Positions 1 to 64,000 are shown, counted from the stretch's first letter. The stretch: 64,000 nucleotides of DNA from an uncultured Actinomycetes bacterium (GCA_963756895.1 CAVWPI010000001.1:50664-114663), one strand, 5' to 3'. Numbers and translations are program-made. Notes: generated from the letters alone by a model not told the origin.

Positions 1-489
1 TGGGAGCCGTTGCGTGCGCTCGGGAGCGACTACGTGGTCGTCCACCGCCATCCCGCGGTCGCGAAGGTCGCGCGCCGGGTTCACGGACGCGACACGCCCA
101 CGGTGGCGGTCGACCCGCAGGCCTGGCGCCAGTACCCGTGGCGAGGTCCGGCGCTCCAGCTGCCCTGGACCCACTCGCCGGCAGTGATGCTCGCGGTGGT
201 CGCCGGTGCGCGCGCCGTCGTCACCTACAGCCTGCACCTCGCGATCTTCGCCCTCTCGCAGTCGGTGCCCTTCGCCGTCGTGGATCTCGGCGCCGATGAC
301 GGGCAGAGCAACAAGATCCGGCGCTACCTCGCCCGCGCCGGCCTGGAAGATGCGATGAACCCCCAGGGTGACGACCCGTTGCGCCGCGCCGAGTCGCTGC
401 GCGCTCGGGTCGTGGCGGTGGCGTCGGCCGAGCGGGCCGAGGCGACCGAGCACCTCGACGACGTCGTGCGGGCGGTCTCGATCGACTAG
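1..489 (+). CDS. polysaccharide pyruvyl transferase family protein, C-terminal part (5' end outside window)
   Basis: Frame open from nt 1 (ORF track 10..489). The segment VVTYSLHLAIFALSQSVPFAVVDLG resembles the conserved S-x-RLH-x-x-I-x-A...P block near the C-terminus of PS_pyruv_trans proteins. The context is a polysaccharide locus. Confidence 0.5.
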   Translation, partial: WEPLRALGSDYVVVHRHPAVAKVARRVHGRDTPTVAVDPQAWRQYPWRGPALQLPWTHSPAVMLAVVAGARAVVTYSLHLAIFALSQSVPFAVVDLGADDGQSNKIRRYLARAGLEDAMNPQGDDPLRRAESLRARVVAVASAERAEATEHLDDVVRAVSID

Positions 490-624
490 CCCGGGGCGGT
501 CCTCGGCGAGCGGGACGTATTCACCGGTAGGGTCGCGTCCATCGTCCAGAGCAGAGCATCCCTGGGTCTGGAACCTTCCGGGCGGGTTCCCGGCGGCTGG
601 TTCCTCGACAGTCGAGCCCGCCGC

Positions 625-2025
625 ATGGCGGTGTTCGTCCTCGTGGCCTGCGCGTTGGCGATCCCCGCGGCGGGCGTCGCGCTCGACCGGTTCGGAACCT
701 CGTCCCCGACCACGTGGCTCCTCGCCACGCCCGCCCTGCTGCTGCTCGGCTACGTGACCTCGTTCGGCCCCAAGTGGGCCCTCGCCTTCTTGATCGGGTC
801 GATCGTGTTCGGGTTCTCGGAGACCGTCGCGGTGGGGGCGTTCGACCTGCGGGTCCCCGATCTCTTCTACGTCATCCTGTTCGGATGGGCGCTCGTGATC
901 AGGGCGCGTGGCGGGCAACGCGGCCATCTCATGGGCCGGTCGTTTCTCGCGTTGTGGTTCGTCACGCTCGGCTTCTCGCTGTACCCGCTGCTCCTCCAGG
1001 GTGAGATCGGCACCGACACGCTGATCCCGTGGTTGCGGCTCGTCGCCACGTTCAGCCTGGTCTGGCTGGTTCCGTACGCACTGCGGACCCGGCGGGACGT
1101 CCACTTCGCGCTCGGGGCACTCGGCGCGGTCGCGACCGTCGAGATCGGACAGGCGATCTTGTCGGCGCTGCTCCACGGACAGGTGGGGACCCGGCTGCAG
1201 GGATCATGGGAGACGAACGCGACCGGCCTGATCTCCGTCTGGGTGGTGATCCTCGCGATCCACGGGCCGGTACCGCAGCGGCGCTCGCTTCGCATCGTCA
1301 TGCTCGTCGTCGGCACCACTGGCCTGCTCATGACGCGCTCGCTCGGCGCCACGGCCGCACTGGTCGTCGCCCTCGGTGTCTACGGATTGACGAACGTCCG
1401 GAGATGGCGGTCGGACGCCAAGCCGGCGCTCGTCACGCCCTACCGCCTCGTGATCGTGATCGTCGTGGGGCTCGCCGTGGCGACGACCCTGCGGCCGGTG
1501 AACCTGCCCGGGTCCGAGGAGTTCCGCTCCAGCAGCAGCGCGCACCGCCTCCTGATGGCGGACGCGGGACTCCGGCTGTTCGCCCACCACCCGATCACCG
1601 GCGTCGGCTGGCAGCGCTCGCCCGACGAGGTGCAATCTCCCGAGCTCAACGACGAGCTTCGCCAACGGTGGGAAGGCGTGATCGCCGAGACGCTCTTCCC
1701 GCGCACGCTCGATCGCGGCCCCACCTTGCACAACGCGTACATCCAGATCCTCGCCGAAACGGGAGTCGTCGGGTTCCTCGCCTTCCTCGCCGCGTTGATC
1801 ACGATCGGGATCGGCCTCTACCGGCTGCTGCGCGCCGCGCGCGCCGATCCGTCGCTGTACGTGAGTACGCGGGCGGCCGTGATCCTGCTCGTCGCCACGA
1901 TGGTGTGGTTGAACGACAACCCGCTGTTCGGCTCCCAACCCGAGTCGATCATGGCGGCCCTGTTCCTCGGCATCCTCGCCGCGATCCCGCCGATCCTCGC
2001 TCGCGCGGCGACCGCATCCGACTGA
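625..2025 (+). CDS. O-antigen ligase/polymerase-like (Wzy_C domain) polytopic membrane protein, copy 1
   Basis: ATG at 625. About 10-12 hydrophobic helices. Wzy_C-type loop and motif ...RSPDEVQSPELNDELRQRWEG...LHNAYIQILAETGVVGFLAFL. Paralogous to 31853..33351. Confidence 0.8.
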   Translation: MAVFVLVACALAIPAAGVALDRFGTSSPTTWLLATPALLLLGYVTSFGPKWALAFLIGSIVFGFSETVAVGAFDLRVPDLFYVILFGWALVIRARGGQRGHLMGRSFLALWFVTLGFSLYPLLLQGEIGTDTLIPWLRLVATFSLVWLVPYALRTRRDVHFALGALGAVATVEIGQAILSALLHGQVGTRLQGSWETNATGLISVWVVILAIHGPVPQRRSLRIVMLVVGTTGLLMTRSLGATAALVVALGVYGLTNVRRWRSDAKPALVTPYRLVIVIVVGLAVATTLRPVNLPGSEEFRSSSSAHRLLMADAGLRLFAHHPITGVGWQRSPDEVQSPELNDELRQRWEGVIAETLFPRTLDRGPTLHNAYIQILAETGVVGFLAFLAALITIGIGLYRLLRAARADPSLYVSTRAAVILLVATMVWLNDNPLFGSQPESIMAALFLGILAAIPPILARAATASD

Positions 2026-2049
2026 CCGGCCCGCGTCGGACGCCGGCCG

Positions 2050-3729
2050 TCAACCGTCGTCGGTGGTTCCGGTCGGCGGATCCGCGCCTTCCGTGGTGTG
2101 ACCCGCCCCGTTGGGGGACGCCCCGCTCGCCGCCGACCACATGATGGCGTGAGCGGGCTCGGCCGCCGCCGACCCGTTGGGTGTGGCCGGCGATGCGTCG
2201 GAGATCGCCCGCTGCGCCGCTCCGTTCAGCTTCCGCCAGCGATCGACCTGGCGGCGCTCCCGGCGGCTCCGCTCCTCACCGAAGCCGCCGGTCTCGGTGC
2301 TGGCGGCGGACTGCAGCACCAACCCGAGCAGCGGTGCGTCGACCTGGCGGAGCAGCTCGAGCGCCTTCCGCAGCTCCTTCTTGCGGGTCACGCGGGCAGT
2401 CGCGACCAACAGGATCCCGCCGAGCGCCGGCGCCAGCGCGACGGTGTCGGTGGCCAGCAGCAGCGGCGGGGTGTCCACGATCACGAGCGCGTCGTCGGCG
2501 TGCAGCTCGCCGAGCACCTCGTGACTGCGCGGCGACGCGAGCAGCTCGGCCGGTTTCGGTGGGATGGGCCCGCTCGGGAGCACGAACAACCGGTCGTTGC
2601 CCTCGGTGGGCCGCAGCGAGCGCACGTAGCCGGACACGAGCGACGTGAACCCGGTGTCGTTCGGGATGCCGAGGAGGTCGTGGACGTGCGGAGAGCGCAG
2701 GTCGCAGTCGACGAGCACCGTTCGCTCCCCCAACTGTGCGGTCGACACCGCGAGGTTGGTGGCCGTCTCGGTCTTTCCGTCCCTCGTGCGGGCCGACGTG
2801 ATCGCGATGCACGGCACGCGGTCGGCCACCGCGAAGAGCACCGCCGTGCGCAGGGACCGGTACGCCTCGGCGGCCGGAGACGCCGGTTGCTCGAGCACCT
2901 CCACTTTTCCTTTTCCGTCCCGCCAGCGCGTCGGGGGGATCGTCCCGAGCAGTGGAACCTCGGCCCCGGCGACCCGGACGAGATCCTGTTGCGTGCGGAT
3001 CGAGTCGTCGAGGAGCTCGAGCAACAACGCGGCGAGCACGCCGAGCAACAGGCCGACGCCGAGCCCGATGAGCATGGCGTGGCCCGTCGTGATGGTGCCC
3101 GAACTGGTGGGCGGCGATCCGGCTCGGAGCACCTCGACGTCGGGTCCCGCGAGCGCTTGCGCGACCCGGAGCTCTGGGAGCCGATCGCGGAGCACCCGCA
3201 TCTGCGTGGTCAACGAGTTGATCTCGTTGGTCACGGTGGGGGAGGGCTGCCCGCGTGCCTGCGCGTTGAGTTGGTTGACCTGCTGCCGCAACGCGGTGAT
3301 CTGGTTGTTCACGGACCCCACGCGAATGCCGGCGATGTAGGTGAGGTAGTTCTTGTAGGCCTCGATGTGCGCGTCGATGCTCTTGGCCGCGAGCGCTGGA
3401 TCCGTGCTCACGGCGCGGAGCGTGACGCTCCCGCTCTCACCGTCGAACGTGGCGTCCACCGCAGGCGCGTTGGGAAGCTGTCCCAGCGCCGCTCGGTGGA
3501 CGGTGTCGCTCTGCACCACCTGGCTCTGCGTCGCGACGATGCCCTTCTCCGTCGTCTGCGCGACGACGATCTGTCCGACTGCGGTGTAGGTCTTCTCCTG
3601 GTTGGTGGCCCAGGCGTACGCGGCCGCGACCGCGAGCACGGTGACCGCCACGATGACCCAGGCGCGCCGTCGGAGGATGCGCAGGTACTCGCTCGGATCC
3701 AGTGGAGCCTGGGCCGGGACCTCGATCAC
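2050..3729 (-). CDS. polysaccharide co-polymerase (Wzz-like) fused to BY-kinase-type P-loop ATPase, copy 1
   Basis: ORF 2050..3867. N-terminal TM helix plus coiled Wzz-like region plus second TM. C-terminal ATPase with Walker A SARTRDGKTET, Walker A' VLVDCDLRSP and Walker B LVIVDTPP. Start placed at the in-frame GTG at 3729 by alignment to paralog 33559..35166 (PSEYLRILRRRAWVIV vs FGDYLGILRRHAWVVV). Confidence 0.8.
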   Translation of the reverse strand: MIEVPAQAPLDPSEYLRILRRRAWVIVAVTVLAVAAAYAWATNQEKTYTAVGQIVVAQTTEKGIVATQSQVVQSDTVHRAALGQLPNAPAVDATFDGESGSVTLRAVSTDPALAAKSIDAHIEAYKNYLTYIAGIRVGSVNNQITALRQQVNQLNAQARGQPSPTVTNEINSLTTQMRVLRDRLPELRVAQALAGPDVEVLRAGSPPTSSGTITTGHAMLIGLGVGLLLGVLAALLLELLDDSIRTQQDLVRVAGAEVPLLGTIPPTRWRDGKGKVEVLEQPASPAAEAYRSLRTAVLFAVADRVPCIAITSARTRDGKTETATNLAVSTAQLGERTVLVDCDLRSPHVHDLLGIPNDTGFTSLVSGYVRSLRPTEGNDRLFVLPSGPIPPKPAELLASPRSHEVLGELHADDALVIVDTPPLLLATDTVALAPALGGILLVATARVTRKKELRKALELLRQVDAPLLGLVLQSAASTETGGFGEERSRRERRQVDRWRKLNGAAQRAISDASPATPNGSAAAEPAHAIMWSAASGASPNGAGHTTEGADPPTGTTDDG

Positions 3730-3891
3730 CGACGACAACGTCAAACACCTCCCTGCCGCCTCAGGGGCCCGGATCTTCGCACACATTCCCTCGATGCGAC
3801 GGGTCGCAAACCGGCACGCCCGCGATACCGCGGAGGGTGTTGACCCGACCACTCTCGATGGCGGCACTCGCCCGCACGACCGCGGCTGTCC

Positions 3892-5037
3892 CTACGAGCG
3901 CCTCGCGCGCAGGGCGTCGGTCGCCGCGGCGAGGAAGTCGGTGGCGTAGCGCTCGGGGCTGAAGCGGGTGCGGGCCCACTCCGCCGCGTTGCTCCCCAAG
4001 CGAGCGGTCGCGGGACGGTCCTGCGCGAGGGTCTCGAGCTTCTCCGCGAGCTCCGAGACGGCCCCGGGTTCGTAGAGGTAGCCGTTCCAGCCCTCGGTGA
4101 TGAGCTCGGTCGTCCCGCCGGAACGTGTCCCGACCACGGCGGCCCCACACTTCATCGCCTCGACGACGACGCGGGGGAGTCCCTCGAGCTCCGAGCAGCT
4201 CAGTGCGACGTCGGCCGTGGCGAAGTAGCCGAAGCGATCATCCCCGACGAACCCGATGAGATCGACGCGGTCGGCGACGTCGAGGTCCTTGCTCAACTCG
4301 ACCAGCGACTCGACGTACGACGGCACGCCGGGCCCGACGAGGCAGAGCGAGGCGTCCACGCCGCGGGCGCGCAGCGCGCCCAGCGCGCGCACGGCCTGGT
4401 CCTGGCCCTTCCCCGGTGTCATGTACCCGAGCATGGCGATGCGGAGCGGTGCGTCCGGGTCGGACGGCGGGCGGGCGGGCACCGGGTCGATGTCGGCGGC
4501 GTAGTACACGACGCGAAGCTTCGTGGTCTTGATGTGCTCGCCCAGGTCGCGGGCGAGCGCCTCCGACGTCGCCACGACGATGGTCGACAACGCCCCGAGC
4601 ACCCGCAGGCTCAGCGACCGACCGGCATGGAAGTAGACGTTGTGCTGTTCGACACCGAATTCCATCGCGTACTGGACGTGAGCTACGCCGGCGAGCCGGC
4701 TCGCGGCCGCGGCGCTCGGCACGGTGATCGTGCCGGTGACCACGACGTCGGGCCGGTGGGAGCGGAAGTGCCGGGCGAGTCGTCCGACGGCGCGCAGGTT
4801 CGTGTTCAAGAGGCGGAGCTTCCGCCGGGGCGACGCCCGGGGAGTCGCCCACCGTCCGTACTCGATGACGTGCGTGGTGATCCCGAGGTCGGCGAACAGG
4901 TCGAGCAGCGGGCCCTCGGTGGGGCAGATCAGCTCGAGCTCGTGGTCGCCGTCCGCCCGGAGACTCGCGGCCAGCTCGTGGAGGCAGAGCTCGGCACCGT
5001 ACAGCTCGGCCGAGTGCGAGACGAACGTGATCTTCAT
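3892..5037 (-). CDS. glycosyltransferase family 4 (GT-B fold)
   Basis: ORF 3892..5226. Start set at ATG 5037 (MKITFVSHSAELYGAELCL), which forms an ATGA overlap with the stop of the upstream gene. C-terminal block SCSELEGLPRVVVEAMKCGAAVVGTRSGGTTELI is the Glycos_transf_1 E-x7-E region. Confidence 0.85.
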   Translation of the reverse strand: MKITFVSHSAELYGAELCLHELAASLRADGDHELELICPTEGPLLDLFADLGITTHVIEYGRWATPRASPRRKLRLLNTNLRAVGRLARHFRSHRPDVVVTGTITVPSAAAASRLAGVAHVQYAMEFGVEQHNVYFHAGRSLSLRVLGALSTIVVATSEALARDLGEHIKTTKLRVVYYAADIDPVPARPPSDPDAPLRIAMLGYMTPGKGQDQAVRALGALRARGVDASLCLVGPGVPSYVESLVELSKDLDVADRVDLIGFVGDDRFGYFATADVALSCSELEGLPRVVVEAMKCGAAVVGTRSGGTTELITEGWNGYLYEPGAVSELAEKLETLAQDRPATARLGSNAAEWARTRFSPERYATDFLAAATDALRARRS

Positions 5038-6218
5038 CGCCGCTCGGAGGAAGGGACGCCCGCCGACACCGGCGCGGCATCGACGAGGATTCCCGCGATC
5101 TCCTCGACCGCGCCGGGGTCGAGGTTCGGATGGAGCGGCACCGTGAACGCGCGCGCGGCGAACGCCCGGCTCACCGGCACGTCGCTCCCCACCAGATCGG
5201 CGAAGGCGGTGAAGTCGGTGATGCACGGGTAGTGCATGCTGGTTTGGATGCCGACGTCGTGCAGCGCGGCGGCGACGACCTCACGGGTGTCGGCATCGGG
5301 AGCGATCAGCACCATGAGGTGGTGCGCACTGGTCGCGGCGCGGTCGGCGTGCACGAGGCCGAGGGACGAGCGGCCCGCGAGGAGCGCCCGGTACTGCTCG
5401 ACCCGCGCCCGCCGGGAAGCGTTTCCCCCCTGCAGTTTCGCGAGCTGCACCCGACCGAGCGCGGCGCGCAGATCGTCGATCCGGTAGTTGAAGCCGTGTC
5501 CGACGACGTCGTACCCGCGCGCCTGGCCCTGGAATCGGTCCCAGGTCAGCGTGGTCATGCCGTGCGAACGCAGGAGGCGCACGCGCTCGGCCAGTTGCCC
5601 GTCGGCGGTGACGACCATGCCGCCTTCGCCGGTCGCGAGGTTCTTGTTGCTGAAGAACGAGAAGCAGGCGAGATCGCCCAGACTCCCGACGACGCGGTCG
5701 GCGTCGGGCCCCGCGACCGACCCGTAGGTCGCGCCGACGGCATGACACGCGTCCTCGACGACCGCCACGCCACGCTCCCGCGCGATGGCGGTGATCTCCT
5801 CCATCCGGCACGCGGCCCCGCCGTAATGCATCACGACGATGGCGCGCGTGCGCGGGCCGACGAGGGCCTCGACGTGGCGGGGACTGACGGTGGGATCGTC
5901 GAGCGCGACGATGTCGGCGAACACCGGCGCCGCACCCACCGCGAGGGTCATGTTGGCGGCGGCGACGAAGTTCATGGCCGGTTGCACGACTTCGTCGCCC
6001 GCCGAGAGGCCGAGTGCGAGGAACGCGAGGTGCAGCGCCGCGGTCCCGCTCGCGACCGCGATCGCGTGGTCCACGCCGACGAGCTCCGCGAACTCACGTT
6101 CGAACGCCTGGACCTCGGGTCCCATCGACAACCACCGGTCGTCGAGCGGGCCGAGGGCTGCCGCACGTTCACGCTGGTCGTAGTCGAGGTCGGTGAGCGG
6201 GATCCGCCAGCCGGCCAT
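5034..6218 (-). CDS. DegT/DnrJ/EryC1/StrS-family PLP-dependent NDP-sugar aminotransferase
   Basis: Full-length ORF with ATG at 6218. Motifs VASGTAALHLAF, DACHAVGA and FSFFSNKNLATGEGGMV (PLP lysine). Confidence 0.9.
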   Translation of the reverse strand: MAGWRIPLTDLDYDQRERAAALGPLDDRWLSMGPEVQAFEREFAELVGVDHAIAVASGTAALHLAFLALGLSAGDEVVQPAMNFVAAANMTLAVGAAPVFADIVALDDPTVSPRHVEALVGPRTRAIVVMHYGGAACRMEEITAIARERGVAVVEDACHAVGATYGSVAGPDADRVVGSLGDLACFSFFSNKNLATGEGGMVVTADGQLAERVRLLRSHGMTTLTWDRFQGQARGYDVVGHGFNYRIDDLRAALGRVQLAKLQGGNASRRARVEQYRALLAGRSSLGLVHADRAATSAHHLMVLIAPDADTREVVAAALHDVGIQTSMHYPCITDFTAFADLVGSDVPVSRAFAARAFTVPLHPNLDPGAVEEIAGILVDAAPVSAGVPSSERR

Positions 6219-6262
6219 CAGGAGAGGCCGACCATCAGGAAAGAGCCGACCATCAGGAAAGA
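6211..6262. repeat. tandem duplication of a stop-start junction: perfect 18-nt unit gccgaccatcaggaaaga x2 (6227-6244, 6245-6262) plus a diverged copy ccggccatcaggagag (6211-6226)
   Basis: Read directly from the sequence. On the minus strand every unit carries TGATG (stop overlapping start). It lies between the nucleotidyltransferase stop (6253-6255) and the aminotransferase ATG (6216-6218). Confidence 0.85.
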
Positions 6263-6999
6263 AAGGCGTCGGGGTCGAACGCGTAGAGCTCCTGCGCGGT
6301 CGCGTAGTCGTCGGGCCGGCCGATGTCGAGCCACAGGCAGTCGGTCACGAACGCGCCGACGGGCTCGCCGTGGTCGAGCAGGCGGTGCACCAGATCCGGC
6401 AGGTCGAGGTAGACCCCCGGCTCCACGTGCGCGAGCGCCGAGGGCTCCATCACGTACACGCCCATGCTCACGTCGTAGGTCTGCTCCGGCTTCTCGATGT
6501 ACCCGGTCACCCGGTCGTCACCGTCGAGCTGCAGGATACCCAGGTCGACCTTCACCCGGCGCCGGTGCACGCCGATCGTGAGCGTCGACCCGGACCGTTG
6601 GTGGTGAGCGACCAGCGCCCCGAAGTCGATGTCGGTGAGCACGTCGCCGTTCAGCATGAGGAAGGTGTCGTCGAGCCCGGAGACGAGCGCGAGTGCGCCG
6701 GCGGTGCCGAGCGGCTCGCGCTCCTTGACGTAGCTCAGGTCGACGTCGCACAGGAGCTCGTCGCGCTGGCCGAAGTAGGCCTGCACGAGCTCTCCGTGAT
6801 GACCGAGGGCGAGGACCACGTCGTGCACACCGGCGATCGCGAGTCGGCGGATGAGCAGCTCGAGGATCGGCCGCTCACCGATCGGCACCAACGGCTTCGG
6901 GAAGGTGGCCGTGTACGGGAACAGGCGCGTGCCCTTGCCGCCCACCAGGATCACCGCCCGCAGGTCCCGGATCGGGGTCGGCCCGGCGCTGCGGGTCAT
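6253..6999 (-). CDS. sugar-1-phosphate nucleotidyltransferase (NTP_transferase family)
   Basis: C-terminal 248 aa of ORF 6253..7785. ATG at 6999 forms an ATGA overlap with the upstream stop. Signature AVILVGGKGTRLFPYTATFPKPLVPIG, followed by GTAGAL and LNGDVL. Confidence 0.85.
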   Translation of the reverse strand: MTRSAGPTPIRDLRAVILVGGKGTRLFPYTATFPKPLVPIGERPILELLIRRLAIAGVHDVVLALGHHGELVQAYFGQRDELLCDVDLSYVKEREPLGTAGALALVSGLDDTFLMLNGDVLTDIDFGALVAHHQRSGSTLTIGVHRRRVKVDLGILQLDGDDRVTGYIEKPEQTYDVSMGVYVMEPSALAHVEPGVYLDLPDLVHRLLDHGEPVGAFVTDCLWLDIGRPDDYATAQELYAFDPDAFLS

Positions 7000-8036
7000 A
7001 CGACGTACTCGGCGGGGTGCAGGGTGTCGCCCCGGCCCTCGAGGTCGGCGGCGGTACGGCGCAAGCCCTCGTCGAGGCCGACCTCGGGTCGCCACCCGAG
7101 CAGCGACCGGGCTCGGGCCGGATCGCACTGCAGCAGGCCCACCTCGCTGCCCGCCGGCCGCATCCGTTCCTCGTCGACCTCGACGGTCGCGTCGGAGCCC
7201 GTGACCGCGAGACAACGATCGACCAGCTCGCCCATGGTCAGGGCGTGTCCCTGGCCGCAATGGATGGTCTGCCCGTCGATGCCGGCCGTCGCCCCGGCGA
7301 GCACGAACGCCCGGGCGGTGTCGGTGACGTAGGTGAGGTCGCGGCGGGGCTCGAGGTTCCCGACCCGGATCGCGGCGCGGCCGGCGATGGCCTGGCCGAG
7401 GATCGTCGGGATGATCGCCCGCGCCGACTGCCGCGGACCGAACGTGTTGAAGGGCCGGAGGACGACCACCGGCACGCCGAAGGACCGGTGGTACGACTCC
7501 GCCAGCTTGTCGGCGGCGATCTTGCTCGCCGCGTACGGGGACTGCGCCTGCAGCGGATGGTCCTCGTCGATGGGCGCGTACCGGGCCGTGCCGTAGACCT
7601 CGCTCGTCGACGTCACGACGAGGCGCCCGACTGCGTGCCGCCGCGCGGCTTCGAGCACGTTCAGCGTGCCGACGACGTTGGTCGAGACGTACGACGCCGG
7701 CGCCCGGTACGAGTACGGAATGCCGATGAGTGCGGCGAGGTGGAACACGCGGTGGCAGCCCTCGACGACGTCGTCGACGCTCCACGCGTCGGTGACGTCA
7801 CCCATGCGCACGTCGAGGGCCGGAGGGGACTCGCGGCGCAACGCTTCCAGGTTTCCCCAGTCGTTCCGGCTGTTGTAGTGCACGAGCCCGCGCACTTCGA
7901 AGCCCTCCGCGAGGAGGGCCTCGACCAGGTGGCTCCCGATGAACCCCCCGGCGCCGGTCACGAGGACGGTCACGGGTCCGTCGCCGCGCCCGCCCACGCG
8001 TCGACCTCCCGCCCGCCCTGGGCCGTCAGTGGTCAT
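6996..8036 (-). CDS. NAD-dependent NDP-sugar epimerase/dehydratase (extended SDR)
   Basis: Rossmann motif VLVTGAGGFIGSHL and catalytic SPYAASK (YxxxK). SEVYG and RPFNTFGP blocks are typical of 4,6-dehydratase/decarboxylase-like SDRs. Confidence 0.85.
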   Translation of the reverse strand: MTTDGPGRAGGRRVGGRGDGPVTVLVTGAGGFIGSHLVEALLAEGFEVRGLVHYNSRNDWGNLEALRRESPPALDVRMGDVTDAWSVDDVVEGCHRVFHLAALIGIPYSYRAPASYVSTNVVGTLNVLEAARRHAVGRLVVTSTSEVYGTARYAPIDEDHPLQAQSPYAASKIAADKLAESYHRSFGVPVVVLRPFNTFGPRQSARAIIPTILGQAIAGRAAIRVGNLEPRRDLTYVTDTARAFVLAGATAGIDGQTIHCGQGHALTMGELVDRCLAVTGSDATVEVDEERMRPAGSEVGLLQCDPARARSLLGWRPEVGLDEGLRRTAADLEGRGDTLHPAEYVV

Positions 8037-8044
8037 GTACGACC

Positions 8045-10310
8045 TTAACGCCTGGGGTCACCCCGAGCGCCACGGGGGGTGCGCCACGAGGCCCGGGCCT
8101 CCTCGTAGACCGCCTCGCGGGCCTCCGCAACGACCGCGGGAGCGCAGCGTGCCTCCACCAGCGCACACGCCCGGGTCCCCCGCGGGCCGCCAGGGCGGCG
8201 TCCCGCAGGAACGGTTCCAGCCGCGCCGAGAGCTCCCGGGTGTCGCCGGAGGCGAACTGGGTCAGACCGACGTCGCCCGGCTCGGCGATCTCGGCCAGGC
8301 CGGCACGAGTGGAGCACACCACCGGCCGCCCGGCGGCCATGGCCTCGAGCCCGGCCTGCGAGAAGGAGTCGAACCGGCTCGCCACCGCGACGACCCTGGC
8401 TCGGGCGTACCAGTCGAACAGCTCGTTCCGGGCGATGTGGCCGGTGAACCGGCAGCGGACGCCGGCGCGCTCCGCTCCGCGGCGATGGCCTCGACGCTGG
8501 AGCCGCCGTCGGGCAGGGTGACCGCTCCGCCGACGAACACGAGCTCGACCTCCCCGACGGTGGTGCCGAGCCGCGCCGCGGCGTCCACCAGGAGGTCGGC
8601 GCCCTTGGCGTCGCTGACGTCCCCGACCGCGAGCACGACGGGCGCGGTGTCGCCCGCGGGCTCGACGGTCTGCCACGTCGCCACGTCGATCGCGTGGGGG
8701 ATGACCCTCGCGTGTCGTGCGCCTGCCCATCCCGCGTGTGCGAGCTCGTCGGCCAGGAACCGCGACGGCGCGACGGTCACCGTCGCGCAGCGCGCGCCGA
8801 GGCGCTCGATGCGGTCCGAGACCCGCAGGTGCCATCCCGGTCGGAAACCCCAATACGGCACGACGGCGCCGAGGGGGCCGTGGAGCTCCACCACGAGCGG
8901 CCGGGTGCGGAGCACGCCGAACGCGAGCCCCTCGGCCAGGTGCTCGGGCGCCTCGACGACGTCGGCGTCGAAACCGAGGCGGCGGTACTCGACGTAGTTG
9001 GTGGCGGCCGCGTTCAGGCGGGTGAGCGGGCTCGTCCACGCCGGGACCTCGGGAGCGCGGAGCCGGTCGACCACGGGCCGGACCACCGGGTTCGACACCA
9101 ACCGCGTCGAGCCGCGTGGGCGGAGGTGGCGACGCCGGTGGATCCACACCCCGGCCTCACAGGCGTCGCGGGGCCGGGTCGGATTGAACGGTGAGCAGTT
9201 GAGGATGTGGACCTCGTGGCCGCGCGCGGCCATCGCCCGCGAGATCACCTCCAGGTAGACACCGAAGGAGAAGCCCGTCTCGTGCGACAGGTAGAGGATC
9301 TTCACGCGGTGTCGGACACTCGCGGGGTGTCGCGGGCGGGGAACGAACGACTTGGCCACCCGGAAGAGGTCGTTCCGACTCGGGTGCACGCCCAGCAGTC
9401 CTGACGCGGCGTGGAGCCGCGACCCGAGACCGGCGCCCGGGTCACGCGCGTCGTGTAGGTACACGCTCCGGAGGGCGTGTTCGTACTCGCGGAGGCGGGG
9501 CGTCCACTCGTCGGACCACTCCGGATGCTTCTTCGCGAGCTCTCGGAAGAAGGGGAGCGAGTTCTCCCACGCCGCGACCTGGTCCCGACTGAGGCTCGTG
9601 TGCTGGCGGTCGTGGACTGCCAGCGCCTCCCGCACCGCGCCGAACGACGCGCCCGCGAGCGCCAGCCGGAGCAGGAGGTCGTAGCAGTCGACCCCTGGGG
9701 CCGCTTCGTTCATCGGTCCGACCCGACGGATCCACTCCGTGCGCACGACCAGCGTGCACTGCGTCACGAAATTCGAGCGGATGATGTCGCGCACGACCAC
9801 CCCGTGAGGCATCGCCCCCGTGCGGCGCCGATAGAACTCCAGCTCGCTCATGAGGAGCCCGCTCTCCTCCGAGGCGTCGTCGAGGTAGACGGCGTCCGAG
9901 TACACCGCGCCGAAGTCGCCCTCCCTGAACACGGCCAACTGCTTGTCGAGCTTCTCGGGGAACCACCAATCGTCCTGGTCGAGGAAGGCGACGAACTCTC
10001 CCGTCGAGTGTTGGATGGCATGGTTGCGGGGGCGGGCCGGAGCGCCACTGTTCGGGATCGCCAGCACCCGGATGCGTTCGTCGGCCGCCGCGAAGCACCG
10101 GGCGAGTGCGAGCGACTCGTCGGTGGACCCGTCGTCGACGAGGATCAGCTCGAGTCGCTCGTACGTCTGGGAGCGGACCGACTCGACCGCGCGTGCGAGG
10201 AGATCGCCGGCGTTGTAGATCGGCACGACCACGCTGACCAGCCCGGCGCCGTCTCCGGCGGCCGGCCGGTTGGCGAACGGGTCCGCCCAGCTCGTCGGAC
10301 GTCTCGTCAC
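8045..10310 (-). CDS. two-domain GT2 + GT4 glycosyltransferase, reading frame interrupted
   Basis: GTG at 10310 gives a GTGA overlap with the upstream stop. GT2 part: VSVVVPIYNAGDLLARAVESVRSQTYERLELILVDDGSTDES...FLDQDDWW. GT4 part runs from VKILYLSHETGF. After ~8465 it continues in the frame of ORF 8026..9147 (RFTGHIARNELFDWYARARVVAVASRFDSFSQAGLEAMAAGRPVVCS). It may shift again near 8165-8200 into ORF 8045..8317. Confidence 0.6.
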
Positions 10311-11086
10311 GGCGCGCCGGGGCGCTTCACCGCCCGGGCGGTGACGATGAGCTCGTAGACCGGATCGCGGTGGTCGAGCTCGCGGGTCCGGAGCTCGGCC
10401 ACCGTGATGCCGTGGAGCAGGGCGATCGCCGACAGGACGTTGCCGTGCGCCTCGACCTCCACCCGTTCCTCGTCGAACTCGGCCTCGAGGAGGGTCCGGG
10501 TGGAACGGGAGGTGAGGCGCCAGTACTCGCCCCACCGGTCGATCGCGCTCGAATCGAGCTGGCTGATCCCGTGCGTGGTGAGCAGCAGCGTGCCTCCCGG
10601 CTTCAGGATCCGGTGCAGGTGCCGGAGCGCGGCCGGGATGTCGAAGATCATCTGGATGGTCTGCACGCAGATGATGCAGTCGAACGAATCTGCGGGGACG
10701 TGGTCGGCGGTGGTCAGGTCGGCGACGATGGTGGCGAGCGGATTCGCATCGTCGACGTGGAGGATGTCGCTCTTCGTCACGCGATCACGACCGAATTTCG
10801 TGGTGTACATGCGGTCCTGGATCTCGAGGACGTCGCCGCGGATGTCGTCGGCGTGCCGGGCCAGGAACTTCTCCATGTAGTAGCGGTCGATCGGCTGCCC
10901 GCGCCAGGCCCCGTGGTCGACGCCGATCGGTTGCAACCGCCGCAGGCTCCCGAACCGCACGAGGCCGACCGGTGGCCGGCCCCCGAGCCAGACGCGCACC
11001 CGGTCGGCGCGGCGGAGCAGCTTGGGTCCCGGTGCTCGGGCGAAGGCGATGGCGCGCCCGACGTAGCCGTTCGGATCGGGCCGCAT
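10307..11086 (-). CDS. class I SAM-dependent methyltransferase
   Basis: ORF 10307..11134 (TTG); ATG at 11086 preferred. Motifs DVLEIQDRMYT, DSFDCIICVQTIQMIFD and LKPGGTLLLTTHG. Confidence 0.8.
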   Translation of the reverse strand: MRPDPNGYVGRAIAFARAPGPKLLRRADRVRVWLGGRPPVGLVRFGSLRRLQPIGVDHGAWRGQPIDRYYMEKFLARHADDIRGDVLEIQDRMYTTKFGRDRVTKSDILHVDDANPLATIVADLTTADHVPADSFDCIICVQTIQMIFDIPAALRHLHRILKPGGTLLLTTHGISQLDSSAIDRWGEYWRLTSRSTRTLLEAEFDEERVEVEAHGNVLSAIALLHGITVAELRTRELDHRDPVYELIVTARAVKRPGAP

Positions 11087-11155
11087 GCGCGTCAAGGTAC
11101 CGCGGCTGACCGATCTCACGTCCAGTCGTCGCAATGTGACGCAACGTGGTCAGAT

Positions 11156-12178
11156 TCAGCCGACCGTCGAGCGCTTCCGATGTCTGCCGGCGACCTGACC
11201 GCGCGCCGGCGACCACCGAGCCCGCCCAGTACCACGCGCTCGCGGGCGCCGGCGCGAGACGCGGCTCCTCGCCGCGGCTTCCACCAGGAGTCGGCCCACC
11301 GCGCCCGGCGGACGCGTCGGGCCGGTCCGGCGCTTCACGATCGTCAGCATCTCCGCCTGCATCCGGCGGTCGAGCACACGTCGGAGATCGGCGGGGTCGG
11401 CGAGCGCGGCCCCGAACCGGTCGAGGAACCGGCGCTTGACGCGCCACTCGTTGGCGACGCTGGCGAACGTGGCCATGTACCCGTCGTCGACGCGCACCTG
11501 TCCACCGGCGACGGTGTTCAGGGCCTCCTGGTGGAAGGTGATGCCGACGAGGGGCCGGGCCAGGTAGCCGACCTCGCCGGCGCCGCAGACCAGGCGCAAG
11601 GAGAGCCCGACGTCGTCCGCGGTCCGGTCCTCGGCGGCGAAGCACTCGGTGGACGAGACGATGCTCCGGCGCACCAGCGCGGTCGCGTAGCTGATGTAGT
11701 ACGGCGACTCGAGCAGCCGGCGCACCACGGACTGGCTCGGCGCGACCCAGTCGTTCGGCCCACCCGGGTACTCATCGGACTCCTCGTCCTCGTCGCCCGG
11801 GGTTTGCGTGATGCGCCGGAACGCCGAGTGCACCAGGCCGACGGCGGGGTGCTCGTCCAGGAAGGCCACCTTCTGCTCGAGGTGGCCGGGCAACATCACG
11901 TCGTCGTCGGGCAGCACCGTGAGGTAGGGCGCGGTGCCCGCGTGGAGTCCGACCGAGAGGTTGACGAAGTGACCGAGGTTGCGCTCGTTGCGGAGGTAGT
12001 GGACACGCGGATCACCGAACGACGCGACGACCGAAGCGGTGTCGTCGTCCGACGCGTTGTCCGACACGAAGACCTCGACGTCGCCGAACGACTGCTCCAG
12101 CACGCTGCCGAGCGTGCGACGGAGCCGTGGCGCACGGTTGTAGGTCGGGATCGTGACGGTGACACGCGGCGAACCCAT
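11156..12178 (-). CDS. glycosyltransferase family 2
   Basis: C-terminal 340 aa of ORF 11156..12712; ATG at 12178. Motifs VTVTIPTYNRAPRLRRTLGSVLEQSFGDVEVFVSDNASDDDT and LPDDDVM. Confidence 0.85.
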   Translation of the reverse strand: MGSPRVTVTIPTYNRAPRLRRTLGSVLEQSFGDVEVFVSDNASDDDTASVVASFGDPRVHYLRNERNLGHFVNLSVGLHAGTAPYLTVLPDDDVMLPGHLEQKVAFLDEHPAVGLVHSAFRRITQTPGDEDEESDEYPGGPNDWVAPSQSVVRRLLESPYYISYATALVRRSIVSSTECFAAEDRTADDVGLSLRLVCGAGEVGYLARPLVGITFHQEALNTVAGGQVRVDDGYMATFASVANEWRVKRRFLDRFGAALADPADLRRVLDRRMQAEMLTIVKRRTGPTRPPGAVGRLLVEAAARSRVSRRRPRARGTGRARWSPARGQVAGRHRKRSTVG

Positions 12179-12201
12179 GGCGCGCCAACGGTAGTTCGCC
12201 G

Positions 12202-12840
12202 CTAGTCGTCGACGAGCCGGGCGACGAGGTCCAGGTGACGTGGCTCCGTCACGTGGATGTTGGCGACGTCGCCGGGGATGATGACGACCCGGCCGCCGGC
12301 GCGCTCCACCAGCTCCGTGTCCTCGACCGCGTCGGGCTCGTCGGCGTGGACCGACCGGAGCACGGACGCGCGGAAGGCATGGGGGGTCTGGAGCACGACC
12401 ATCGCACCATGAGGCACGGTCTCGATGACGGTGCCCTCGACCGTGACGCGCTTCAAGGGCTCGACCAGTGCGAGTCCCGGTGCGGCCGCGTCGGCGCCGG
12501 CGCGCACCGCGGCGACGACGTCGCCGAAGAGGCGGAGCGGCGCGAGGGGGTGGGCCGGATCGTGCACGACGACGATCTCCGCGGTCGCGGGAACCCTTTG
12601 CAGACCGGCGCGCACCGATGCCGCCCGGGTGCGCCCGCCGGCGACGACCTCGTCGACGCGGTCGCCCTCCCAGCCGACGCCGGACGGCAGCACCACGACG
12701 ATGCCGTCGCACACCGTCCGCAGGCGCCGCACGACCCGGTCGGCGAGCGTCACGCCGTGCACCTCGGCGAACTGCTTCCGTCCACCGAAGCGGCTGCCGT
12801 CGCCGGCGGCGACGAGCAGACCCCAGACCCCGCCCGTCAT
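12202..12840 (-). CDS. IspD/TarI-family cytidylyltransferase
   Basis: C-terminal 212 aa of ORF 12202..13206; ATG at 12840. Motifs LLVAAGDGSRFGGRKQF, VVHDPAHPL and LQTPHAF match the IspD fold signature. Confidence 0.8.
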   Translation of the reverse strand: MTGGVWGLLVAAGDGSRFGGRKQFAEVHGVTLADRVVRRLRTVCDGIVVVLPSGVGWEGDRVDEVVAGGRTRAASVRAGLQRVPATAEIVVVHDPAHPLAPLRLFGDVVAAVRAGADAAAPGLALVEPLKRVTVEGTVIETVPHGAMVVLQTPHAFRASVLRSVHADEPDAVEDTELVERAGGRVVIIPGDVANIHVTEPRHLDLVARLVDD

Positions 12841-12853
12841 CTCGTCGCGGACG

Positions 12854-14099
12854 TCACGCGAAGCGGGGCTCGGGGATCGGGACGAGGAACCGGCCGCCGC
12901 GGTTGCGGTACTCGGCCTGTTGGTCGAGCACCTCCTCGGCGAAGTTCCACACGAAGAGCACGGTGTCGTCGGGCTGGTCGGCGACGAGCCGTTCGACCGG
13001 CGAGATCGGGATGCGAGTGCCGGGCACCAGCCGGTCGTGCTTGTGCGGGTTGCGGTCGACGACGAAGTCGATGGTCTCCTCGCCGAGCCCGAGCGCGTTG
13101 AGCAGCACGGTGGCCTTCGCCGCGGCGCCGTACCCGGCGACGCGTCGACCCTGCGCGCGCAGGTCGCCGAGGATGTCGCGCAACGCGTCGCAGAGGAGAT
13201 CGACACGCGTTCCGAAGTCGCGGTAGTACGAGATGTCGTCGACGCCGAGCCGGGCTTCCTCGTCGAGCAGCGCGTCGACGGCCGGTCCGACGGGCGCGGC
13301 GCCGGCGAGCGCGGCCGTCACCCGGAGGGAGCCGCCGTGGATCGGGATCCGCTCGACGTCGACCACCTCGAGGCCCTCGGCCGCGAGGAGGTGACGGAGC
13401 GACGAGAGCGAGTAGTAGAAGAGGTGCTCGTGGTAGATGGTGTCGAACTCGACCGCGTCCACGAGGTCACGGACGTACGGCGTCTCGATCACGAAGCGGC
13501 CGTCGTCGCGCAGCACGCGTGCGGCGCCCTGCAGCACGCCGGTGATGTCGGGCACGTGGGCCAGCACGTTGTTGGCGTGCAGCACCGACGCCCGCTGTCC
13601 TGACGCCGCGGAGCTCGTCGGCGACGCGCGTGCCGAAGAAGTCGCACACGGTGGGGATCCCCCGTGCCACCGCGACCTCGGCGACGTTCTCGGCCGGATC
13701 GATGCCGAGCACCGGCACGCCCAGGGCGCGGTAGTGCTCGAGGAGGTAGCCGTCATTGCTCGCGATCTCCATCGCGAGGTCGGAGGACCCCAGCCTGCGC
13801 GCGGTCACGAGGGACGTTGCCAACTCGCGCGCGTTCTCGACGACGGTCGGCGCGTACGACGAGAAGTACGCGTAGTCCGTGAACATCACCTCCGGCGCGA
13901 CCGACACGGTCAGCTGCACGAGCCCACAGGCGTTGCAGAAGGCGACGTCGAGCGGGTACCGCGCCTCGGGCTCGTCGGCGTCGGCCACCGGCCGGAGCGC
14001 GTTGGCCAACGGCTGGTCGCCGAGCGAGAGGATGGTCTCGAGTGATTCGCTTCCGCAGCCTCGGCAGGGGGAGCTCGGGGGAGCGTTCAGTCTTCCCAC
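12854..14099 (-). CDS. NDP-hexose C-methyltransferase (TylCIII-like), frameshifted
   Basis: N-terminal zinc-ribbon CRGCGS...CNACGLVQL and MT domain in ORF 13467..14099. After ~13610 it continues in ORF 12854..13756 (LHANNVLAHVPDITGVLQGAARVLRDDGRFVIETPY...HEHLFYYS...GYGAAAKATVLLN...PHKHDRLVPGTRIPI). Confidence 0.7.
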
Positions 14100-14899
14100 A
14101 CCTTCCAGGGAGCGGCGCCGCTCTTCCAGAGCTCTTCCAGCTCGGTGTAGTCGCGCCAGGTGTCCATGCCCATCCAGAACCCCTCGTGGGGGAACACCGC
14201 GAGCTCACCGTCGCGCGCCAACTTCTGCAGCGGACCCTTCTCGAGGGTGAGCGCAGGGTCGTCGTCGAGGTAGTCGAAGAACGCCCGGTCGAAGACGAAG
14301 AAGCCGCCGCTGACGAAGCCCTCGGAGACGGTCGGCTTCTCGTTGAACTCGAGTGCCATGCCCCCCTCGACCTCGAGCTCGCCGTATCGCGACGTGGGGC
14401 GCACGCCGGTCACCGTGCCGACCCGGCCGTTGTCGCGGTGGAACTCGAGGAGCCGCGGGATGTCCACGTCGGCGACCCCGTCGCCGTAGGTGAACAGGAA
14501 CGTGTCGGTGTCGATGTAGTCGCGGATGCGTCGCACCCGCGCACCGGTGCCGGCGTGGAGCCCGGTCTCCACACAGGTGACCTCCCACGGTTCGTCGCCC
14601 ATCGAGTTGTGGAAGACCGGCTCGTGGTCGCCGTGGAGACGGATGGTGAAGTCGGAGAGGTACTCGCGATGGCGGAGGAAGAGCTCTTTGATCAGCGCGC
14701 TGCGGTACCCGAGGCAGAGCGTGAAGCGCTCGAGCCCGTAGTGGCCGAAGATCTTCATGATGTGCCAGAGGATGGGCTGCTCGCCGATCTCGACCAGCGG
14801 CTTCGGCACCCGTTCACCGGTGATCTCGCGCAGGCGGGTACCCATCCCGCCCGCGAGGATGACGACGGGGAGTCGGGAGATGTCCTCCGGCTCGGTCAT
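14087..14899 (-). CDS. rfbF: glucose-1-phosphate cytidylyltransferase
   Basis: C-terminal part of ORF 14087..15145; ATG at 14899 (alternative at 14917). Motifs VVILAGGMGTRLREITGERVPKPLVEIGEQPILWHIMKIF and the RfbF-typical tail GFWMGMDTWRDYTELEELWKSGAAPWKVW. Confidence 0.85.
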   Translation of the reverse strand: MTEPEDISRLPVVILAGGMGTRLREITGERVPKPLVEIGEQPILWHIMKIFGHYGLERFTLCLGYRSALIKELFLRHREYLSDFTIRLHGDHEPVFHNSMGDEPWEVTCVETGLHAGTGARVRRIRDYIDTDTFLFTYGDGVADVDIPRLLEFHRDNGRVGTVTGVRPTSRYGELEVEGGMALEFNEKPTVSEGFVSGGFFVFDRAFFDYLDDDPALTLEKGPLQKLARDGELAVFPHEGFWMGMDTWRDYTELEELWKSGAAPWKVWED

Positions 14900-15174
14900 C
14901 GGGCCTCGGTCGGACATACTGGGCGGACCCGGCCGTCGGACACGTTCGCGCGCGGATGCGGGTCGTGATCGGCGAGGGAGCGTGATCCCATCGGCGAATC
15001 GTAACGTGAGGTCACCGGCACAGGCTCGTCGGAGCTTCCGCGGATCGGGTGGAACCATGAAGGCGCTCAGGGCGGCGGAACGGGCGCTGTCGCGGGTCGA
15101 GGTCCTCGGCTGGCGTCGCGCCCTCGTCCGGCGGTCCGAGGACATCAGCTGCCCGGTCGGCGCGCGCGTCGTGC

Positions 15175-15873
15175 ATGGTGCTCGCCGCCCACCCCGACGA
15201 CGAGACCATCGGGTGTGGCGCCATGATCGCGAGGAAGCGTGCTGCGGGCACGAAGGTGACGATCGTGATCGCGACCGACGGCCGGTACTCGACCCGCTCG
15301 CGTCGCGTGACCGAGGGCGAGTTGGCGGCGATCCGGACCGAGGAGGCCGTGCGCGCGGCCGAGGCGCTCGGTGTGGCCCGCGACGACGTGGTCTTCCTGC
15401 CCCACGACGACCTCTCGCTGGTGTTGTGCGTCCCGACGCTGGTCGACGAGCTCACCGAGGTCGTCGAACGGATCGGCGTACCCGACGAGCTCTTCGTGAC
15501 CTCGGCCCGCGACGGGCACACCGATCACGTGTCCCTGCACGAGGCGGCGCAGCGTCTCCGGCCGGTGCTCGGGGATGGCTGCCGCATGTTCGAGTACCCC
15601 ACCTGGTACTGGTACGCCGGCCCCGGCCGGAGCGGAGCTGCCGGACGTGTGCGGCGTGAATGGCGCACGCTGCGTCGCCTGGTTCGCAACGTGCGGACCA
15701 CTCCGACGGTGCGGGTCGCCACTGGAGGTCACCTCACCGACAAGCGGCGCGCGCTGGCCTGCTACGCGAGTCAGACGACCCGCCTCACCGGCGAGGACGC
15801 GTGGCAGATCCTGCCGCCCGACTTCCTCCGGTGCCTCCTCGGCCGCGCCGAGGTCTTCTTCCCGCTGCGCTGA
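15175..15873 (+). CDS. PIG-L/LmbE-family N-acetylglucosaminyl deacetylase
   Basis: Motif VLAAHPDDETIGCGAMI, followed by TDG and HTDH. The start may lie slightly upstream at a non-ATG codon. Confidence 0.8.
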   Translation: MVLAAHPDDETIGCGAMIARKRAAGTKVTIVIATDGRYSTRSRRVTEGELAAIRTEEAVRAAEALGVARDDVVFLPHDDLSLVLCVPTLVDELTEVVERIGVPDELFVTSARDGHTDHVSLHEAAQRLRPVLGDGCRMFEYPTWYWYAGPGRSGAAGRVRREWRTLRRLVRNVRTTPTVRVATGGHLTDKRRALACYASQTTRLTGEDAWQILPPDFLRCLLGRAEVFFPLR

Positions 15874-15888
15874 CCCGGGTCGCCGCCG

Positions 15889-18127
15889 TCATCCGCGAGC
15901 GATCCACGACGACAGCCGTTCGATCCCTGCCTCGTACTCGCCCAGTGGGTCGTGGGTCAGCGCGAGTCGGCGGCTCGCAGCGCCCATCTCCTCCGCCAGG
16001 CGGCGATCCCCGAGCACCTCGACCAGGGCGGCCGCGAGCGCGTCGGGATCGTCACGCCTCACCAGCCGACCGCTGTCGTCATCGATCAGTTCCTCCGGCC
16101 CACCCGCGCGTGGCGATCACCGCGCGTCCCGCCGCCATCGATTCGAGCACGATCCGGCCCAGGCCCTCCGAGCGCGACGGCAGGCACAGGCACCACGACG
16201 TGTCGAGCATCTCGCGCACCACGGGTCGCGGGAGCCGCTGCGCCATGGTCACCGTCGATCCGATGCCGAGGTGCTCGATCTGCGCTCGCAGCACGGCCTC
16301 CTCGGTACCCGCACCGATCATGGTGAGCAGCGCATCGGGGACGGAGGCGATGACCTTGGGCCATGCCTCCACGAGCACGTCTGCACCCTTGTAGCGCTCG
16401 AACCCGCCGGCGAAGAGCACGTGGGGTCGCGGCGGCAGCGGACGCGGAAGCGGCTCGTAGAAGGCGGCGTAGTCGCTGAACGCGATGTGGTTCTCGATGT
16501 CTCCCCGGTAGCCGGTGTCCCGCGTCAGGCCGGCGAGCCAGAGGCTCACGACCCGCACCCGGTCCGCGTGGTGCACGGCCCAACTGGCCAGGCCGTCGGC
16601 CACCAACGCCAGCCAGCGCCGGTGCACGCTCCCGCACAGCCGGGTCGCGGTGCGCCAGTCGCCGTGGATCTCCACCTGGATCCGTGGTCGCCAACGCTTC
16701 GGGATCGCCTTGCCGAACACGAGCGCGCCGACCGCCTCGTACGGACTCTGGCACACGATCGCAGCCTGCCTGCGGCCTGCGGCCGCGCCGAGGGCGACGA
16801 TCGGCGCGACGAGGTAGAAGGTCGGCGTCGAGAGGAACTTCGGCCGACCGGCCCGCAGTGCCACGACGCGCACGCCGGGCCCGCGCTCGACGTGGGATCG
16901 GGTCCCCGAACCGATCACGACCGTGTCGAGGTGCCGGTCGTGGATGGCGAACTTCTTCCGCTGATCGTCGTCGAGGGTCACCGCGTTCTTCCCGAGGAAC
17001 ACGGCGCGGGGACGCCGCTTCGCGACGGAGCGGAAGACACCCTCGAGTCGATCGGTGGACCGTTCGATGCTCCAGGTCTGGCCGCTGACCGCGGCACCCT
17101 CGCGGAGCCGGGCCAGGCGTTCGGGGTCGGCGGCGAGCGCGCTGAACGCAGCGGCGAACCCGTCGGAGCTGGCGTCGACGAGGACACCGTTGGCGCCGTC
17201 CTCGATCACGTCGACCGTCCCCGCGTCGCGGGTCGCGATCACCGGCGTCCCCGATGCCAGCGCTTCGATCAGGACGTGCGGGAGGCCCTCGTAGCTGCTG
17301 GCGAGCACGAACACGTCCGCCGCCCGCATCCGCTCCATCACCTCGTCGTGCGACCGCGCGCCCAGGAACCGGACGCGGTCGGACACGCCGTCGTCCTCGG
17401 CGCGACGGCGGAGCGCCGCCGCTTCTGGACCGTCGCCGACGATGTCGAGACGGGCCTCGGGCACTCGGGCGACCGCACCGATGAGCAGCTCGATGCGCTT
17501 CCACGGCACGAGCCGACCGGCGAAGAGCGCGTGCACTCCCGACGAGGTGCCGTGCTCCGGCGCGGTCGCGGCCGGGATCCGCACGCCGTTGGGGACGACG
17601 TCGATGTCGTCACGACCCGACCAACCCCGCACCGTGTGCCGCAGGTGCTCGCTGGGAGTGACCACCGCGGTCGCCCGCCGGGCCGTCCAGGCCCGTAACG
17701 CCTTCATGGCCCGGACGGTGACCGACCGGTTCGGTTCGTCCTGGAAGGCGTCGAAGGTCGCGCTCGTCAGCCCCCGTCGGACGGCGCGCTCCCACGCCGG
17801 ATCGCCGACGATCTTCAGCACGACGGGGGACCGCCCCAGCCGAGCGCCCGCCACCGCGGCGGGCCCCAGCCCGGTGGCGTAGACCACGTCGGACCGACGG
17901 CTCCGCAGCGCGATCCACCCCGTCGCCAGGGCATTGCGGACGGGCCAGGGCCAGCGGCGGGGGAGCCGGACCATGCCCTCGCGGTGCGACCACGTCGGTT
18001 CGTCGGTAGGGGCGATCAGCTCGACCTCGTGGCCCCGCTCGACGAGCTCTTGTCGCAGATCGGCGACGTGGGTGGCCGGACCCCCGATGTCAGGGGGGAA
18101 GATTCCGGAGACGAGCAGCACTCTCAT
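15889..18127 (-). CDS. tandem GT4-GT4 glycosyltransferase (apparent fusion), frameshifted near the 3' end
   Basis: ORF 16079..18127 has two complete GT-B units: MRVLLVSGIFPPDIGGPATH...SSYEGLPHVLIEALASGTPVIAT, and from about aa 375 ...PSRSEGLGRIVLESMAAGRAVIAT. After ~16110 the canonical GT4 tail VGGPEELIDDDSGRLVRRDDPDALAAALVEVLGDRRLAEEMG...WIARG continues in another frame to the stop at 15889. Confidence 0.65.
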
Positions 18128-18245
18128 CGTTCGCCTCCGCCCGGGGGCCCGCCGCCAGCGTTCAAGGTATCTCGCAGAGGGTCACGGAGCGTAGAGCCTC
18201 GCCCCCCAGGGTGTTGCATTCCGGCCGTCCGGAGGGCTCGTCGCC

Positions 18246-19260
18246 TCACGTGACCACGTCGAGGACGCGGTCCGCCCAGTGATCGACCGAGTGGTCCCGT
18301 TCGACCTGCTCGCGGAGCCGGCGGCCGATGGCCCGGCGGTCGAGCGACGCGAACCGGCGGAGACGGTCGGCGAGGGCTTCGTCGTCGCGGCGGGGGAATC
18401 GCAGCTCCCGGGGGAGCAGGTCCTCGAAGATCGGGTTCGACGCGAACACGGGCAGGCACGTGGCCGCGGCCTCGTAGACGACCTTGTCGGGCGCCCCCAT
18501 CCGCATGTTGTTGACGAGGGCGTCGGCCCGGGCCAGCAGCGCCGGCACCCGGCTCCGCGGCACCGGCCCTTCGAGGCAGACGCGTGCCCCGACGCCGAGT
18601 TCCTCCGTGAGACGCTCGAGCCCGGCGCGGCAGCGGCGCTCCTCCGCGGTCAGCGCCGGTCCGTAGTGGGTGAGCGTCGCCTCCGAGACCCGCGCCACGG
18701 CACGGACCACGGTGTCGATGCCCTTGGCGTCCGAGTACCGACCCAGCGACAGCAGGCGCAGCCCGGCGTCACCCGAGCGCTCGACGCAGGCGAACTCGTC
18801 GAGGTCGATCCCGTGTCCGATCGCGGTCACCTTGGGCGACGCCATCGGGAAGGACCGCACGTCGACCGTCACGACCACGTTCGACGCGCGTTCCGCGAGG
18901 GTGAGGGCACGGCTCGTCTGCCACTGCGTGTACCAGAGCACGACGGGCACCCGCAGTGGACGGCAGAGCGGCGCCGCGAGCACCGCGTAGATCGGTGACA
19001 TGTGGGCGAGCACCGCGACCGGTCTCGGCCGCAGCTCCGCCGCCAGTGCGGCCTCGAAGCGCAGCCCGCGTTCCGCTCGTGACGCGCCGCCCACCACGTG
19101 GACGCGGACAGTTCGATGGGAGGGAGCCGGCCGTGGCTTCGAGCGCGATCACGACGACCTCGTCGACGCGGCGCGCGAGCGCGCGGATCTTGGCCACCGT
19201 GGCGCCGAGCGCGGGATGCTCCGGATCGACCACCTGGGTGATGAAGACGAACCGTCGCAT
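18246..19260 (-). CDS. GT-B glycosyltransferase, frameshifted
   Basis: N-terminus in ORF 18769..19260 (MRRFVFITQVVDPEHPALGATVAKIRALARRVDEVVVIAL...SLPSN). After ~19108 it continues in ORF 18246..19097 (VRVHVVGGASRAERGL...IGHGIDLDEF...DKVVYEAAATCLPVFASN). Paralog of 20073..21186. Confidence 0.65.
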
Positions 19261-19266
19261 CGGTGG

Positions 19267-20076
19267 TCAGACGGAGCGCGCGAAGCGTCGCTTGGCGGCG
19301 AAGACGATGTCGTACCCGCCGGTGAGGCGGGCGTTCCAGAGCGCGGGGCGGCCCAGCACGTCGATGCTCTGACGGGGGAGGAGGAATGGGTCGTCGGCGC
19401 GGTCCAGGGTGCCCGGGAGGGCGGTGAAGGCGGCGTCGAAACCGGCGCCGCGCACCTGCTCGACGCCCGCCGGCACCAGTTGGGCGAGTCCGCCCCACGG
19501 GTAGGCGAACCAGCGGACGGGCCGGCCGGTCCACTCCTCGAGGCGCTGCCGGTCGCCGTCGACCTCGGACGCGAGGGCGTCGGCCGACAGGTCGAGCGAG
19601 AAGTCGAGGTGGGACGTGGTGTGGCTCCCGATGTCGAAGAGCTCGTGGGCGGCGAGATCGCGGAGCTGGTCGAGGCCGAGCGGCGCGAGGTCGCGCGTCC
19701 GTCGCAGCCGTTCCTGCCGGAACGTGCGCGCCTGGGCCGGTCCGAGCCCGACGTACCCCGACGACACGAAGAAGGTCGCCGGGCACGCGAGGTCCTCGAG
19801 CACTGGCGCCGCGACTTCGTGCCAATCGGCGTAGCCGTCGTCGAACGTCAACGCGAGCTGCTCGCGACCGGGCTCGGTGCGCGGCGCCACCAGGTCGCCG
19901 AGCGGCACGATGTCGTACCGCGTGCGCAGCCAGTCGATGCACGTCCGGAACGCGTCCGCATGCTCGACGTCGTGCAGCATGACGACCTGCCGGGAGCGAC
20001 GGCCCGAGCCCACGAGTCGCTGCCCGAAGGCGGCGGCGACGATGGCGCCGTCGCGCGCGGCGGACTTGACGCTCAT
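19267..20076 (-). CDS. polysaccharide deacetylase (NodB homology, CE4)
   Basis: C-terminal 269 aa of ORF 19267..21888; ATG at 20076 forms an ATGA overlap with the upstream stop. Motifs LTFDDGYADW, ATFFV and IGSHTTSH. Confidence 0.85.
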   Translation of the reverse strand: MSVKSAARDGAIVAAAFGQRLVGSGRRSRQVVMLHDVEHADAFRTCIDWLRTRYDIVPLGDLVAPRTEPGREQLALTFDDGYADWHEVAAPVLEDLACPATFFVSSGYVGLGPAQARTFRQERLRRTRDLAPLGLDQLRDLAAHELFDIGSHTTSHLDFSLDLSADALASEVDGDRQRLEEWTGRPVRWFAYPWGGLAQLVPAGVEQVRGAGFDAAFTALPGTLDRADDPFLLPRQSIDVLGRPALWNARLTGGYDIVFAAKRRFARSV

Positions 20077-21186
20077 GGCCGGGCCTCGTCGTGTGCGATC
20101 GGCGCGATGGCGCTCCCGGTCTTCGACGCGGCGACCTCCGCCAGGATCTTCCCCCAGAACTGGGCGAGGCCGTGCTGGTCGGCGACGATGGCGCGGAGCC
20201 GAACGCCGATGGCCCGCCGGTCGCGCTCGTCGAGATCGAGCACCCGTGTGATGCCACGTGCCTGCGCGTGGACGTCGTCGTGGTCGAGCACGAGCACCTC
20301 GCGCAGGTCGTCGGGGAGCAACTCGGCGAACGCGGCGTTGGTCGAGACGACGGGGAGGCCGCACGCCATCGCCTCTGCGATCGCCTTGTCGAGTCCGCCG
20401 TCGGAGAAGCTCACCGCAGCGCGGTGTCGACCGAGCACGGGTCGAAGCTCGTCCTGCGGCACCGCGCCGACGAAGTGCACGGCGTCCGACAGCTCCAACC
20501 GCGCGACGAGGGCGTCGAGCTCGGCGCGGTAGTGCCGGTCGCCGTCGAGCTCGGGACCGCAGACGTCGAGGGAGCACACGCGTCCCGTCACGTCGCGCAC
20601 GACGCCGCAGCGCGGCGACGAGCCGATCTACCCGCTTCACCGGCGTGACCCGGCCGACCGTGACCAGGTCGGCGGTGGCCGTCATGTCCTCCGCCGGCGG
20701 CCGGAACAGATCCAGGTCGATGCCGTGCCCGACGACTCGCACGTTGGCGAGGTCGAGGGGGAACGAGCTCGGGGTCGCGGTGAACACCAGGTCGTCGCAC
20801 CAGCGCGCGTAGAAGGCCATGCTGCGGCTCACGTGACTGTGCGTCTTCCACTGGTACACGCGTCGGCCGCTCAGGAGCTTCACCGGCAGGAGCAACGCGG
20901 GGTACGGACCGCCCTGGAGCACGAAGAAGAAGTCGGCCTCCCGGCGCCGCAACGCCCGCACCACCTCGGCGTAGAAGTTCCACAGCCGGGTCGCCTTGCC
21001 GATGCCGAGATCCACGACCGTGACGTTCTCGGGCAGCTCGTGGCGCCCGACGCGCAGGGCGAGCACCCGGACGCGCGCCACGCCGGGATCGCCGGCGAGG
21101 GCGCGGATCCACCGTACGAGGGTCGCGCTGACGGGATCGTCGCGGTCGACCGCCTGACAGATGAGCACCGGACTCACGTGCGCCAT
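20073..21186 (-). CDS. GT-B glycosyltransferase, frameshifted
   Basis: N-terminus in the frame of ORF 19267..21888 (MAHVSPVLICQAVDRDDPVSATLVRWIRAL...VGHGIDLDLF...VTPVKRVDRLVAAL). After ~20606 it continues in ORF 20073..20600 (RDVTGRVCSLDVCGPELDGD...GLDKAIAEAMACGLPVVSTN). An alternative GTG start at 21177 gives a GTGA overlap. Confidence 0.65.
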
Positions 21187-22154
21187 GCACCCAGGTCGCG
21201 GTCGAGGAGGTGCTCGAGCCGGTCGATCTCCGGAGCGAGGTCCGTGGTGAGGCGCTGCTTCTGGTCCGGGGTCAACTCGTGGCCGGCGAGCACCGTGGGC
21301 CGTGAGTTGACCCGATGCCCGAGGCGCGGGAGGCCGCTGCGCTTGGCGAGCCACACCACACGGTCGAGCCCGTGGCGCCGCATGCCGTTCACGGTCGAAC
21401 GCACCAGGCGGTCGGCGCTCGCCGAGCGCGGCACCCGCGCCTCGTTCACGCGCTCGTGCAGCATGCGGGGAACGTAGCTCTCGTCGACCTCCAGGAAGCG
21501 GTAGATGTTCGAGATGAACGGGCGCGGTTCCCGGACGAGGTCGTCGTAGAGCGCGACGAACAGCGAGTCGCGCGGGAACCGGTCCAGGTAGCACTGCAGT
21601 TGCGACGCGTAGGCGCCCTGTTGCACGTACTCGGGGTGCGATCCGATCGCCTCCTCGAAGGTCGTCTTCGGTGACAGCGCTCCCGCCTGCAGGTCGTTGA
21701 GGAAGTTCGAGAAGGCGCGTTCGGCCGGGTTCCGCAGGCACGCGAGCAACCGGACGCGCGGATAGTGCTGGTGGATCCGTGCGGGCACGTCCGGATCCGC
21801 CAGGTACGAGGTCGAGAACTCGCCGGCCACGGTGTCGCGGCCGCAACGGGCGAACTGCTCCTCGTACCACCCGACGCCACGCGCCCAATTCCGGTCGCGA
21901 CTGAAGAAGTGCAGCTCCTTGACCGGGATGCAGACCTGCGGGTGGTCGTAGAGGCAGCTGTAGATCCAGGAGGTGCCGGCCTTCTGCGCGCCGAGCCCGA
22001 GGAAATCCGGTGCGCGGGCCCCGCTCACCGCGACCGCCGTTCCGAGGTGCGCATCGTGACGTCCAGCATGGTGACGGGCGCCGACCGCCGGCCCGGACGA
22101 CGCGGAGGAGTCGCCAACGCTACAGGCGCACCCGGATCGAGTGCTCCTGATCAT
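21174..22154 (-). CDS. sulfotransferase (Sulfotransfer_1-like)
   Basis: 5'-PSB loop FLGLGAQKAGTSW and 3'-PB block LLACLRNPAERAFSNF. ATG at 22154 overlaps the upstream gene by 35 nt; GTG at 22028 is an alternative start. Confidence 0.8.
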   Translation of the reverse strand: MIRSTRSGCACSVGDSSASSGPAVGARHHAGRHDAHLGTAVAVSGARAPDFLGLGAQKAGTSWIYSCLYDHPQVCIPVKELHFFSRDRNWARGVGWYEEQFARCGRDTVAGEFSTSYLADPDVPARIHQHYPRVRLLACLRNPAERAFSNFLNDLQAGALSPKTTFEEAIGSHPEYVQQGAYASQLQCYLDRFPRDSLFVALYDDLVREPRPFISNIYRFLEVDESYVPRMLHERVNEARVPRSASADRLVRSTVNGMRRHGLDRVVWLAKRSGLPRLGHRVNSRPTVLAGHELTPDQKQRLTTDLAPEIDRLEHLLDRDLGAWRT

Positions 22155-23818
22155 GGATCGACACCGCGGTGAGAATCAGGTACTCGCCGGGTCGTGCCGG
22201 GATCGTGAGCGAGAAGTCCTGCGTGGCGGAGCTGAAGTTCGTCTGGGGCGTGCCGCCGCGCGGGTTCCACGTGAGCCTGGCTGCGATGCGGGCGCGGCGG
22301 TGCGGGTGCACGTACCCGCGCACGCAGCGGATGCCGTCGCGGTGGAACGCCGAGCCGGTCACGGTGAACGTCCCGTTCGCGTTCCGGACCGGAGCGTCGG
22401 CGTCGATCTTCGGTGCGGTGGTGTCGACGGGTTTCCGTGAGGCCGCTTCGATCATGCCGGGCAGGTGACCGCCCGGTGGGTTCGACGCGTCGGAGACGTA
22501 CCAGTTGTTCGCGTCTGCGTGCGATTCGTCCCTCGTGGTGGCGTCGATCATCGTGTAGTTGTCGGGCGACCCCTCGTAGATGTACTCGCCTCGCCGGGTG
22601 CCCATGCCGAACTGACGCATCGCGAGGATCTGGTTCGTGTAGTCCGGCTCACGGGTCTGGGTGTACCCCGGCTTCTCCAGCAGGTCGTCGCCCGCCCACG
22701 AGAAGAACGTGAAGTCGATCCGGTCGCACACCTTGCTCCACTGCGCGTCGCTGAGTCCTTGGACCTTGAACGCGCCACCCTCGGTCCACGTCTCCTTCGA
22801 GAGCTGCGCGATGGCACCCTGCGTCTCGTACTTGTACGCGGCGCTCTGGACCGCGCCCGCGCTGCGCACGGGCTTGTAGTAGAACGCGTTCAGGTTCACC
22901 ATGCGCGCGGCCTCGCCGCCGTGGTCGGCCATCGCCTTCGCGTACCCGAGCCACCACAGGTGCTTCGGCCCGGCCGCCTCCGACTGGTACCAGAGCGTTG
23001 TCGGATGGCTGTCGTCGTCGGCGTGGTAGCGACGCTGGTCGACGGTCGGATCGAGCCGGTACACCTCTTCGTACGCGAAGCCTCCGGGTGGGATCCAGTT
23101 GTAGATGAGCATGATGCAGTCGGGCATCGCCTCGAAGACCGCGCGACCGGTCTCGTAGCCCCACGACTCGATCCGGGCCATGTTCTCCTCGTCGGAGTGG
23201 TGGTTGTCCGCGTAGTTGAGCCCCCAGAACCCCTGCTCGGTGTCGGCGGAGAGGCCCGTGAGACGGGCGTAGCGGCAGAAGGCGGCGAGCTCGCCCAGCC
23301 GGGTCGCGAACAACGACCGCTCGCTGTCCGACCACCAGTCGAACACCGACTGCTCGTACGGTCGGTTGGCGTTCCTGAACTTGCAACCGACGTAGCCCTC
23401 GCAGCCCGCCCGGGCCGGATGGAACGACAGCTCGATGCGCTTCTGGTTGACGAACGCCGGATCCTTCTCGCGCCGGGCGCTGCTGCCCCGGAACCGCGAC
23501 TGGCCGGCGCCGAAGTCCTGGAGGAAGCTGACCGAGGTCTTGAAGCCGCCGAATCCGCGGTCGGCCCATCGTGCCGCGTCGACCTCGGGCATCGCCGGGT
23601 AGCCGCTGTTGCTGCCCCAGCCGATCATCCGCCACGCACCCTGCCCGTCGGTGACGTCGGGCGGCGGTGACGGGCGCGCCCCCCGCCGCCGCACCGCTCG
23701 GGTCCGCGTCGTAGGCCGAGAGGAGAGCGCTAGCGGCGGTGGTGCCGAGTCCCAGGAGCCCGAGGGTCTTCAGTGCGTCCCGGCGGGTGAGCTCGCTCTC
23801 GCCGAAGGGGAGCGTCAT
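22120..23818 (-). CDS. Tat-signal secreted protein of unknown family with C-terminal Ig-like domain, frameshifted
   Basis: Tat leader MTLPFGESELTRRDALKTLGLLGLGTTAASALLSA lies in the frame of ORF 22649..24337 (ATG 23818). After a C-run near 23665-23685 the protein continues in ORF 22120..23694 (WRMIGWGSNSGYP...). Tail: TTAPKIDADAPVRNANGTFTVTGSAFHRDG...LILTAVSIHDQEHSIRVRL. Confidence 0.6.
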
Positions 23819-24005
23819 CCGTCCCTGACGTCTCCGCACGGCGTCACGCCCGACACCATATAGGGGTGCCCGTCGCCGGGGGCCGCGGCGCGAACCGTGC
23901 AGATCGGTCGCGACCGGACGCAGACGCAACGACTCGGCCCGGTCAGATTGACGCTCGACTGTGGAATGCGTCTCAAGGAGGGACCTCGACCGTCGATACG
24001 ACGGC

Positions 24006-25748
24006 ATGCGCTCATTCCGTGGCCCGCGTCTGGGCCCCTCTCGTCGACCCGCACGACGGGTCCGGCCGAAGGTCTGCATCGGTGTGCTGGCCCTCGTTGC
24101 TGCCGTGGTGTTCGCTGCGTGCGCGCCGCCTCCCACCCCCCAGGCGCCCCAGCCGCCGACCGCCGGTGCCGCCGCGAACCGGATCATCTTCTGGACCAAG
24201 TGCCCGGAGGTGCTGGCGCTGACCGACGCCCAGCTGGACAGCTGGCGCGACCAGGGCGTCGGCGGGTTCGTCTGCAAGCACAACTCTCTGTACGCGTTGG
24301 GTGGGAGCCAGGACTTCACCGGCGATCCGGCGAGCACGCCGGCGACGGCGACCTACAGCCTCCAGCGCCAGATCCGCGATTCGCAGATCGTGAGCCGGGC
24401 CGCGGCGCGCGGCATCAAGCTGTGGTTCGGCATCGGCATGGGCAACTACTACAACTGGAAGACGCCCTGGGCCGAGTGGTACGACGACGCCGCGTGGACG
24501 AACACCGTCCTGCCGAACATGAAGAACCTCGCTGCGGGAGTGAAGGCACTCGGCTTCGCCGGCCTCGCGTTCGACGAAGAGCTGTACGGCACCCAGGCAG
24601 GACCGCCCGGGGACTGGACCTGGAACTACCCGACGAACACCCACTCCGAGGCCGATGTCCGCGCGCAGGTGAAGCTGCGCGGTGCGCAGCTGATGCAGTC
24701 CATCGTCACGGGGTTCCCCGGCGCCGAGGTCCTCGACATCGGCTTTCGCCTGCCCGAAGGCTGGGAGGAGCTCGCCCAGCAGGTCGTGAACGGCATCGGC
24801 GACGCGAACGCGCCCCGGGTCGACATCAACTTCTGGGATGGGATGACCAGCTCGCCCGGATACGGCCAGATTCGCTTCCTCGACAGCTCGTTCAACAAGA
24901 CGCCCCACATGCCGCGCTCGAACTGGGACATCGCGTTGACCTACAACACCAACCGGCTCTACTCGATGTTCAGCCGACGGTTGTCGAACTGGTCGTACGC
25001 CGCGAGCCGGGTGCAGGTCTCGACCTTCGCCTGGATCGCTGACGGAGGGACCACCTTCAACGCCGCCCGGTCGCCGCAGTTCGTCGCCGAACAGCTCGAT
25101 GCGTTCCGACGCTGGGGCACCGGCGACGCGTTCGCGAACTATGCCTCGTCGGGCCTGTACGGCTTCGACTACGCGCCGTACGTGCCCGCGATGCAGGCGG
25201 CCGCCACGCCGGGCGTCGTCGACACGCAACCACCCGCGATCACCGTCGGCGCGAACGGTCGCCTCGCCGCGGACGCTGCGCTCGTCTCGGGGAGCGCCAC
25301 CGACAACATGGGCATCCGCGCCGTGCGCTGGACCACCCCGTCCGGTCGCTCCGGTGCGGCCAAGATGACCTGGACGGTCACTGGCGGCGACTACGCCGTG
25401 GGGTACCAGTGGCGCATGGACTGGTTGGTGGTAGCGACCGGCGCGCTGCCCGGCGAGACGATCACCATCACCACCGAGGACGTTCGCGGCCTGACCACGA
25501 GCACGACCGCGGTGGCGCGCTCAGGAGCAAACCCGCCGGCGCGTCACCGGGTCAACTTGCGTCGCTGCTCGGAGCCCCAGGTGCGTGCGCGCTTCGGCAG
25601 CCCGCCGATGCGTCGCATCCACCGCCCGCGATCGTTCTGTCGCTTCTCGTCCACGATGCGACGGACGTACGCGGACGCGAACTCCGGGGGGACGGTCGGC
25701 GTCGCGGCCAGCTCCCAGTCGTCGGGGAGCCCGGCGAGGCGCACGTAG
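24006..25748 (+). CDS. lipoprotein, distant paralog of 22120..23818 with C-terminal Ig-like domain (3' end uncertain)
   Basis: ORF 23961..25748; ATG at 24006 gives MRSF...VLALVAAVVFAAC with a lipobox. Blocks shared with the neighbour: WRDQGVGGF/WADRGFGGF, LGGSQDFTG/FGAGQSRFRG and FAGLAFDEE/LTGLSADTE. Ig-like tail: TQPPAITVGANGRL...ETITITTEDVRGLTT. The last ~200 nt overlap a convergent gene. Confidence 0.6.
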   Translation: MRSFRGPRLGPSRRPARRVRPKVCIGVLALVAAVVFAACAPPPTPQAPQPPTAGAAANRIIFWTKCPEVLALTDAQLDSWRDQGVGGFVCKHNSLYALGGSQDFTGDPASTPATATYSLQRQIRDSQIVSRAAARGIKLWFGIGMGNYYNWKTPWAEWYDDAAWTNTVLPNMKNLAAGVKALGFAGLAFDEELYGTQAGPPGDWTWNYPTNTHSEADVRAQVKLRGAQLMQSIVTGFPGAEVLDIGFRLPEGWEELAQQVVNGIGDANAPRVDINFWDGMTSSPGYGQIRFLDSSFNKTPHMPRSNWDIALTYNTNRLYSMFSRRLSNWSYAASRVQVSTFAWIADGGTTFNAARSPQFVAEQLDAFRRWGTGDAFANYASSGLYGFDYAPYVPAMQAAATPGVVDTQPPAITVGANGRLAADAALVSGSATDNMGIRAVRWTTPSGRSGAAKMTWTVTGGDYAVGYQWRMDWLVVATGALPGETITITTEDVRGLTTSTTAVARSGANPPARHRVNLRRCSEPQVRARFGSPPMRRIHRPRSFCRFSSTMRRTYADANSGGTVGVAASSQSSGSPARRT

Positions 25749-26524
25749 TCGTCGAGGAGCGGCCGGAAGAAGGCGACGTCCTCGGCGGTGAACCAGTTCT
25801 TCCAGTCGCCGTATCCCCGCGTTCGTGCCACGCGCGTGTGGGAATCGACGCGGCCACTCCCGCTGAGCGGGAACCCCAGGTAGTCCTCGAGGTCCCCGAC
25901 CTCACCGTCCACGAAGCCGGCGTACGAGACTCGGTGGTACTCCGGATAGAGGGTGAGGAATTGTCGCACCAGGTCCTGGCGCTCGAGGAAGCCGGGGAGC
26001 AGCTCGACGCCGTGATCGAGCGTGGCCATCACGTCGAGGAGCCGGAGCATCGACACGTCCGTCGGGTTCCGCTCCTTCTCCTCGAGGAGCGCGAGGAACT
26101 GGTCGAGCCGGCGATCGTCCGGGTAGAAGCTGGTGTGGCGGACGGCGTAGAGCAGCGAGCTCACCAGGTTGTCGCGCGGGTCCCGGAGGATGTGGAGCTT
26201 CCGATCGAACGATGCGAAGCTCTCGTAGTCGACGGTGAAGCCGTCTGCTCCGACCGGGCCACCCCGTGCGTATGCTCGCCCGATGAGGACCTTCGCCACG
26301 ACCCACTGCGGTCTGGTTCCGTCGGGGGGCCGGAGGTACTTCTTCGGCTCGAAGATGCACCACGCGTCGGGCGGCACCGAGCTCTTGATGCGGAAGTACA
26401 GGGCGGTCGTGCCGGTCTTCGGCTGTCCGACGATGACGATTCTCAACGAGCGTCCGCTCCTGCGGGTCGCGCCCGCGCCCTCGGTCACGCAGGGAGAGAG
26501 CCACTGTAGGGCACCCTTCCTCAT
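25544..26524 (-). CDS. sulfotransferase-like P-loop protein
   Basis: ORF 25544..26572; ATG at 26524 preferred. PAPS-loop-like IVIVGQPKTGTTALYF and ILRDPRDNLVSSLLYA (3'-PB-like R-D-P-R-D). Confidence 0.7.
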   Translation of the reverse strand: MRKGALQWLSPCVTEGAGATRRSGRSLRIVIVGQPKTGTTALYFRIKSSVPPDAWCIFEPKKYLRPPDGTRPQWVVAKVLIGRAYARGGPVGADGFTVDYESFASFDRKLHILRDPRDNLVSSLLYAVRHTSFYPDDRRLDQFLALLEEKERNPTDVSMLRLLDVMATLDHGVELLPGFLERQDLVRQFLTLYPEYHRVSYAGFVDGEVGDLEDYLGFPLSGSGRVDSHTRVARTRGYGDWKNWFTAEDVAFFRPLLDDYVRLAGLPDDWELAATPTVPPEFASAYVRRIVDEKRQNDRGRWMRRIGGLPKRARTWGSEQRRKLTR

Positions 26525-26555
26525 CTCCCGGACCTGGCGGGGCAACTGACCCACG

Positions 26556-27656
26556 ATGGCCGCGACCCACATCCGGACCCTCGCGTTCTACCTCCCGCAG
26601 TTCCACCCGATCCCCGAGAACGACGAGTGGTGGGGGGACGGGTTCACCGAGTGGACCAACGTCGTGCGCGCCACGCCCCGGTTCCGGGGTCACGACCAAC
26701 CGCACATGCCCGCCGACCTCGGGTTCTACGACCTGCGGGTGCCGGAGGTGCGCGCGGCGCAGGCCGCGCTCGCGCGCGCGCCTTCGGCATCGATGGCTTC
26801 TGCTACTACCACTACTGGTTCGAGGGACGGCGACTGCTGGAACGGCCGTTCGCCGAGGTGCTCAGCTCGGGTGCGCCCGACTTGCCGTTCTGCCTGTGCT
26901 GGGCCAACGAGAACTGGACCCGAGCCTGGGACGGCAAGGCGCGCGAGATCCAGATGCGCCAGACCTACTCTCCGGCTGACGATGTCGCGCACCTCCGGTG
27001 GCTCGCCGAGGCCTTCGCGGATCCGCGCTACGTCCGGGTCGACGGGAAGCCGCTGTTCCTCGTCTACCGCGCCTCGCACCTGCCGGATCCGCAGGGGACG
27101 ACCGAGCGCTGGCGGGCCGAGGCCCAGCGCCTCGGGCTGGGCGAGCTCTACCTCTGCTCGATGCAGACCGGCCCGACGCGCCCGCCTCGACCCCGGCGGT
27201 CTGGGATTCGACGCCGCGGTGCAGTTCGCGCCGTTCTACAACCTCGTGCGCCGGCGCGGCCGGAGCGTCCCGGCGCGGGTGGCGCACCGTTACCTGCCGG
27301 TCGAGCCGCTCGTGACGCGGCACAAGATCTACGACTACGCCGAGGTGGTGCAGGACCACCTCGCGGTTCCGCCGCCGCCGTACACCCTCTATCCGTGCGT
27401 GACCCCGGGGTTCGACAACTCGCCCCGCCGGCCCGACCACGGCGCGACCATCATCCGCGGGTCGACGCCCGAGCTCTACGAGTCGTGGTTGCGGGCGGTG
27501 GTGGACCGCTTCCGTCCGCGGTCGCCCGACGAGAACCTCCTGTTCGTGAACGCGTGGAACGAGTGGGCGGAGGGGAACCACCTCGAACCGGGCCGGCGGT
27601 GGGGCACGCGGTACCTCGAGGCCCACGCCCGACTGCGCGAGCCCGCAGCCCGATGA
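26556..27656 (+). CDS. WbsX-family glycosyltransferase, copy 1 (two compensating frame breaks)
   Basis: Hallmark [26 protein letters not shown]. The middle part (~26782-27185) reads correctly only in the frame of ORF 26627..28549 ([23 protein letters not shown]...[13 protein letters not shown]...). The 3' part is back in the original frame ([12 protein letters not shown]...[16 protein letters not shown]). Confidence 0.75.
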
Positions 27657-28782
27657 CCGGGCAGCTGGTCTCGGGCGCGCCGGCGGCGCGGGCTCGGGTC
27701 GTCGCGCACTACCTGCCGCAGTTCCACCCGATCGCGGAGAACGACGAGTGGTGGGGTGCCGGGCTTCACCGAGTGGACCAACGTCGCCCGGGCGCGACCG
27801 CTCTTCCGCGGCCACGACCAGCCCAAGGTGCCGGGGCAGCTCGGCTTCTACGACCTCCGGCTGGCGGAGACGCGCGAGGCGCAGGCGGCGCTGGCCGCGC
27901 GTCACGGGATCGAGGCCTTCTGCTACTGGCACTACTGGTTCGCGGGGCGACGACTCCTCGAGCGGCCGTTCCGGGAGGTGTTGGAGAGCGGCGAGCCGCG
28001 CTTCGGGTTCTGCCTCGGCTGGGCCAACCAGCACTGGACGACGATCTGGACCGGTGGCCGCGGCGTCCTGGTCGAGCAGACCTACCCCGGCGCCGACGAC
28101 TACGAGCGCCACTTCCGCGAGCTGCTCCCCGCGTTCCGGGACGAGCGATACGTCCGAGTCGACGGTCGGCCGCTGTTCCACGTCTACCGGCCGGGCGACC
28201 TCCCCGACGCGGCGCATTTCGCCGACCAGTGGCGGTCGCTCGCCGAGCGCGAAGGGCTGCCCGGTCTGTACCTCGTCGGCGAGGCGAAGAACGGCTGGCG
28301 GGCGGCCGCGGACGGCTTCGACGCCGAGGTGCACCCGCGCCTGTACGACGTCCACCCCGGACCGCTGGTGCCGGGGCCGCTCGGACCCCGGCTCGACCGC
28401 GTGCTGCGCCGGCGCCCGAAGATGTACCCGTACGCAACCTTCGCACGCATGCCGCGCCCGCCGAGCCGGCTGCCGCACCCGGAGCTGCCGATGGTCGTCT
28501 CGAACTGGGACAGCACGCCGCGCTTCGGCGCGCCACGGCTTCGTGTTGACGGGATCCACCCCCGAGCTGTTCGAGGAAGCGATGCACCTCGCCATCGAGA
28601 GCACCCAGTCGTTGCCTCCGGAGCAGCGCCTAGTGTTCCTCAAGTCCTGGAACGAGTGGGCGGAAGGCAACTACGTGGAACCCGACCGCCGTCACGGCGA
28701 CGCGTACCTCCGGGCGGTGGCGGCAGCCGTGTACGGCCCGGGTGCCCCGGCGGCGACCGCGGTGCGGGCCACGAACGCCTGA
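27653..28782 (+). CDS. WbsX-family glycosyltransferase, copy 2 (two frame breaks)
   Basis: ATG at 27653 forms an ATGA overlap with the copy 1 stop. [19 protein letters not shown] is followed by a 1-nt shift near 27760 into ORF 27756..28799 ([20 protein letters not shown]...[18 protein letters not shown]). A second shift near 28528 leads into ORF 27748..28782 ([16 protein letters not shown]...[16 protein letters not shown]). Confidence 0.75.
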
Positions 28783-28795
28783 CCGCCGAGCCTCG

Positions 28796-29860
28796 GTGAT
28801 CTACTTCGTCGCCCCCGACCTGGAGCGCCCGAGCGGCGGGGTGCGGACCATCTACCGCTCGGTCGACCTCCTCAACGACGCCGGGCTCCGCGCTGCGGTC
28901 GTGCACACCCGCAAGGGCTTCCGGTGCAGCTGGTTCGAGAACACGACCCCGGTCGTGCACGCGCCCCTCCCGGTGGGTGCACGTGACGTCCTCGTCCCAC
29001 CCGCGTACCTGTACCTGCGGGCGGCCGGCCTTGCGCCCGGAGTGCGCAAGGTCGTGTTCCAACAGAACGCGTACCGCACCTTCCGGTACCTCCGGACCGC
29101 GCCGGCGTCGCGCGCCGCGGAACTGGGCGACGCCTCCGACCTCGTCGCCATGCTCGTCGTCTCCGAAGACAACGAGCGGTACCTCGAGCGGGCGCTGCCC
29201 GGTGTCCGGGTGGCACGCGTGCACCAGTGGATCGATCCGGCGGTGTTCCACCTCGACCTGCCGGCGCGAAGGCGCACGGTGACGGTCATGCCGAGGAAGC
29301 GGCGCGACGAGTACGAGCAGCTCGTCGGCATCCTGAACGCACGGGGGGCGCTCGACGGGTGGCGGCTCGACCCGCTCGAAGGACGCTCCGAGGCCGAGGT
29401 CGCGGCCCACCTGCGGAGGTCCGTCCTGTTCGTCAGCCTGTCCCGGGCGGAGGGGTTCGGGTTGCCCCCCGCCGAGGCGATCGCGAGTGGCAACCACGCC
29501 ATCGGGTTCCACGGGATGGGCGGCCGCGAGATCTTCCGGCCTCCGTTCGCGCAGGCGATCGAGGACGGCGACGTGCTCGCGCTGGCGTCGGCGGCGGAGG
29601 AGTTCCTCACCGGGTACGACGCCCGGGTCACGGAGCTGGAGCAGCAGGCGGTGGAGGGTGCCCGGTTCATCGCATCGACCTATTCGCGTGAAGTCGCGAC
29701 CGAGGATCTCGTCCGCGTGTTCGAACCGCTCGAGCAGTCGAGGGGTGCCGACGTGGAGCTCGTGCTCAGTCGGCGCGACCTCTCGCACGATCGCTTCGGC
29801 GCCGTGGTGCAGGCGCGGGTCCGGCAGGTCGGCCGCCGGCTCAAGTCCGTGCGGTCCTAG
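28796..29860 (+). CDS. glycosyltransferase (GT-B, GT4-like)
   Basis: ORF 28742..29860. GTG at 28796 follows the upstream stop (28782) and gives VIYFVAPDLERPSGGVRTIY. C-terminal block VSLSRAEGFGLPPAEAIASGNHAIGFHGMGGREI. Confidence 0.7.
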   Translation: MIYFVAPDLERPSGGVRTIYRSVDLLNDAGLRAAVVHTRKGFRCSWFENTTPVVHAPLPVGARDVLVPPAYLYLRAAGLAPGVRKVVFQQNAYRTFRYLRTAPASRAAELGDASDLVAMLVVSEDNERYLERALPGVRVARVHQWIDPAVFHLDLPARRRTVTVMPRKRRDEYEQLVGILNARGALDGWRLDPLEGRSEAEVAAHLRRSVLFVSLSRAEGFGLPPAEAIASGNHAIGFHGMGGREIFRPPFAQAIEDGDVLALASAAEEFLTGYDARVTELEQQAVEGARFIASTYSREVATEDLVRVFEPLEQSRGADVELVLSRRDLSHDRFGAVVQARVRQVGRRLKSVRS

Positions 29861-29883
29861 CGGTCCGGCGGGGAGCGGAGCCG

Positions 29884-30999
29884 ATGTCCCGCGCCATCGC
29901 TCCGCGCACCGCCGCGCCCGGCGGACTGCCCCTCGCCGGGGTGACGGTGGCCCACGTCGGGCACTTCGACCCCGGGTACGCGCGCAACCGCATCATGGCG
30001 AAGGCGCTGACACGCGCGGGCGCGACGGTCGTGACGGTGGCCGACCGGCGGGCGTTCGTCCACCGCACCCCGCGTCTGCTCCGCGAGCTCGCTCACACCT
30101 CTGCCGACGTCGTCCTGGTCGGCTTCCCCGGGCACTCGGAGGTCGCCCTCGCGCGCGCGATCGGAACGCGCGCCCGCGTCCCCGTGCTCTTCGACGCCTT
30201 CGTCTCGCGCTACGAAACAGGAGAGGATCGCGGGACCGCGCCGCCCGGCAGCGTGCGCGCGGTCTCCAACCTGCTCGAGGACCGGTTGGTCTGCGCGCTC
30301 GCCAGCCGGGTCGTGTGCGACACCGACGCGCACGCCGACTACTTCGCGAGCCGGGTCGGGGTCCCGCGCCGCAAGCTGCGACGCGTCTGGGTGGGCTCCG
30401 ACGACGACGTCATGCGTCCCGCTCCCTTCCGCGAGGCCACCCCGTTCCGCGTCTTCGTCTACGCGAGCTTCATCCCGCTGCACGGGCTGGAGCACGTCGT
30501 GCGGGCGGCGCACCTCCTGGACCGCGCCGGCGAGGAACTGCGGATCGACGTCGTCGGGAGCGGCGCGACCGAGGATGCGATCCGAGCGCTCGCGTCCGAC
30601 CTTCGGGTTCGCAACCTCCACTTCCTGGGTCGCAGGGCGTATCACGAGCTTCCCGGCGAGATGGCGGCGAGCGATGTGTGCCTCGGCATCTTCGGTACGT
30701 CGCCCAAGGCGGCACGGGTCATCCCCAACAAGGTGTTCGACGCCCTGGCGGTGGCGCGTGCCGTCGTCACCGCCGACACCCCGGCCGCGCGCGAGGTGCT
30801 GACCCACGCGGAGAACGCCTGGCTGTGCCGGCCGGGAGACGCCGACGACCTGGTGGCGGCGCTCCTCGCCCTCCGCGACGATCCCGCGGCGCGCCGACAG
30901 ATCGCTCGGCGGGGCCACGAGACCTTCGTCGAGCAGTTTTCGATCGACGCGCTCTCGCGCACCCTCTCCACGATCGTGCTCGAGGCGCTCGACCGGTAG
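29884..30999 (+). CDS. glycosyltransferase (GT-B, GT4-like)
   Basis: ATG at 29884. Rossmann-like N-half; the C-half has FVYASFIPLHGLEHVVRAA...LRIDVVGSG...VIPNKVFDALAVARAVVTADTPAAREVL. Confidence 0.75.
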   Translation: MSRAIAPRTAAPGGLPLAGVTVAHVGHFDPGYARNRIMAKALTRAGATVVTVADRRAFVHRTPRLLRELAHTSADVVLVGFPGHSEVALARAIGTRARVPVLFDAFVSRYETGEDRGTAPPGSVRAVSNLLEDRLVCALASRVVCDTDAHADYFASRVGVPRRKLRRVWVGSDDDVMRPAPFREATPFRVFVYASFIPLHGLEHVVRAAHLLDRAGEELRIDVVGSGATEDAIRALASDLRVRNLHFLGRRAYHELPGEMAASDVCLGIFGTSPKAARVIPNKVFDALAVARAVVTADTPAAREVLTHAENAWLCRPGDADDLVAALLALRDDPAARRQIARRGHETFVEQFSIDALSRTLSTIVLEALDR

Positions 31000-31008
31000 C
31001 GTCTGCCC

Positions 31009-31869
31009 ATGGCCGTACCCTCGGGTGTCACCGACGACGGGCTGGTGCTGCACGACGGGATCTGGTCCGCTCCCGATGCGCGACCGCAGGACCGCTGGAG
31101 CGCCGACGCCGCGGTCGACCCCATCCACGCCGCGCTCGCCACCAGCGGCGTGGACGCCGAGCGCACGAAGTCGCGCCGGAACGTCGAGTTCCTGCTCGAG
31201 CACGTGCTCGACGGCAGTCTCCTCGATCTCGGATGCGGATACGGGCGGGTGGCGAAGTACCTGCTGCCGGTCCGGACCTTCGACCGCTATGTGGGCCTCG
31301 ACGGCTCGCTGACGATGCTGCGGCTGTTCCACGACCGGTACGCGGCGAGCGAGCTCGAGCAGCGCACCCCGCTGGTGCTGCTCCACGGATCCATCGACGA
31401 CGTGAAGCTGGCGGACGGGTCGGTGGACACGGTTGTCGTCGCGGCAGTCCTGCTCCACAACCCCAAGCGCGTCACGCGCGCGGTCGTGCGCGAGGCGCAC
31501 CGGGTGCTCCGGCCCGGCGGTCGCCTGCTGGTGTTCAACGACCTGCCGAACGCGAGCACGCCCGCCGCGCTGGCGAATCGCGTCTACGTGTTCGGGCTCG
31601 ACCTGCTGGGCCACGGCGATCGGAACGGGCCGGTGCGAACCTGGTCGCGCCACGAGGTCGAAGAGCTCTTCGCCGGCTTCGCCGACGTGCGGATCGAGTG
31701 CCGCGGGCTCGCAGTGCTCCCGAAACGCATCCCCGGCGCGCCCGCGCGCCTCGATCGCGCGTACCGCAACCGAGTGCACGATCCGGTCAAGCGCTCGGCG
31801 CAGCGTCGGCTGCCGAAGGCGTGGCTCGACCGCTGGTACTTCAACGTGCGCGTCAGGGCGACGCGCTGA
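31009..31869 (+). CDS. class I SAM-dependent methyltransferase
   Basis: Motif I LLDLGCGYGRVAKYL, followed by VDTVVVAAVLLHN and LRPGGRLLVFND. Confidence 0.8.
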   Translation: MAVPSGVTDDGLVLHDGIWSAPDARPQDRWSADAAVDPIHAALATSGVDAERTKSRRNVEFLLEHVLDGSLLDLGCGYGRVAKYLLPVRTFDRYVGLDGSLTMLRLFHDRYAASELEQRTPLVLLHGSIDDVKLADGSVDTVVVAAVLLHNPKRVTRAVVREAHRVLRPGGRLLVFNDLPNASTPAALANRVYVFGLDLLGHGDRNGPVRTWSRHEVEELFAGFADVRIECRGLAVLPKRIPGAPARLDRAYRNRVHDPVKRSAQRRLPKAWLDRWYFNVRVRATR

Positions 31870-33351
31870 GCTCTTCCTGCGGCGCCGAATCCCGCATGAC
31901 GGCGGGTGCTGCCGCGAAGAGCCCGAGGAACGTGGCGATGAGCACCGTCTCCGGTTGGGCGCCGAAGAGCGGGTTGTCGTTCAGCCACAGCAGGATGACC
32001 ACGACCATGACGAGCGTGGCGCGGCATGCAGAGGTAGAGCATCCGGTTCCTGCTCACCGTCCGCATCACGCGCGTGACCCCGATGGCGAGGCAGACGAAC
32101 GCGGCGAGGAACGCCAGGAATCCCACCAGGCCGGTTTCGGCCAGCATCTGCACGTAGCTGTTGTGCGAGCTGACGCCGGTAGGGCCGAGGGGGAAGAAGT
32201 CGGGGTTCACGTCGCTGCCCCATTCGCTGCGCAGCTCGTCGTGCAAGCTCTCCGAGCCGATGTGGTCCGGCGTGTTGTGCCAACCGACCCCGGTGATCGG
32301 TTCCTGCGCGAAGAGGTGCAGGCCGGCGTCGGCGAGCACGAGGCGGTGGACGGTGGTGCTGTCGCCGAAGCCGTCCGCGCCCGGGAGGTTCGTCGGACGG
32401 AGGAACCCCGCCACGATGAGGCCGACCGCCAGCATGATCAGGATTCGGGACGGGGTCAGCAGGCCGGACTTCCCCTTGTCCCGGCCGCGGTACACCCTGC
32501 GCACGCCGTAGACGCCGAGGACGATCACCGCCGCGGCAGTGGAGGCGAGCGACCGGGTCATCAACAGCCCGACCGAGCCGACGATCACCATGACCCAGCG
32601 CAGGCCACGGTGGCGCGGCACCGGTCCGTGCAGTGCGAGGACGAGGATCAGCACTGCGAGCATGCCGGTGGAGTTCGGGGTGTTGGCGCCGCTGAGTCGC
32701 CCGTCGAGCTTGCCCTGCCCGATGTTGATCGCCGCCGACACTCCCACCTGAACGGTCGTGGCGAGCCCCAGCACACCGAGGGTGAAGTTGACGTCCTTGA
32801 CCGTGCGGATCGCGTACGGAACCAGCCACACGAGGCTGAAGGTCGCAGCCAGGCGGAGCCAGGAGACGACCGCCTCCTGGGTCCCGGTCCCCTCCACCAA
32901 CAGGGGGTACAGGGAGAACCCGGTCAGGAGCAGCCAGAGCGCGAGCATCCGCCGCCCGACCAGGTAGCCGCGCTGTCCGTCGCGCGCCCGAAGGACGAAC
33001 ACCCACAACGCGAGCAGGACGTAGAAGAAGTCGGTCACGCGCAGGTCGAGTCCACCGGCCGAGATGGAGGAGTTGCTGAGCCCGAAGACGACCGAGACGA
33101 TGATCGCGGCCAGGCTCCACGTCGGGCCCTTCGAGCGCGAAGTACGCCAGGACGAGGAACGCGGGTGCAGCTGCGAGCCAATACGCGGAGGACGACGGCG
33201 GGATGACGAGCAGCCCCCCGATCGCGACCAGCCCCGTCGCCAGCACCAGGAACGCGACCACGCTGCCGCCGGTGCGAAGCCCATCAACGGCAGATGCGGT
33301 GGTCGGCCGCGCCGATGCCTCCGGCCACGTGGTCGACGGTTGGTCAGACAT
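31853..33351 (-). CDS. O-antigen ligase/polymerase-like (Wzy_C) membrane protein, copy 2, two frame breaks
   Basis: N-terminus MSDQPSTTW...FLVLAYFALEGP lies in the frame of ORF 31981..33624 (ATG 33351). The body lies in ORF 31584..33356 (TWSLAAIIVSVVFGLSN...SHNSYVQMLAETGLVGFLAFL). The tail after ~32015 is in a third frame (ATLVMVVVILLWLNDNPLFGAQPETVLIATFLGLFAAAP), with the stop at 31853. It is colinear with copy 1 (625..2025). Confidence 0.7.
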
Positions 33352-33558
33352 CGCACAGCGCCATGACCCCGATGAGGTTATCGGGACCTGCGCTCGACCA
33401 CGATGCCGGCCGCTGCGCGCGCGCACAGTAGCTGCGTGGACGCCGAACGTGGTCTTCGACGGGTATTGTCGTCGCAGAGCACTCGACGAGCCCCATCGGG
33501 TCTGCACCGTGGTCGAGCGCCTGTCCGATCGCGGCCCGACTGCATTACGATCCTGCGG

Positions 33559-35166
33559 ATGTTCGAGGCGCCCGCGACGGCACCGATGGAGTTCGGCGAC
33601 TACCTCGGCATCCTGCGGCGGCACGCGTGGGTCGTGGTCGTGGTCACCGTGCTGGCGGTCGGGATCTCGTACGCGTGGTACTCGACCAAGGACAAGACCT
33701 ACACCGCGAGGGGAGAGGTCGTCGTCCGGCAGGGGACGGGCGAGGTCGACGTCGTCACCCAGGCGAAGATCATGGAGAGCGCGGTCGTCTACCAGCTGGC
33801 GCAGAAGGAGGTGCCGAACGCGGTCGGCGTCTCCGCCTCGCAGAGCGGCGACAGCGGCAGCATCGAGATCACCGCCGACAGCTCCGACCCGAAGGTCGCG
33901 GCCGCGAGCGTCAACGCGCAGATGACCGCCTACGTCGATTTCCTCAAGCAGAAGGCCGACGACGGGTATGCCGCGTTGTCCGCACGACTCCAGCCCGAGA
34001 TCGACTCGCTCTCGCAGCGCATCGATGCACTCGATGCACTCATACAGGCCGGCGACAGGTCGCCGAGGACCGAGAACGAACGAACGTTGCTGGCAAACCA
34101 GTTGAGTTCGCTCCAGGACAACCTCACGACGCGCCAGCTCGACCTGCCGAACGCCGGCACGAACGTCCAGGTGCTCCAGAAAGCGTCGCCACCCGCGTCA
34201 CCGTCGTCGATGAGTCTGCGAGAGGCCCTGCTCATCGGACTCGGTGCCGGGCTCCTGTTCGGTGTCCTCGCCGCGTTCCTCCTCGAGTTCCTCGACGACT
34301 CGATCCGGACCCGGCAGGACCTGCTCAGCGTCGCCGGTGGTGCCCTGCCGGTGCTCGGCGTGATCCCCGTGTCCCGGTCCTCGGGCGCGGAGGTCGTGTC
34401 GCTGGCCGACCCGTATACGCCCGCGGCCGAGGCGTACCGATCGTTGCGCACCGCGGTCCACTTCGCCGCCTCCGACCGCAAGCAGTGTGTCGCGATCACC
34501 ACCGCCCGGTCGCGCCAGGGCAAGACCGAGACCCTCGTCAACCTCGCGGTGCTCGCGGCCCAGACGGGCCAGCGGGTCGTGGTGGTCGACTGCGACATGC
34601 GGTCGCCGCGGGTGCACGACTTCTTCGGGGTGCCGAACGACACCGGGTTCACGTCCGTGGTGTACGGGGCGCCGCTGTCCGAGACGCTCAAGCGCGTGCC
34701 GGGCAGCGAGAACCTCTACGTGCTCCCCACCGGGCCGATCCCGGGGAACCCGGCTGCGCTGCTGGCCTCGCAGCGGTGCTACGAGGTGCTGGCCAGCCTG
34801 CAGGCCGATGACACGCTGGTGCTCATCGACACGCCGCCGGTGCTGCTCGCCACCGACGCCGCCCAGCTGGCCCCGGCGGTCGGCGGGATGCTGCTCGTGG
34901 CGAGCGCGCGGGTCAGCCGCCGGAAGCAGCTCCGCCGTGCGCTCGAGGAGCTCCGTCAGGTCGACGCGCCGGTGCTCGGCTCGGTGCTCTACCGCGCCGA
35001 CAGCGCGGAGACCGGCGGGTTCGGTGAGGAAGCGAGCCGTCGCGATCGCCGGCAGGCGCGTCGCCGACAGGCCGGTCTGGCCTCCAGTGCGCCGGTGCTG
35101 GTACCGCCCGCCCGACCGGACGCGATCGAGCCGCCACCGGCGACTTCCCAGGACGAGACCGGCTGA
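33559..35166 (+). CDS. polysaccharide co-polymerase (Wzz-like) fused to BY-kinase-type P-loop ATPase, copy 2 (intact)
   Basis: ORF 33403..35166; ATG at 33559 (MFEAPATAPMEFGDYLGILRRHAW). Walker A TTARSRQGKTET, Walker A' VVVVDCDMRSP and Walker B LVLIDTPP. Confidence 0.85.
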   Translation: MFEAPATAPMEFGDYLGILRRHAWVVVVVTVLAVGISYAWYSTKDKTYTARGEVVVRQGTGEVDVVTQAKIMESAVVYQLAQKEVPNAVGVSASQSGDSGSIEITADSSDPKVAAASVNAQMTAYVDFLKQKADDGYAALSARLQPEIDSLSQRIDALDALIQAGDRSPRTENERTLLANQLSSLQDNLTTRQLDLPNAGTNVQVLQKASPPASPSSMSLREALLIGLGAGLLFGVLAAFLLEFLDDSIRTRQDLLSVAGGALPVLGVIPVSRSSGAEVVSLADPYTPAAEAYRSLRTAVHFAASDRKQCVAITTARSRQGKTETLVNLAVLAAQTGQRVVVVDCDMRSPRVHDFFGVPNDTGFTSVVYGAPLSETLKRVPGSENLYVLPTGPIPGNPAALLASQRCYEVLASLQADDTLVLIDTPPVLLATDAAQLAPAVGGMLLVASARVSRRKQLRRALEELRQVDAPVLGSVLYRADSAETGGFGEEASRRDRRQARRRQAGLASSAPVLVPPARPDAIEPPPATSQDETG

Positions 35167-35210
35167 CCGGTTCGAACTGGGCGGGCCGCTGCCTGCCTCT
35201 CGCCTCGGGC

Positions 35211-36068
35211 ATGCCTAAGGTGCCCGCCGTGCCCCTCGCAGCGAAGACCCGTACCCGCATGGTGCGGGTGCTGTGGGCCGTCGGAGTGGTGCTCTCGCTC
35301 GCGCTGATGGTCGTCGTCGTCGTTCGCGCGGTGAGCGGGCTCGACGTCGACTCTCTCGATGTCGGGTGGCTCGCGGTCTCGATGGTCCTGTTCGCATTCT
35401 CCTGGACCCTGTTCGCCGCCGCGTGGGTGGCGCTGAACGCGCACGACGACCCGGTTGCCCACATGGCGCGCTGGGTGCACAGCCAGTTGCTGCGGTACCT
35501 CCCGGGCGCGATCTGGGCTCCGATGGCGCGCGCCTCGTCGGTGCCGGGCGAGAGGAGCCGACGGCTGGCGACGCTCGGCGTCGAGGCGCTGATCTTCCTG
35601 TCGTCGGCGGCTGCCGTCGGCGGGCTGCTCGGCGGGCTGTCGGTCGACCCCCTCCTGTTCCTCGCGTGCCTGGCGCCTCTCGTGTCACTCGTCGTCGTGC
35701 GCTTCGGCGCGGCTCGCTTCGACATCTCGGTCCGCCGAGCGGCGACCTCGATGGGCTGGCTGCTGCCTGGCTGGCTGCTCTACGGCTTGGGGTCCGCGGC
35801 AGGCCAGCTCGCAGTCGGGAAAGGGCCGTCTGTCGGCGCGGTCGGCGCGGCGTCCTTGCTCGCGTGGTCGGCGGGTTTCGTCGCGGTGTTCGCGCCGGGT
35901 GGCGCCGGCGTGCGCGAGGTGGTCTACGGCGCCGTGCTCTCCGGAACGGCCCCGTCGGCGACCATCGCCGGGGGAGCGGTGGCTTCACGCCTCACGTTCA
36001 CGATCGGCGAACTGGCGGTCGCAGGTGTCCTGGCCTGGTGGGTACGGCCCCGACGCTCATCGACGTGA
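35211..36068 (+). CDS. UPF0104 / LPG_synthase_TM-type (flippase-like) membrane protein
   Basis: Six to eight hydrophobic helices. RYLPGAIW and FAPGGAGVREV blocks are typical of the family. Confidence 0.7.
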   Translation: MPKVPAVPLAAKTRTRMVRVLWAVGVVLSLALMVVVVVRAVSGLDVDSLDVGWLAVSMVLFAFSWTLFAAAWVALNAHDDPVAHMARWVHSQLLRYLPGAIWAPMARASSVPGERSRRLATLGVEALIFLSSAAAVGGLLGGLSVDPLLFLACLAPLVSLVVVRFGAARFDISVRRAATSMGWLLPGWLLYGLGSAAGQLAVGKGPSVGAVGAASLLAWSAGFVAVFAPGGAGVREVVYGAVLSGTAPSATIAGGAVASRLTFTIGELAVAGVLAWWVRPRRSST

Positions 36069-36704
36069 GCGGCGGCACACTCCGACGAGCCACGGAAAGC
36101 ACCTGCGTACGTCAGCCTCGTCGAAGGCCGTGCCGAGCAGGCGCCGGAACCCGGCTGGACCGAACTGCTGCACGTGCTCGGGGTCGTTGCCGAAGCGCCT
36201 GATGTTCTTGCCGCGCGCCAGGTTGCCGAGACGGAACCACGGTTCCCACGGCACCGAGACCACGCAGGTACCGCGGGTCACGCGAGCCAGCTCGGTGAGT
36301 GCGGGCTCGACCTGCACGAGATGCTCCAGGACCTCCGTGCACAGCACGAGATCGACGCTTGCGTCCGGGAGCGGCAGCATGCCTGCATCGGCGCGCACGG
36401 GAGAGAGGCTCGTCACCCGGGCCCCCGCCGCCACGAGCTTGTCCAAGCGGTACTCGACGCCGATCTGCAGGGGCGCGTCGAGGCCGAGCCGCTCGAAGGC
36501 GAAGCCCTCGCCGATGCCGACGTCCAGCACCACTTCACCGCCTGGGTCCGCCGCGCGACGCAGGCAGCGCATCCAGTGCTCGAGCAGTCGGACGACGATC
36601 GGGTTGGTCGAGCCGTACTTCTTGGCGTCCTGACCGGCGGCGGACACGCTCGCGCCGGGTGCGAGGCCAAGCGGGTGCGCAGACTCGCGTGGACCGCTGG
36701 GCAC
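36057..36704 (-). CDS. class I SAM-dependent methyltransferase
   Basis: Motif I VVLDVGIGEGF, followed by ASVDLVLCTEVLEHL and TRGTCVVSVP. GTG start at 36704. Confidence 0.8.
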   Translation of the reverse strand: MPSGPRESAHPLGLAPGASVSAAGQDAKKYGSTNPIVVRLLEHWMRCLRRAADPGGEVVLDVGIGEGFAFERLGLDAPLQIGVEYRLDKLVAAGARVTSLSPVRADAGMLPLPDASVDLVLCTEVLEHLVQVEPALTELARVTRGTCVVSVPWEPWFRLGNLARGKNIRRFGNDPEHVQQFGPAGFRRLLGTAFDEADVRRCFPWLVGVCRRSRR

Positions 36705-36786
36705 CGACCGGATGGTAGCCCTCGCCGACTTCCCCGAGTCCTCGATGCGTCTCGGTGTCCCCAGGCCGAGAGCGGCGTGGCCTGCG

Positions 36787-38115
36787 TCAGGCCGGTCGCG
36801 CCGCCGCCGGTCCCGCCGCGAGGATTGCCCGCAGCTGGGCCACGACGTCGGGTCGCGCGGCAGCGATGTTCGTGTTCTCGTGGGGGTCTTCCGCCAGGTC
36901 GAACAGCCTGGTGGTTCCCTGCCCGTAGTTCAGGATGAGGTTGTACTGCTCGGTCTTGACGCTCCGTTCGCCGACTCCCCAGATGCTGAACGCCGCCTTC
37001 TTCCACGGTCGCCCCGGATCCTCGAAGAGTGGGGCGAACGACACGCCGTCCAGCGCCTGTCGAGGGCGGGGGAGGTCGCACAGCTCGTCGAGGGTCGGGT
37101 ACATGTCGACGGCTTCGACCAGACCGCCGGCTCGACTCCCAGCGGAGCCCGCACCCGGCACGCTCATCACCAGGGGTATTCGGGTCGCCGAGTCGTAGTT
37201 GGTCCACTTGCCCCACTGGCCGTTGTCACCGAGCGAGAAGCCGTGGTCACCGGACCAGAAGATCACGATCGTGTCGTCGAGCATCCCCAGGTGCTGCGCG
37301 GTGTCGAGGATCTCGCCGAACATCGTGTCGACGTCGGTCACCGACGCGAGGTACCGGCGCACGACGTCGGCCACCTGCGCGTCCGACAGCGGGTACTTGG
37401 TGCGCCCGGTCGCGCCGGGCATCGTCTGTGGCGTGCACTCGTGGATGAAGTCGCCGAACATGCCGTGGCCCGGCCCCGCCTCCTGCAGGACGTCGACACC
37501 GTCGTAGCGCGCCAGCGACTTGCGCGTCGGTGACCACGGGCAGTGCGGCGCCGTGAAGCCGATGGCGAGGAAGTACGGCGCCTGCTCGTCGGCCGCCGAC
37601 ACCTGGCGCATGAGCTTCCGGGCGGCGACGGTGTCGTGGATGCCCCACTCCTCCGGTTGTTCGATCCAGGCGTCGTCGAGGGCGCCGTTGCGCGGGTCGT
37701 TGATCTTGCCGATCGCGTACGTGCGGTACCCGTTGTCGCGGAAGTGACGTCCGAGACTCACGGCGTCGGGTGCGTGCTTCCGCCACTGCTCGGTGTCGCC
37801 GAGGACCTTGGTCGTCTCGGGCCGGAGGCCGGTCAGGATGCTCGTCCGCGACGCGCCGCAGATCGCGATCTGGCAGTAGCAGCGTTCGAACAAGAGTGCG
37901 TCGCGCGCGAACGCGTCGACTCGGGGCGTCGACACCAGCGGGTGCCCGTACGCACCGAGACGGGTCCCGAGGTCGTCGGCGGTGACGTACAACACGTTCG
38001 GGCCGCGACGCTTCGAGCGTCGGGTCGCGGCGCCGGCAACCGGGAGATCGGCGCCGACCACACCGAGCGCCGACGCACCGGCCACCATCCCGGCGAGGAA
38101 GGTCCGTCTCGACAT
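36787..38115 (-). CDS. Tat-exported sulfatase (formylglycine type)
   Basis: C-terminal 442 aa of ORF 36787..38592; ATG at 38115. Tat motif MSRRTFLAG. VLYVTADDLG. FGly motif CGASRTSILTG (C-x-A-x-R). DHGFSLG. Confidence 0.85.
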   Translation of the reverse strand: MSRRTFLAGMVAGASALGVVGADLPVAGAATRRSKRRGPNVLYVTADDLGTRLGAYGHPLVSTPRVDAFARDALLFERCYCQIAICGASRTSILTGLRPETTKVLGDTEQWRKHAPDAVSLGRHFRDNGYRTYAIGKINDPRNGALDDAWIEQPEEWGIHDTVAARKLMRQVSAADEQAPYFLAIGFTAPHCPWSPTRKSLARYDGVDVLQEAGPGHGMFGDFIHECTPQTMPGATGRTKYPLSDAQVADVVRRYLASVTDVDTMFGEILDTAQHLGMLDDTIVIFWSGDHGFSLGDNGQWGKWTNYDSATRIPLVMSVPGAGSAGSRAGGLVEAVDMYPTLDELCDLPRPRQALDGVSFAPLFEDPGRPWKKAAFSIWGVGERSVKTEQYNLILNYGQGTTRLFDLAEDPHENTNIAAARPDVVAQLRAILAAGPAAARPA

Positions 38116-38236
38116 CGACGCCGACCGCCGCTGCCCGTTGCGCACGCCACAGTGTACGGTCGGCCCCCAACGATGTGACCGCGCCCTCGGCGCGCAACCA
38201 GCCACCACGGCGAGCCGTTTCGAGGAGCCGGACCGC

Positions 38237-41200
38237 ATGTTCCCGTTCTGGGATGTCGCGATTGCCCCTGTGTTGCGGGCGATGGAAGCCAAGCGGATCG
38301 TCGAGATCGGTGCGCTCCGGGGCGAGACGACCGTGCGCATGCTCGACGAGCTCGGTCCCGAGGCCGAGCTCCACGTCATCGACCCGGTGCCGGAATTCGA
38401 CCCGAGTGAGCACGAGCGGGCGTTTCCGGGCCGGTACGTCTTCCACCGCGCCGCCAGCCTCGAGGTGCTCGGGGAGCTCCCGGTGATGGACGCGGCGCTG
38501 ATCGACGGCGACCACAACTGGTACACGGTCCGCAACGAGCTCCAGCTCCTCGCCGACGTGGCGCGCAAGGAGGACGCCCCGCTCCCGGTCATGATCCTGC
38601 ACGACGTCGGCTGGCCGTACGGCCGGCGCGATCTCTACTACGCACCGGAGCGCATTCCCGAAGAGCACCGTCAGCCGTACGCGCAGCAGGGGCTGCGGCC
38701 CGGCAGGCGCAAGCTGATGCGCACCGGCGGCATGAACTGGACGATGTACAACGCCGAGATCGAGGGGGGCGAGCACAACGGCGTGATGACCGCCGTCGAC
38801 GAGTTCGTCGCCGACCTCGGCCGCCCGGTCCGGACCGTCGTCCTGCCCGTCTACTTCGGCCTCGCCATCGTCGTCGAGGAGGAGCGCCTGGCGCGCACCC
38901 CCGCGCTGGCGGCCGCCCTCGACCACCTGGAGAGCGCCGAGGGTCGCCTCGCCCTGATGAAGATGACCGAGGACACGCGCATCCAGGCGATGGTGTTCCA
39001 GCACAACTACATGTACCAGCGCACCCAGGTGCTCGATCGCCTGCAACGCCGGTACCTGCGCGTCGTGAAGGCCGCGCTCCTCGACGAGCACTACCTCGAG
39101 AACGAGATCCGGCTGAAGTACCTCACCGACCGGCTCGCAGTCGATCGGGTGGTGAACGTGAACCACCTGCGTGATCCGGCGCGCGTCGATCGCAATGCAT
39201 ATTCGCAGCTCGAACGGCAGCGAACGGGCGCGGCCGGTCCCGACGACGACGGGGCGGCTTCGTTCCTGCCGTACACGGCAATGGGGCGAGGGCGCCTCGA
39301 ACACCTCGAGGCGTGCCTCGACGCGGTGCGGGTCGAGGGCATCGAGGGCGATCTGGTCGAGTGCGGCACCGGGCGCGGTGGCGGTGCCATCTTCATGCGG
39401 GCCTACCTCGATGCGTACGAGCTCGCCGGGCCGGAGGTGTGGGTCGCGGACCGCTTCCGCGCCACCCCCGCGCCCGCGACCAGCGTCGAGCTGCCCGAAG
39501 TGGGTGTCGCCGGCTTCCGCGCCGATCTCAACCTGGTCCGGGACGGCTTCGCCCGCTTCGACGTCCTCGACGACCGGGTGCGGTTCCTGGCGGGTCCGCC
39601 GGCGGCGACGCTCGCCGACGCGCCGATCGAGCGTCTCGCTCTCCTGCGGATCGGTCGCGCCGCGGAGGCCGACGTCAGCGCGGTGCTCGAAGCGCTCTAC
39701 GACCGACTCACCGACGGTGCCTTCGTCGTGGTGGAGGCGAACGCAGCATCGGACACGCTGGCATTGGTCGACGCGTTCCGTGCCGCACGCGGCATCACCG
39801 CTCCGCTCCAGACCGTCGACGGCGCCAACGTCGTGTGGCGCAGGGACGCCTCGGAGACGGCCGCACGCGCCGGTGCCGACCTGGAGCGCACTGCACTCGC
39901 AGGCGGGCCGCCCCTCGCGCCCCGGCACCGACCGACGCCGTCGATCTCACCGTCGTGGTGGTGTTCTACAACATGAGTCGGGAGGCGCAACGCACGCTCC
40001 GTTCGCTGTCACGGACGTACCAGGAGGGACTCGACGACGTCAGCTACGAGGTCCTCGTGCTCGAGAACGGCTCGCGCGACGACGAGAAGCTCGGCGCCGC
40101 GTTCGTGGAGAGCTTCGGCCCCGAGTTCCGGTACCTTGACCTCGGGGACGAGGCCACGCCGTCACCGGTCGGCGCGCTCAACCGGGGCATCCGCGAGTCG
40201 CGCGGCACCGACCTCGCACTGATGATCGACGGCGCGCACGTGCTGACGCCCGGCGTGCTGCGGTTCGGCCTCGCCGGCCTGCGCACGTTCGAGCCCGCGA
40301 TCGTCGCCACCCAGCAGTGGTACGTCGGTCCCGGCCAACAGGGCGAGGACCTCGAGACCGGGTACGACCGGGCGTACGAGGACCGGCTCTTCGACACCAT
40401 CGAGTGGCCCCACGACGGGTACCGGCTCTTCGAGATCAGCCACTTCATCGGCGACCGCGACTGGTTCGACGGCCTCTGGGAGTCCAACTGCATGTTCGTG
40501 CCGCGCTCGGTCCTCGAGCAGGTCGGCGGGTTCGACGAGAGGTTCTCGATGGCCGGTGGCGGCTACGCCAACCTCGAGCTCTACGAGCGGCTCGGTTCGG
40601 CGCCGGGCGTCACCGTCACGACCATCATCGGCGAGGGTTCGTTCCATCAGCTCCACGGCGGCACGACCACGAACCAGGCCGACCCGGTGGAGCGCCGGGC
40701 CCGGGTGTTCGGCTACAGCCGTCACTACGCGGAGCAGCGCGGCCGACCCTTCGCCGGTCCGGGCAAGCCGCTGCACTACGTGGGCCGGATGCCGTCGCCG
40801 TCCGTGCGGCGCACCAAGTCACGTCGGCGCACCGCGCCCTTGTTCCCGGCGCCGCTGGTGGACGGTGACGGCCCGCCCGAGCAGGCGCTCCCGGTGCCCG
40901 ACGACCTCGAGACCGCGTTCCTCGAGGCGGTGTGGCAGAACATGCCCTGGACCCGCACGACCTGGCTGGGCCGGGCGATCGCCAGTGCGCCCACCGACCT
41001 GCTCGCGTACCAGGAGGTCATTGCCTCGGTCCGGCCCGACTGGATCGTGGAGACCGGGACGGGCGACGGTGCCCGCACCCTCTTCCTGGCCTCGATCTGC
41101 GAGCTCGTCGGACACGGCGAGGTGCTCTCGATCGACGAGACGCTCGCCGAGGACCTCCCTCGCCACCCGCGGATCCGCTACCTCAAGGCCGTCGCCCACA

Positions 41201-41529
41201 GCAAGCCGGGATCTGCACGCATCCGGGCGATGATCGAGGACTCCGGGTCGGTGGTCGTGGTGTTGGGCTCCCGCAAGGACCTCTACAAGACCGCGCAGCA
41301 GTTCGACGGCCTGGCGCCGTTGGTTCCGGTCGGGTCGTACGTCATCGTCACCGACACGATCGTGAACGGGAACCCGGTCTGGCCCGGCTTCGGGCCCGGG
41401 CCCGCGGAGGGGGTCAAGAAGATCCTCACCCGCAACGGCGACTTCGTCGCCGATCCGGCGCTCGAGAAGTACTCGCTGACGTTCAACCCCGGCGGGTTCC
41501 TCAAGCGCGTGCGCGCAAGCGGCACCTGA
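38237..41529 (+). CDS. four-domain enzyme (MT-fold + TylF-like O-methyltransferase + GT2 + CmcI-like), copy 1, one frame break
   Basis: ATG at 38237 (MFPFWDVAIAPVL) in ORF 37982..39976. After ~39900-39945 it continues in ORF 39313..41529 (DLTVVVVFYNMSREAQRTL...). It is colinear over its whole length with the intact paralog 53652..56912. Confidence 0.7.
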
Positions 41530-41631
41530 CCCGAGTCCGAGCGACCTCGGGCCCGCCGCAGCTAGCTCAGCGGTCGCCGCATCGGAGAGCGCCCAACGCG
41601 GGCCGCGACGACCTGCATCTACACTCCGGGG

Positions 41632-43239
41632 GTGGCGACCAGGGCGGGGGACGTTCACGCGCGTCCGTGGTCAGGGCGTGCAGGATCGTGGCTCGCCGCG
41701 CACGCGGTGGAGATCGTCTTCGCGCTCCTCGTCGTGGCCGCGTTCGCGTACTCGTTGCGCATCAGCCGGTCGTTCTACTTCTACGTCGACGACTGGCGCG
41801 GGTTCGAGCAGGGCACCTCGCTGGGTGGGTTGTTCCGTCCGTACAACGACCAGATGGGCGTCGTCATCATCGGCACCTATCGCGCGCTGGCCGAGCTGTT
41901 CGGCATCGCCTTCACGCCGTTCCGGGTGCTCGGAATCGTGGGCCTCTTCACGGTGCCGGCGGCCTACTTCCTGACGACGCGACGCCAGTTCGGCGCCGTC
42001 CTGGCCGCGCTGCTGGCGCTCCCGCTGCTCTGGTACGGCCGCTACGTCTCGCTCAACCCCAGCCAGCTCGACCACTTCCTCGCCCTGCTCGGCGGCATCG
42101 GATGCGCCGCGGCGCTCAACCGGGGACGGCGGGCCGATTGGGTGCTCGCCGGCTCGCTGGCCTTCGCCCTCGCCTCGGGCGGTGCCGGCGTGGCGGTGGC
42201 CGCCGCCTGCGGCGTGCACAACCTGTGCACGAGAGCGCCGCTGCGACGTTGGCTCGCCGTGCTGGTCCCGGCGCTCGCCTGGTTCGCCTGGTGGTTGATC
42301 GAAGTCGGGCAGGCGTCCCAGGCCAAGGTCCAGGCGATGACGCTCTCCGAGGCGCTGCAGTTCGTCCGCGACGTCGTCTACACGCCCTTCGACAGCGCTG
42401 CCCTCGGCTTCGGTGTGCTGGCCATGTTGCTGGCGGCTGCCTTCGTCGCGTACGGCATCTGGATCCTGTCGAGAGGGCTCGACGCCGGTGCCAACTACGT
42501 GGCCTGGTCGATGGGCGCCATCGTCTGGGCGATCGGCCTCGTGAACAGTCGCGGTCTGGGTGCGAGCGTCACGGTGTTCCGCTACCGCTACGTCACCCTC
42601 GTCCTGATCCTGCTCGCGATCGTGCCGCGTCGGCCGATCGTCTGGCCGGCGCGCTTCCCGATCGATCGCGACCGGCGCCTCATCATCCTGGGGGCGCTGG
42701 TCATCCTCCTGCTCGGATCGGCGCGCGGTGTGGCGGTGCGCGACGACCTGCGCGCGGACAGCGACGTCTGGTCGAAGCTCGGACTGGTCACTCGCGGCGA
42801 GACGATGATGGTCAAGCTCGGGCCCGGGGTCGTCCCCGACGACACCGAGCTGTCCTTCGAGATGGGCCGGCTCCGCGCCGCCGAACTGCGTGCCCTGTTC
42901 GCCGACTACGGGAACCCCTTGTCGGCCAGGCGCGCAACGGCGGATCGGTACGTCGCCGAGGGAGGTGTGAGGGTCGATCCCGACGGCACCCGCACCGGCA
43001 GCTGCCGACCCCTGACCCGGCCCTTCACCTACGAGCCGGCCCGGTTCTCCGTCCAGCGCCTGTGGTCGGCGAACACGCCCTTCACGGTCGACGTGCGCCG
43101 CTTCGGCGACCAGTGGATCCGGGTGGGCAGGGGCAGGCCCGGCACGGCCCTCCGGGTCGTGCTCCCCGGCTTCGGGGTCGAGACCCCCTGGCAAGTTCGC
43201 GCGCAGGGCGCCTGCCGAGTCGGGGCGCAGCCGCGCTGA
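41632..43239 (+). CDS. polytopic membrane protein of unknown family (GT-C-like topology)
   Basis: GTG start. About 11 hydrophobic helices followed by a ~150-aa soluble tail. Conserved N-terminal block FYFYVDDWRGFEQG...FRPYNDQMGVV is shared with paralog 50880..52735 (LGFLADDWRLAQRG...FQPYNDTLNVV). Confidence 0.6.
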   Translation: MATRAGDVHARPWSGRAGSWLAAHAVEIVFALLVVAAFAYSLRISRSFYFYVDDWRGFEQGTSLGGLFRPYNDQMGVVIIGTYRALAELFGIAFTPFRVLGIVGLFTVPAAYFLTTRRQFGAVLAALLALPLLWYGRYVSLNPSQLDHFLALLGGIGCAAALNRGRRADWVLAGSLAFALASGGAGVAVAAACGVHNLCTRAPLRRWLAVLVPALAWFAWWLIEVGQASQAKVQAMTLSEALQFVRDVVYTPFDSAALGFGVLAMLLAAAFVAYGIWILSRGLDAGANYVAWSMGAIVWAIGLVNSRGLGASVTVFRYRYVTLVLILLAIVPRRPIVWPARFPIDRDRRLIILGALVILLLGSARGVAVRDDLRADSDVWSKLGLVTRGETMMVKLGPGVVPDDTELSFEMGRLRAAELRALFADYGNPLSARRATADRYVAEGGVRVDPDGTRTGSCRPLTRPFTYEPARFSVQRLWSANTPFTVDVRRFGDQWIRVGRGRPGTALRVVLPGFGVETPWQVRAQGACRVGAQPR

Positions 43240-43280
43240 TCCTCGCTCCCGGCCCCAGAGACTCACCACCTCGAGATCGC

Positions 43281-43322
43281 TACGCTCACGCCCGGGAGGA
43301 TCCGGGGGTTCGTGCCAGGAGG
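43281..43322 (+). promoter_or_regulatory. putative leader: -10-like TACGCT (43281-43286), hairpin cccgggaggatccggg (43291-43306), RBS AGGAGG (43317-43322)
   Basis: Read from the sequence. The same order and spacing occur upstream of 44471. TACGCT fits the actinobacterial TANNNT -10 pattern. Confidence 0.3.
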
Positions 43323-43328
43323 TCGTCG

Positions 43329-44406
43329 ATGCCGCGCTTCCGATGGCGGAGGAACGGAGACGTGGATTACCCGAGCGAGGCGCTGACCGCCGCCGACGCG
43401 TCTCGTGGCCGACGACCGGGTGCTCGACGCAATCGAGCTGCTCACCGCGGCGAACCGCGAGCAGCGGGATGGTGGAATTGCCCGACGGCTGGTCGAGCTG
43501 CGCTCGGCCGCGTTCCTGCAGATGTCGTGGCCCGAGGACCCGCCCGACTGGCCGTCCACCGTGCCGGACCGGTTCCCGGGCGTGCTCGTCCCGGAGATCC
43601 AGGCATCGGCGCTCACGCTCGACGATCTCCGCAGCGCGATCCGGCACCACGGGACGCTGCTCGTCCGCGGTCTGGTCGACCAGGAACGCGTCGCGGTGCT
43701 GATCGACGACGTCGAGCGCGCGCTCGCCGCGTACGACGCGAGGTCCGACGGCGTGACCCGGCCCGATGTCGACGGCTGGTACGAGCCGTTCGAGCGGGGC
43801 GGGGTCACGGTCAAGCAGAAGCACGCCATGCGCAAGCGGGGATCGGTGCTCACCGTGGAGTCCCCGCCGACGATGTTCGACCTCGTCGAGACGTTCGAAG
43901 CGGTCGGCCTCTCGCAACTGGTGCGCGAGTACTTCGGTGAGCCACCGACGCTGCTGGCCCGCAAGGGCACCCTGCGCCGCATCTCGCCCGAGGGCACCTC
44001 GGGTGGCTGGCACCAGGACGGCGCGTTCATGGGGGTCGACATCCGCTCGCTCAATGTCTGGCTGGCGTTGTCGCACTGTGGCGACGACGCGCCGGGTCTC
44101 GACATCGTCGCCCGGCGCCTGACCGGGCTGGTGCAGACGGGAGACGGCGCGTTCGCCGAGTGGGCCGCCAGCCCCGACGCCGCCGCCGACGCCGCGGCCG
44201 GCGCGCTGGTGCGCCCCATCTTCGAGCCGGGCGACGCGCTGATCTTCGACCATCTCAACCTGCATCGCACCGCGATCGACCCAGGCATGCACCACGACCG
44301 GTATGCGATCGAGACGTGGCTGTTCAGCCCCTCCACCTACGGCGGCATGACCACCGACCTGGGCGAGGGCGCCTCCCCGCGCGACCAGATCCCCATCCTC
44401 CTCTGA
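43329..44406 (+). CDS. PhyH-family Fe(II)/2-oxoglutarate dioxygenase with N-terminal helical extension (family member 1), frame break near the 5' end
   Basis: ATG at 43329 gives MPRFRWRRNG, matching MPRFPWRRNG of the next copy. After ~43395 the protein continues in ORF 43405..44406 (DRVLDAIELLTAANR...). Core motifs: WHQDGAF (HxD), NVWLALSHCGDDAPGLDIV, PGDALIFDHLNLHRTA and AIETWLFSPSTY. Confidence 0.7.
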
Positions 44407-44423
44407 CCGCACGGCTCGCTCGC

Positions 44424-44463
44424 TACGCTTTCGCGCCGGGACGTTCCCGGCCCCGCCAGGAGG
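44424..44463 (+). promoter_or_regulatory. putative leader: -10-like TACGCT (44424-44429), hairpin gccgggacgttcccggc (44435-44451), RBS AGGAGG (44458-44463)
   Basis: Read from the sequence. It parallels 43281..43322, with a different stem sequence at the same position. Confidence 0.3.
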
Positions 44464-44470
44464 TTCTCGG

Positions 44471-45536
44471 ATGCCGCGCTTCCCCTGGCGCAGGAACGGA
44501 CGGACGAGCGCCACCGAGCGGCAGCTCGCGGCCGCGGAACGACTGGTCGCGGAGGGTCGACTGCTGGACGCGATCGACCGGTTGACCCGGGCGAACACCA
44601 CCGCCCGTGACCGCGCCATCGAGCAACGGCTGGTCGAGCTGCGCTCCGACGCCTTCCTGGCGCGGTCGTGGTCCGGAGCGCGCCCGGCGTGGCCGGAAAC
44701 CGTGCCCGATCTCTTCCCTGGCGCCTCGGTACCGGAGTTGGCGCGCGACGACCTCACGGTCGAGCACCTCCGGAGCGCGATCGACCACCACGGTCTGCTG
44801 CTCGTCCGTGGGTTGGTGGACGACGAACGCGTCGCGGTCCTGGTCGACGACATCGACCGCGCCCTCGCCGCCTACGACGCGCACCGCGATGGCGTGGTCC
44901 GGAACGACGTCGACGGCTGGTACGTCCCCTTCGCCCGCGACCACATCAGCGACCGCGCCCGCAAGCGGATGCGCGGCTCGGTCATGACGGTCGAGTCGCC
45001 GCCGACGATGTTCGACCTCCTGCAGACCTTCGAGGAGGTCGGTCTCTCGCGCCTGGTGCGCGAGTACTTCGCCGAGCCGCCCATGCTCCTGGCCCGCAAG
45101 GGAACGCTCCGGCGCGTCTCGAGCGACGGCAACACCGGCGGCTGGCACCAGGACGGCGCGTTCATGGGGACCGACATCCGGTCCCTGAACGTCTGGCTGG
45201 CGTTGACGCACTGCGGCGACGACGCGCCGGGCCTCGACGTCGTCGCCCGCCGCCTCACCGAGCTGGTCCCGACCGGCGGCGCGTTCGCGCTGGGCGACCA
45301 GCCCGGATGCGGCCGAGGACGTCGCCGCGGGCGCGCTGGTGCGACCCGTGTTCGAGGCCGGCGACGCGCTGATCTTCGACCACCTGAACCTGCATCGCAC
45401 CGCCATCGATCCCGGGATGGAGCACGACCGCCACGCGATCGAGACCTGGCTCTTCAGTCCCTCGACGTACGGGGCCATGACCACCGATGTCGAGGAGGGG
45501 TACTCCCCGCGGGATCAGATCCCGGTCGTGTTCTGA
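44471..45536 (+). CDS. PhyH-family Fe(II)/2OG dioxygenase with N-terminal extension (family member 2), frame break near 45290
   Basis: ORF 44471..46534 carries the N-terminus and core up to ...ELVPTGGAFA. The conserved C-terminus (VRPVFEAGDALIFDHLNLHRTAIDPGMEHDRHAIETWLFSPSTY) is in ORF 45339..45536. Confidence 0.7.
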
Positions 45537-46243
45537 GTCCGGCGCTTCCGGACGAGCTCCTGGGCGAACGCGTAGAGGTCGATGTCGAGCGCGTTGTCCT
45601 CGGCGATGCGGGCGCGGAAGGCGTCGCTCACCTCGACCGGGGCAGTGCGGTTCGCATGGGTGAACCCGCCGAGCTGCCAGCCGAAGCGGGCGATGAGCTC
45701 GGTGACGAAGTCCTCGAACGTGGCCTGGTCTCCGACCGCGTCGACCCGACCGAGGTTGTCCTTGGCCTGTTCGAGGCGCTCCGGGGTGAACACCATCGGC
45801 GTGAGGACCCCGTCGGTCATCTCCTGAGGGGTGATGGAGAACATCTTCACCATGTGGTTGTGCACGAGGCCCTCGTAACGCAGTGGGTCCTCGTAGATGT
45901 CCTCGAGCGGCCGGTCCGCTTCGCCCGGTGTGGTCTCGCGGTGGTGGCGGAGGTAGGAGAGCGTGCGCTCCACCGGTTCGCGCAGCACCGTCAGCGTGGT
46001 GAAGTCGGCATCGAGGAGCTCGACCGTGCACAGCGGGAAGTGGCCGGTGATGACGCGGATCCGGTCGCGGTCCGTGCGCCACCGCTCGAGGAGGTGCTCG
46101 ACGGTGATGACCGCGTGGACGTTGCCCTTGTCGGCCTCGAGCGGGTAGATCGCCCCCCGACCGAACTCCTTGCGGAGTCGGAACAGGAGGCTGGTCCCGG
46201 CCGCCTTCTGGACGTGCACGAAGAAGAACCGCTGCGGGCTCAC
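45515..46243 (-). CDS. sulfotransferase (family-2-like, F-F-V-H-x-x-K-x-x-G-T-S type)
   Basis: ORF 45515..46360. GTG at 46243 forms a GTGA overlap with the upstream stop. Motifs FFFVHVQKAAGTS and TVLREPVERTLSYL. Confidence 0.75.
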   Translation of the reverse strand: MSPQRFFFVHVQKAAGTSLLFRLRKEFGRGAIYPLEADKGNVHAVITVEHLLERWRTDRDRIRVITGHFPLCTVELLDADFTTLTVLREPVERTLSYLRHHRETTPGEADRPLEDIYEDPLRYEGLVHNHMVKMFSITPQEMTDGVLTPMVFTPERLEQAKDNLGRVDAVGDQATFEDFVTELIARFGWQLGGFTHANRTAPVEVSDAFRARIAEDNALDIDLYAFAQELVRKRRTQNTTGI

Positions 46244-46974
46244 GAGCTCGTCCCGGCCCGGCGCCGACGCGCGTGGAGCCGTTGCGCGTGTTCGTACAGC
46301 GCCACATCGGCCGCGTTGTCCTCGGCGATCCGCTTCCGGAAGCTCGAGGAGACGTCCCAATCCTCGCGGCTCACGCGGCGATTGCCGGCGCGGTCGAACC
46401 GCCAGCCGAACCGCTCACGGAGCTCCTCCACGAACTCCCCGTACTGCTCCTGGACTCCGAGCACGTCGACCTGTTCCAGGTTCGCCTTCGCCAGCTCGAG
46501 CCGCCGATCGTCGATCTCGATCACGTCCAGGTAGCTCTCGACGTGGTCGGCCTCGGTGATCGAGAAGATCTTCGTCTGGTGGTTCTCGACGAAGCACGCG
46601 AAGTGGAAGTGGTCGTGGTAGATCTCCTCCAGGCTCAGATCGCGGTGCTGCTCGTGGTAGCGCTTGCAGTGCTTGAGGTACGAGATCGTGCGTTCGACCG
46701 GATCACGCAGGAGCGTGAACGTCACCGGGTCGACGTCGACGAGCTGGGACAGGACGTACGGGTAATGGCCCATGTAGCCGCGCAGGGCGGCGCGGCGCTC
46801 CGGAGGAAGGGTGAGCACGTACTCGAGCAACCACGTGCGGTCCATGTCGTCGACCTTGGGCACCGGGAAGACCTCACCGGGCTCGTAGTTCGTGTAGATG
46901 TGCTTGCGGAGCGTCGCACCGCCCGTCTTCATGACGTGCACGAAGAAGAACGGTCGATGGTTGGCTTCGCTCAT
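46240..46974 (-). CDS. sulfotransferase (family-2-like), paralog of 45515..46243
   Basis: ORF 46240..46998; ATG at 46974 or 46998. Motifs FFFVHVMKTGGAT and TLLRDPVERTISYL. Confidence 0.75.
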   Translation of the reverse strand: MSEANHRPFFFVHVMKTGGATLRKHIYTNYEPGEVFPVPKVDDMDRTWLLEYVLTLPPERRAALRGYMGHYPYVLSQLVDVDPVTFTLLRDPVERTISYLKHCKRYHEQHRDLSLEEIYHDHFHFACFVENHQTKIFSITEADHVESYLDVIEIDDRRLELAKANLEQVDVLGVQEQYGEFVEELRERFGWRFDRAGNRRVSREDWDVSSSFRKRIAEDNAADVALYEHAQRLHARRRRAGTSS

Positions 46975-47105
46975 GCACCCCTCGCCTTGGGACGACATCT
47001 CGCGATGGGCCCCGAGAGCTCGTGTTCGACGGAACGCTATCGTGGGCCGCGTTCACGACGAACGTGCTCGCCGGGAACCCCCCGTCGCACCCGGGAGACT
47101 GTTGC

Positions 47106-47537
47106 ATGCCGAACTGGGTGATGGTACCGGTACCGGCGGAGTACGAGTTGAGTGTGCTCGAGCGCGTCCTCGTCCTCGGCATGTCCGCGAGTGGCGGCGT
47201 GACGTGGTCACCCGAGCTGCTGGCCCGGCACCTCGCGGCGCTCGCGCCCGATACCCGTGCCTTCGTGCGCGCCATCGCGCAGGCCGTCGTCGCCAACCAG
47301 CCGGTCGAGGACGTCGAGCTGGCGGAGCGGTTCGCGATCAGCGTGCGTGAGGTGCTCGGCCTCGCGCACGAGGTCAACGACGCGACCGTCGATCCCTTCC
47401 CGGGCGTGATCGTCACGGTGCAGTCCGCGACGGTCGAGGGCGAAGACGGCAGTCGCCGACGCGTCCTGCGGATGAGCCCGCTGGTCGCCGTGGCCATCTG
47501 CGACCTGCCCGTCGAACCAGGGTCGGCCGACAGCTAG
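47106..47537 (+). CDS. hypothetical small protein (143 aa)
   Basis: ATG at 47106 inside ORF 47022..47537, preceded by gggaga. The composition looks coding, and it is the only plus-strand ORF in this stretch that is not antisense to a recognised gene. The segment DVELAERFAISVREVLGLAHEVN is weakly HTH-like. No family recognised. Confidence 0.4.
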   Translation: MPNWVMVPVPAEYELSVLERVLVLGMSASGGVTWSPELLARHLAALAPDTRAFVRAIAQAVVANQPVEDVELAERFAISVREVLGLAHEVNDATVDPFPGVIVTVQSATVEGEDGSRRRVLRMSPLVAVAICDLPVEPGSADS

Positions 47538-48556
47538 GAGGCCGGGTCCGACTCGTCGGAGTCGAGCATCTCGCCCAGTCGCTCGATCCGCCGCCGGAGC
47601 CGAGCGTCGCGCCGGCGGTCGAACGCGAAGAACGCCTGGAGGTCGTACGCGTCCAGCTCGTCCGTCTCGTCGACCTGGTCCGGCACTCCCACCAGCTCGA
47701 ACCGCTGGAACGGGACGATCTCGTAGTCGAGTCCCTTCCAGTAGTACTGGTACCGGTCGGACTTCCACCCTGCGTAGATGTCGTCCCACGTGAGGCGCTC
47801 GAAGTGCGGACGGAGGCAGGTCTCGGTGAGCGCCTCGCCCTCGAGCTGGTAGCGGAAGTCGACCGACACGCGCATGAAGACCTCGCTGGCGTTGTGCAGC
47901 GCCGCGTGGACCGTGTGCGAGTGGAAGACGACGACGTCTCCGACCGAGTAGTCGGTCGTCACCCACCGCAGCTCCTCGAGCATCTGCTCCGGCAGCACCG
48001 CCTTGCGGTTGCCGGGGCCGCGATCCGGCGCGAGGGGCAGCAGACCGTGGCGATGGGAGCCGCGCAGCACGGCGAGCCCACCGAGCTCCTGTGGGCATTC
48101 GCCGACGGGGACCCACGCCGCGGTGAGGTTCGGGGTCCCCTGGTTGTTGGGGTAGTCCTGGTGCGGTGGCGTCGAGATCTCGTAGTGAGCGGGGAACCCG
48201 AGCCGGGCGATCTTCAGGGGGTGTGGGAACGCGCTGTCGCCGAGGAGCTGACGCATGATGTCGAGCAGCGTCTCGTCGTGCGCCAGGCTGTGGAACTCCT
48301 CGAGCCGCTGCACCTCGTCGTAGACGCGGAAGTAGTCCTCCTCGCCCTCCTGGGCCGGCGGAGCGATCGCCACGCCGCGCATGAGGTAGGGCTTCTTCCG
48401 CACCCAGCCCTGATCGGCGAGGGTGTTGAGCATGCGGCGGCGCAGCGCCTCGATCGTGTCGACGTCGAGGACGCCCTTGAAGTAGAGGTACGAGTCCTCG
48501 TCGAACCGCGCCCGGAGCGCGTCGCGATCGCCCAACAGGTCGTTGGACTCGCGCAT
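47534..48556 (-). CDS. PhyH-family Fe(II)/2OG dioxygenase, distinct subtype without the N-terminal extension
   Basis: C-terminal part of ORF 47534..49681. Start at ATG 48556 (MRESNDLL) or GTG 48583. Motifs PPHQDYP (HxD), VVVFHSHTVHAALHN and RVSVDFRY. Confidence 0.75.
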   Translation of the reverse strand: MRESNDLLGDRDALRARFDEDSYLYFKGVLDVDTIEALRRRMLNTLADQGWVRKKPYLMRGVAIAPPAQEGEEDYFRVYDEVQRLEEFHSLAHDETLLDIMRQLLGDSAFPHPLKIARLGFPAHYEISTPPHQDYPNNQGTPNLTAAWVPVGECPQELGGLAVLRGSHRHGLLPLAPDRGPGNRKAVLPEQMLEELRWVTTDYSVGDVVVFHSHTVHAALHNASEVFMRVSVDFRYQLEGEALTETCLRPHFERLTWDDIYAGWKSDRYQYYWKGLDYEIVPFQRFELVGVPDQVDETDELDAYDLQAFFAFDRRRDARLRRRIERLGEMLDSDESDPAS

Positions 48557-48585
48557 GGGGAGGAAGGCCCAGTAGTTGTTCACCG

Positions 48586-49681
48586 TCAGGCGACGAGCGG
48601 CACGTACTGCCCCGGATACGCCGACGGAGCGAAGAACCACGTCTCGATCGCGTAGCGCTGGCGGGTCATCGACGGCTCGGTCGCGGTGCGATGGAGGAAG
48701 AATTCGTCGAAGAGGAGCACGTCGCCGGGCTCGTACTCGGGCCGCACGACCGGCGCCGATGCGGAGACCCGCTCGACGACACCGGGACCGACGGCCCAGT
48801 CGAAGATCGCGCCTTCGGTGCCCGTCTCCAGGATGTGATCGATGCGTCTGGGCACGACGTCGAGGCCCGGGTGCGTCCCGTCCGCACTCCGACAGACAGA
48901 GCCAGACGTTGACGGTGCGGATCCCGCTGCCGAGGAACGATCCGTCCTGATGCCAGTCGGTGCTCGCGCTCGCGCCGACGCGGCGCAACGTGCACTTGTC
49001 GACGGTCATCGCCGGCCGTTCGCCCAGATACCCGGTGACGACCTCACCCAGGCCCGCTTCGTCGAGCGTCTCCAGGAGGTTGAACATCATCCGCGGCGAG
49101 TCGGCGCCCCACACGCCGTCGGCCATGCGAACCCACTTGCGCCCTTGTGCGACCTTGTGGCGCATCTCCGCCGGGTAGGAGTCGCTGGCGCGGAACGGCT
49201 CGAACCAGGGGCTGAGCGTGCCCGCGTCCAACCGGGCGCGATGGTTCTCGGCGTCCTCGAACGCGTGGTCGATGCCGTCGATCAGCTCGCGGACGCGGGG
49301 CTCGCCGACCGCTCCCCGGACGAGCAGTGAACCGTGCGACAGGATGCCGCTGCGGAGCACCGCCGGTGTGAGCTCGTCCGACGACACCATCGGCGGCACG
49401 CTCTCGATGGGGGCGAACTGCTCGGCGACGGGAGGCGACACTGCCGATCCGGAACGGTCGAGGTGATCGAACGCCACGTGCCGCAACCGCACGAGCTCAC
49501 GCTCGACGTCGCCGTCGGGCCGGGCCCGGTTCGCGTCCATGAGCAGGTCGATCGCGTCGAGCGGCCGTCCGTCCGCCTCGATCGCCGCCGCGGCGTCCAA
49601 CGACGCAGCTGTCTCATCTGTCGCCTTCTCATCGGCCGCACCGTCCAGCCCCGCGGGCTCCTGCCGATTCCGGGATCTCAT
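48586..49681 (-). CDS. PhyH-family Fe(II)/2OG dioxygenase with N-terminal extension (family member 3), frame break near 48866
   Basis: N-terminus and core in ORF 47534..49681 (GRPLDAIDLLMDANR...WHQDGSF...NVWLCLSECGRDAPG). The C-terminus is in ORF 48586..48855 (LDVVPRRIDHILETGTEG...PGDVLLFDEFFLHRTA...AIETWFFAPSAY). Confidence 0.7.
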
Positions 49682-49817
49682 CGATCAGGACCTCCCCTCC
49701 GCTGCAGACGGGTTCCCGAGGATACCCGCGGCCCAAACCTCCCGCCGAGGTCGCCCACGGGCGCTTGGTACGCTCGCGCGCCTCGTCAGACACTGGTCGA
49801 CCACCGGAATGTGAGTC

Positions 49818-50855
49818 ATGAGAACACTCGCGTCGCGTCGGATCGCCCGCGCCGCGGCCCGCGCCGACGCGCTCGTGGCCGAGGGCCGGGTGCTCGATGC
49901 CGTCGACCTGCTGACCGAGGCCGACCGCAGCGCGCACGACCCCGAGCTCGAGCGTCGGCTCGTCCCGCTCCGGCACGAGGCCTACTGGGAGCTGCCGCGC
50001 CCGTCGACCGACTCCCCGTGGCCCGTCATCGCGCCCGGCGACGACCTCGTCGCTGCGGGTCTGCCCGTCGTCGCTCCCGAGGATCTCACCCCCGAGGCGA
50101 TCAGCACCGGCATCGCGCGGCACGGGTGCCTGCACGTGCGCCGGCTCGTCCCCGAGGCGCGCGTGGAGCGCCTCGTCGACGGCATCGATCGCGCCATGGC
50201 CGGCTTCGACGCGCACGCGACCGGCGAGAGCGTCGAGCGGACGACGCCGTGGTTCGAGCCGTTCACACCGCGCAAGGAGTACTCGGTGGGCGTCAAGCGC
50301 TCGTGGGTGCGCGACGCCGGTGGGGTGTGGACGGCCGACTCGCCCCGCGTGCTCGCCGACCTCATCGACACCCTCCAGGCGGTCGGGCTCGCGCCGCTCA
50401 TCACCGCCTACCTGGGTGAGCGCCCCGTGCTCTCGGTGAACAAGTGCACGCTCCGGCGCGTCGGGGTCGAGCCCGGGGACGCGAACTGGCACCAGGACGG
50501 CGCGTTCCTCGGCAAGGGCATCCGCAGCCTGAACGTCTGGATGTCGCTCTCGCACTGCGGCGTCGACGCCCCCGGCCTCGATGTCGTGCCGCGCCGCTTC
50601 GAGGAGGTGCTCGAAACCGGTACCGATGGCGCGATCTTCCCCTGGACCGTCGGCCCGGGCCTGATCGACCGCGTGTCCGAAGGAGCCCCGGTGTGCCGGC
50701 CGGTCTTCGAACCGGGCGACGTCCTCCTCTTCGACGACCTGTTCCTCCACCGGACCGCGGCCGACCCGACCATGACGCACCTGCGACACGCGATCGAGAC
50801 GTGGTTCTTCGCGCCGTCGGCGTACCCGGATGGGCAGATCCCGCTCGTCTTCTGA
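49818..50855 (+). CDS. PhyH-family Fe(II)/2OG dioxygenase with N-terminal extension (family member 4, intact)
   Basis: Uninterrupted 345-aa ORF. Motifs GRVLDAVDLLTEADR, WHQDGAF, NVWMSLSHCGVDAPGLDVV, PGDVLLFDDLFLHRTA and AIETWFFAPSAY. Confidence 0.85.
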   Translation: MRTLASRRIARAAARADALVAEGRVLDAVDLLTEADRSAHDPELERRLVPLRHEAYWELPRPSTDSPWPVIAPGDDLVAAGLPVVAPEDLTPEAISTGIARHGCLHVRRLVPEARVERLVDGIDRAMAGFDAHATGESVERTTPWFEPFTPRKEYSVGVKRSWVRDAGGVWTADSPRVLADLIDTLQAVGLAPLITAYLGERPVLSVNKCTLRRVGVEPGDANWHQDGAFLGKGIRSLNVWMSLSHCGVDAPGLDVVPRRFEEVLETGTDGAIFPWTVGPGLIDRVSEGAPVCRPVFEPGDVLLFDDLFLHRTAADPTMTHLRHAIETWFFAPSAYPDGQIPLVF

Positions 50856-50879
50856 GACTCCTGGCCGGCGAGGTGCCGG

Positions 50880-52735
50880 TCAATGGTCGACGATCACGGA
50901 GACGGGCGCGCTCACGGTCTCGTCGCCGGTCTCGTCCGTCGCGGCGGCCGTGATCGTGTAGCGACCGTTCGGGAGTTGCGACGGGTCGAGCTGGTGGACC
51001 CAACCGAAGAGGCTCTTCGTCGCCCGGAAGGTCGTCACGTCAGGATCGTCATCGCGCCGGAACCGGAAGTCGACCGTGGCGATCGAGACCGTGCCCGATG
51101 TCTCGGCGACCAGAGCAGTCGCCCCCGAGAGGCGAGCGTGGGGGAGGGGCTGGCGCATCGTGATCTCCACGGAGGCGACACGACACGCGCCCGGCGCGTC
51201 GACGATCCAGGGCCGGGTGCCCGGCGGCCCGGGTAACCCGACGGTGGCGGTCGAGTCGGGCGGGAATCGTGCCGATCTCGGTGGCGGTCTCCTCGAAGCG
51301 CCGAAGCCGAACCGTGACGTCACGGGCACCCGCGCGAAGCACGACGGCGCGTTCCGCCACCGGTACCGGGCGCGCAACCGGAATGCAACGAGCTGACGCC
51401 GCGTTCGGAGTCGCGACGGGGCGAACGTCAGCGAGCGCGATGATCGACGCGTCGGCGTCCTTCGAGCGCGAGCCCGGTGGCGCGCCGTACTCGGCAACGA
51501 GATGTCGGTATTGCCCCGCAGACAGCGTCGCGAGCCCGCCGAGTCGCAGCGTCACGTCGTCCGGAACGACCGCCGGATCCAGGTTCCCGACGATCGTGTT
51601 GATCCGAACCAGCCGGTAGGAGTCCGCCAGCCCCTGCTGGTTGTCGAAGATGGCGCCGTGGTTCAACACGACCACGGCCGCGGCGAGCGCAACGCCTCCC
51701 GCGAGACCGGCCGGCCGATCGAGCAGTCGCCGGGTCGTCGGGCGCGCCGGCAGCGCCGGCAGGAACGCGAGCACGAGGAACGACGAGCCGATGAGGTCGT
51801 ACCGAACGACGTCGGTGCCGACCACCACTCCGCGCGAGTACGCCACACCGACCCACCAGGCGACGAGTGCGACCGTCCACGCGATCTCGTGGCGGCAGGC
51901 TCGAACACCCTGGCGAAGCCGCCAGCAGAGCACCAGGACGAACGCGATCCCGAGGAGGACGGCGAGCACACGATTGTCGAACACAAGACCTCGGAACGAC
52001 GCTGCGATGCCGTCGAACACGAACTCGATCACCTGCGAGAGCGAATTGTCACCGCGACTACGGGTCGTCTGCGAGAGCAGCCACCACGTCGTCCAGCCTG
52101 CCAACGGCACGAGGACGGCGAGCCACCGCGACCGCGGCGCCGCGCGCCAGCAGGACATAGGTCAGGAGGCCGGCTCCGGCAGCGACGGCCAGACCTGCGG
52201 TGCACAACGCGAAGGCGAACGCCACCGCGAGTGAGACGTCGGCGACCACGCCGTCCTTCGTCAGCAACCACACGCAGAGGATGATCGCGGTGAGCGCCAG
52301 GTAGTGGTCGAATGCCGAAGGGTTCACCACGAAGTTCGGGTACCACAGGAACGTGGCCCCCACGACCAAGGCGACGACGCTCCCGACGCGAGCGCGCACG
52401 GCGAGGAACAGCGCCACGGCGACGGCGGCGCCGCTGACGACGCTGAGGAGCCGGAGCGGAAATGCCGTCTGGAAGCCGAACACGGTATAGAGCGAGTGGT
52501 AGAGCGCGATCGGCACGACGTTCAAGGTGTCGTTGTACGGCTGGAAGTAGTCGCCGATCGACCCGCCCCGTTGCGCCAGACGCCAGTCGTCGGCGAGGAA
52601 GCCGAGGCTGTTCGCCTTCACGAGGTAGCACACGATGGTTCCGACGACGAGCAGCGCGAACGCGCCATCGGCCGACCAGGCCCACCGGTCGTGCCGGTCG
52701 TCGGGAGGCGGGCCAGGTCGTGTGCCTTCGACCAT
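50880..52735 (-). CDS. polytopic membrane protein (paralog of 41632..43239) with extra C-terminal Ig-like domain, two frame breaks
   Basis: ATG at 52735 (MVEGTRPG...) in ORF 52058..53476. After ~52140 it continues in ORF 51049..52158 (APRSRWLAVLVPLAGWTTWWLL). After ~51260 it continues in ORF 50880..51497 (PDSTATVGLPGPPGTRPWIVDAPGACRV...LPNGRYTITAAATDETGDETVSAPVSVIVDH). Confidence 0.6.
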
Positions 52736-52770
52736 GAGCGGGCTCGAGGAGGACTTCGCTTTCTCTACGT

Positions 52771-53595
52771 TCACGAGGTGCGGGCGCGCCGGTACGGGCG
52801 TCGACGCACGACCACGAGCTGCACCCACAAGTCGGCCAGTCCGCCGAAGCGTGCGGACGACGGCGCCCACCCGGAAGAATTCCGACGTGCCGTGGACGCG
52901 TCGGTAGTGATGCACGCCGACCTCGGTGAAGCGCGCGTCGACGTCCTGCAGCTTGCGCACCAGCTCGACGCAGATCACGCCCGTCGTGTGTACGAGCTCC
53001 ACCTCGTCGAGCGTCGCCCGACGGATGAGCCGGAAGTCGCAGTCGACGTCACGGATCCGCAGCCCGAAGACGAACTTCACGAAGAGCCGGTACCGCGCCC
53101 GACCACCTCGCGCACGGGACCGTCGGCGCGCCGCAGCTTGTAACCCTGCACGACGTCGACGTTGTTGGACGCGTGCTGCACGAGCACCTCGAGCTCGGCG
53201 GCGTCGTACTGACCGTCGCCGTCGGTGTAGAAGACCCACTGCTTCTTCGCCGCTTCGAAGCCGGACAGGAGGGCGCCGCCGTAGCCGCGGTTGCGGGAAT
53301 GGGTGACCACCCGCAGCATCGGCTCCTCGGCGGCGAGCTCGGCCAGCACCGCGGCGGACCCGTCGGTCGACCCGTCGTTCACCACGATGACCTCGGCGTC
53401 GCACACGCCTGTCTTCTTCAGCGTGGCGACGGCAACGCGCACCATCTCGGCGATGGTGGCTTCGTCGTTGTAACACGGGAAGAAGACCGAGATGGTCTCG
53501 ACCGCAGCGTTCCGGCTGACCTGCCGCCCGACCGCGTGCATGGCGGATACCTCTGCCACCGGACGCCCCCCGACGTCGAAGATGGGCAGGATCAT
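52771..53595 (-). CDS. GT2 polyprenol-phosphate glycosyltransferase-like (DPM1/GtrB type), two frame breaks
   Basis: ATG at 53595 in ORF 53077..54852 (ISVFFPCYNDEATIAEMV...VIVVNDGSTDGS...HSRNRGYGGAL...FYTDGDGQYD). After ~53095 it continues in ORF 52058..53476 (YRLFVKFVFGLRIRDVDCDFRLIRR). After ~52850 a third frame gives FGGLADLWVQLVVVRRRPYRRARTS, with the stop at 52771. Confidence 0.65.
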
Positions 53596-53651
53596 CGCAC
53601 GGCGGGTCGAGCCGTGCTCAGAGGTGCGCCTGCCCGGGTGACCCGAACGCG

Positions 53652-56600
53652 TCACCGCACGCGCTTGAGGAACCCCTGCGGGTTGAAGGTCAGGCCCGCC
53701 CGCTCGAGGTCGAGGTCCGGAACGAAGTCGTCGCGAGCGGCGAGGGACTGCCGGGCTGCTTCGAACGGCCCCGGGCCGAAGCTGGGCCACACCGGGTGAC
53801 CGTTGACGATCGTCTCCTCCATCACGACGTACGACCCCGGCGGGACCAGGGGCGCATAGAGGGCGAATTCCGCCATCATGCGCTGGCGGTTGCCGCGCGA
53901 GCCGAGCACGACGAGCGCGTTCGGGGGCTCGCCGACGTGCTCCCGTACCCGTTGCGCGGTGCCGGCATGGGTCGGGTGACCGGCGAGGTAGGTGATCCGC
54001 GGGTGCCTCGGCAGGTCGTCGCCCGGATCCTCGTCGATCGACAGCACCTGGCCGGCACCGAGCAGCTCGCAGATCGACGCGAGGAACATCGCCCGGCCGC
54101 CGGCGCCGGTCCCGGTCTCCACGATCCACTCGGGACGGAGGCGCGAGATCAGCTCCTGGTAGGCGATGAGGTCGGTCGCGGGCCGGGCCACCGGTCGCCC
54201 GAGCCACGTGGTGTCCTGCCAGGCGTGACTGTGCCAGAACGCGTCGACGAACTCCGCCTTGAGGTCGTCGGGGATCGGCACCGCCTGGGGGGAGAGACCC
54301 TCCGGATCGGGGAGCCCGGCCTTGAACCGGTTCGGGATCGCCCGCCGGCGCGGCTTCGTGCGTGCGGCTCGTGGCGGCATGCTGCCCACGAAGTGCAACA
54401 TGCCGTTCGGGCCGCGGAAGGGGCGGCCCCGGACCTCGGCGTACTGCTCCGCGTAGCTCACGAGGCGGCGACGCCGCTCGTCGGCATCCGCCACGTTGGT
54501 CGTCGTGCCGCCGTGCACCTGGTGGAACGAGCCCTCGCCCATCATCGTGGCCAGCGTGACCCCGGGCGTCGACGCCAGCCGCTCGAAGAGCTCGAGGTTC
54601 GCGTAGCCGCCGCCGGGCACCGAGAAGCCCTCGTCGAAGGCGCCGACCTGCTCGAGCGTCCGTCGCGGCACGAAGACGCAATTGCTCTCCCAGATGCCGT
54701 CGAACCAGTCGCGATCGCCGATGAAGTGGCCGACGTCGAAGAGCCGGTAGCCGTCGACGGGCCACTCGATCTCCGCGAACAGGCGGTCTTCGAACTCGCG
54801 GTCGTAGCCGAGCCGTTCCACCTCGCCCTGCTGGCCCGGACCCACGTACCACTGCTGGGTGGCCACGATGGCCGGTGCGTAGGTGGCGAGTCCGGCCATC
54901 CCGTAGCGGAGGACGCCCGGTGTGAGGACGTGCGCGCCGTCGATCATGAGCGCGAACGCGTCACCAGTGCCGAGGGCGACACCGCGGTTGAGCGCGTGGA
55001 CCGGCGACGGTGTCGCCTCACCTTCGAGGTCGACGTAGCGGAACTCGGGACCGAACCCGCGGACGAAGTCCTCGCCCAGCTTCTGGTCCTGGTCCGATCC
55101 GTTCTCGAGGACGATGACCTCGTAGTCGAGTTCGTCGACGCCACGCTGGTACGCGCGCGACAACGACTGCAGCGTGCGCTCCGCTTCGCGTCGCATGTTG
55201 TAGACGGCGACGACCACCGACAGGTCTTTGTGCGTCGAGCGCGTCGTAGCCGGGAACGCCACGCGCGCGAGGGACACCGGGCGTTTGCGTTCGGCGGGCT
55301 CGGACCGAGTCCCAGGCTCGGCTTTCCGCCAGTAGACCGCCGCCCCGTCGACACGCTCCAGCGGCTCGGCGACGTGTCGCCGGCCCCGGAACTCCTCGAC
55401 CGCACGTGCCACCGTCGGCGTCGAGAACCCGTCCACGACCACGATGCCACCGACCGCGACCTTGTCGTACAGCGCGTCGAGCGCTTGGCCGAGCGCGCCC
55501 TCGAGGTCGTCGCCGATGCGCAGCAACGCGATCCCGTCGATCGGGGCATCGACCAGGGTGTGCGCCGGCGGGCCCTGTAGGAACCGGACCTCGTCGTCGA
55601 GCAGCCCGAAGCGCGCAAACGCTTCGCGCACGTTGTTCAGGTCGGCGAACCCGGCGGCGGTCGCGTCGCCGTCATCCGATGACCGCGCACGGAACGTGTC
55701 GACGACCCAGACCTGGCGGGCGTGCAGCTCGTGCGCGGCGAGAAACCCACGCAGGAAGACGGCCCCTCCGCCGCGTCCGGTCCCGCACTCGACCAGGTCG
55801 CCCGGGACGGCCTCGTCGACGATCGTCTCGAGGCACCGCTGGAGGTGGTCGAGACGGACGCGCCCCATCGTGGCGTACGCGTAGCCGGGCGCCTCGTCCG
55901 GTCCCGCGGTCGTACCCGCACGCTGTGCGTTCTCCAGGCGCCGTCGTGCCTCGTGTTGGCGGCGCGTCGGGTCGCGGAGGATCGCCGGGTCGGCCGGGGT
56001 GCCGCGTTCGAGGCACCGCGCGAGGTAGTCGATCCGCAGCTCGTTCTCCAGGTACTGCTCGTCGAGCAGCGCGCCCTTGAGCAGGTCGAGGTACCGCTCG
56101 GCCGCCCGCGCCAGCTTCTGCTCGTGCTGCGACTCGGTCGAGTGCTGGTACACCATTCCCTCGAGTCGGATCTCCTCGCCGAGCTCCAGGAGCTGCCGAC
56201 CCTTGCCCTCGACCTCGAGTCGGTCGAACAGCTCGACGAGCTCCGGCGAGCGTGCGAGCCGTTCCTCGTCGGCGACGAGCGCAAGGCCGAAGTAGAGCGG
56301 GAGCACCACGCGCCGCAGGGGCCGGTCGTGTTCGGCGACGAAGTCGTCGAGCGCGGTCATGACACCGTTCCGGGCTCCGCCTTCGCGGGTGGCGTTGTAC
56401 ATCGTGTAGTTGAGCCCGCCCCCGGCGAGCACCAGCCCGGGCTTGTCCCGCTTCATGCCGCGTTGCGCGTACTTCTTGCGGAACTCCGCCGGGATCTGTT
56501 CCGGTGCGTAGTAGAGGTCGCGCCGCCCGTACGGCCAGCACACGTCGTGCATGATCAGCAGCGGGAGCGGCGCGCCGGCATCCCGAGCCGTCGCCGCCAG

Positions 56601-56912
56601 CAGCTTCAGCTCGTTGTAGACGGTGTACCAGTTGTGGTCACCGTCGACCAGGGCTGCATCCATCGCGGGAAGATGCGGCAGCACGTTGAGGCTGAGGTCG
56701 CGGTGGAGCGTGTAGCGGCCGGGGAACTTGTCTTGGTGCTCGGTGGGATCGAACGCCGGTGCCGGATCGATCACGTGCACCTCGGCGTCGGGGCCGAGGT
56801 GATCGAGCATCAGCACGGTCGTCTCGCCGCGGAGCGCGCCGATCTCGACGACACGCTTGGCCGCGATGGCGTCGAGGGCCGGAGCGATGACGATCTCCCA
56901 GAAGGGGAACAT
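53652..56912 (-). CDS. four-domain enzyme, intact 1086 aa: class I MT-fold (Methyltransf_24-like) + TylF-like O-methyltransferase + GT2 + CmcI-like MT-fold
   Basis: Single uninterrupted ORF with ATG at 56912. Domain 1: aa 1-215 (nt 56912-56268), VVEIGALRGETT...VDGDHNWYTV. TylF domain: aa ~270-530 (nt 56105-55323), MGRVRLDHLQRCLETIVDEAVPGDLVECGTGRGGGAVFL...VWVVDTF. GT2 domain: aa ~562-800 (nt 55229-54513), LSVVVAVYNMRREAERTL...VIVLENGS. CmcI domain: aa ~885-1086 (nt 54260-53655), TTWLGRPVARPATDLIAYQELISRLRPEWIVETGTGAGG. Confidence 0.85.
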   Translation of the reverse strand: MFPFWEIVIAPALDAIAAKRVVEIGALRGETTVLMLDHLGPDAEVHVIDPAPAFDPTEHQDKFPGRYTLHRDLSLNVLPHLPAMDAALVDGDHNWYTVYNELKLLAATARDAGAPLPLLIMHDVCWPYGRRDLYYAPEQIPAEFRKKYAQRGMKRDKPGLVLAGGGLNYTMYNATREGGARNGVMTALDDFVAEHDRPLRRVVLPLYFGLALVADEERLARSPELVELFDRLEVEGKGRQLLELGEEIRLEGMVYQHSTESQHEQKLARAAERYLDLLKGALLDEQYLENELRIDYLARCLERGTPADPAILRDPTRRQHEARRRLENAQRAGTTAGPDEAPGYAYATMGRVRLDHLQRCLETIVDEAVPGDLVECGTGRGGGAVFLRGFLAAHELHARQVWVVDTFRARSSDDGDATAAGFADLNNVREAFARFGLLDDEVRFLQGPPAHTLVDAPIDGIALLRIGDDLEGALGQALDALYDKVAVGGIVVVDGFSTPTVARAVEEFRGRRHVAEPLERVDGAAVYWRKAEPGTRSEPAERKRPVSLARVAFPATTRSTHKDLSVVVAVYNMRREAERTLQSLSRAYQRGVDELDYEVIVLENGSDQDQKLGEDFVRGFGPEFRYVDLEGEATPSPVHALNRGVALGTGDAFALMIDGAHVLTPGVLRYGMAGLATYAPAIVATQQWYVGPGQQGEVERLGYDREFEDRLFAEIEWPVDGYRLFDVGHFIGDRDWFDGIWESNCVFVPRRTLEQVGAFDEGFSVPGGGYANLELFERLASTPGVTLATMMGEGSFHQVHGGTTTNVADADERRRRLVSYAEQYAEVRGRPFRGPNGMLHFVGSMPPRAARTKPRRRAIPNRFKAGLPDPEGLSPQAVPIPDDLKAEFVDAFWHSHAWQDTTWLGRPVARPATDLIAYQELISRLRPEWIVETGTGAGGRAMFLASICELLGAGQVLSIDEDPGDDLPRHPRITYLAGHPTHAGTAQRVREHVGEPPNALVVLGSRGNRQRMMAEFALYAPLVPPGSYVVMEETIVNGHPVWPSFGPGPFEAARQSLAARDDFVPDLDLERAGLTFNPQGFLKRVR

Positions 56913-57061
56913 GACGGTGCGCAGATCTCCTTTCGACGGCGCTCGCAGCCCGACCGGTCACCGGTGCAACCGCGCTCACGATCGCACGGCACCAGGTTCC
57001 GGGCAACCTGACCGCTGCCGAGACGGTCCGCTTGGTGTTCGATACGATGCCAGCTTCTCCG

Positions 57062-59309
57062 ATGACGCACCGAAATGCAGTACGGACACTCCTGTTCGCG
57101 GTCCCCGTCGTGTTGGCCCTGACGACGTTCGCCGCGACTGGTTCCGCGCAGGGCGCGACGCCACGGGCTGATTCGACGACCACCACCGCGCCGGCGCAGG
57201 TGTGTCCCGTGGGCGAGCCCTCCCGGGAGGCGCAGGTGTCGTTCGAACGCCCGCTGCCGACCCCGACCCCGACCCCGACCCGGCCTGCACCCGAGCGGCC
57301 GGCGACGCTGGTGGCGTCCAACCGGTCCGACCAGCTGCCGGTCTCGTTCGTCACGAACGCAGGACAGACCGACGCCCGGGTGCGCTATCTCGCGCAGGGT
57401 GACGGCTTCGCGTACTCGTTCGACGGCGGGGGAGCGCTGCTGGCGTTCCGGGAGGGAACCCGCACGCAGGTGATCAGCCTGCGCCCGGTCGACGCCAGCC
57501 CCGCCGCCACGCTCGAGGCGCGCGGCGCGGCGCCGACGACGGTGAGCTACTTCCGGGGTTCTGCCCGCTACACCGATCTGACGGCGTACGACGAGGTCGT
57601 CTACCGCGACCTCTGGCCGGGCATCGACCTGACCTTCCAGGGTCGCGGGAACAGGCTGAAGTACGAGTTCCACGTCGCACCCGGCGCGGATCCGTCCCGG
57701 ATCCGCATGGCGTACGACGGCGCCCGGGACGTCTCGCTGGGACCGGACGGTGCGCTGCAACTCGACACCGTGCTCGGCACGCTCCGCGATCCCGAGCCAC
57801 GCAGCTCGCAGGTGATCGACGGCGCCGAGGTCACGGTCCCGAGCCGCTTCGTGCTCGACCGCGCCACGCAGTCGTTCGGCTTCGCTCTCCCGTCGTACGA
57901 CCGCGAGCGCGCGCTCGTCATCGATCCCGGTCCCGGGTACTCGACCCTCATCGGCGGCTCCTCGAACGACTTCGGCATCGACATCGCCGTCGACCGGGCG
58001 GGCAACGCCTACGTCAGTGGCCAGACCATCTCCCCCGACTTCCCGACGACGCCCGGCGCGTACGACGGCACGCACGGCGGCGCCGCCGATGCGTTCGTGG
58101 CGAAGCTCGACGCCTCGGGCTCAAAGCTCGTGTACGCGACCTACCTCGGTGGAAGCGGGGCCGAGGCCGCGCTCTCCATCGCGGTCGACGACGCGGGCCG
58201 CGGCGTACGTGAGCGGTGGCAGTGCGTCGCCCGACTTCCCGACCACGCCCGGTGCGTTCAGCCGGACGCACAAACGCAACGAAGACGCCTGGGTCGCCAA
58301 GCTGAGCGCGAACGGCTCTCGTCTCGTGTACTCGACGCTGCTCCCGGGCAACGAGGTCGCCGGTGACTTCGGTGCTGCCATCGCAGTCGACGACACCGGT
58401 CACGCGTACGTCGCGGGCGGCACCGGATCCCCCGACTTCCCGTCGACGCCGAAGAGCTACGACACCACGCACAACGGCGAGGTCAACCGGCTCGATGCCT
58501 TCGTCGTGAAGCTGAAGCCCGACGGCTCCGGCCTCGAGTTCGCCACCCGCATCGGCGGTGCGTGCAACGACGCGATCACCGGGATCGTGCTCGACGACGA
58601 CAACCGGGTCTTCGTCACGGGAAGCACCGTGTCGGACGACTTCCCGACCACGGCGAAGGCGTACGACCGCGTGCGCCGGGGCGACGAGGACGTCTTCGTG
58701 TCCGAGCTCTCGGCCGACGGTCGCAGGCTGCTCGCATCGACCTACCTCGGCGGCACGGGGCTGGACTGGGCGCAGGGGATCGCCCTCGGCGAGGCCGGTG
58801 ACGTGACCGTCACCGGGTGGACGAAGTCCGGCGACTTCCCGACGACTCGGCGCGCGTTCGACCGCCACTACCACGGTGGCGAGGACGCCTTCGTCGCGCG
58901 ACTGGGCGCCGGGGGTTCCCGGCTCGTCTACTCCACCTACCTCGGCGGTGCGGGGAACGACCGCGGCCGCGGCGTCGTCGTCGACACCGCCGGGAACGCG
59001 TACGTCACCGGCGCGACGTCCTCCGCCGAGTTCCCGACCACACGGGACGCGCGCACCGCGAAGCACGTCGGCGATCAGGACGCCTTCGTCACCAAGCTGA
59101 ACCCGACCGGCTCTCGGCTCGGCTACTCGACGTTCATCGGCGGCACCGCGCTCGACTTCGGCCGCGCCATCGCCATCGACGCCGATCGGAACGTGTACGT
59201 CACCGGACGAACGGAGTCCGCCGACTTCCCGGCGACGGTGGACCCGCTCGGCACGTCATCGGGAAACCGGGAGGCCTTCGTCGTGAAGCTGGACCGCCAT
59301 GGCCGCTGA
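57062..59309 (+). CDS. secreted SBBP beta-propeller-repeat protein, one frame break
   Basis: Signal peptide MTHRNAVRTLLFAVPVVLALTTFAATGSAQG (ATG 57062, ORF 57032..58366). It has at least 8 repeats of the pattern DAFV(A/T)KL...GS.L.Y(S/A)TYLGG...IAVD..GNAYV(T/S)G.T.S.DFPTT. The frame switches near 58200 into ORF 58017..59309. Confidence 0.7.
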
Positions 59310-60705
59310 CTCCGAGATCACGCGGCGGAGCCTGCTCAAGGGGACGGCCGCGCTCGGCGCGGGCCTGGCGCTGGGTCCGGCGACCGGCGCGAGCCGGCGG
59401 GCCTGGGCACTCGAGGCGGCGCGCCCGGCACCGACGAAGCCGAACGTGATCGTGATCACGGCCGACGACATGCGCCACGACGAGGCGAAGTACATGCCGA
59501 ACCTCCAGCGCCTGATCGCCGACCAGGGCACGGTGTTCACCGCCGCGCGTCACAACATCTCGCTGTGCTCGCCGGCGCGCGCCGGCTTTTTGACCGGGCA
59601 GTACTCCACGCGGCACCACGTCCGCAGCCAGCAGGACTCGTTCGGCCGGTACAACGACCTGCACAAGACGCTGCCGGTGTGGATGCAGTCCGCGGGATAC
59701 CGCACCGGCATCATCGGCAAGTACTTCACCACGATCGAGGGCGCCAGCTCGCCGCCCGGATGGGACTTCCGTAGGCAGCTCTCGACCAAGAACCAGAACC
59801 AGTACGGCTACGAGGTCTGGGACGGCGAGAGCATGCACATGCCCACGTTGGACCAGGGCCACTACCTCCGGGAACAGGTGCTCGACTTCGTCCACGACGC
59901 GCGTGAGCCGTTCTTTCTCTGGTTCACGCCAACCGCCAACCACAGCGCGTTCGAAGCCCCGCCGGACCATCAGCACGACTACGCGACGGTGAACTGGCCG
60001 GACCGACGGGAAGCGGATGTGAGCGACAAGCCCATCTGGATCCAACGGTTGCCGCCGGTCGCGGACGACGTCATCCCCCCGATGCGACAGGTGCAGCGGC
60101 TGCGTCTGCGCGAGCTGCTCGGGCTCGACGACACCATCGCCGCCCTGGTGGGAGCGCTCCGCGACAAAGGCGCCCTCGGCGACACCGTGATCATCTTCAC
60201 CAGCGACAACGGCGTGACCATGGGCGAACACCGGTTCCCTCCGGGGAGCAAGAACCTGCCGTACGAGCCGGCGGTGCTGGTGCCCTGCATGGTGCGCGGG
60301 CCCGGATTCGCTCACGCCACGATCCACCAACCGGTCCACATGTCGATGGACCTGACCGCGACGTGCGCGGAGCTCGGCGACGCGACTCCCGACCTCCGGC
60401 TCGACGGCGTGAGCCTCACTCGGCTCGTCGCCGCACCGCATCGCTTCGACGATCGGCAGCTGCTCTACGACCGCGACAACCGCGACGGCTATGTGTTCGT
60501 GCCGCGCGAGAACTGGCCACCTCCGGCGGCGGGGATCTTCACCCGAAATCGGAAGCTCATCCGATACGAACAGGCCCCGCAGGTCTACGAGATGTACGAC
60601 CTCGACGCCGATCCCGGCGAGCTGCGGAACGTGGCGGATGATCCTGCTTACGCAGACGACCGCGCCGACCTCGAGGGCGCGCTCGAGCGGCTCCTCGCCA
60701 CGTGA
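59299..60705 (+). CDS. Tat-exported sulfatase (formylglycine type)
   Basis: Tat motif EITRRSLLKG. VIVITADDMR. FGly motif CSPARAGFLTG (C-x-P-x-R). SDNG. The start overlaps the SBBP gene stop by 11 nt. Confidence 0.85.
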   Translation: MAADSEITRRSLLKGTAALGAGLALGPATGASRRAWALEAARPAPTKPNVIVITADDMRHDEAKYMPNLQRLIADQGTVFTAARHNISLCSPARAGFLTGQYSTRHHVRSQQDSFGRYNDLHKTLPVWMQSAGYRTGIIGKYFTTIEGASSPPGWDFRRQLSTKNQNQYGYEVWDGESMHMPTLDQGHYLREQVLDFVHDAREPFFLWFTPTANHSAFEAPPDHQHDYATVNWPDRREADVSDKPIWIQRLPPVADDVIPPMRQVQRLRLRELLGLDDTIAALVGALRDKGALGDTVIIFTSDNGVTMGEHRFPPGSKNLPYEPAVLVPCMVRGPGFAHATIHQPVHMSMDLTATCAELGDATPDLRLDGVSLTRLVAAPHRFDDRQLLYDRDNRDGYVFVPRENWPPPAAGIFTRNRKLIRYEQAPQVYEMYDLDADPGELRNVADDPAYADDRADLEGALERLLAT

Positions 60706-60769
60706 CGATAGAGTCCCGGACCGTGACGGGGGCGAGCACGGCTCGCGGTAGGGACGCACAACGATCGCG

Positions 60770-62674
60770 TTGTTCGTGGCGGCCGGCGTGGTGTGGCCCG
60801 GGCGCTCGATCTCGGGACCTCGCACCCGAAGCAACGACGCCGCGGACCGTCAGCGCGTGACGGACGCGCTCGACTTCTCCGCGCCCGCGACGCGGGACGA
60901 TCGTGAGGCGGACGGCGCCGAGGAGCGCGCCCGAGCCGCCTTCCGGCGCGTGCACCGGCTGCGCGACCTCGACCGTCGCGGGCGGTGGGCGGCAGTGGCC
61001 GTCGCCCTCGCGCTGCTGATCGCGCCCGCACTGGCGTTCGGATGGGCGACCCCCGACTGGACGCCGGCGGGCGACACCGCGCTCATGGGTCTGCGCGCGC
61101 TCGACGTCGGGACTTCGCGGACGCCGCTCACCGGGCAGCCGTCGTCGACGTCGTTGTACGTCGATTCCGGCGCCTCCGTCGACCATCCCGGTCCGGTCCA
61201 CTTCTACCTCTTGGCCGGGGCGATCAGGCTCTTCGGGGGCATCGGCATGGCCCTGGTCTCGGTCCTCGTGATCGGGATCTGCGTGCTGCTGGCAGCCTGG
61301 GCGGTGTTCCGGCAACTGGGTGCTTCCGGGGGCTTGTTGGCCGCCGTGGTGCTCAGCACCATCATGTTCACCACGGGCACGGTCTCGCTGGTCGACCCGG
61401 TGAGCTCGCGAATGGCGGGCTACCCGCTCCTGTGCGGAGCCGTTCTGCTCTGGGCCGTGCTCTGCGGCGACATCCGGCTCCTTCCTCTCGCCACCGGGAT
61501 CGTGTCCTTCGCGGCTCAGCAGCACCTGTCGGTCGGCCCCGCGGTGGCGCTGCTGACCGGTGGCGCGCTCCTCGGCTTCGTCGTGTCGCTCGTCCGGCAC
61601 GGCCGCTGGCGCGACGTGCGGGTCCGCCGGCAGTTGGTGCGGTGGGGCGGGTGGTCACTCGTGGTGGGAGCGGTGATGTGGGCGCCCGTGCTCATCGACC
61701 AGCTGTTCGGCGAGGGGAACCTCGGGCGCATCGCCGATTACGCCCGCAACAGCGACACCGACAAGCTCGGCGTCAGATCGGCCGTCCACCAGGTCGTCCA
61801 CGTGCTCGGGCTGCCACCCCTCCTCGGCCAGACCGAGTTCTCCGGCAAGTGGCTGCTCGTGCGGGCCTCGACGTTCACCTGGATCTCCGCGGCGCTGGTG
61901 GTGGGCGTCGTCGCCTGGCTCGGCGTCCGCTGGTGGAGATCCAGTCCGTCGAAGGCGCGCCTGGCGTTCATGGCCGGCGTCGCTGCGGTCGCCGGCATCG
62001 TCAACGGGTCGTCGGTGCCGAGAGGATTCGAGCAGTTCCGGGCCTCCTTCTACCACTGGGCGTTCGTGTTGGCGTTCTTCGCCTACCTCGTCCTCGGATT
62101 CGGTCTGGTCGGCCTGGTGCGACGCACCGCGATCTCCACTCGACCGTGGGTCGCGCCCGCGGTCGTGTCGTTGGCGCTCGTCGTGATCATCGTCCCCAGT
62201 GCCGTCAACCCCGCCCTGGATCGCCCGACCAACACACTCGAGGGCACGCATGCGCTCTGGGACAACCAGGCGTTCGACCGGCTCACCGACACGATCCTGG
62301 CCCACCGGAACGAGCTGGGTCCCCAGACCGTGCTCCTCGGTGGTGGCTCGCGGGCGATGGCGTTCGCTCTCGCCGACCGGGGTCTCGACGTGTTGCACCC
62401 GCGCTATTCACGCGGATTCGTCGACGACGACCGACTGGTCGACCGCGCCACGGTCGACGATGCCTTGGTGCTCCAGCCCGTCACCCGTCAGGGTGGGGGG
62501 AAGACGCCGCCCGGCAAGCTGCTGACCGAGGTCGAACTGGAGCCAGGCGCGAACGCCAACGGCTCCGACGCCTTCGGCATCCTCACGCTCCAACAACGGC
62601 CGGTCGTCGGCATGCGCCTGTACCTGCTCGACCGCCAGCAGCTCCTCGACTTCGCCCGCCCGGGCGAGCTCTGA
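60770..62674 (+). CDS. large polytopic membrane protein of unknown family (GT-C-like topology); start uncertain
   Basis: ORF starts at TTG 60770; in-frame GTGs at 60857 and 60950 are alternatives. About 12 hydrophobic helices followed by a ~170-aa soluble C-terminal domain. It lies directly upstream of a polyprenol-phosphate-type GT2. Confidence 0.6.
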   Translation: MFVAAGVVWPGRSISGPRTRSNDAADRQRVTDALDFSAPATRDDREADGAEERARAAFRRVHRLRDLDRRGRWAAVAVALALLIAPALAFGWATPDWTPAGDTALMGLRALDVGTSRTPLTGQPSSTSLYVDSGASVDHPGPVHFYLLAGAIRLFGGIGMALVSVLVIGICVLLAAWAVFRQLGASGGLLAAVVLSTIMFTTGTVSLVDPVSSRMAGYPLLCGAVLLWAVLCGDIRLLPLATGIVSFAAQQHLSVGPAVALLTGGALLGFVVSLVRHGRWRDVRVRRQLVRWGGWSLVVGAVMWAPVLIDQLFGEGNLGRIADYARNSDTDKLGVRSAVHQVVHVLGLPPLLGQTEFSGKWLLVRASTFTWISAALVVGVVAWLGVRWWRSSPSKARLAFMAGVAAVAGIVNGSSVPRGFEQFRASFYHWAFVLAFFAYLVLGFGLVGLVRRTAISTRPWVAPAVVSLALVVIIVPSAVNPALDRPTNTLEGTHALWDNQAFDRLTDTILAHRNELGPQTVLLGGGSRAMAFALADRGLDVLHPRYSRGFVDDDRLVDRATVDDALVLQPVTRQGGGKTPPGKLLTEVELEPGANANGSDAFGILTLQQRPVVGMRLYLLDRQQLLDFARPGEL

Positions 62675-62771
62675 GCCGAGCACCCCTGGGGGCTGGGCGG
62701 AGACCCGACCGCGCGTCGGCCGCACCTCGGTATCATCGCAGTCGGGTCCGCAGCGTCGCGAGGAGGACCCC

Positions 62772-63689
62772 ATGGGGACGCGCCTCTCGGTGCTGATGCC
62801 GGCCTACAACGAATGTGACAACTTGGCCGAGATCGTGCCGCGCACCGCGCAGGTGCTGGACCAGCTCGGGTGCAGCTACGAGATCGTGGTGGTCGACGAC
62901 GGCAGCACGGACGGCACCCGCCGGCTCGTCTCTGCGCTGCCCGGAGTCCGGTACGTCCGACTGCGACGGAATTCGGGCAAGTCTGCTGCGCTCAGCGTCG
63001 GGCTGCACCGTGTCGACGGCGAGGTGGTCGTCCTGATGGATGCTGACGGCCAGGACGACCCGACCGAGATCCCGCACCTGCTCGACGCGCTCGATGACGG
63101 CTTCGACCTGGTCACCGGCCGACGCGAAGATCGCCAGGACAAGACCTCGAAGCGGATGGTGTCGAAGGTCTACAACGCCGCCACGGCGCGCGTGACCGGC
63201 GTCGAAGGTCACGACTTCAACAGTGGCTTGAAGATGATGACGCGAGAGGTCGCGCAGTCACTGGAGCTCTACGGCGAGTTGCACCGCTACATCCCGGTGC
63301 TCGCCTCGTGGGCGGGCTTCCGCGTCTGCGAGGTAGACGTCCGGCATCTGCCCCGCCTGCACGGTGAGTCGAAGTTCGGGCGTGCCCGGCTCTGGCGTGG
63401 GTTCCTCGACCTCATCACCGTGAAATTCTTGACGACCTACACCGCACGACCGTTCCACCTGTTCGGTGGCATCGGGATCGCAGTGGGATTCGTCGGCACG
63501 GTGCTCTTGGCGTGGATGGGCGTCAGCTGGCTGATGGGTCATGCCATCGGGAACCGCCCGGCGCTGCTCGCGGGCGTCCTGCTCGTGCTCGTTGCCATCC
63601 AGATGGTGTCGCTCGGGCTCATCTCCGAGCTCATCGTGCACCTCCGCCGTCGGACGAAGCTCGAAGCCGAGGTCGTCGGCGAGGAATGA
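62772..63689 (+). CDS. GT2 polyprenol-phosphate glycosyltransferase (GtrB/ArnC/DPM1-like)
   Basis: RBS aggagga at 62761 and ATG at 62772. Motifs LSVLMPAYNECDNL, IVVVDDGSTDGT, NSGKSAAL and MDADGQDDP. Two C-terminal TM helices (FGGIGIAVGFVGTVLLAW, LLAGVLLVLVAIQMVSLGLISE). Confidence 0.85.
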   Translation: MGTRLSVLMPAYNECDNLAEIVPRTAQVLDQLGCSYEIVVVDDGSTDGTRRLVSALPGVRYVRLRRNSGKSAALSVGLHRVDGEVVVLMDADGQDDPTEIPHLLDALDDGFDLVTGRREDRQDKTSKRMVSKVYNAATARVTGVEGHDFNSGLKMMTREVAQSLELYGELHRYIPVLASWAGFRVCEVDVRHLPRLHGESKFGRARLWRGFLDLITVKFLTTYTARPFHLFGGIGIAVGFVGTVLLAWMGVSWLMGHAIGNRPALLAGVLLVLVAIQMVSLGLISELIVHLRRRTKLEAEVVGEE

Positions 63690-64000
63690 CCCCCTCCGAC
63701 GCCCTGGACGCCGCGGACGACGCTGGAGCGCAAGGGCCGCTTCGTCGACGCCATCGACCTGCTCACCCGCGCCAACCGAGAGGCGCAGGACCCGGCGATC
63801 GAGTCGCGCCTGGTGCGGGTGCGCCACGCTGCGTTCGACGAGGTCGTGCAGCGACGCCGATCGCCGAGCCGCGCCGCCGGCCTCGAAGAGCAGCGAGGTC
63901 CGGAGCGTGAACGGCGTTCCCACCGTCTCGCCCGCCGAGCTGACGCCCGCGGCCGTCCGGGCCGGGATCGACGCCGGTGGCTGCCTGCACGTCCCCGGCC
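63686..64000 (+). CDS. PhyH-family dioxygenase with N-terminal extension (family member 5), 5' part only, at least two frame breaks; continues beyond the window
   Basis: ATG at 63686 forms an ATGA overlap with the GT2 stop. The family motifs appear in three different frames: MTPSDALDAADDA, then LERKGRFVDAIDLLTRANREAQDPAIESRLVRVRHAAFDE, then VNGVPTVSPAELTPAAVRAGIDAGGCLHVPG. Confidence 0.5.

Follow-up and report, generated by a model that had tools for sequence, protein, structure and literature searches.

An experimentally studied precedent for the fusion of methyltransferase (MT) and glycosyltransferase (GT) domains is WsaE from Geobacillus stearothermophilus NRS 2004/3a, a trifunctional methyl-rhamnosyltransferase whose target is a lipid-linked surface glycan, to which it adds sugar that it also O-methylates (PMC2943079). 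By domain make-up, the product of the gene described here (copy 1) can be likened to WsaE, as it would likewise be one soluble polypeptide that joins an N-terminal SAM-dependent O-methyltransferase to GT domain(s). WsaE has one MT and two GT domains, whereas copy 1 combines a single GT domain with three of MT fold, of which two appear degenerate; furthermore, WsaE is polymerase and terminator in an ABC-transporter pathway, whereas the copy 1 locus has Wzy/Wzz genes.

Relatives of the individual domains are known as separate enzymes. TylF, MycF, NovP and SpnH (PF05711) are stand-alone proteins of ~250 to 280 aa that act on antibiotic deoxysugars, whereas residues 272 to 530 of copy 1, which resemble them in fold and sequence (30–40% identity), form part of a fusion. 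CmcI and the mycobacterial proteins Rv2954c, Rv2955c and Rv2956 belong to PF04989, and the latter three O-methylate the sugar moiety of the cell-envelope glycolipid PGL (PMC3594219); the C-terminal 190 residues of copy 1 match both this profile and the CmcI fold, but sit fused behind a GT2 domain. The GT2 domain has in common with the K4CP chondroitin polymerase, TarP/TarS, RmlT, WrtF and GtrB a GT-A fold and a nucleotide-binding half with an (E/D)NGS motif, and departs from them in long conserved insertions (QQWYVGPGQQ and GEGSFHQVHGGTTTN) and in having DGAH for DXD.

Four domains in one reading frame

Copy 1 is a single uninterrupted reading frame with an ATG start (Table 1), located in a 64-kb window (the whole stretch of DNA analyzed here) that is, as a whole, a glycan-synthesis region. 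Since spurious ORFs of ~1000 aa are present on other frames of this window, ORF length alone carries little weight here; the GC content of copy 1 by codon position, 0.75/0.46/0.90 in a window of 70.6% GC, is typical of real genes. A profile search against Pfam returns Methyltransf_24, TylF, Glycos_transf_2 and RMNT_CmcI in this order and thus bears out the original prediction of an intact ORF with four domains so arranged, and the motifs quoted in that prediction are all found in the translation. The TylF and CmcI assignments, singled out beforehand as a test of the prediction, are both supported by the profile searches, and fold comparison agrees. The AlphaFold (AF2) model of the full-length protein (pLDDT 86.8, pTM 0.77) matches MycF/NovP/SpnH, GT-A glycosyltransferases and CmcI by fold and places long helices at residues 238 to 302, between the first and second domains.

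Table 1. Features of the four-domain gene, its paralogue and neighboring genes, in window coordinates.
Feature	Position	Strand	Basis or remark
Copy 1, four-domain gene	53652..56912	-	Intact ORF, 1086 aa; Methyltransf_24-like, TylF-like, GT2 and CmcI-like domains
N-terminal Methyltransf_24-type domain, residues 1-236	56205..56912	-	Pfam and conserved motifs
TylF/MycF-like domain, residues 272-530	55323..56099	-	Pfam, SpnH/NovP alignment, Foldseek
GT-A fold GT2 domain, residues 561-850	54363..55232	-	Pfam, PDB profile search, Foldseek
CmcI/rhamnosyl-O-methyltransferase-like domain, residues 897-1085	53658..54224	-	Pfam, NCBIfam, CmcI alignment
Copy 2, colinear paralogue	38237..41529	+	Frameshifted in the TylF-GT2 linker
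HS6ST-like carbohydrate sulfotransferase genes, tandem pair	45518..46270 and 46243..47052	-	Motifs and profile
PhyH-type Fe(II)/2-oxoglutarate dioxygenase gene 1	43387..44406	+	Pfam PhyH
PhyH-type dioxygenase gene 2	about 44621..45310	+	Pfam PhyH
PhyH-type dioxygenase gene 3	within 47534..49684	-	Pfam PhyH
PhyH-type dioxygenase gene 4	49815..50855	+	Pfam PhyH

More than 1000 database proteins share this domain set and length, and copy 1 is therefore not a chance or chimeric ORF. The four-domain family is carried by at least 595 genome stretches from species-representative genomes, often several times per genome and nearly always in Acidimicrobiia MAGs, and the copy 1 protein is of this soil-actinobacterial, Acidimicrobiia type. 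Single-base indels do break other genes in the window, copy 2 among them, as might be expected if copy 1 were an assembly chimera, or neighboring genes joined through a false indel where assembly is error-prone. The probability that we attach to such an origin is negligible: among the matches listed, more than 100 homologues of 1065 to 1138 aa, drawn from JGI, ENA, NCBI and Logan assemblies, show this four-domain make-up, and linker lengths are conserved. We consider an artefact to be refuted by these homologues, by the spread of the family over so many genome stretches and by the confident full-length model.

No exact match to the copy 1 protein is on record in public assemblies, and a search of sequencing runs with sampled words returned only related strains, which held at most 14% of the words. 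Database names in the family are all automatic, either "cephalosporin hydroxylase" or "CmcI family methyltransferase," and each of these leaves three of the four domains unmentioned. Literature searches for an architecture combining TylF, CmcI and a glycosyltransferase, and for envelope glycans or cell-wall polysaccharide of Acidimicrobiia, found no paper. The view that this domain order had not been described is in keeping with these searches and with the automatic names, but the order is common in Acidimicrobiia rather than rare.

Methyltransferase-fold domains and the GT2 domain

Residue conservation is given below as column counts over 108 homologues. The N-terminal domain matches Methyltransf_24 (PF13578) at residues 22 to 123 (E = 1e-21; 78.2 bits versus a cut-off of 26.3) and bears a conserved insertion at residues 124 to 236. 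Its site, comprising EIGALRG, D48, DGDH (residues 89–92) and HD (residues 121–122), is invariant throughout, with the DGDH and HD motifs identical in 108/108 homologues; the DGD of the family profile aligns, weakly (E = 0.04–0.3), with the DAD motif of solved cation-dependent O-methyltransferases. Judged by residues, no other MT domain of the protein has a site that is both complete and invariant. Hhalign detects no significant relationship between this domain and the other two beyond motif I, and aligns the TylF-like and CmcI-like domains with each other at 87% probability.

The TylF-like domain matches PF05711 over profile positions 2 to 264 of 264 (7.6e-59; 199.5 bits versus a cut-off of 23), and Foldseek places it with MycF, NovP and SpnH at E values of 1e-18 to 1e-16 and target TM-scores of 0.8 to 0.87. 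It shares with these enzymes SAM motif I (ECGTGRGG, residues 374–381, with G381 in 108/108 and R379 in 105/108 homologues) and the β2 Asp (D404, 108/108). What differs is the LDGD...DDY signature, the aspartates of which we take to be the Mg2+ ligands and general base of TylF-family enzymes: in a residue-level alignment, these positions of SpnH and NovP correspond to RIGDD...DGF in copy 1, and the signature is replaced throughout its family. Position 466 is Gly in 93/108 homologues, and Asp at both 466 and 468 is found in none of the 108. On this reading of the SpnH/NovP alignment, the domain appears to lack the metal/base aspartates (LDGD to RIG-x-x) while keeping the SAM glycine motif.

A similar pattern is found at the C-terminus. 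The CmcI-like domain matches RMNT_CmcI (PF04989) at 3.8e-43 (148.1 bits versus a cut-off of 23.2) and the NCBIfam RhmsylMtase model (NF045824) at 1.5e-35 with 122.7 bits, below the 400-bit cut-off of the latter; it thus belongs to the superfamily without being a rhamnosyl O-methyltransferase equivalog, and is nearer to the rhamnosyl-O-methyltransferase model than to CmcI itself. Motif I (VETGTGAGG) is kept. The presumed metal-binding residues of CmcI are Asp160 on β4 and Glu186/Asp187 on β5. Asp160 aligns with Gly1003 of copy 1, which is Gly in 106/108 homologues; β4 reads VLGSRG in copy 1 and LGS-x-G in the family, and stand-alone CmcI-family proteins of Tistrella, Bacillus and Sinorhizobium have LDSDH or LDSMH at this site. 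The β5 acidic pair is kept, as EE, in copy 1 (E1031 in 95/108, D/E1032 in 77/108), and the β2 acidic residue is Asp in 78/108 and lost in about a quarter of members. The domain thus seems to have kept its SAM glycine motif and to be without the β4 Asp/His (LDSDH to LGS-x-G).

These patterns bear on the proposal that all three MT domains are active, such that one sugar is added and then methylated at up to three positions, as in a tri-O-methyl 6-deoxyhexose like the mycobacterial PGL/GPL caps. All three domains match MT families well over threshold and have glycine-rich SAM motifs, the TylF-like and CmcI-like folds match solved structures, relatives methylate sugar hydroxyls (MycF, NovP and SpnH; Rv2954c–Rv2956, PMC3594219), and the continued conservation of the degenerate domains suggests some function. 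We nevertheless consider three activities unlikely, given that no homologue retains both LDGD aspartates in the TylF-like domain, that Gly replaces the β4 Asp/His of the CmcI-like domain almost throughout, and that the β2 acidic residue of the latter, the expected SAM-ribose binder, is lost in about a quarter of members. A check of SAM-binding residues thus finds glycine-rich motif I in each MT domain, but no canonical metal or base residues in the TylF-like and CmcI-like domains. Metal-independent catalysis by the two degenerate domains is possible, as their SAM motifs are kept and well conserved.

The GT2 domain gives a weak Pfam match, above the cut-off, to Glycos_transf_2 at residues 565 to 696 (E = 9.6e-8; 32.6 bits versus 23.3). 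A profile of this region aligns to GT2 structures in the PDB over only the first ~100 residues, the nucleotide-binding N-terminal half, so that the catalytic base cannot be placed by sequence; Foldseek finds K4CP (6.6e-9), WrtF, TarP/TarS, RmlT and GtrB, with modest TM-scores of 0.4 to 0.55. Family-specific invariant motifs are ENGS, DGAH, QQWYVGPGQQ, GDRDW, WESNC, GGGYANLE and GEGSFHQVHGGTTTN. All 108 homologues have DGAH at the DXD position, and G(Y/F)AN places Ala-Asn where many GT2 enzymes have Glu-Asp. Invariant polar residues of the region are D657, H660, D734, E741, N743, E776, H796 and H799, among which E741, D734, H796 and H799 could stand in for the canonical GT2 acidic residues.

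Such substitutions mean that glycosyl transfer by this domain is not assured. Together with the low Pfam score and the degeneracy of two of the three MT domains, they would suit a largely non-catalytic scaffold, with an inactive GT2-like domain and at most one MT activity, that organizes sulfotransferases, dioxygenases and other enzymes. Yet the GT2 domain and its own motifs rank with the best-conserved stretches of the protein, from which we argue that the domain is functional, and its many invariant polar residues form an active-site-like pattern. Moreover, stand-alone homologues of the GT2 domain are encoded next to the four-domain gene in ~20 loci, which suggests an activity of its own. 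On this balance, we regard a mere scaffold as decidedly unlikely.

Gene neighborhood and the second copy

Encoded in the window are GT4 and GT2 glycosyltransferases, two proteins of Wzy type and two of Wzz/kinase type, as well as nucleotidyltransferases, a 4,6-dehydratase, a DegT aminotransferase, a sugar C-methyltransferase, sulfotransferases and sulfatases. Four PhyH genes lie between the convergent copy 2 and copy 1. The tandem sulfotransferases have the 5'-PSB motif FFFVHxQKTAGT and the 3'-PB motif LRDPVERT, and their family profile finds heparan sulfate 6-O-sulfotransferase (5t03) at E = 3.4e-14. NCBIfam gives no match for the sulfotransferase-like proteins, three of the four PhyH-like proteins or the large membrane proteins, and the fourth PhyH-like protein has a weak, subthreshold match to the 1-deoxypentalenic acid hydroxylase model. 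Of 77 related loci, 42 contain sulfotransferase homologues, often directly downstream of the four-domain gene, and ~40 contain PhyH homologues; convergent pairs of deeply diverged four-domain paralogues recur around HS6ST-like sulfotransferase and PhyH genes, as they do here.

Copy 2, which the original prediction had placed as a second colinear copy, is indeed a colinear paralogue, from a different deep clade than copy 1, but is not intact in the window sequence. Its span of 3293 nt is not divisible by 3: frame 2 carries the N-terminal half (55% identity to copy 1) up to a stop at 39976, and frame 1 the C-terminal half (63% identity) from ~39943, with a 1-base frameshift in the C-run at 39920 to 39923. 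A 359-nt contig from a soil metagenome (X1), with three mismatches, has an extra C behind 39919 (C4 to C5), and adding one C to copy 2 yields a single ORF of 1097 aa; the frameshift probably arose as an indel during assembly. We considered programmed frameshifting and a split into two genes and rejected both, since a GT2-CmcI gene on its own would lack a usable start codon and the near-identical contig contains the extra base. Other genes in the window broken by single-base indels are a GT2-membrane gene near 53093 and, probably, an SBBP-repeat gene.

The neighborhood also bears on the possibility, raised by analogy with WbdD or with the MT domain of WsaE, that copy 1 terminates chains by capping them in an ABC-transporter-dependent pathway, in which a final sugar and methyl group would stop elongation and flag the chain for export. 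WsaE joins an N-terminal MT to GT domains and places 2-O-methyl-rhamnose on the S-layer glycan as a cap (PMC2943079), and the modeled helices at residues 238 to 302 could serve as a spacer. Among the ORFs scanned in the window, however, no ABC-transporter (Wzm/Wzt) gene was found, and the two Wzy-like and two Wzz/kinase genes present instead are typical of a Wzx/Wzy route. Several deep paralogues per locus also suit position-specific tailoring better than a single terminator, and we find a capping role quite improbable.

Proposed function

The reading that we prefer, with chances that we judge to be about evenly balanced, is that copy 1 is a cytoplasmic enzyme that adds one sugar to, and O-methylates, a methylated, sulfated surface glycan, and that carries two degenerate MT-fold modules. 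In this scheme, a soluble, cytoplasmic, multidomain glycan-tailoring enzyme would use its central GT-A (GT2) domain to transfer one sugar from a nucleotide sugar to a lipid-linked glycan intermediate, and the N-terminal Methyltransf_24 domain, a predicted cation- and SAM-dependent O-methyltransferase, would methylate the added sugar or its neighbor. The TylF-like and CmcI-like domains would not be second and third canonical O-methyltransferases and most likely serve non-catalytically, in binding SAM/SAH or sugar or in holding the assembly together. The analysis shows the reading frame, its domains and folds, the lost motifs, family size, synteny and paralogy; from these we infer substrates, reaction order and what the degenerate domains do. 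Fusion of GT and MT domains within a glycan locus fits an add-and-methylate enzyme, and to this extent the original idea of an add-and-methylate machine with up to three MT activities is supported; its multiplicity is not supported, as only the N-terminal site is complete. The surrounding gene set, with paralogous four-domain genes, HS6ST-like sulfotransferases and PhyH dioxygenases, probably decorates a methylated, sulfated cell-surface polysaccharide.

A bolder extension, which we offer tentatively and hold to be clearly less probable, is that the four-domain proteins form the core of an Acidimicrobiia-specific cassette, in which convergent GT/MT paralogues around HS6ST-like and PhyH genes build a surface glycan, methylated and sulfated, of a type not described in Actinobacteria. 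The degenerate domains would here have been repurposed as readers of modified sugars or as sensors of SAM/SAH through which methylation is coupled to glycosyl transfer, placing pseudo-methyltransferase modules inside a glycan assembly enzyme. Copy 1 offers a clear natural case of MT folds that appear to retain the SAM motif without catalytic residues in a fusion whose partner looks active, and those who annotate "methyltransferase" domains automatically may find it useful. Soil, water and activated sludge abound in Acidimicrobiia, few of which are cultured, and in these organisms the recurring set with sulfotransferases, sulfatases and 2-oxoglutarate dioxygenases points to an undescribed methylated, sulfated surface polymer.

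Domain organization, fold, and catalytic residues of the four-domain protein

Copy 1 of the four-domain gene is an uninterrupted ORF of 1086 residues with an ATG start. The G+C content of the window is 70.6% and long spurious ORFs are frequent in other frames (e.g., 1060 aa at 41671..44853 (-)), so that ORF length by itself is no proof of a gene; the codon-position G+C of copy 1 (0.75/0.46/0.90) matches the pattern of genuine genes in the window. All sequence motifs quoted in the original prediction are found in the translation, and a Pfam search bears out the four domains in the order that it gave (see table). The C-terminal domain also matches the NCBIfam rhamnosyl O-methyltransferase model (1.5e-35), at a score far under the equivalog cut-off of that model. 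An AlphaFold2 model computed from 108 homologues has high confidence (mean pLDDT 86.8, pTM 0.77). A Foldseek search with this model retrieved MycF, NovP, and SpnH (E about 1e-18), CmcI (1.6e-8), and the GT-A glycosyltransferases K4CP, PmHS2, RmlT, and GlfT2. The GT2 region modeled separately again matches GT-A enzymes (K4CP, WrtF, TarP/TarS, RmlT, and GtrB).

Features of the four-domain protein and of the surrounding glycan-synthesis region
Feature	Position	Strand	Remarks
Continuous glycan-synthesis stretch	1-36000		Two Wzy-like, two Wzz/kinase, 4,6-dehydratase, DegT aminotransferase, WbsX-type transferases, sugar C-methyltransferase (Methyltransf_13/14), PIG-L and polysaccharide deacetylases, Sulfotransfer_1 gene
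Sulfatase	36787-38064	-	Flanks the pair of four-domain genes
Four-domain gene, copy 2	38237..41529	+	Two frames
Large hydrophobic protein	41632-43239	+	
PhyH-type Fe(II)/2-oxoglutarate dioxygenases	43387-50855		Four genes, between copies 1 and 2
HS6ST-like carbohydrate sulfotransferases	45518-47052	-	Two tandem genes
GT2-membrane gene	52058-53640	-	Directly downstream of copy 1
Large hydrophobic protein (membrane part of GT2-membrane gene)	52058-53200	-	
Four-domain gene, copy 1	53652..56912	-	
Methyltransf_24 domain	copy 1 residues 22-123		Pfam E 1e-21
TylF domain	copy 1 residues 272-530		Pfam E 7.6e-59
Glycos_transf_2 domain	copy 1 residues 565-696		Pfam E 9.6e-8
RMNT_CmcI domain	copy 1 residues 897-1085		Pfam E 3.8e-43
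DUF7948/SBBP beta-propeller-repeat protein	57032-59309	+	Second frame from about 58300
Sulfatase	59287-60705	+	Flanks the pair of four-domain genes; Tat signal
Large hydrophobic protein	60752-62674	+	

Among the three methyltransferase (MT)-fold domains, only the N-terminal one is predicted from residue conservation to have a complete catalytic site: EIGALRG, D48, DGDH (89-92), and HD (121-122) are invariant in 108 of 108 homologues, and in a weak alignment of the family profile with solved cation-dependent O-methyltransferases, DGD falls over their DAD metal motif. The TylF-like domain keeps motif I (ECGTGRGG) and D404 but aligns LRIGDDLEGA...VVDGF of copy 1 with LRLDGDLYES...IIDDY of SpnH/NovP. 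Of the 108 family sequences, 93 have Gly at position 466; at position 468, Gly is found in 52 and Asp in 20, and both aspartates occur together in none of the 108. We take the LDGD/DDY aspartates to be the Mg2+ ligands and general base in the NovP and MycF structures. The CmcI-like domain likewise retains motif I, and CmcI Asp160 aligns with Gly1003 of copy 1, a Gly in 106/108 homologues; in both window copies, LGSR(G/K) takes the place of the LDSDH or LDSMH seen in stand-alone CmcI-family proteins from Tistrella, Bacillus, and Sinorhizobium plasmids, and the β2 acidic residue is Asp in just 78/108. The original prediction of up to three methyl-transfer domains therefore stands as regards motif I and falls short as regards the active sites of the TylF-like and CmcI-like domains, and an enzyme with three active MT domains is unlikely given the motifs lost in two of them.

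The GT2 domain is the best-conserved region of the protein. Alongside an invariant (E/D)NGS motif it has DGAH, which replaces DXD, and G(Y/F)AN at the position where many GT2 enzymes have ED, both likewise invariant. Its invariant polar residues include D734, E741, N743, E776, H796, and H799; alignment to solved GT2 sequences extends over the first 100 or so residues only. Because this region is the most conserved and contains many invariant polar residues, we think that the domain is active yet non-canonical. Such strong conservation of the GT2 site argues against a mainly non-catalytic scaffold, which we consider quite unlikely.

Distribution of the family and its gene neighborhood

A protein search with copy 1 returned 1039 matches at E ≤ 1e-10, with sources among the matches listed comprising JGI, ENA, NCBI, and Logan assemblies. 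The best 120 of these are 1065 to 1138 aa long, and precomputed annotation assigns the full set of four Pfam domains to the majority; about a dozen have no recorded GT2 match, and one, P0001, the closest relative of copy 1, has no TylF match. P0001, from an ENA contig of 27,896 bp, is 90 to 93% identical to copy 1 outside residues about 344-502, a segment that does not align despite equal total length, most likely as a result of two compensating frameshifts in its contig. Homologue names are all automatic ("cephalosporin hydroxylase," "CmcI family methyltransferase," and "class I SAM-dependent methyltransferase"). With one genome scanned for each species, at least 595 stretches were found to encode the family. 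These two counts and the confident AlphaFold2 model refute an assembly artefact, to which we assign next to no probability. An exact look-up of the copy 1 protein in public assemblies gave no record, a search of public soil metagenomes gave related strains only, and a literature search found nothing on the four-domain architecture.

The entire window is a glycan-synthesis region. It encodes GT4, GT2, and WbsX-type transferases, two Wzy-like and two Wzz/kinase proteins, nucleotidyltransferases, a 4,6-dehydratase, a DegT aminotransferase, and a sugar C-methyltransferase, together with deacetylases, several small methyltransferases, sulfotransferases, and two sulfatases; ArnC/GtrB-like GT2 genes adjoin large membrane proteins. 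The three large hydrophobic proteins have no Pfam or NCBIfam match. That at 41632-43239 and the membrane part of the GT2-membrane gene are mutually homologous, and since two of the three are either adjacent to polyprenyl-phosphate GT2 genes or fused with them, these proteins may be GT-C-like extracytoplasmic transferases.

Copies 1 and 2 are convergent, with four PhyH-type and two sulfotransferase-like genes in between. The latter lack a secure Pfam match (one has none, and one weakly matches Sulfotransfer_2), share the motifs FFFVHxQKTAGT and LRDPVERT, and yield a family profile that matches heparan sulfate 6-O-sulfotransferase 5t03 (E 3.4e-14). We compared this arrangement with 77 distinct loci drawn from the best 80 of the at least 595 matches. 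All 77 are from MAGs, nearly all labeled Acidimicrobiia, Acidimicrobiales, Microthrixaceae, Iamiaceae, Aquihabitans, or Actinomycetota, with a few bins labeled Solirubrobacterales or Acidobacteria. Sulfotransferase homologues occur in 42 loci, often directly downstream of the four-domain gene, and PhyH homologues in about 40; convergent four-domain pairs surround such genes in many (e.g., L006, L012, L045, L047, L064, L070, and L075). Sulfatase and radical-SAM/SPASM (anSME-like) genes are also found in related loci, so that sulfation and desulfation genes lie side by side. About 20 loci encode stand-alone homologues (~280 aa, 33-42% identity) of the special GT2 domain (residues 563-849), which adjoin the four-domain gene just downstream in L008, L010, L015, L016, L025, L030, L063, and others. 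Separately, Tistrella mobilis plasmid pTM1 (locus L079, 3968-5463) has a stand-alone CmcI-family gene followed directly by a TylF/MycF-family gene; these MT types thus occur also as neighboring separate genes.

The second copy and single-base frameshifts

Copy 2 is colinear with copy 1, as originally proposed, but lies in two frames and is not a single ORF. Its N-terminal half (55% identity to copy 1) runs in frame 2 to a stop at 39976, and its C-terminal half (63% identity) in frame 1, with no start codon present for a separate second gene. The break falls in the TylF-GT2 linker, where a run of C within a C-rich stretch (39900-39930) carries a frameshift of one base. A 359-nt soil-metagenome contig covering 39737..40094 with three mismatches has one additional C behind 39919, and a more distant contig has an additional G behind 39923; insertion of the C gives one 1097-aa ORF. 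The GT2-membrane gene, in whose product a GtrB/DPM1-like GT2 domain precedes a multi-pass membrane domain, is likewise split near 53077-53200, and two related contigs resolve this break with an additional A behind 53093. The most likely cause of both frameshifts is a single-base indel in the assembly; a strain-specific pseudogene is a conceivable alternative. Split matches also occur in related loci from MFD-labeled MAGs, which isolate names suggest are long-read assemblies. The break in the beta-propeller-repeat gene looks like a further frameshift of the kind in copy 2.

In a neighbor-joining tree, copies 1 and 2 fall into separate deep clades, as do same-locus pairs in L012, L045, L047, and L070; these placements indicate that the paralogues are old and probably specialized.

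A putative tailoring enzyme and its precedents

We favor, with about even confidence, a reading of copy 1 as a cytoplasmic tailoring enzyme that adds and O-methylates a sugar and carries two degenerate MT modules. The GT-A domain would extend a lipid-linked glycan intermediate by one sugar, and the N-terminal domain would O-methylate this sugar or a neighboring one. The TylF-like and CmcI-like modules may still bind SAM/SAH or sugar and probably do not methylate via the canonical metal-dependent route. Neighboring HS6ST-like enzymes would then sulfate the glycan, and PhyH enzymes would oxidize it or a substituent; the substrates and the reaction order are inferred throughout.

In function, the closest precedent is WsaE, in which an N-terminal O-methyltransferase is fused to two rhamnosyltransferase domains and which caps an S-layer glycan (PMC2943079); copy 1, in contrast, combines one GT2 with three MT-fold domains. 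A chain terminator like WbdD or WsaE is quite unlikely here, as the window ORFs scanned gave no match to ABC-transporter families and the four-domain genes include multiple old paralogues. CmcI relatives include the PGL O-methyltransferases Rv2954c-Rv2956 (PMC3594219), and all constituent domain families (TylF/MycF/NovP/SpnH, CmcI with the PGL enzymes, GT2, and Methyltransf_24) are already known. The novelty lies in how the four domains are arranged, in a systematic loss of catalytic residues predicted for two of the three MT folds, and in the conserved association with sulfotransferase and dioxygenase genes in a class that has been little studied.
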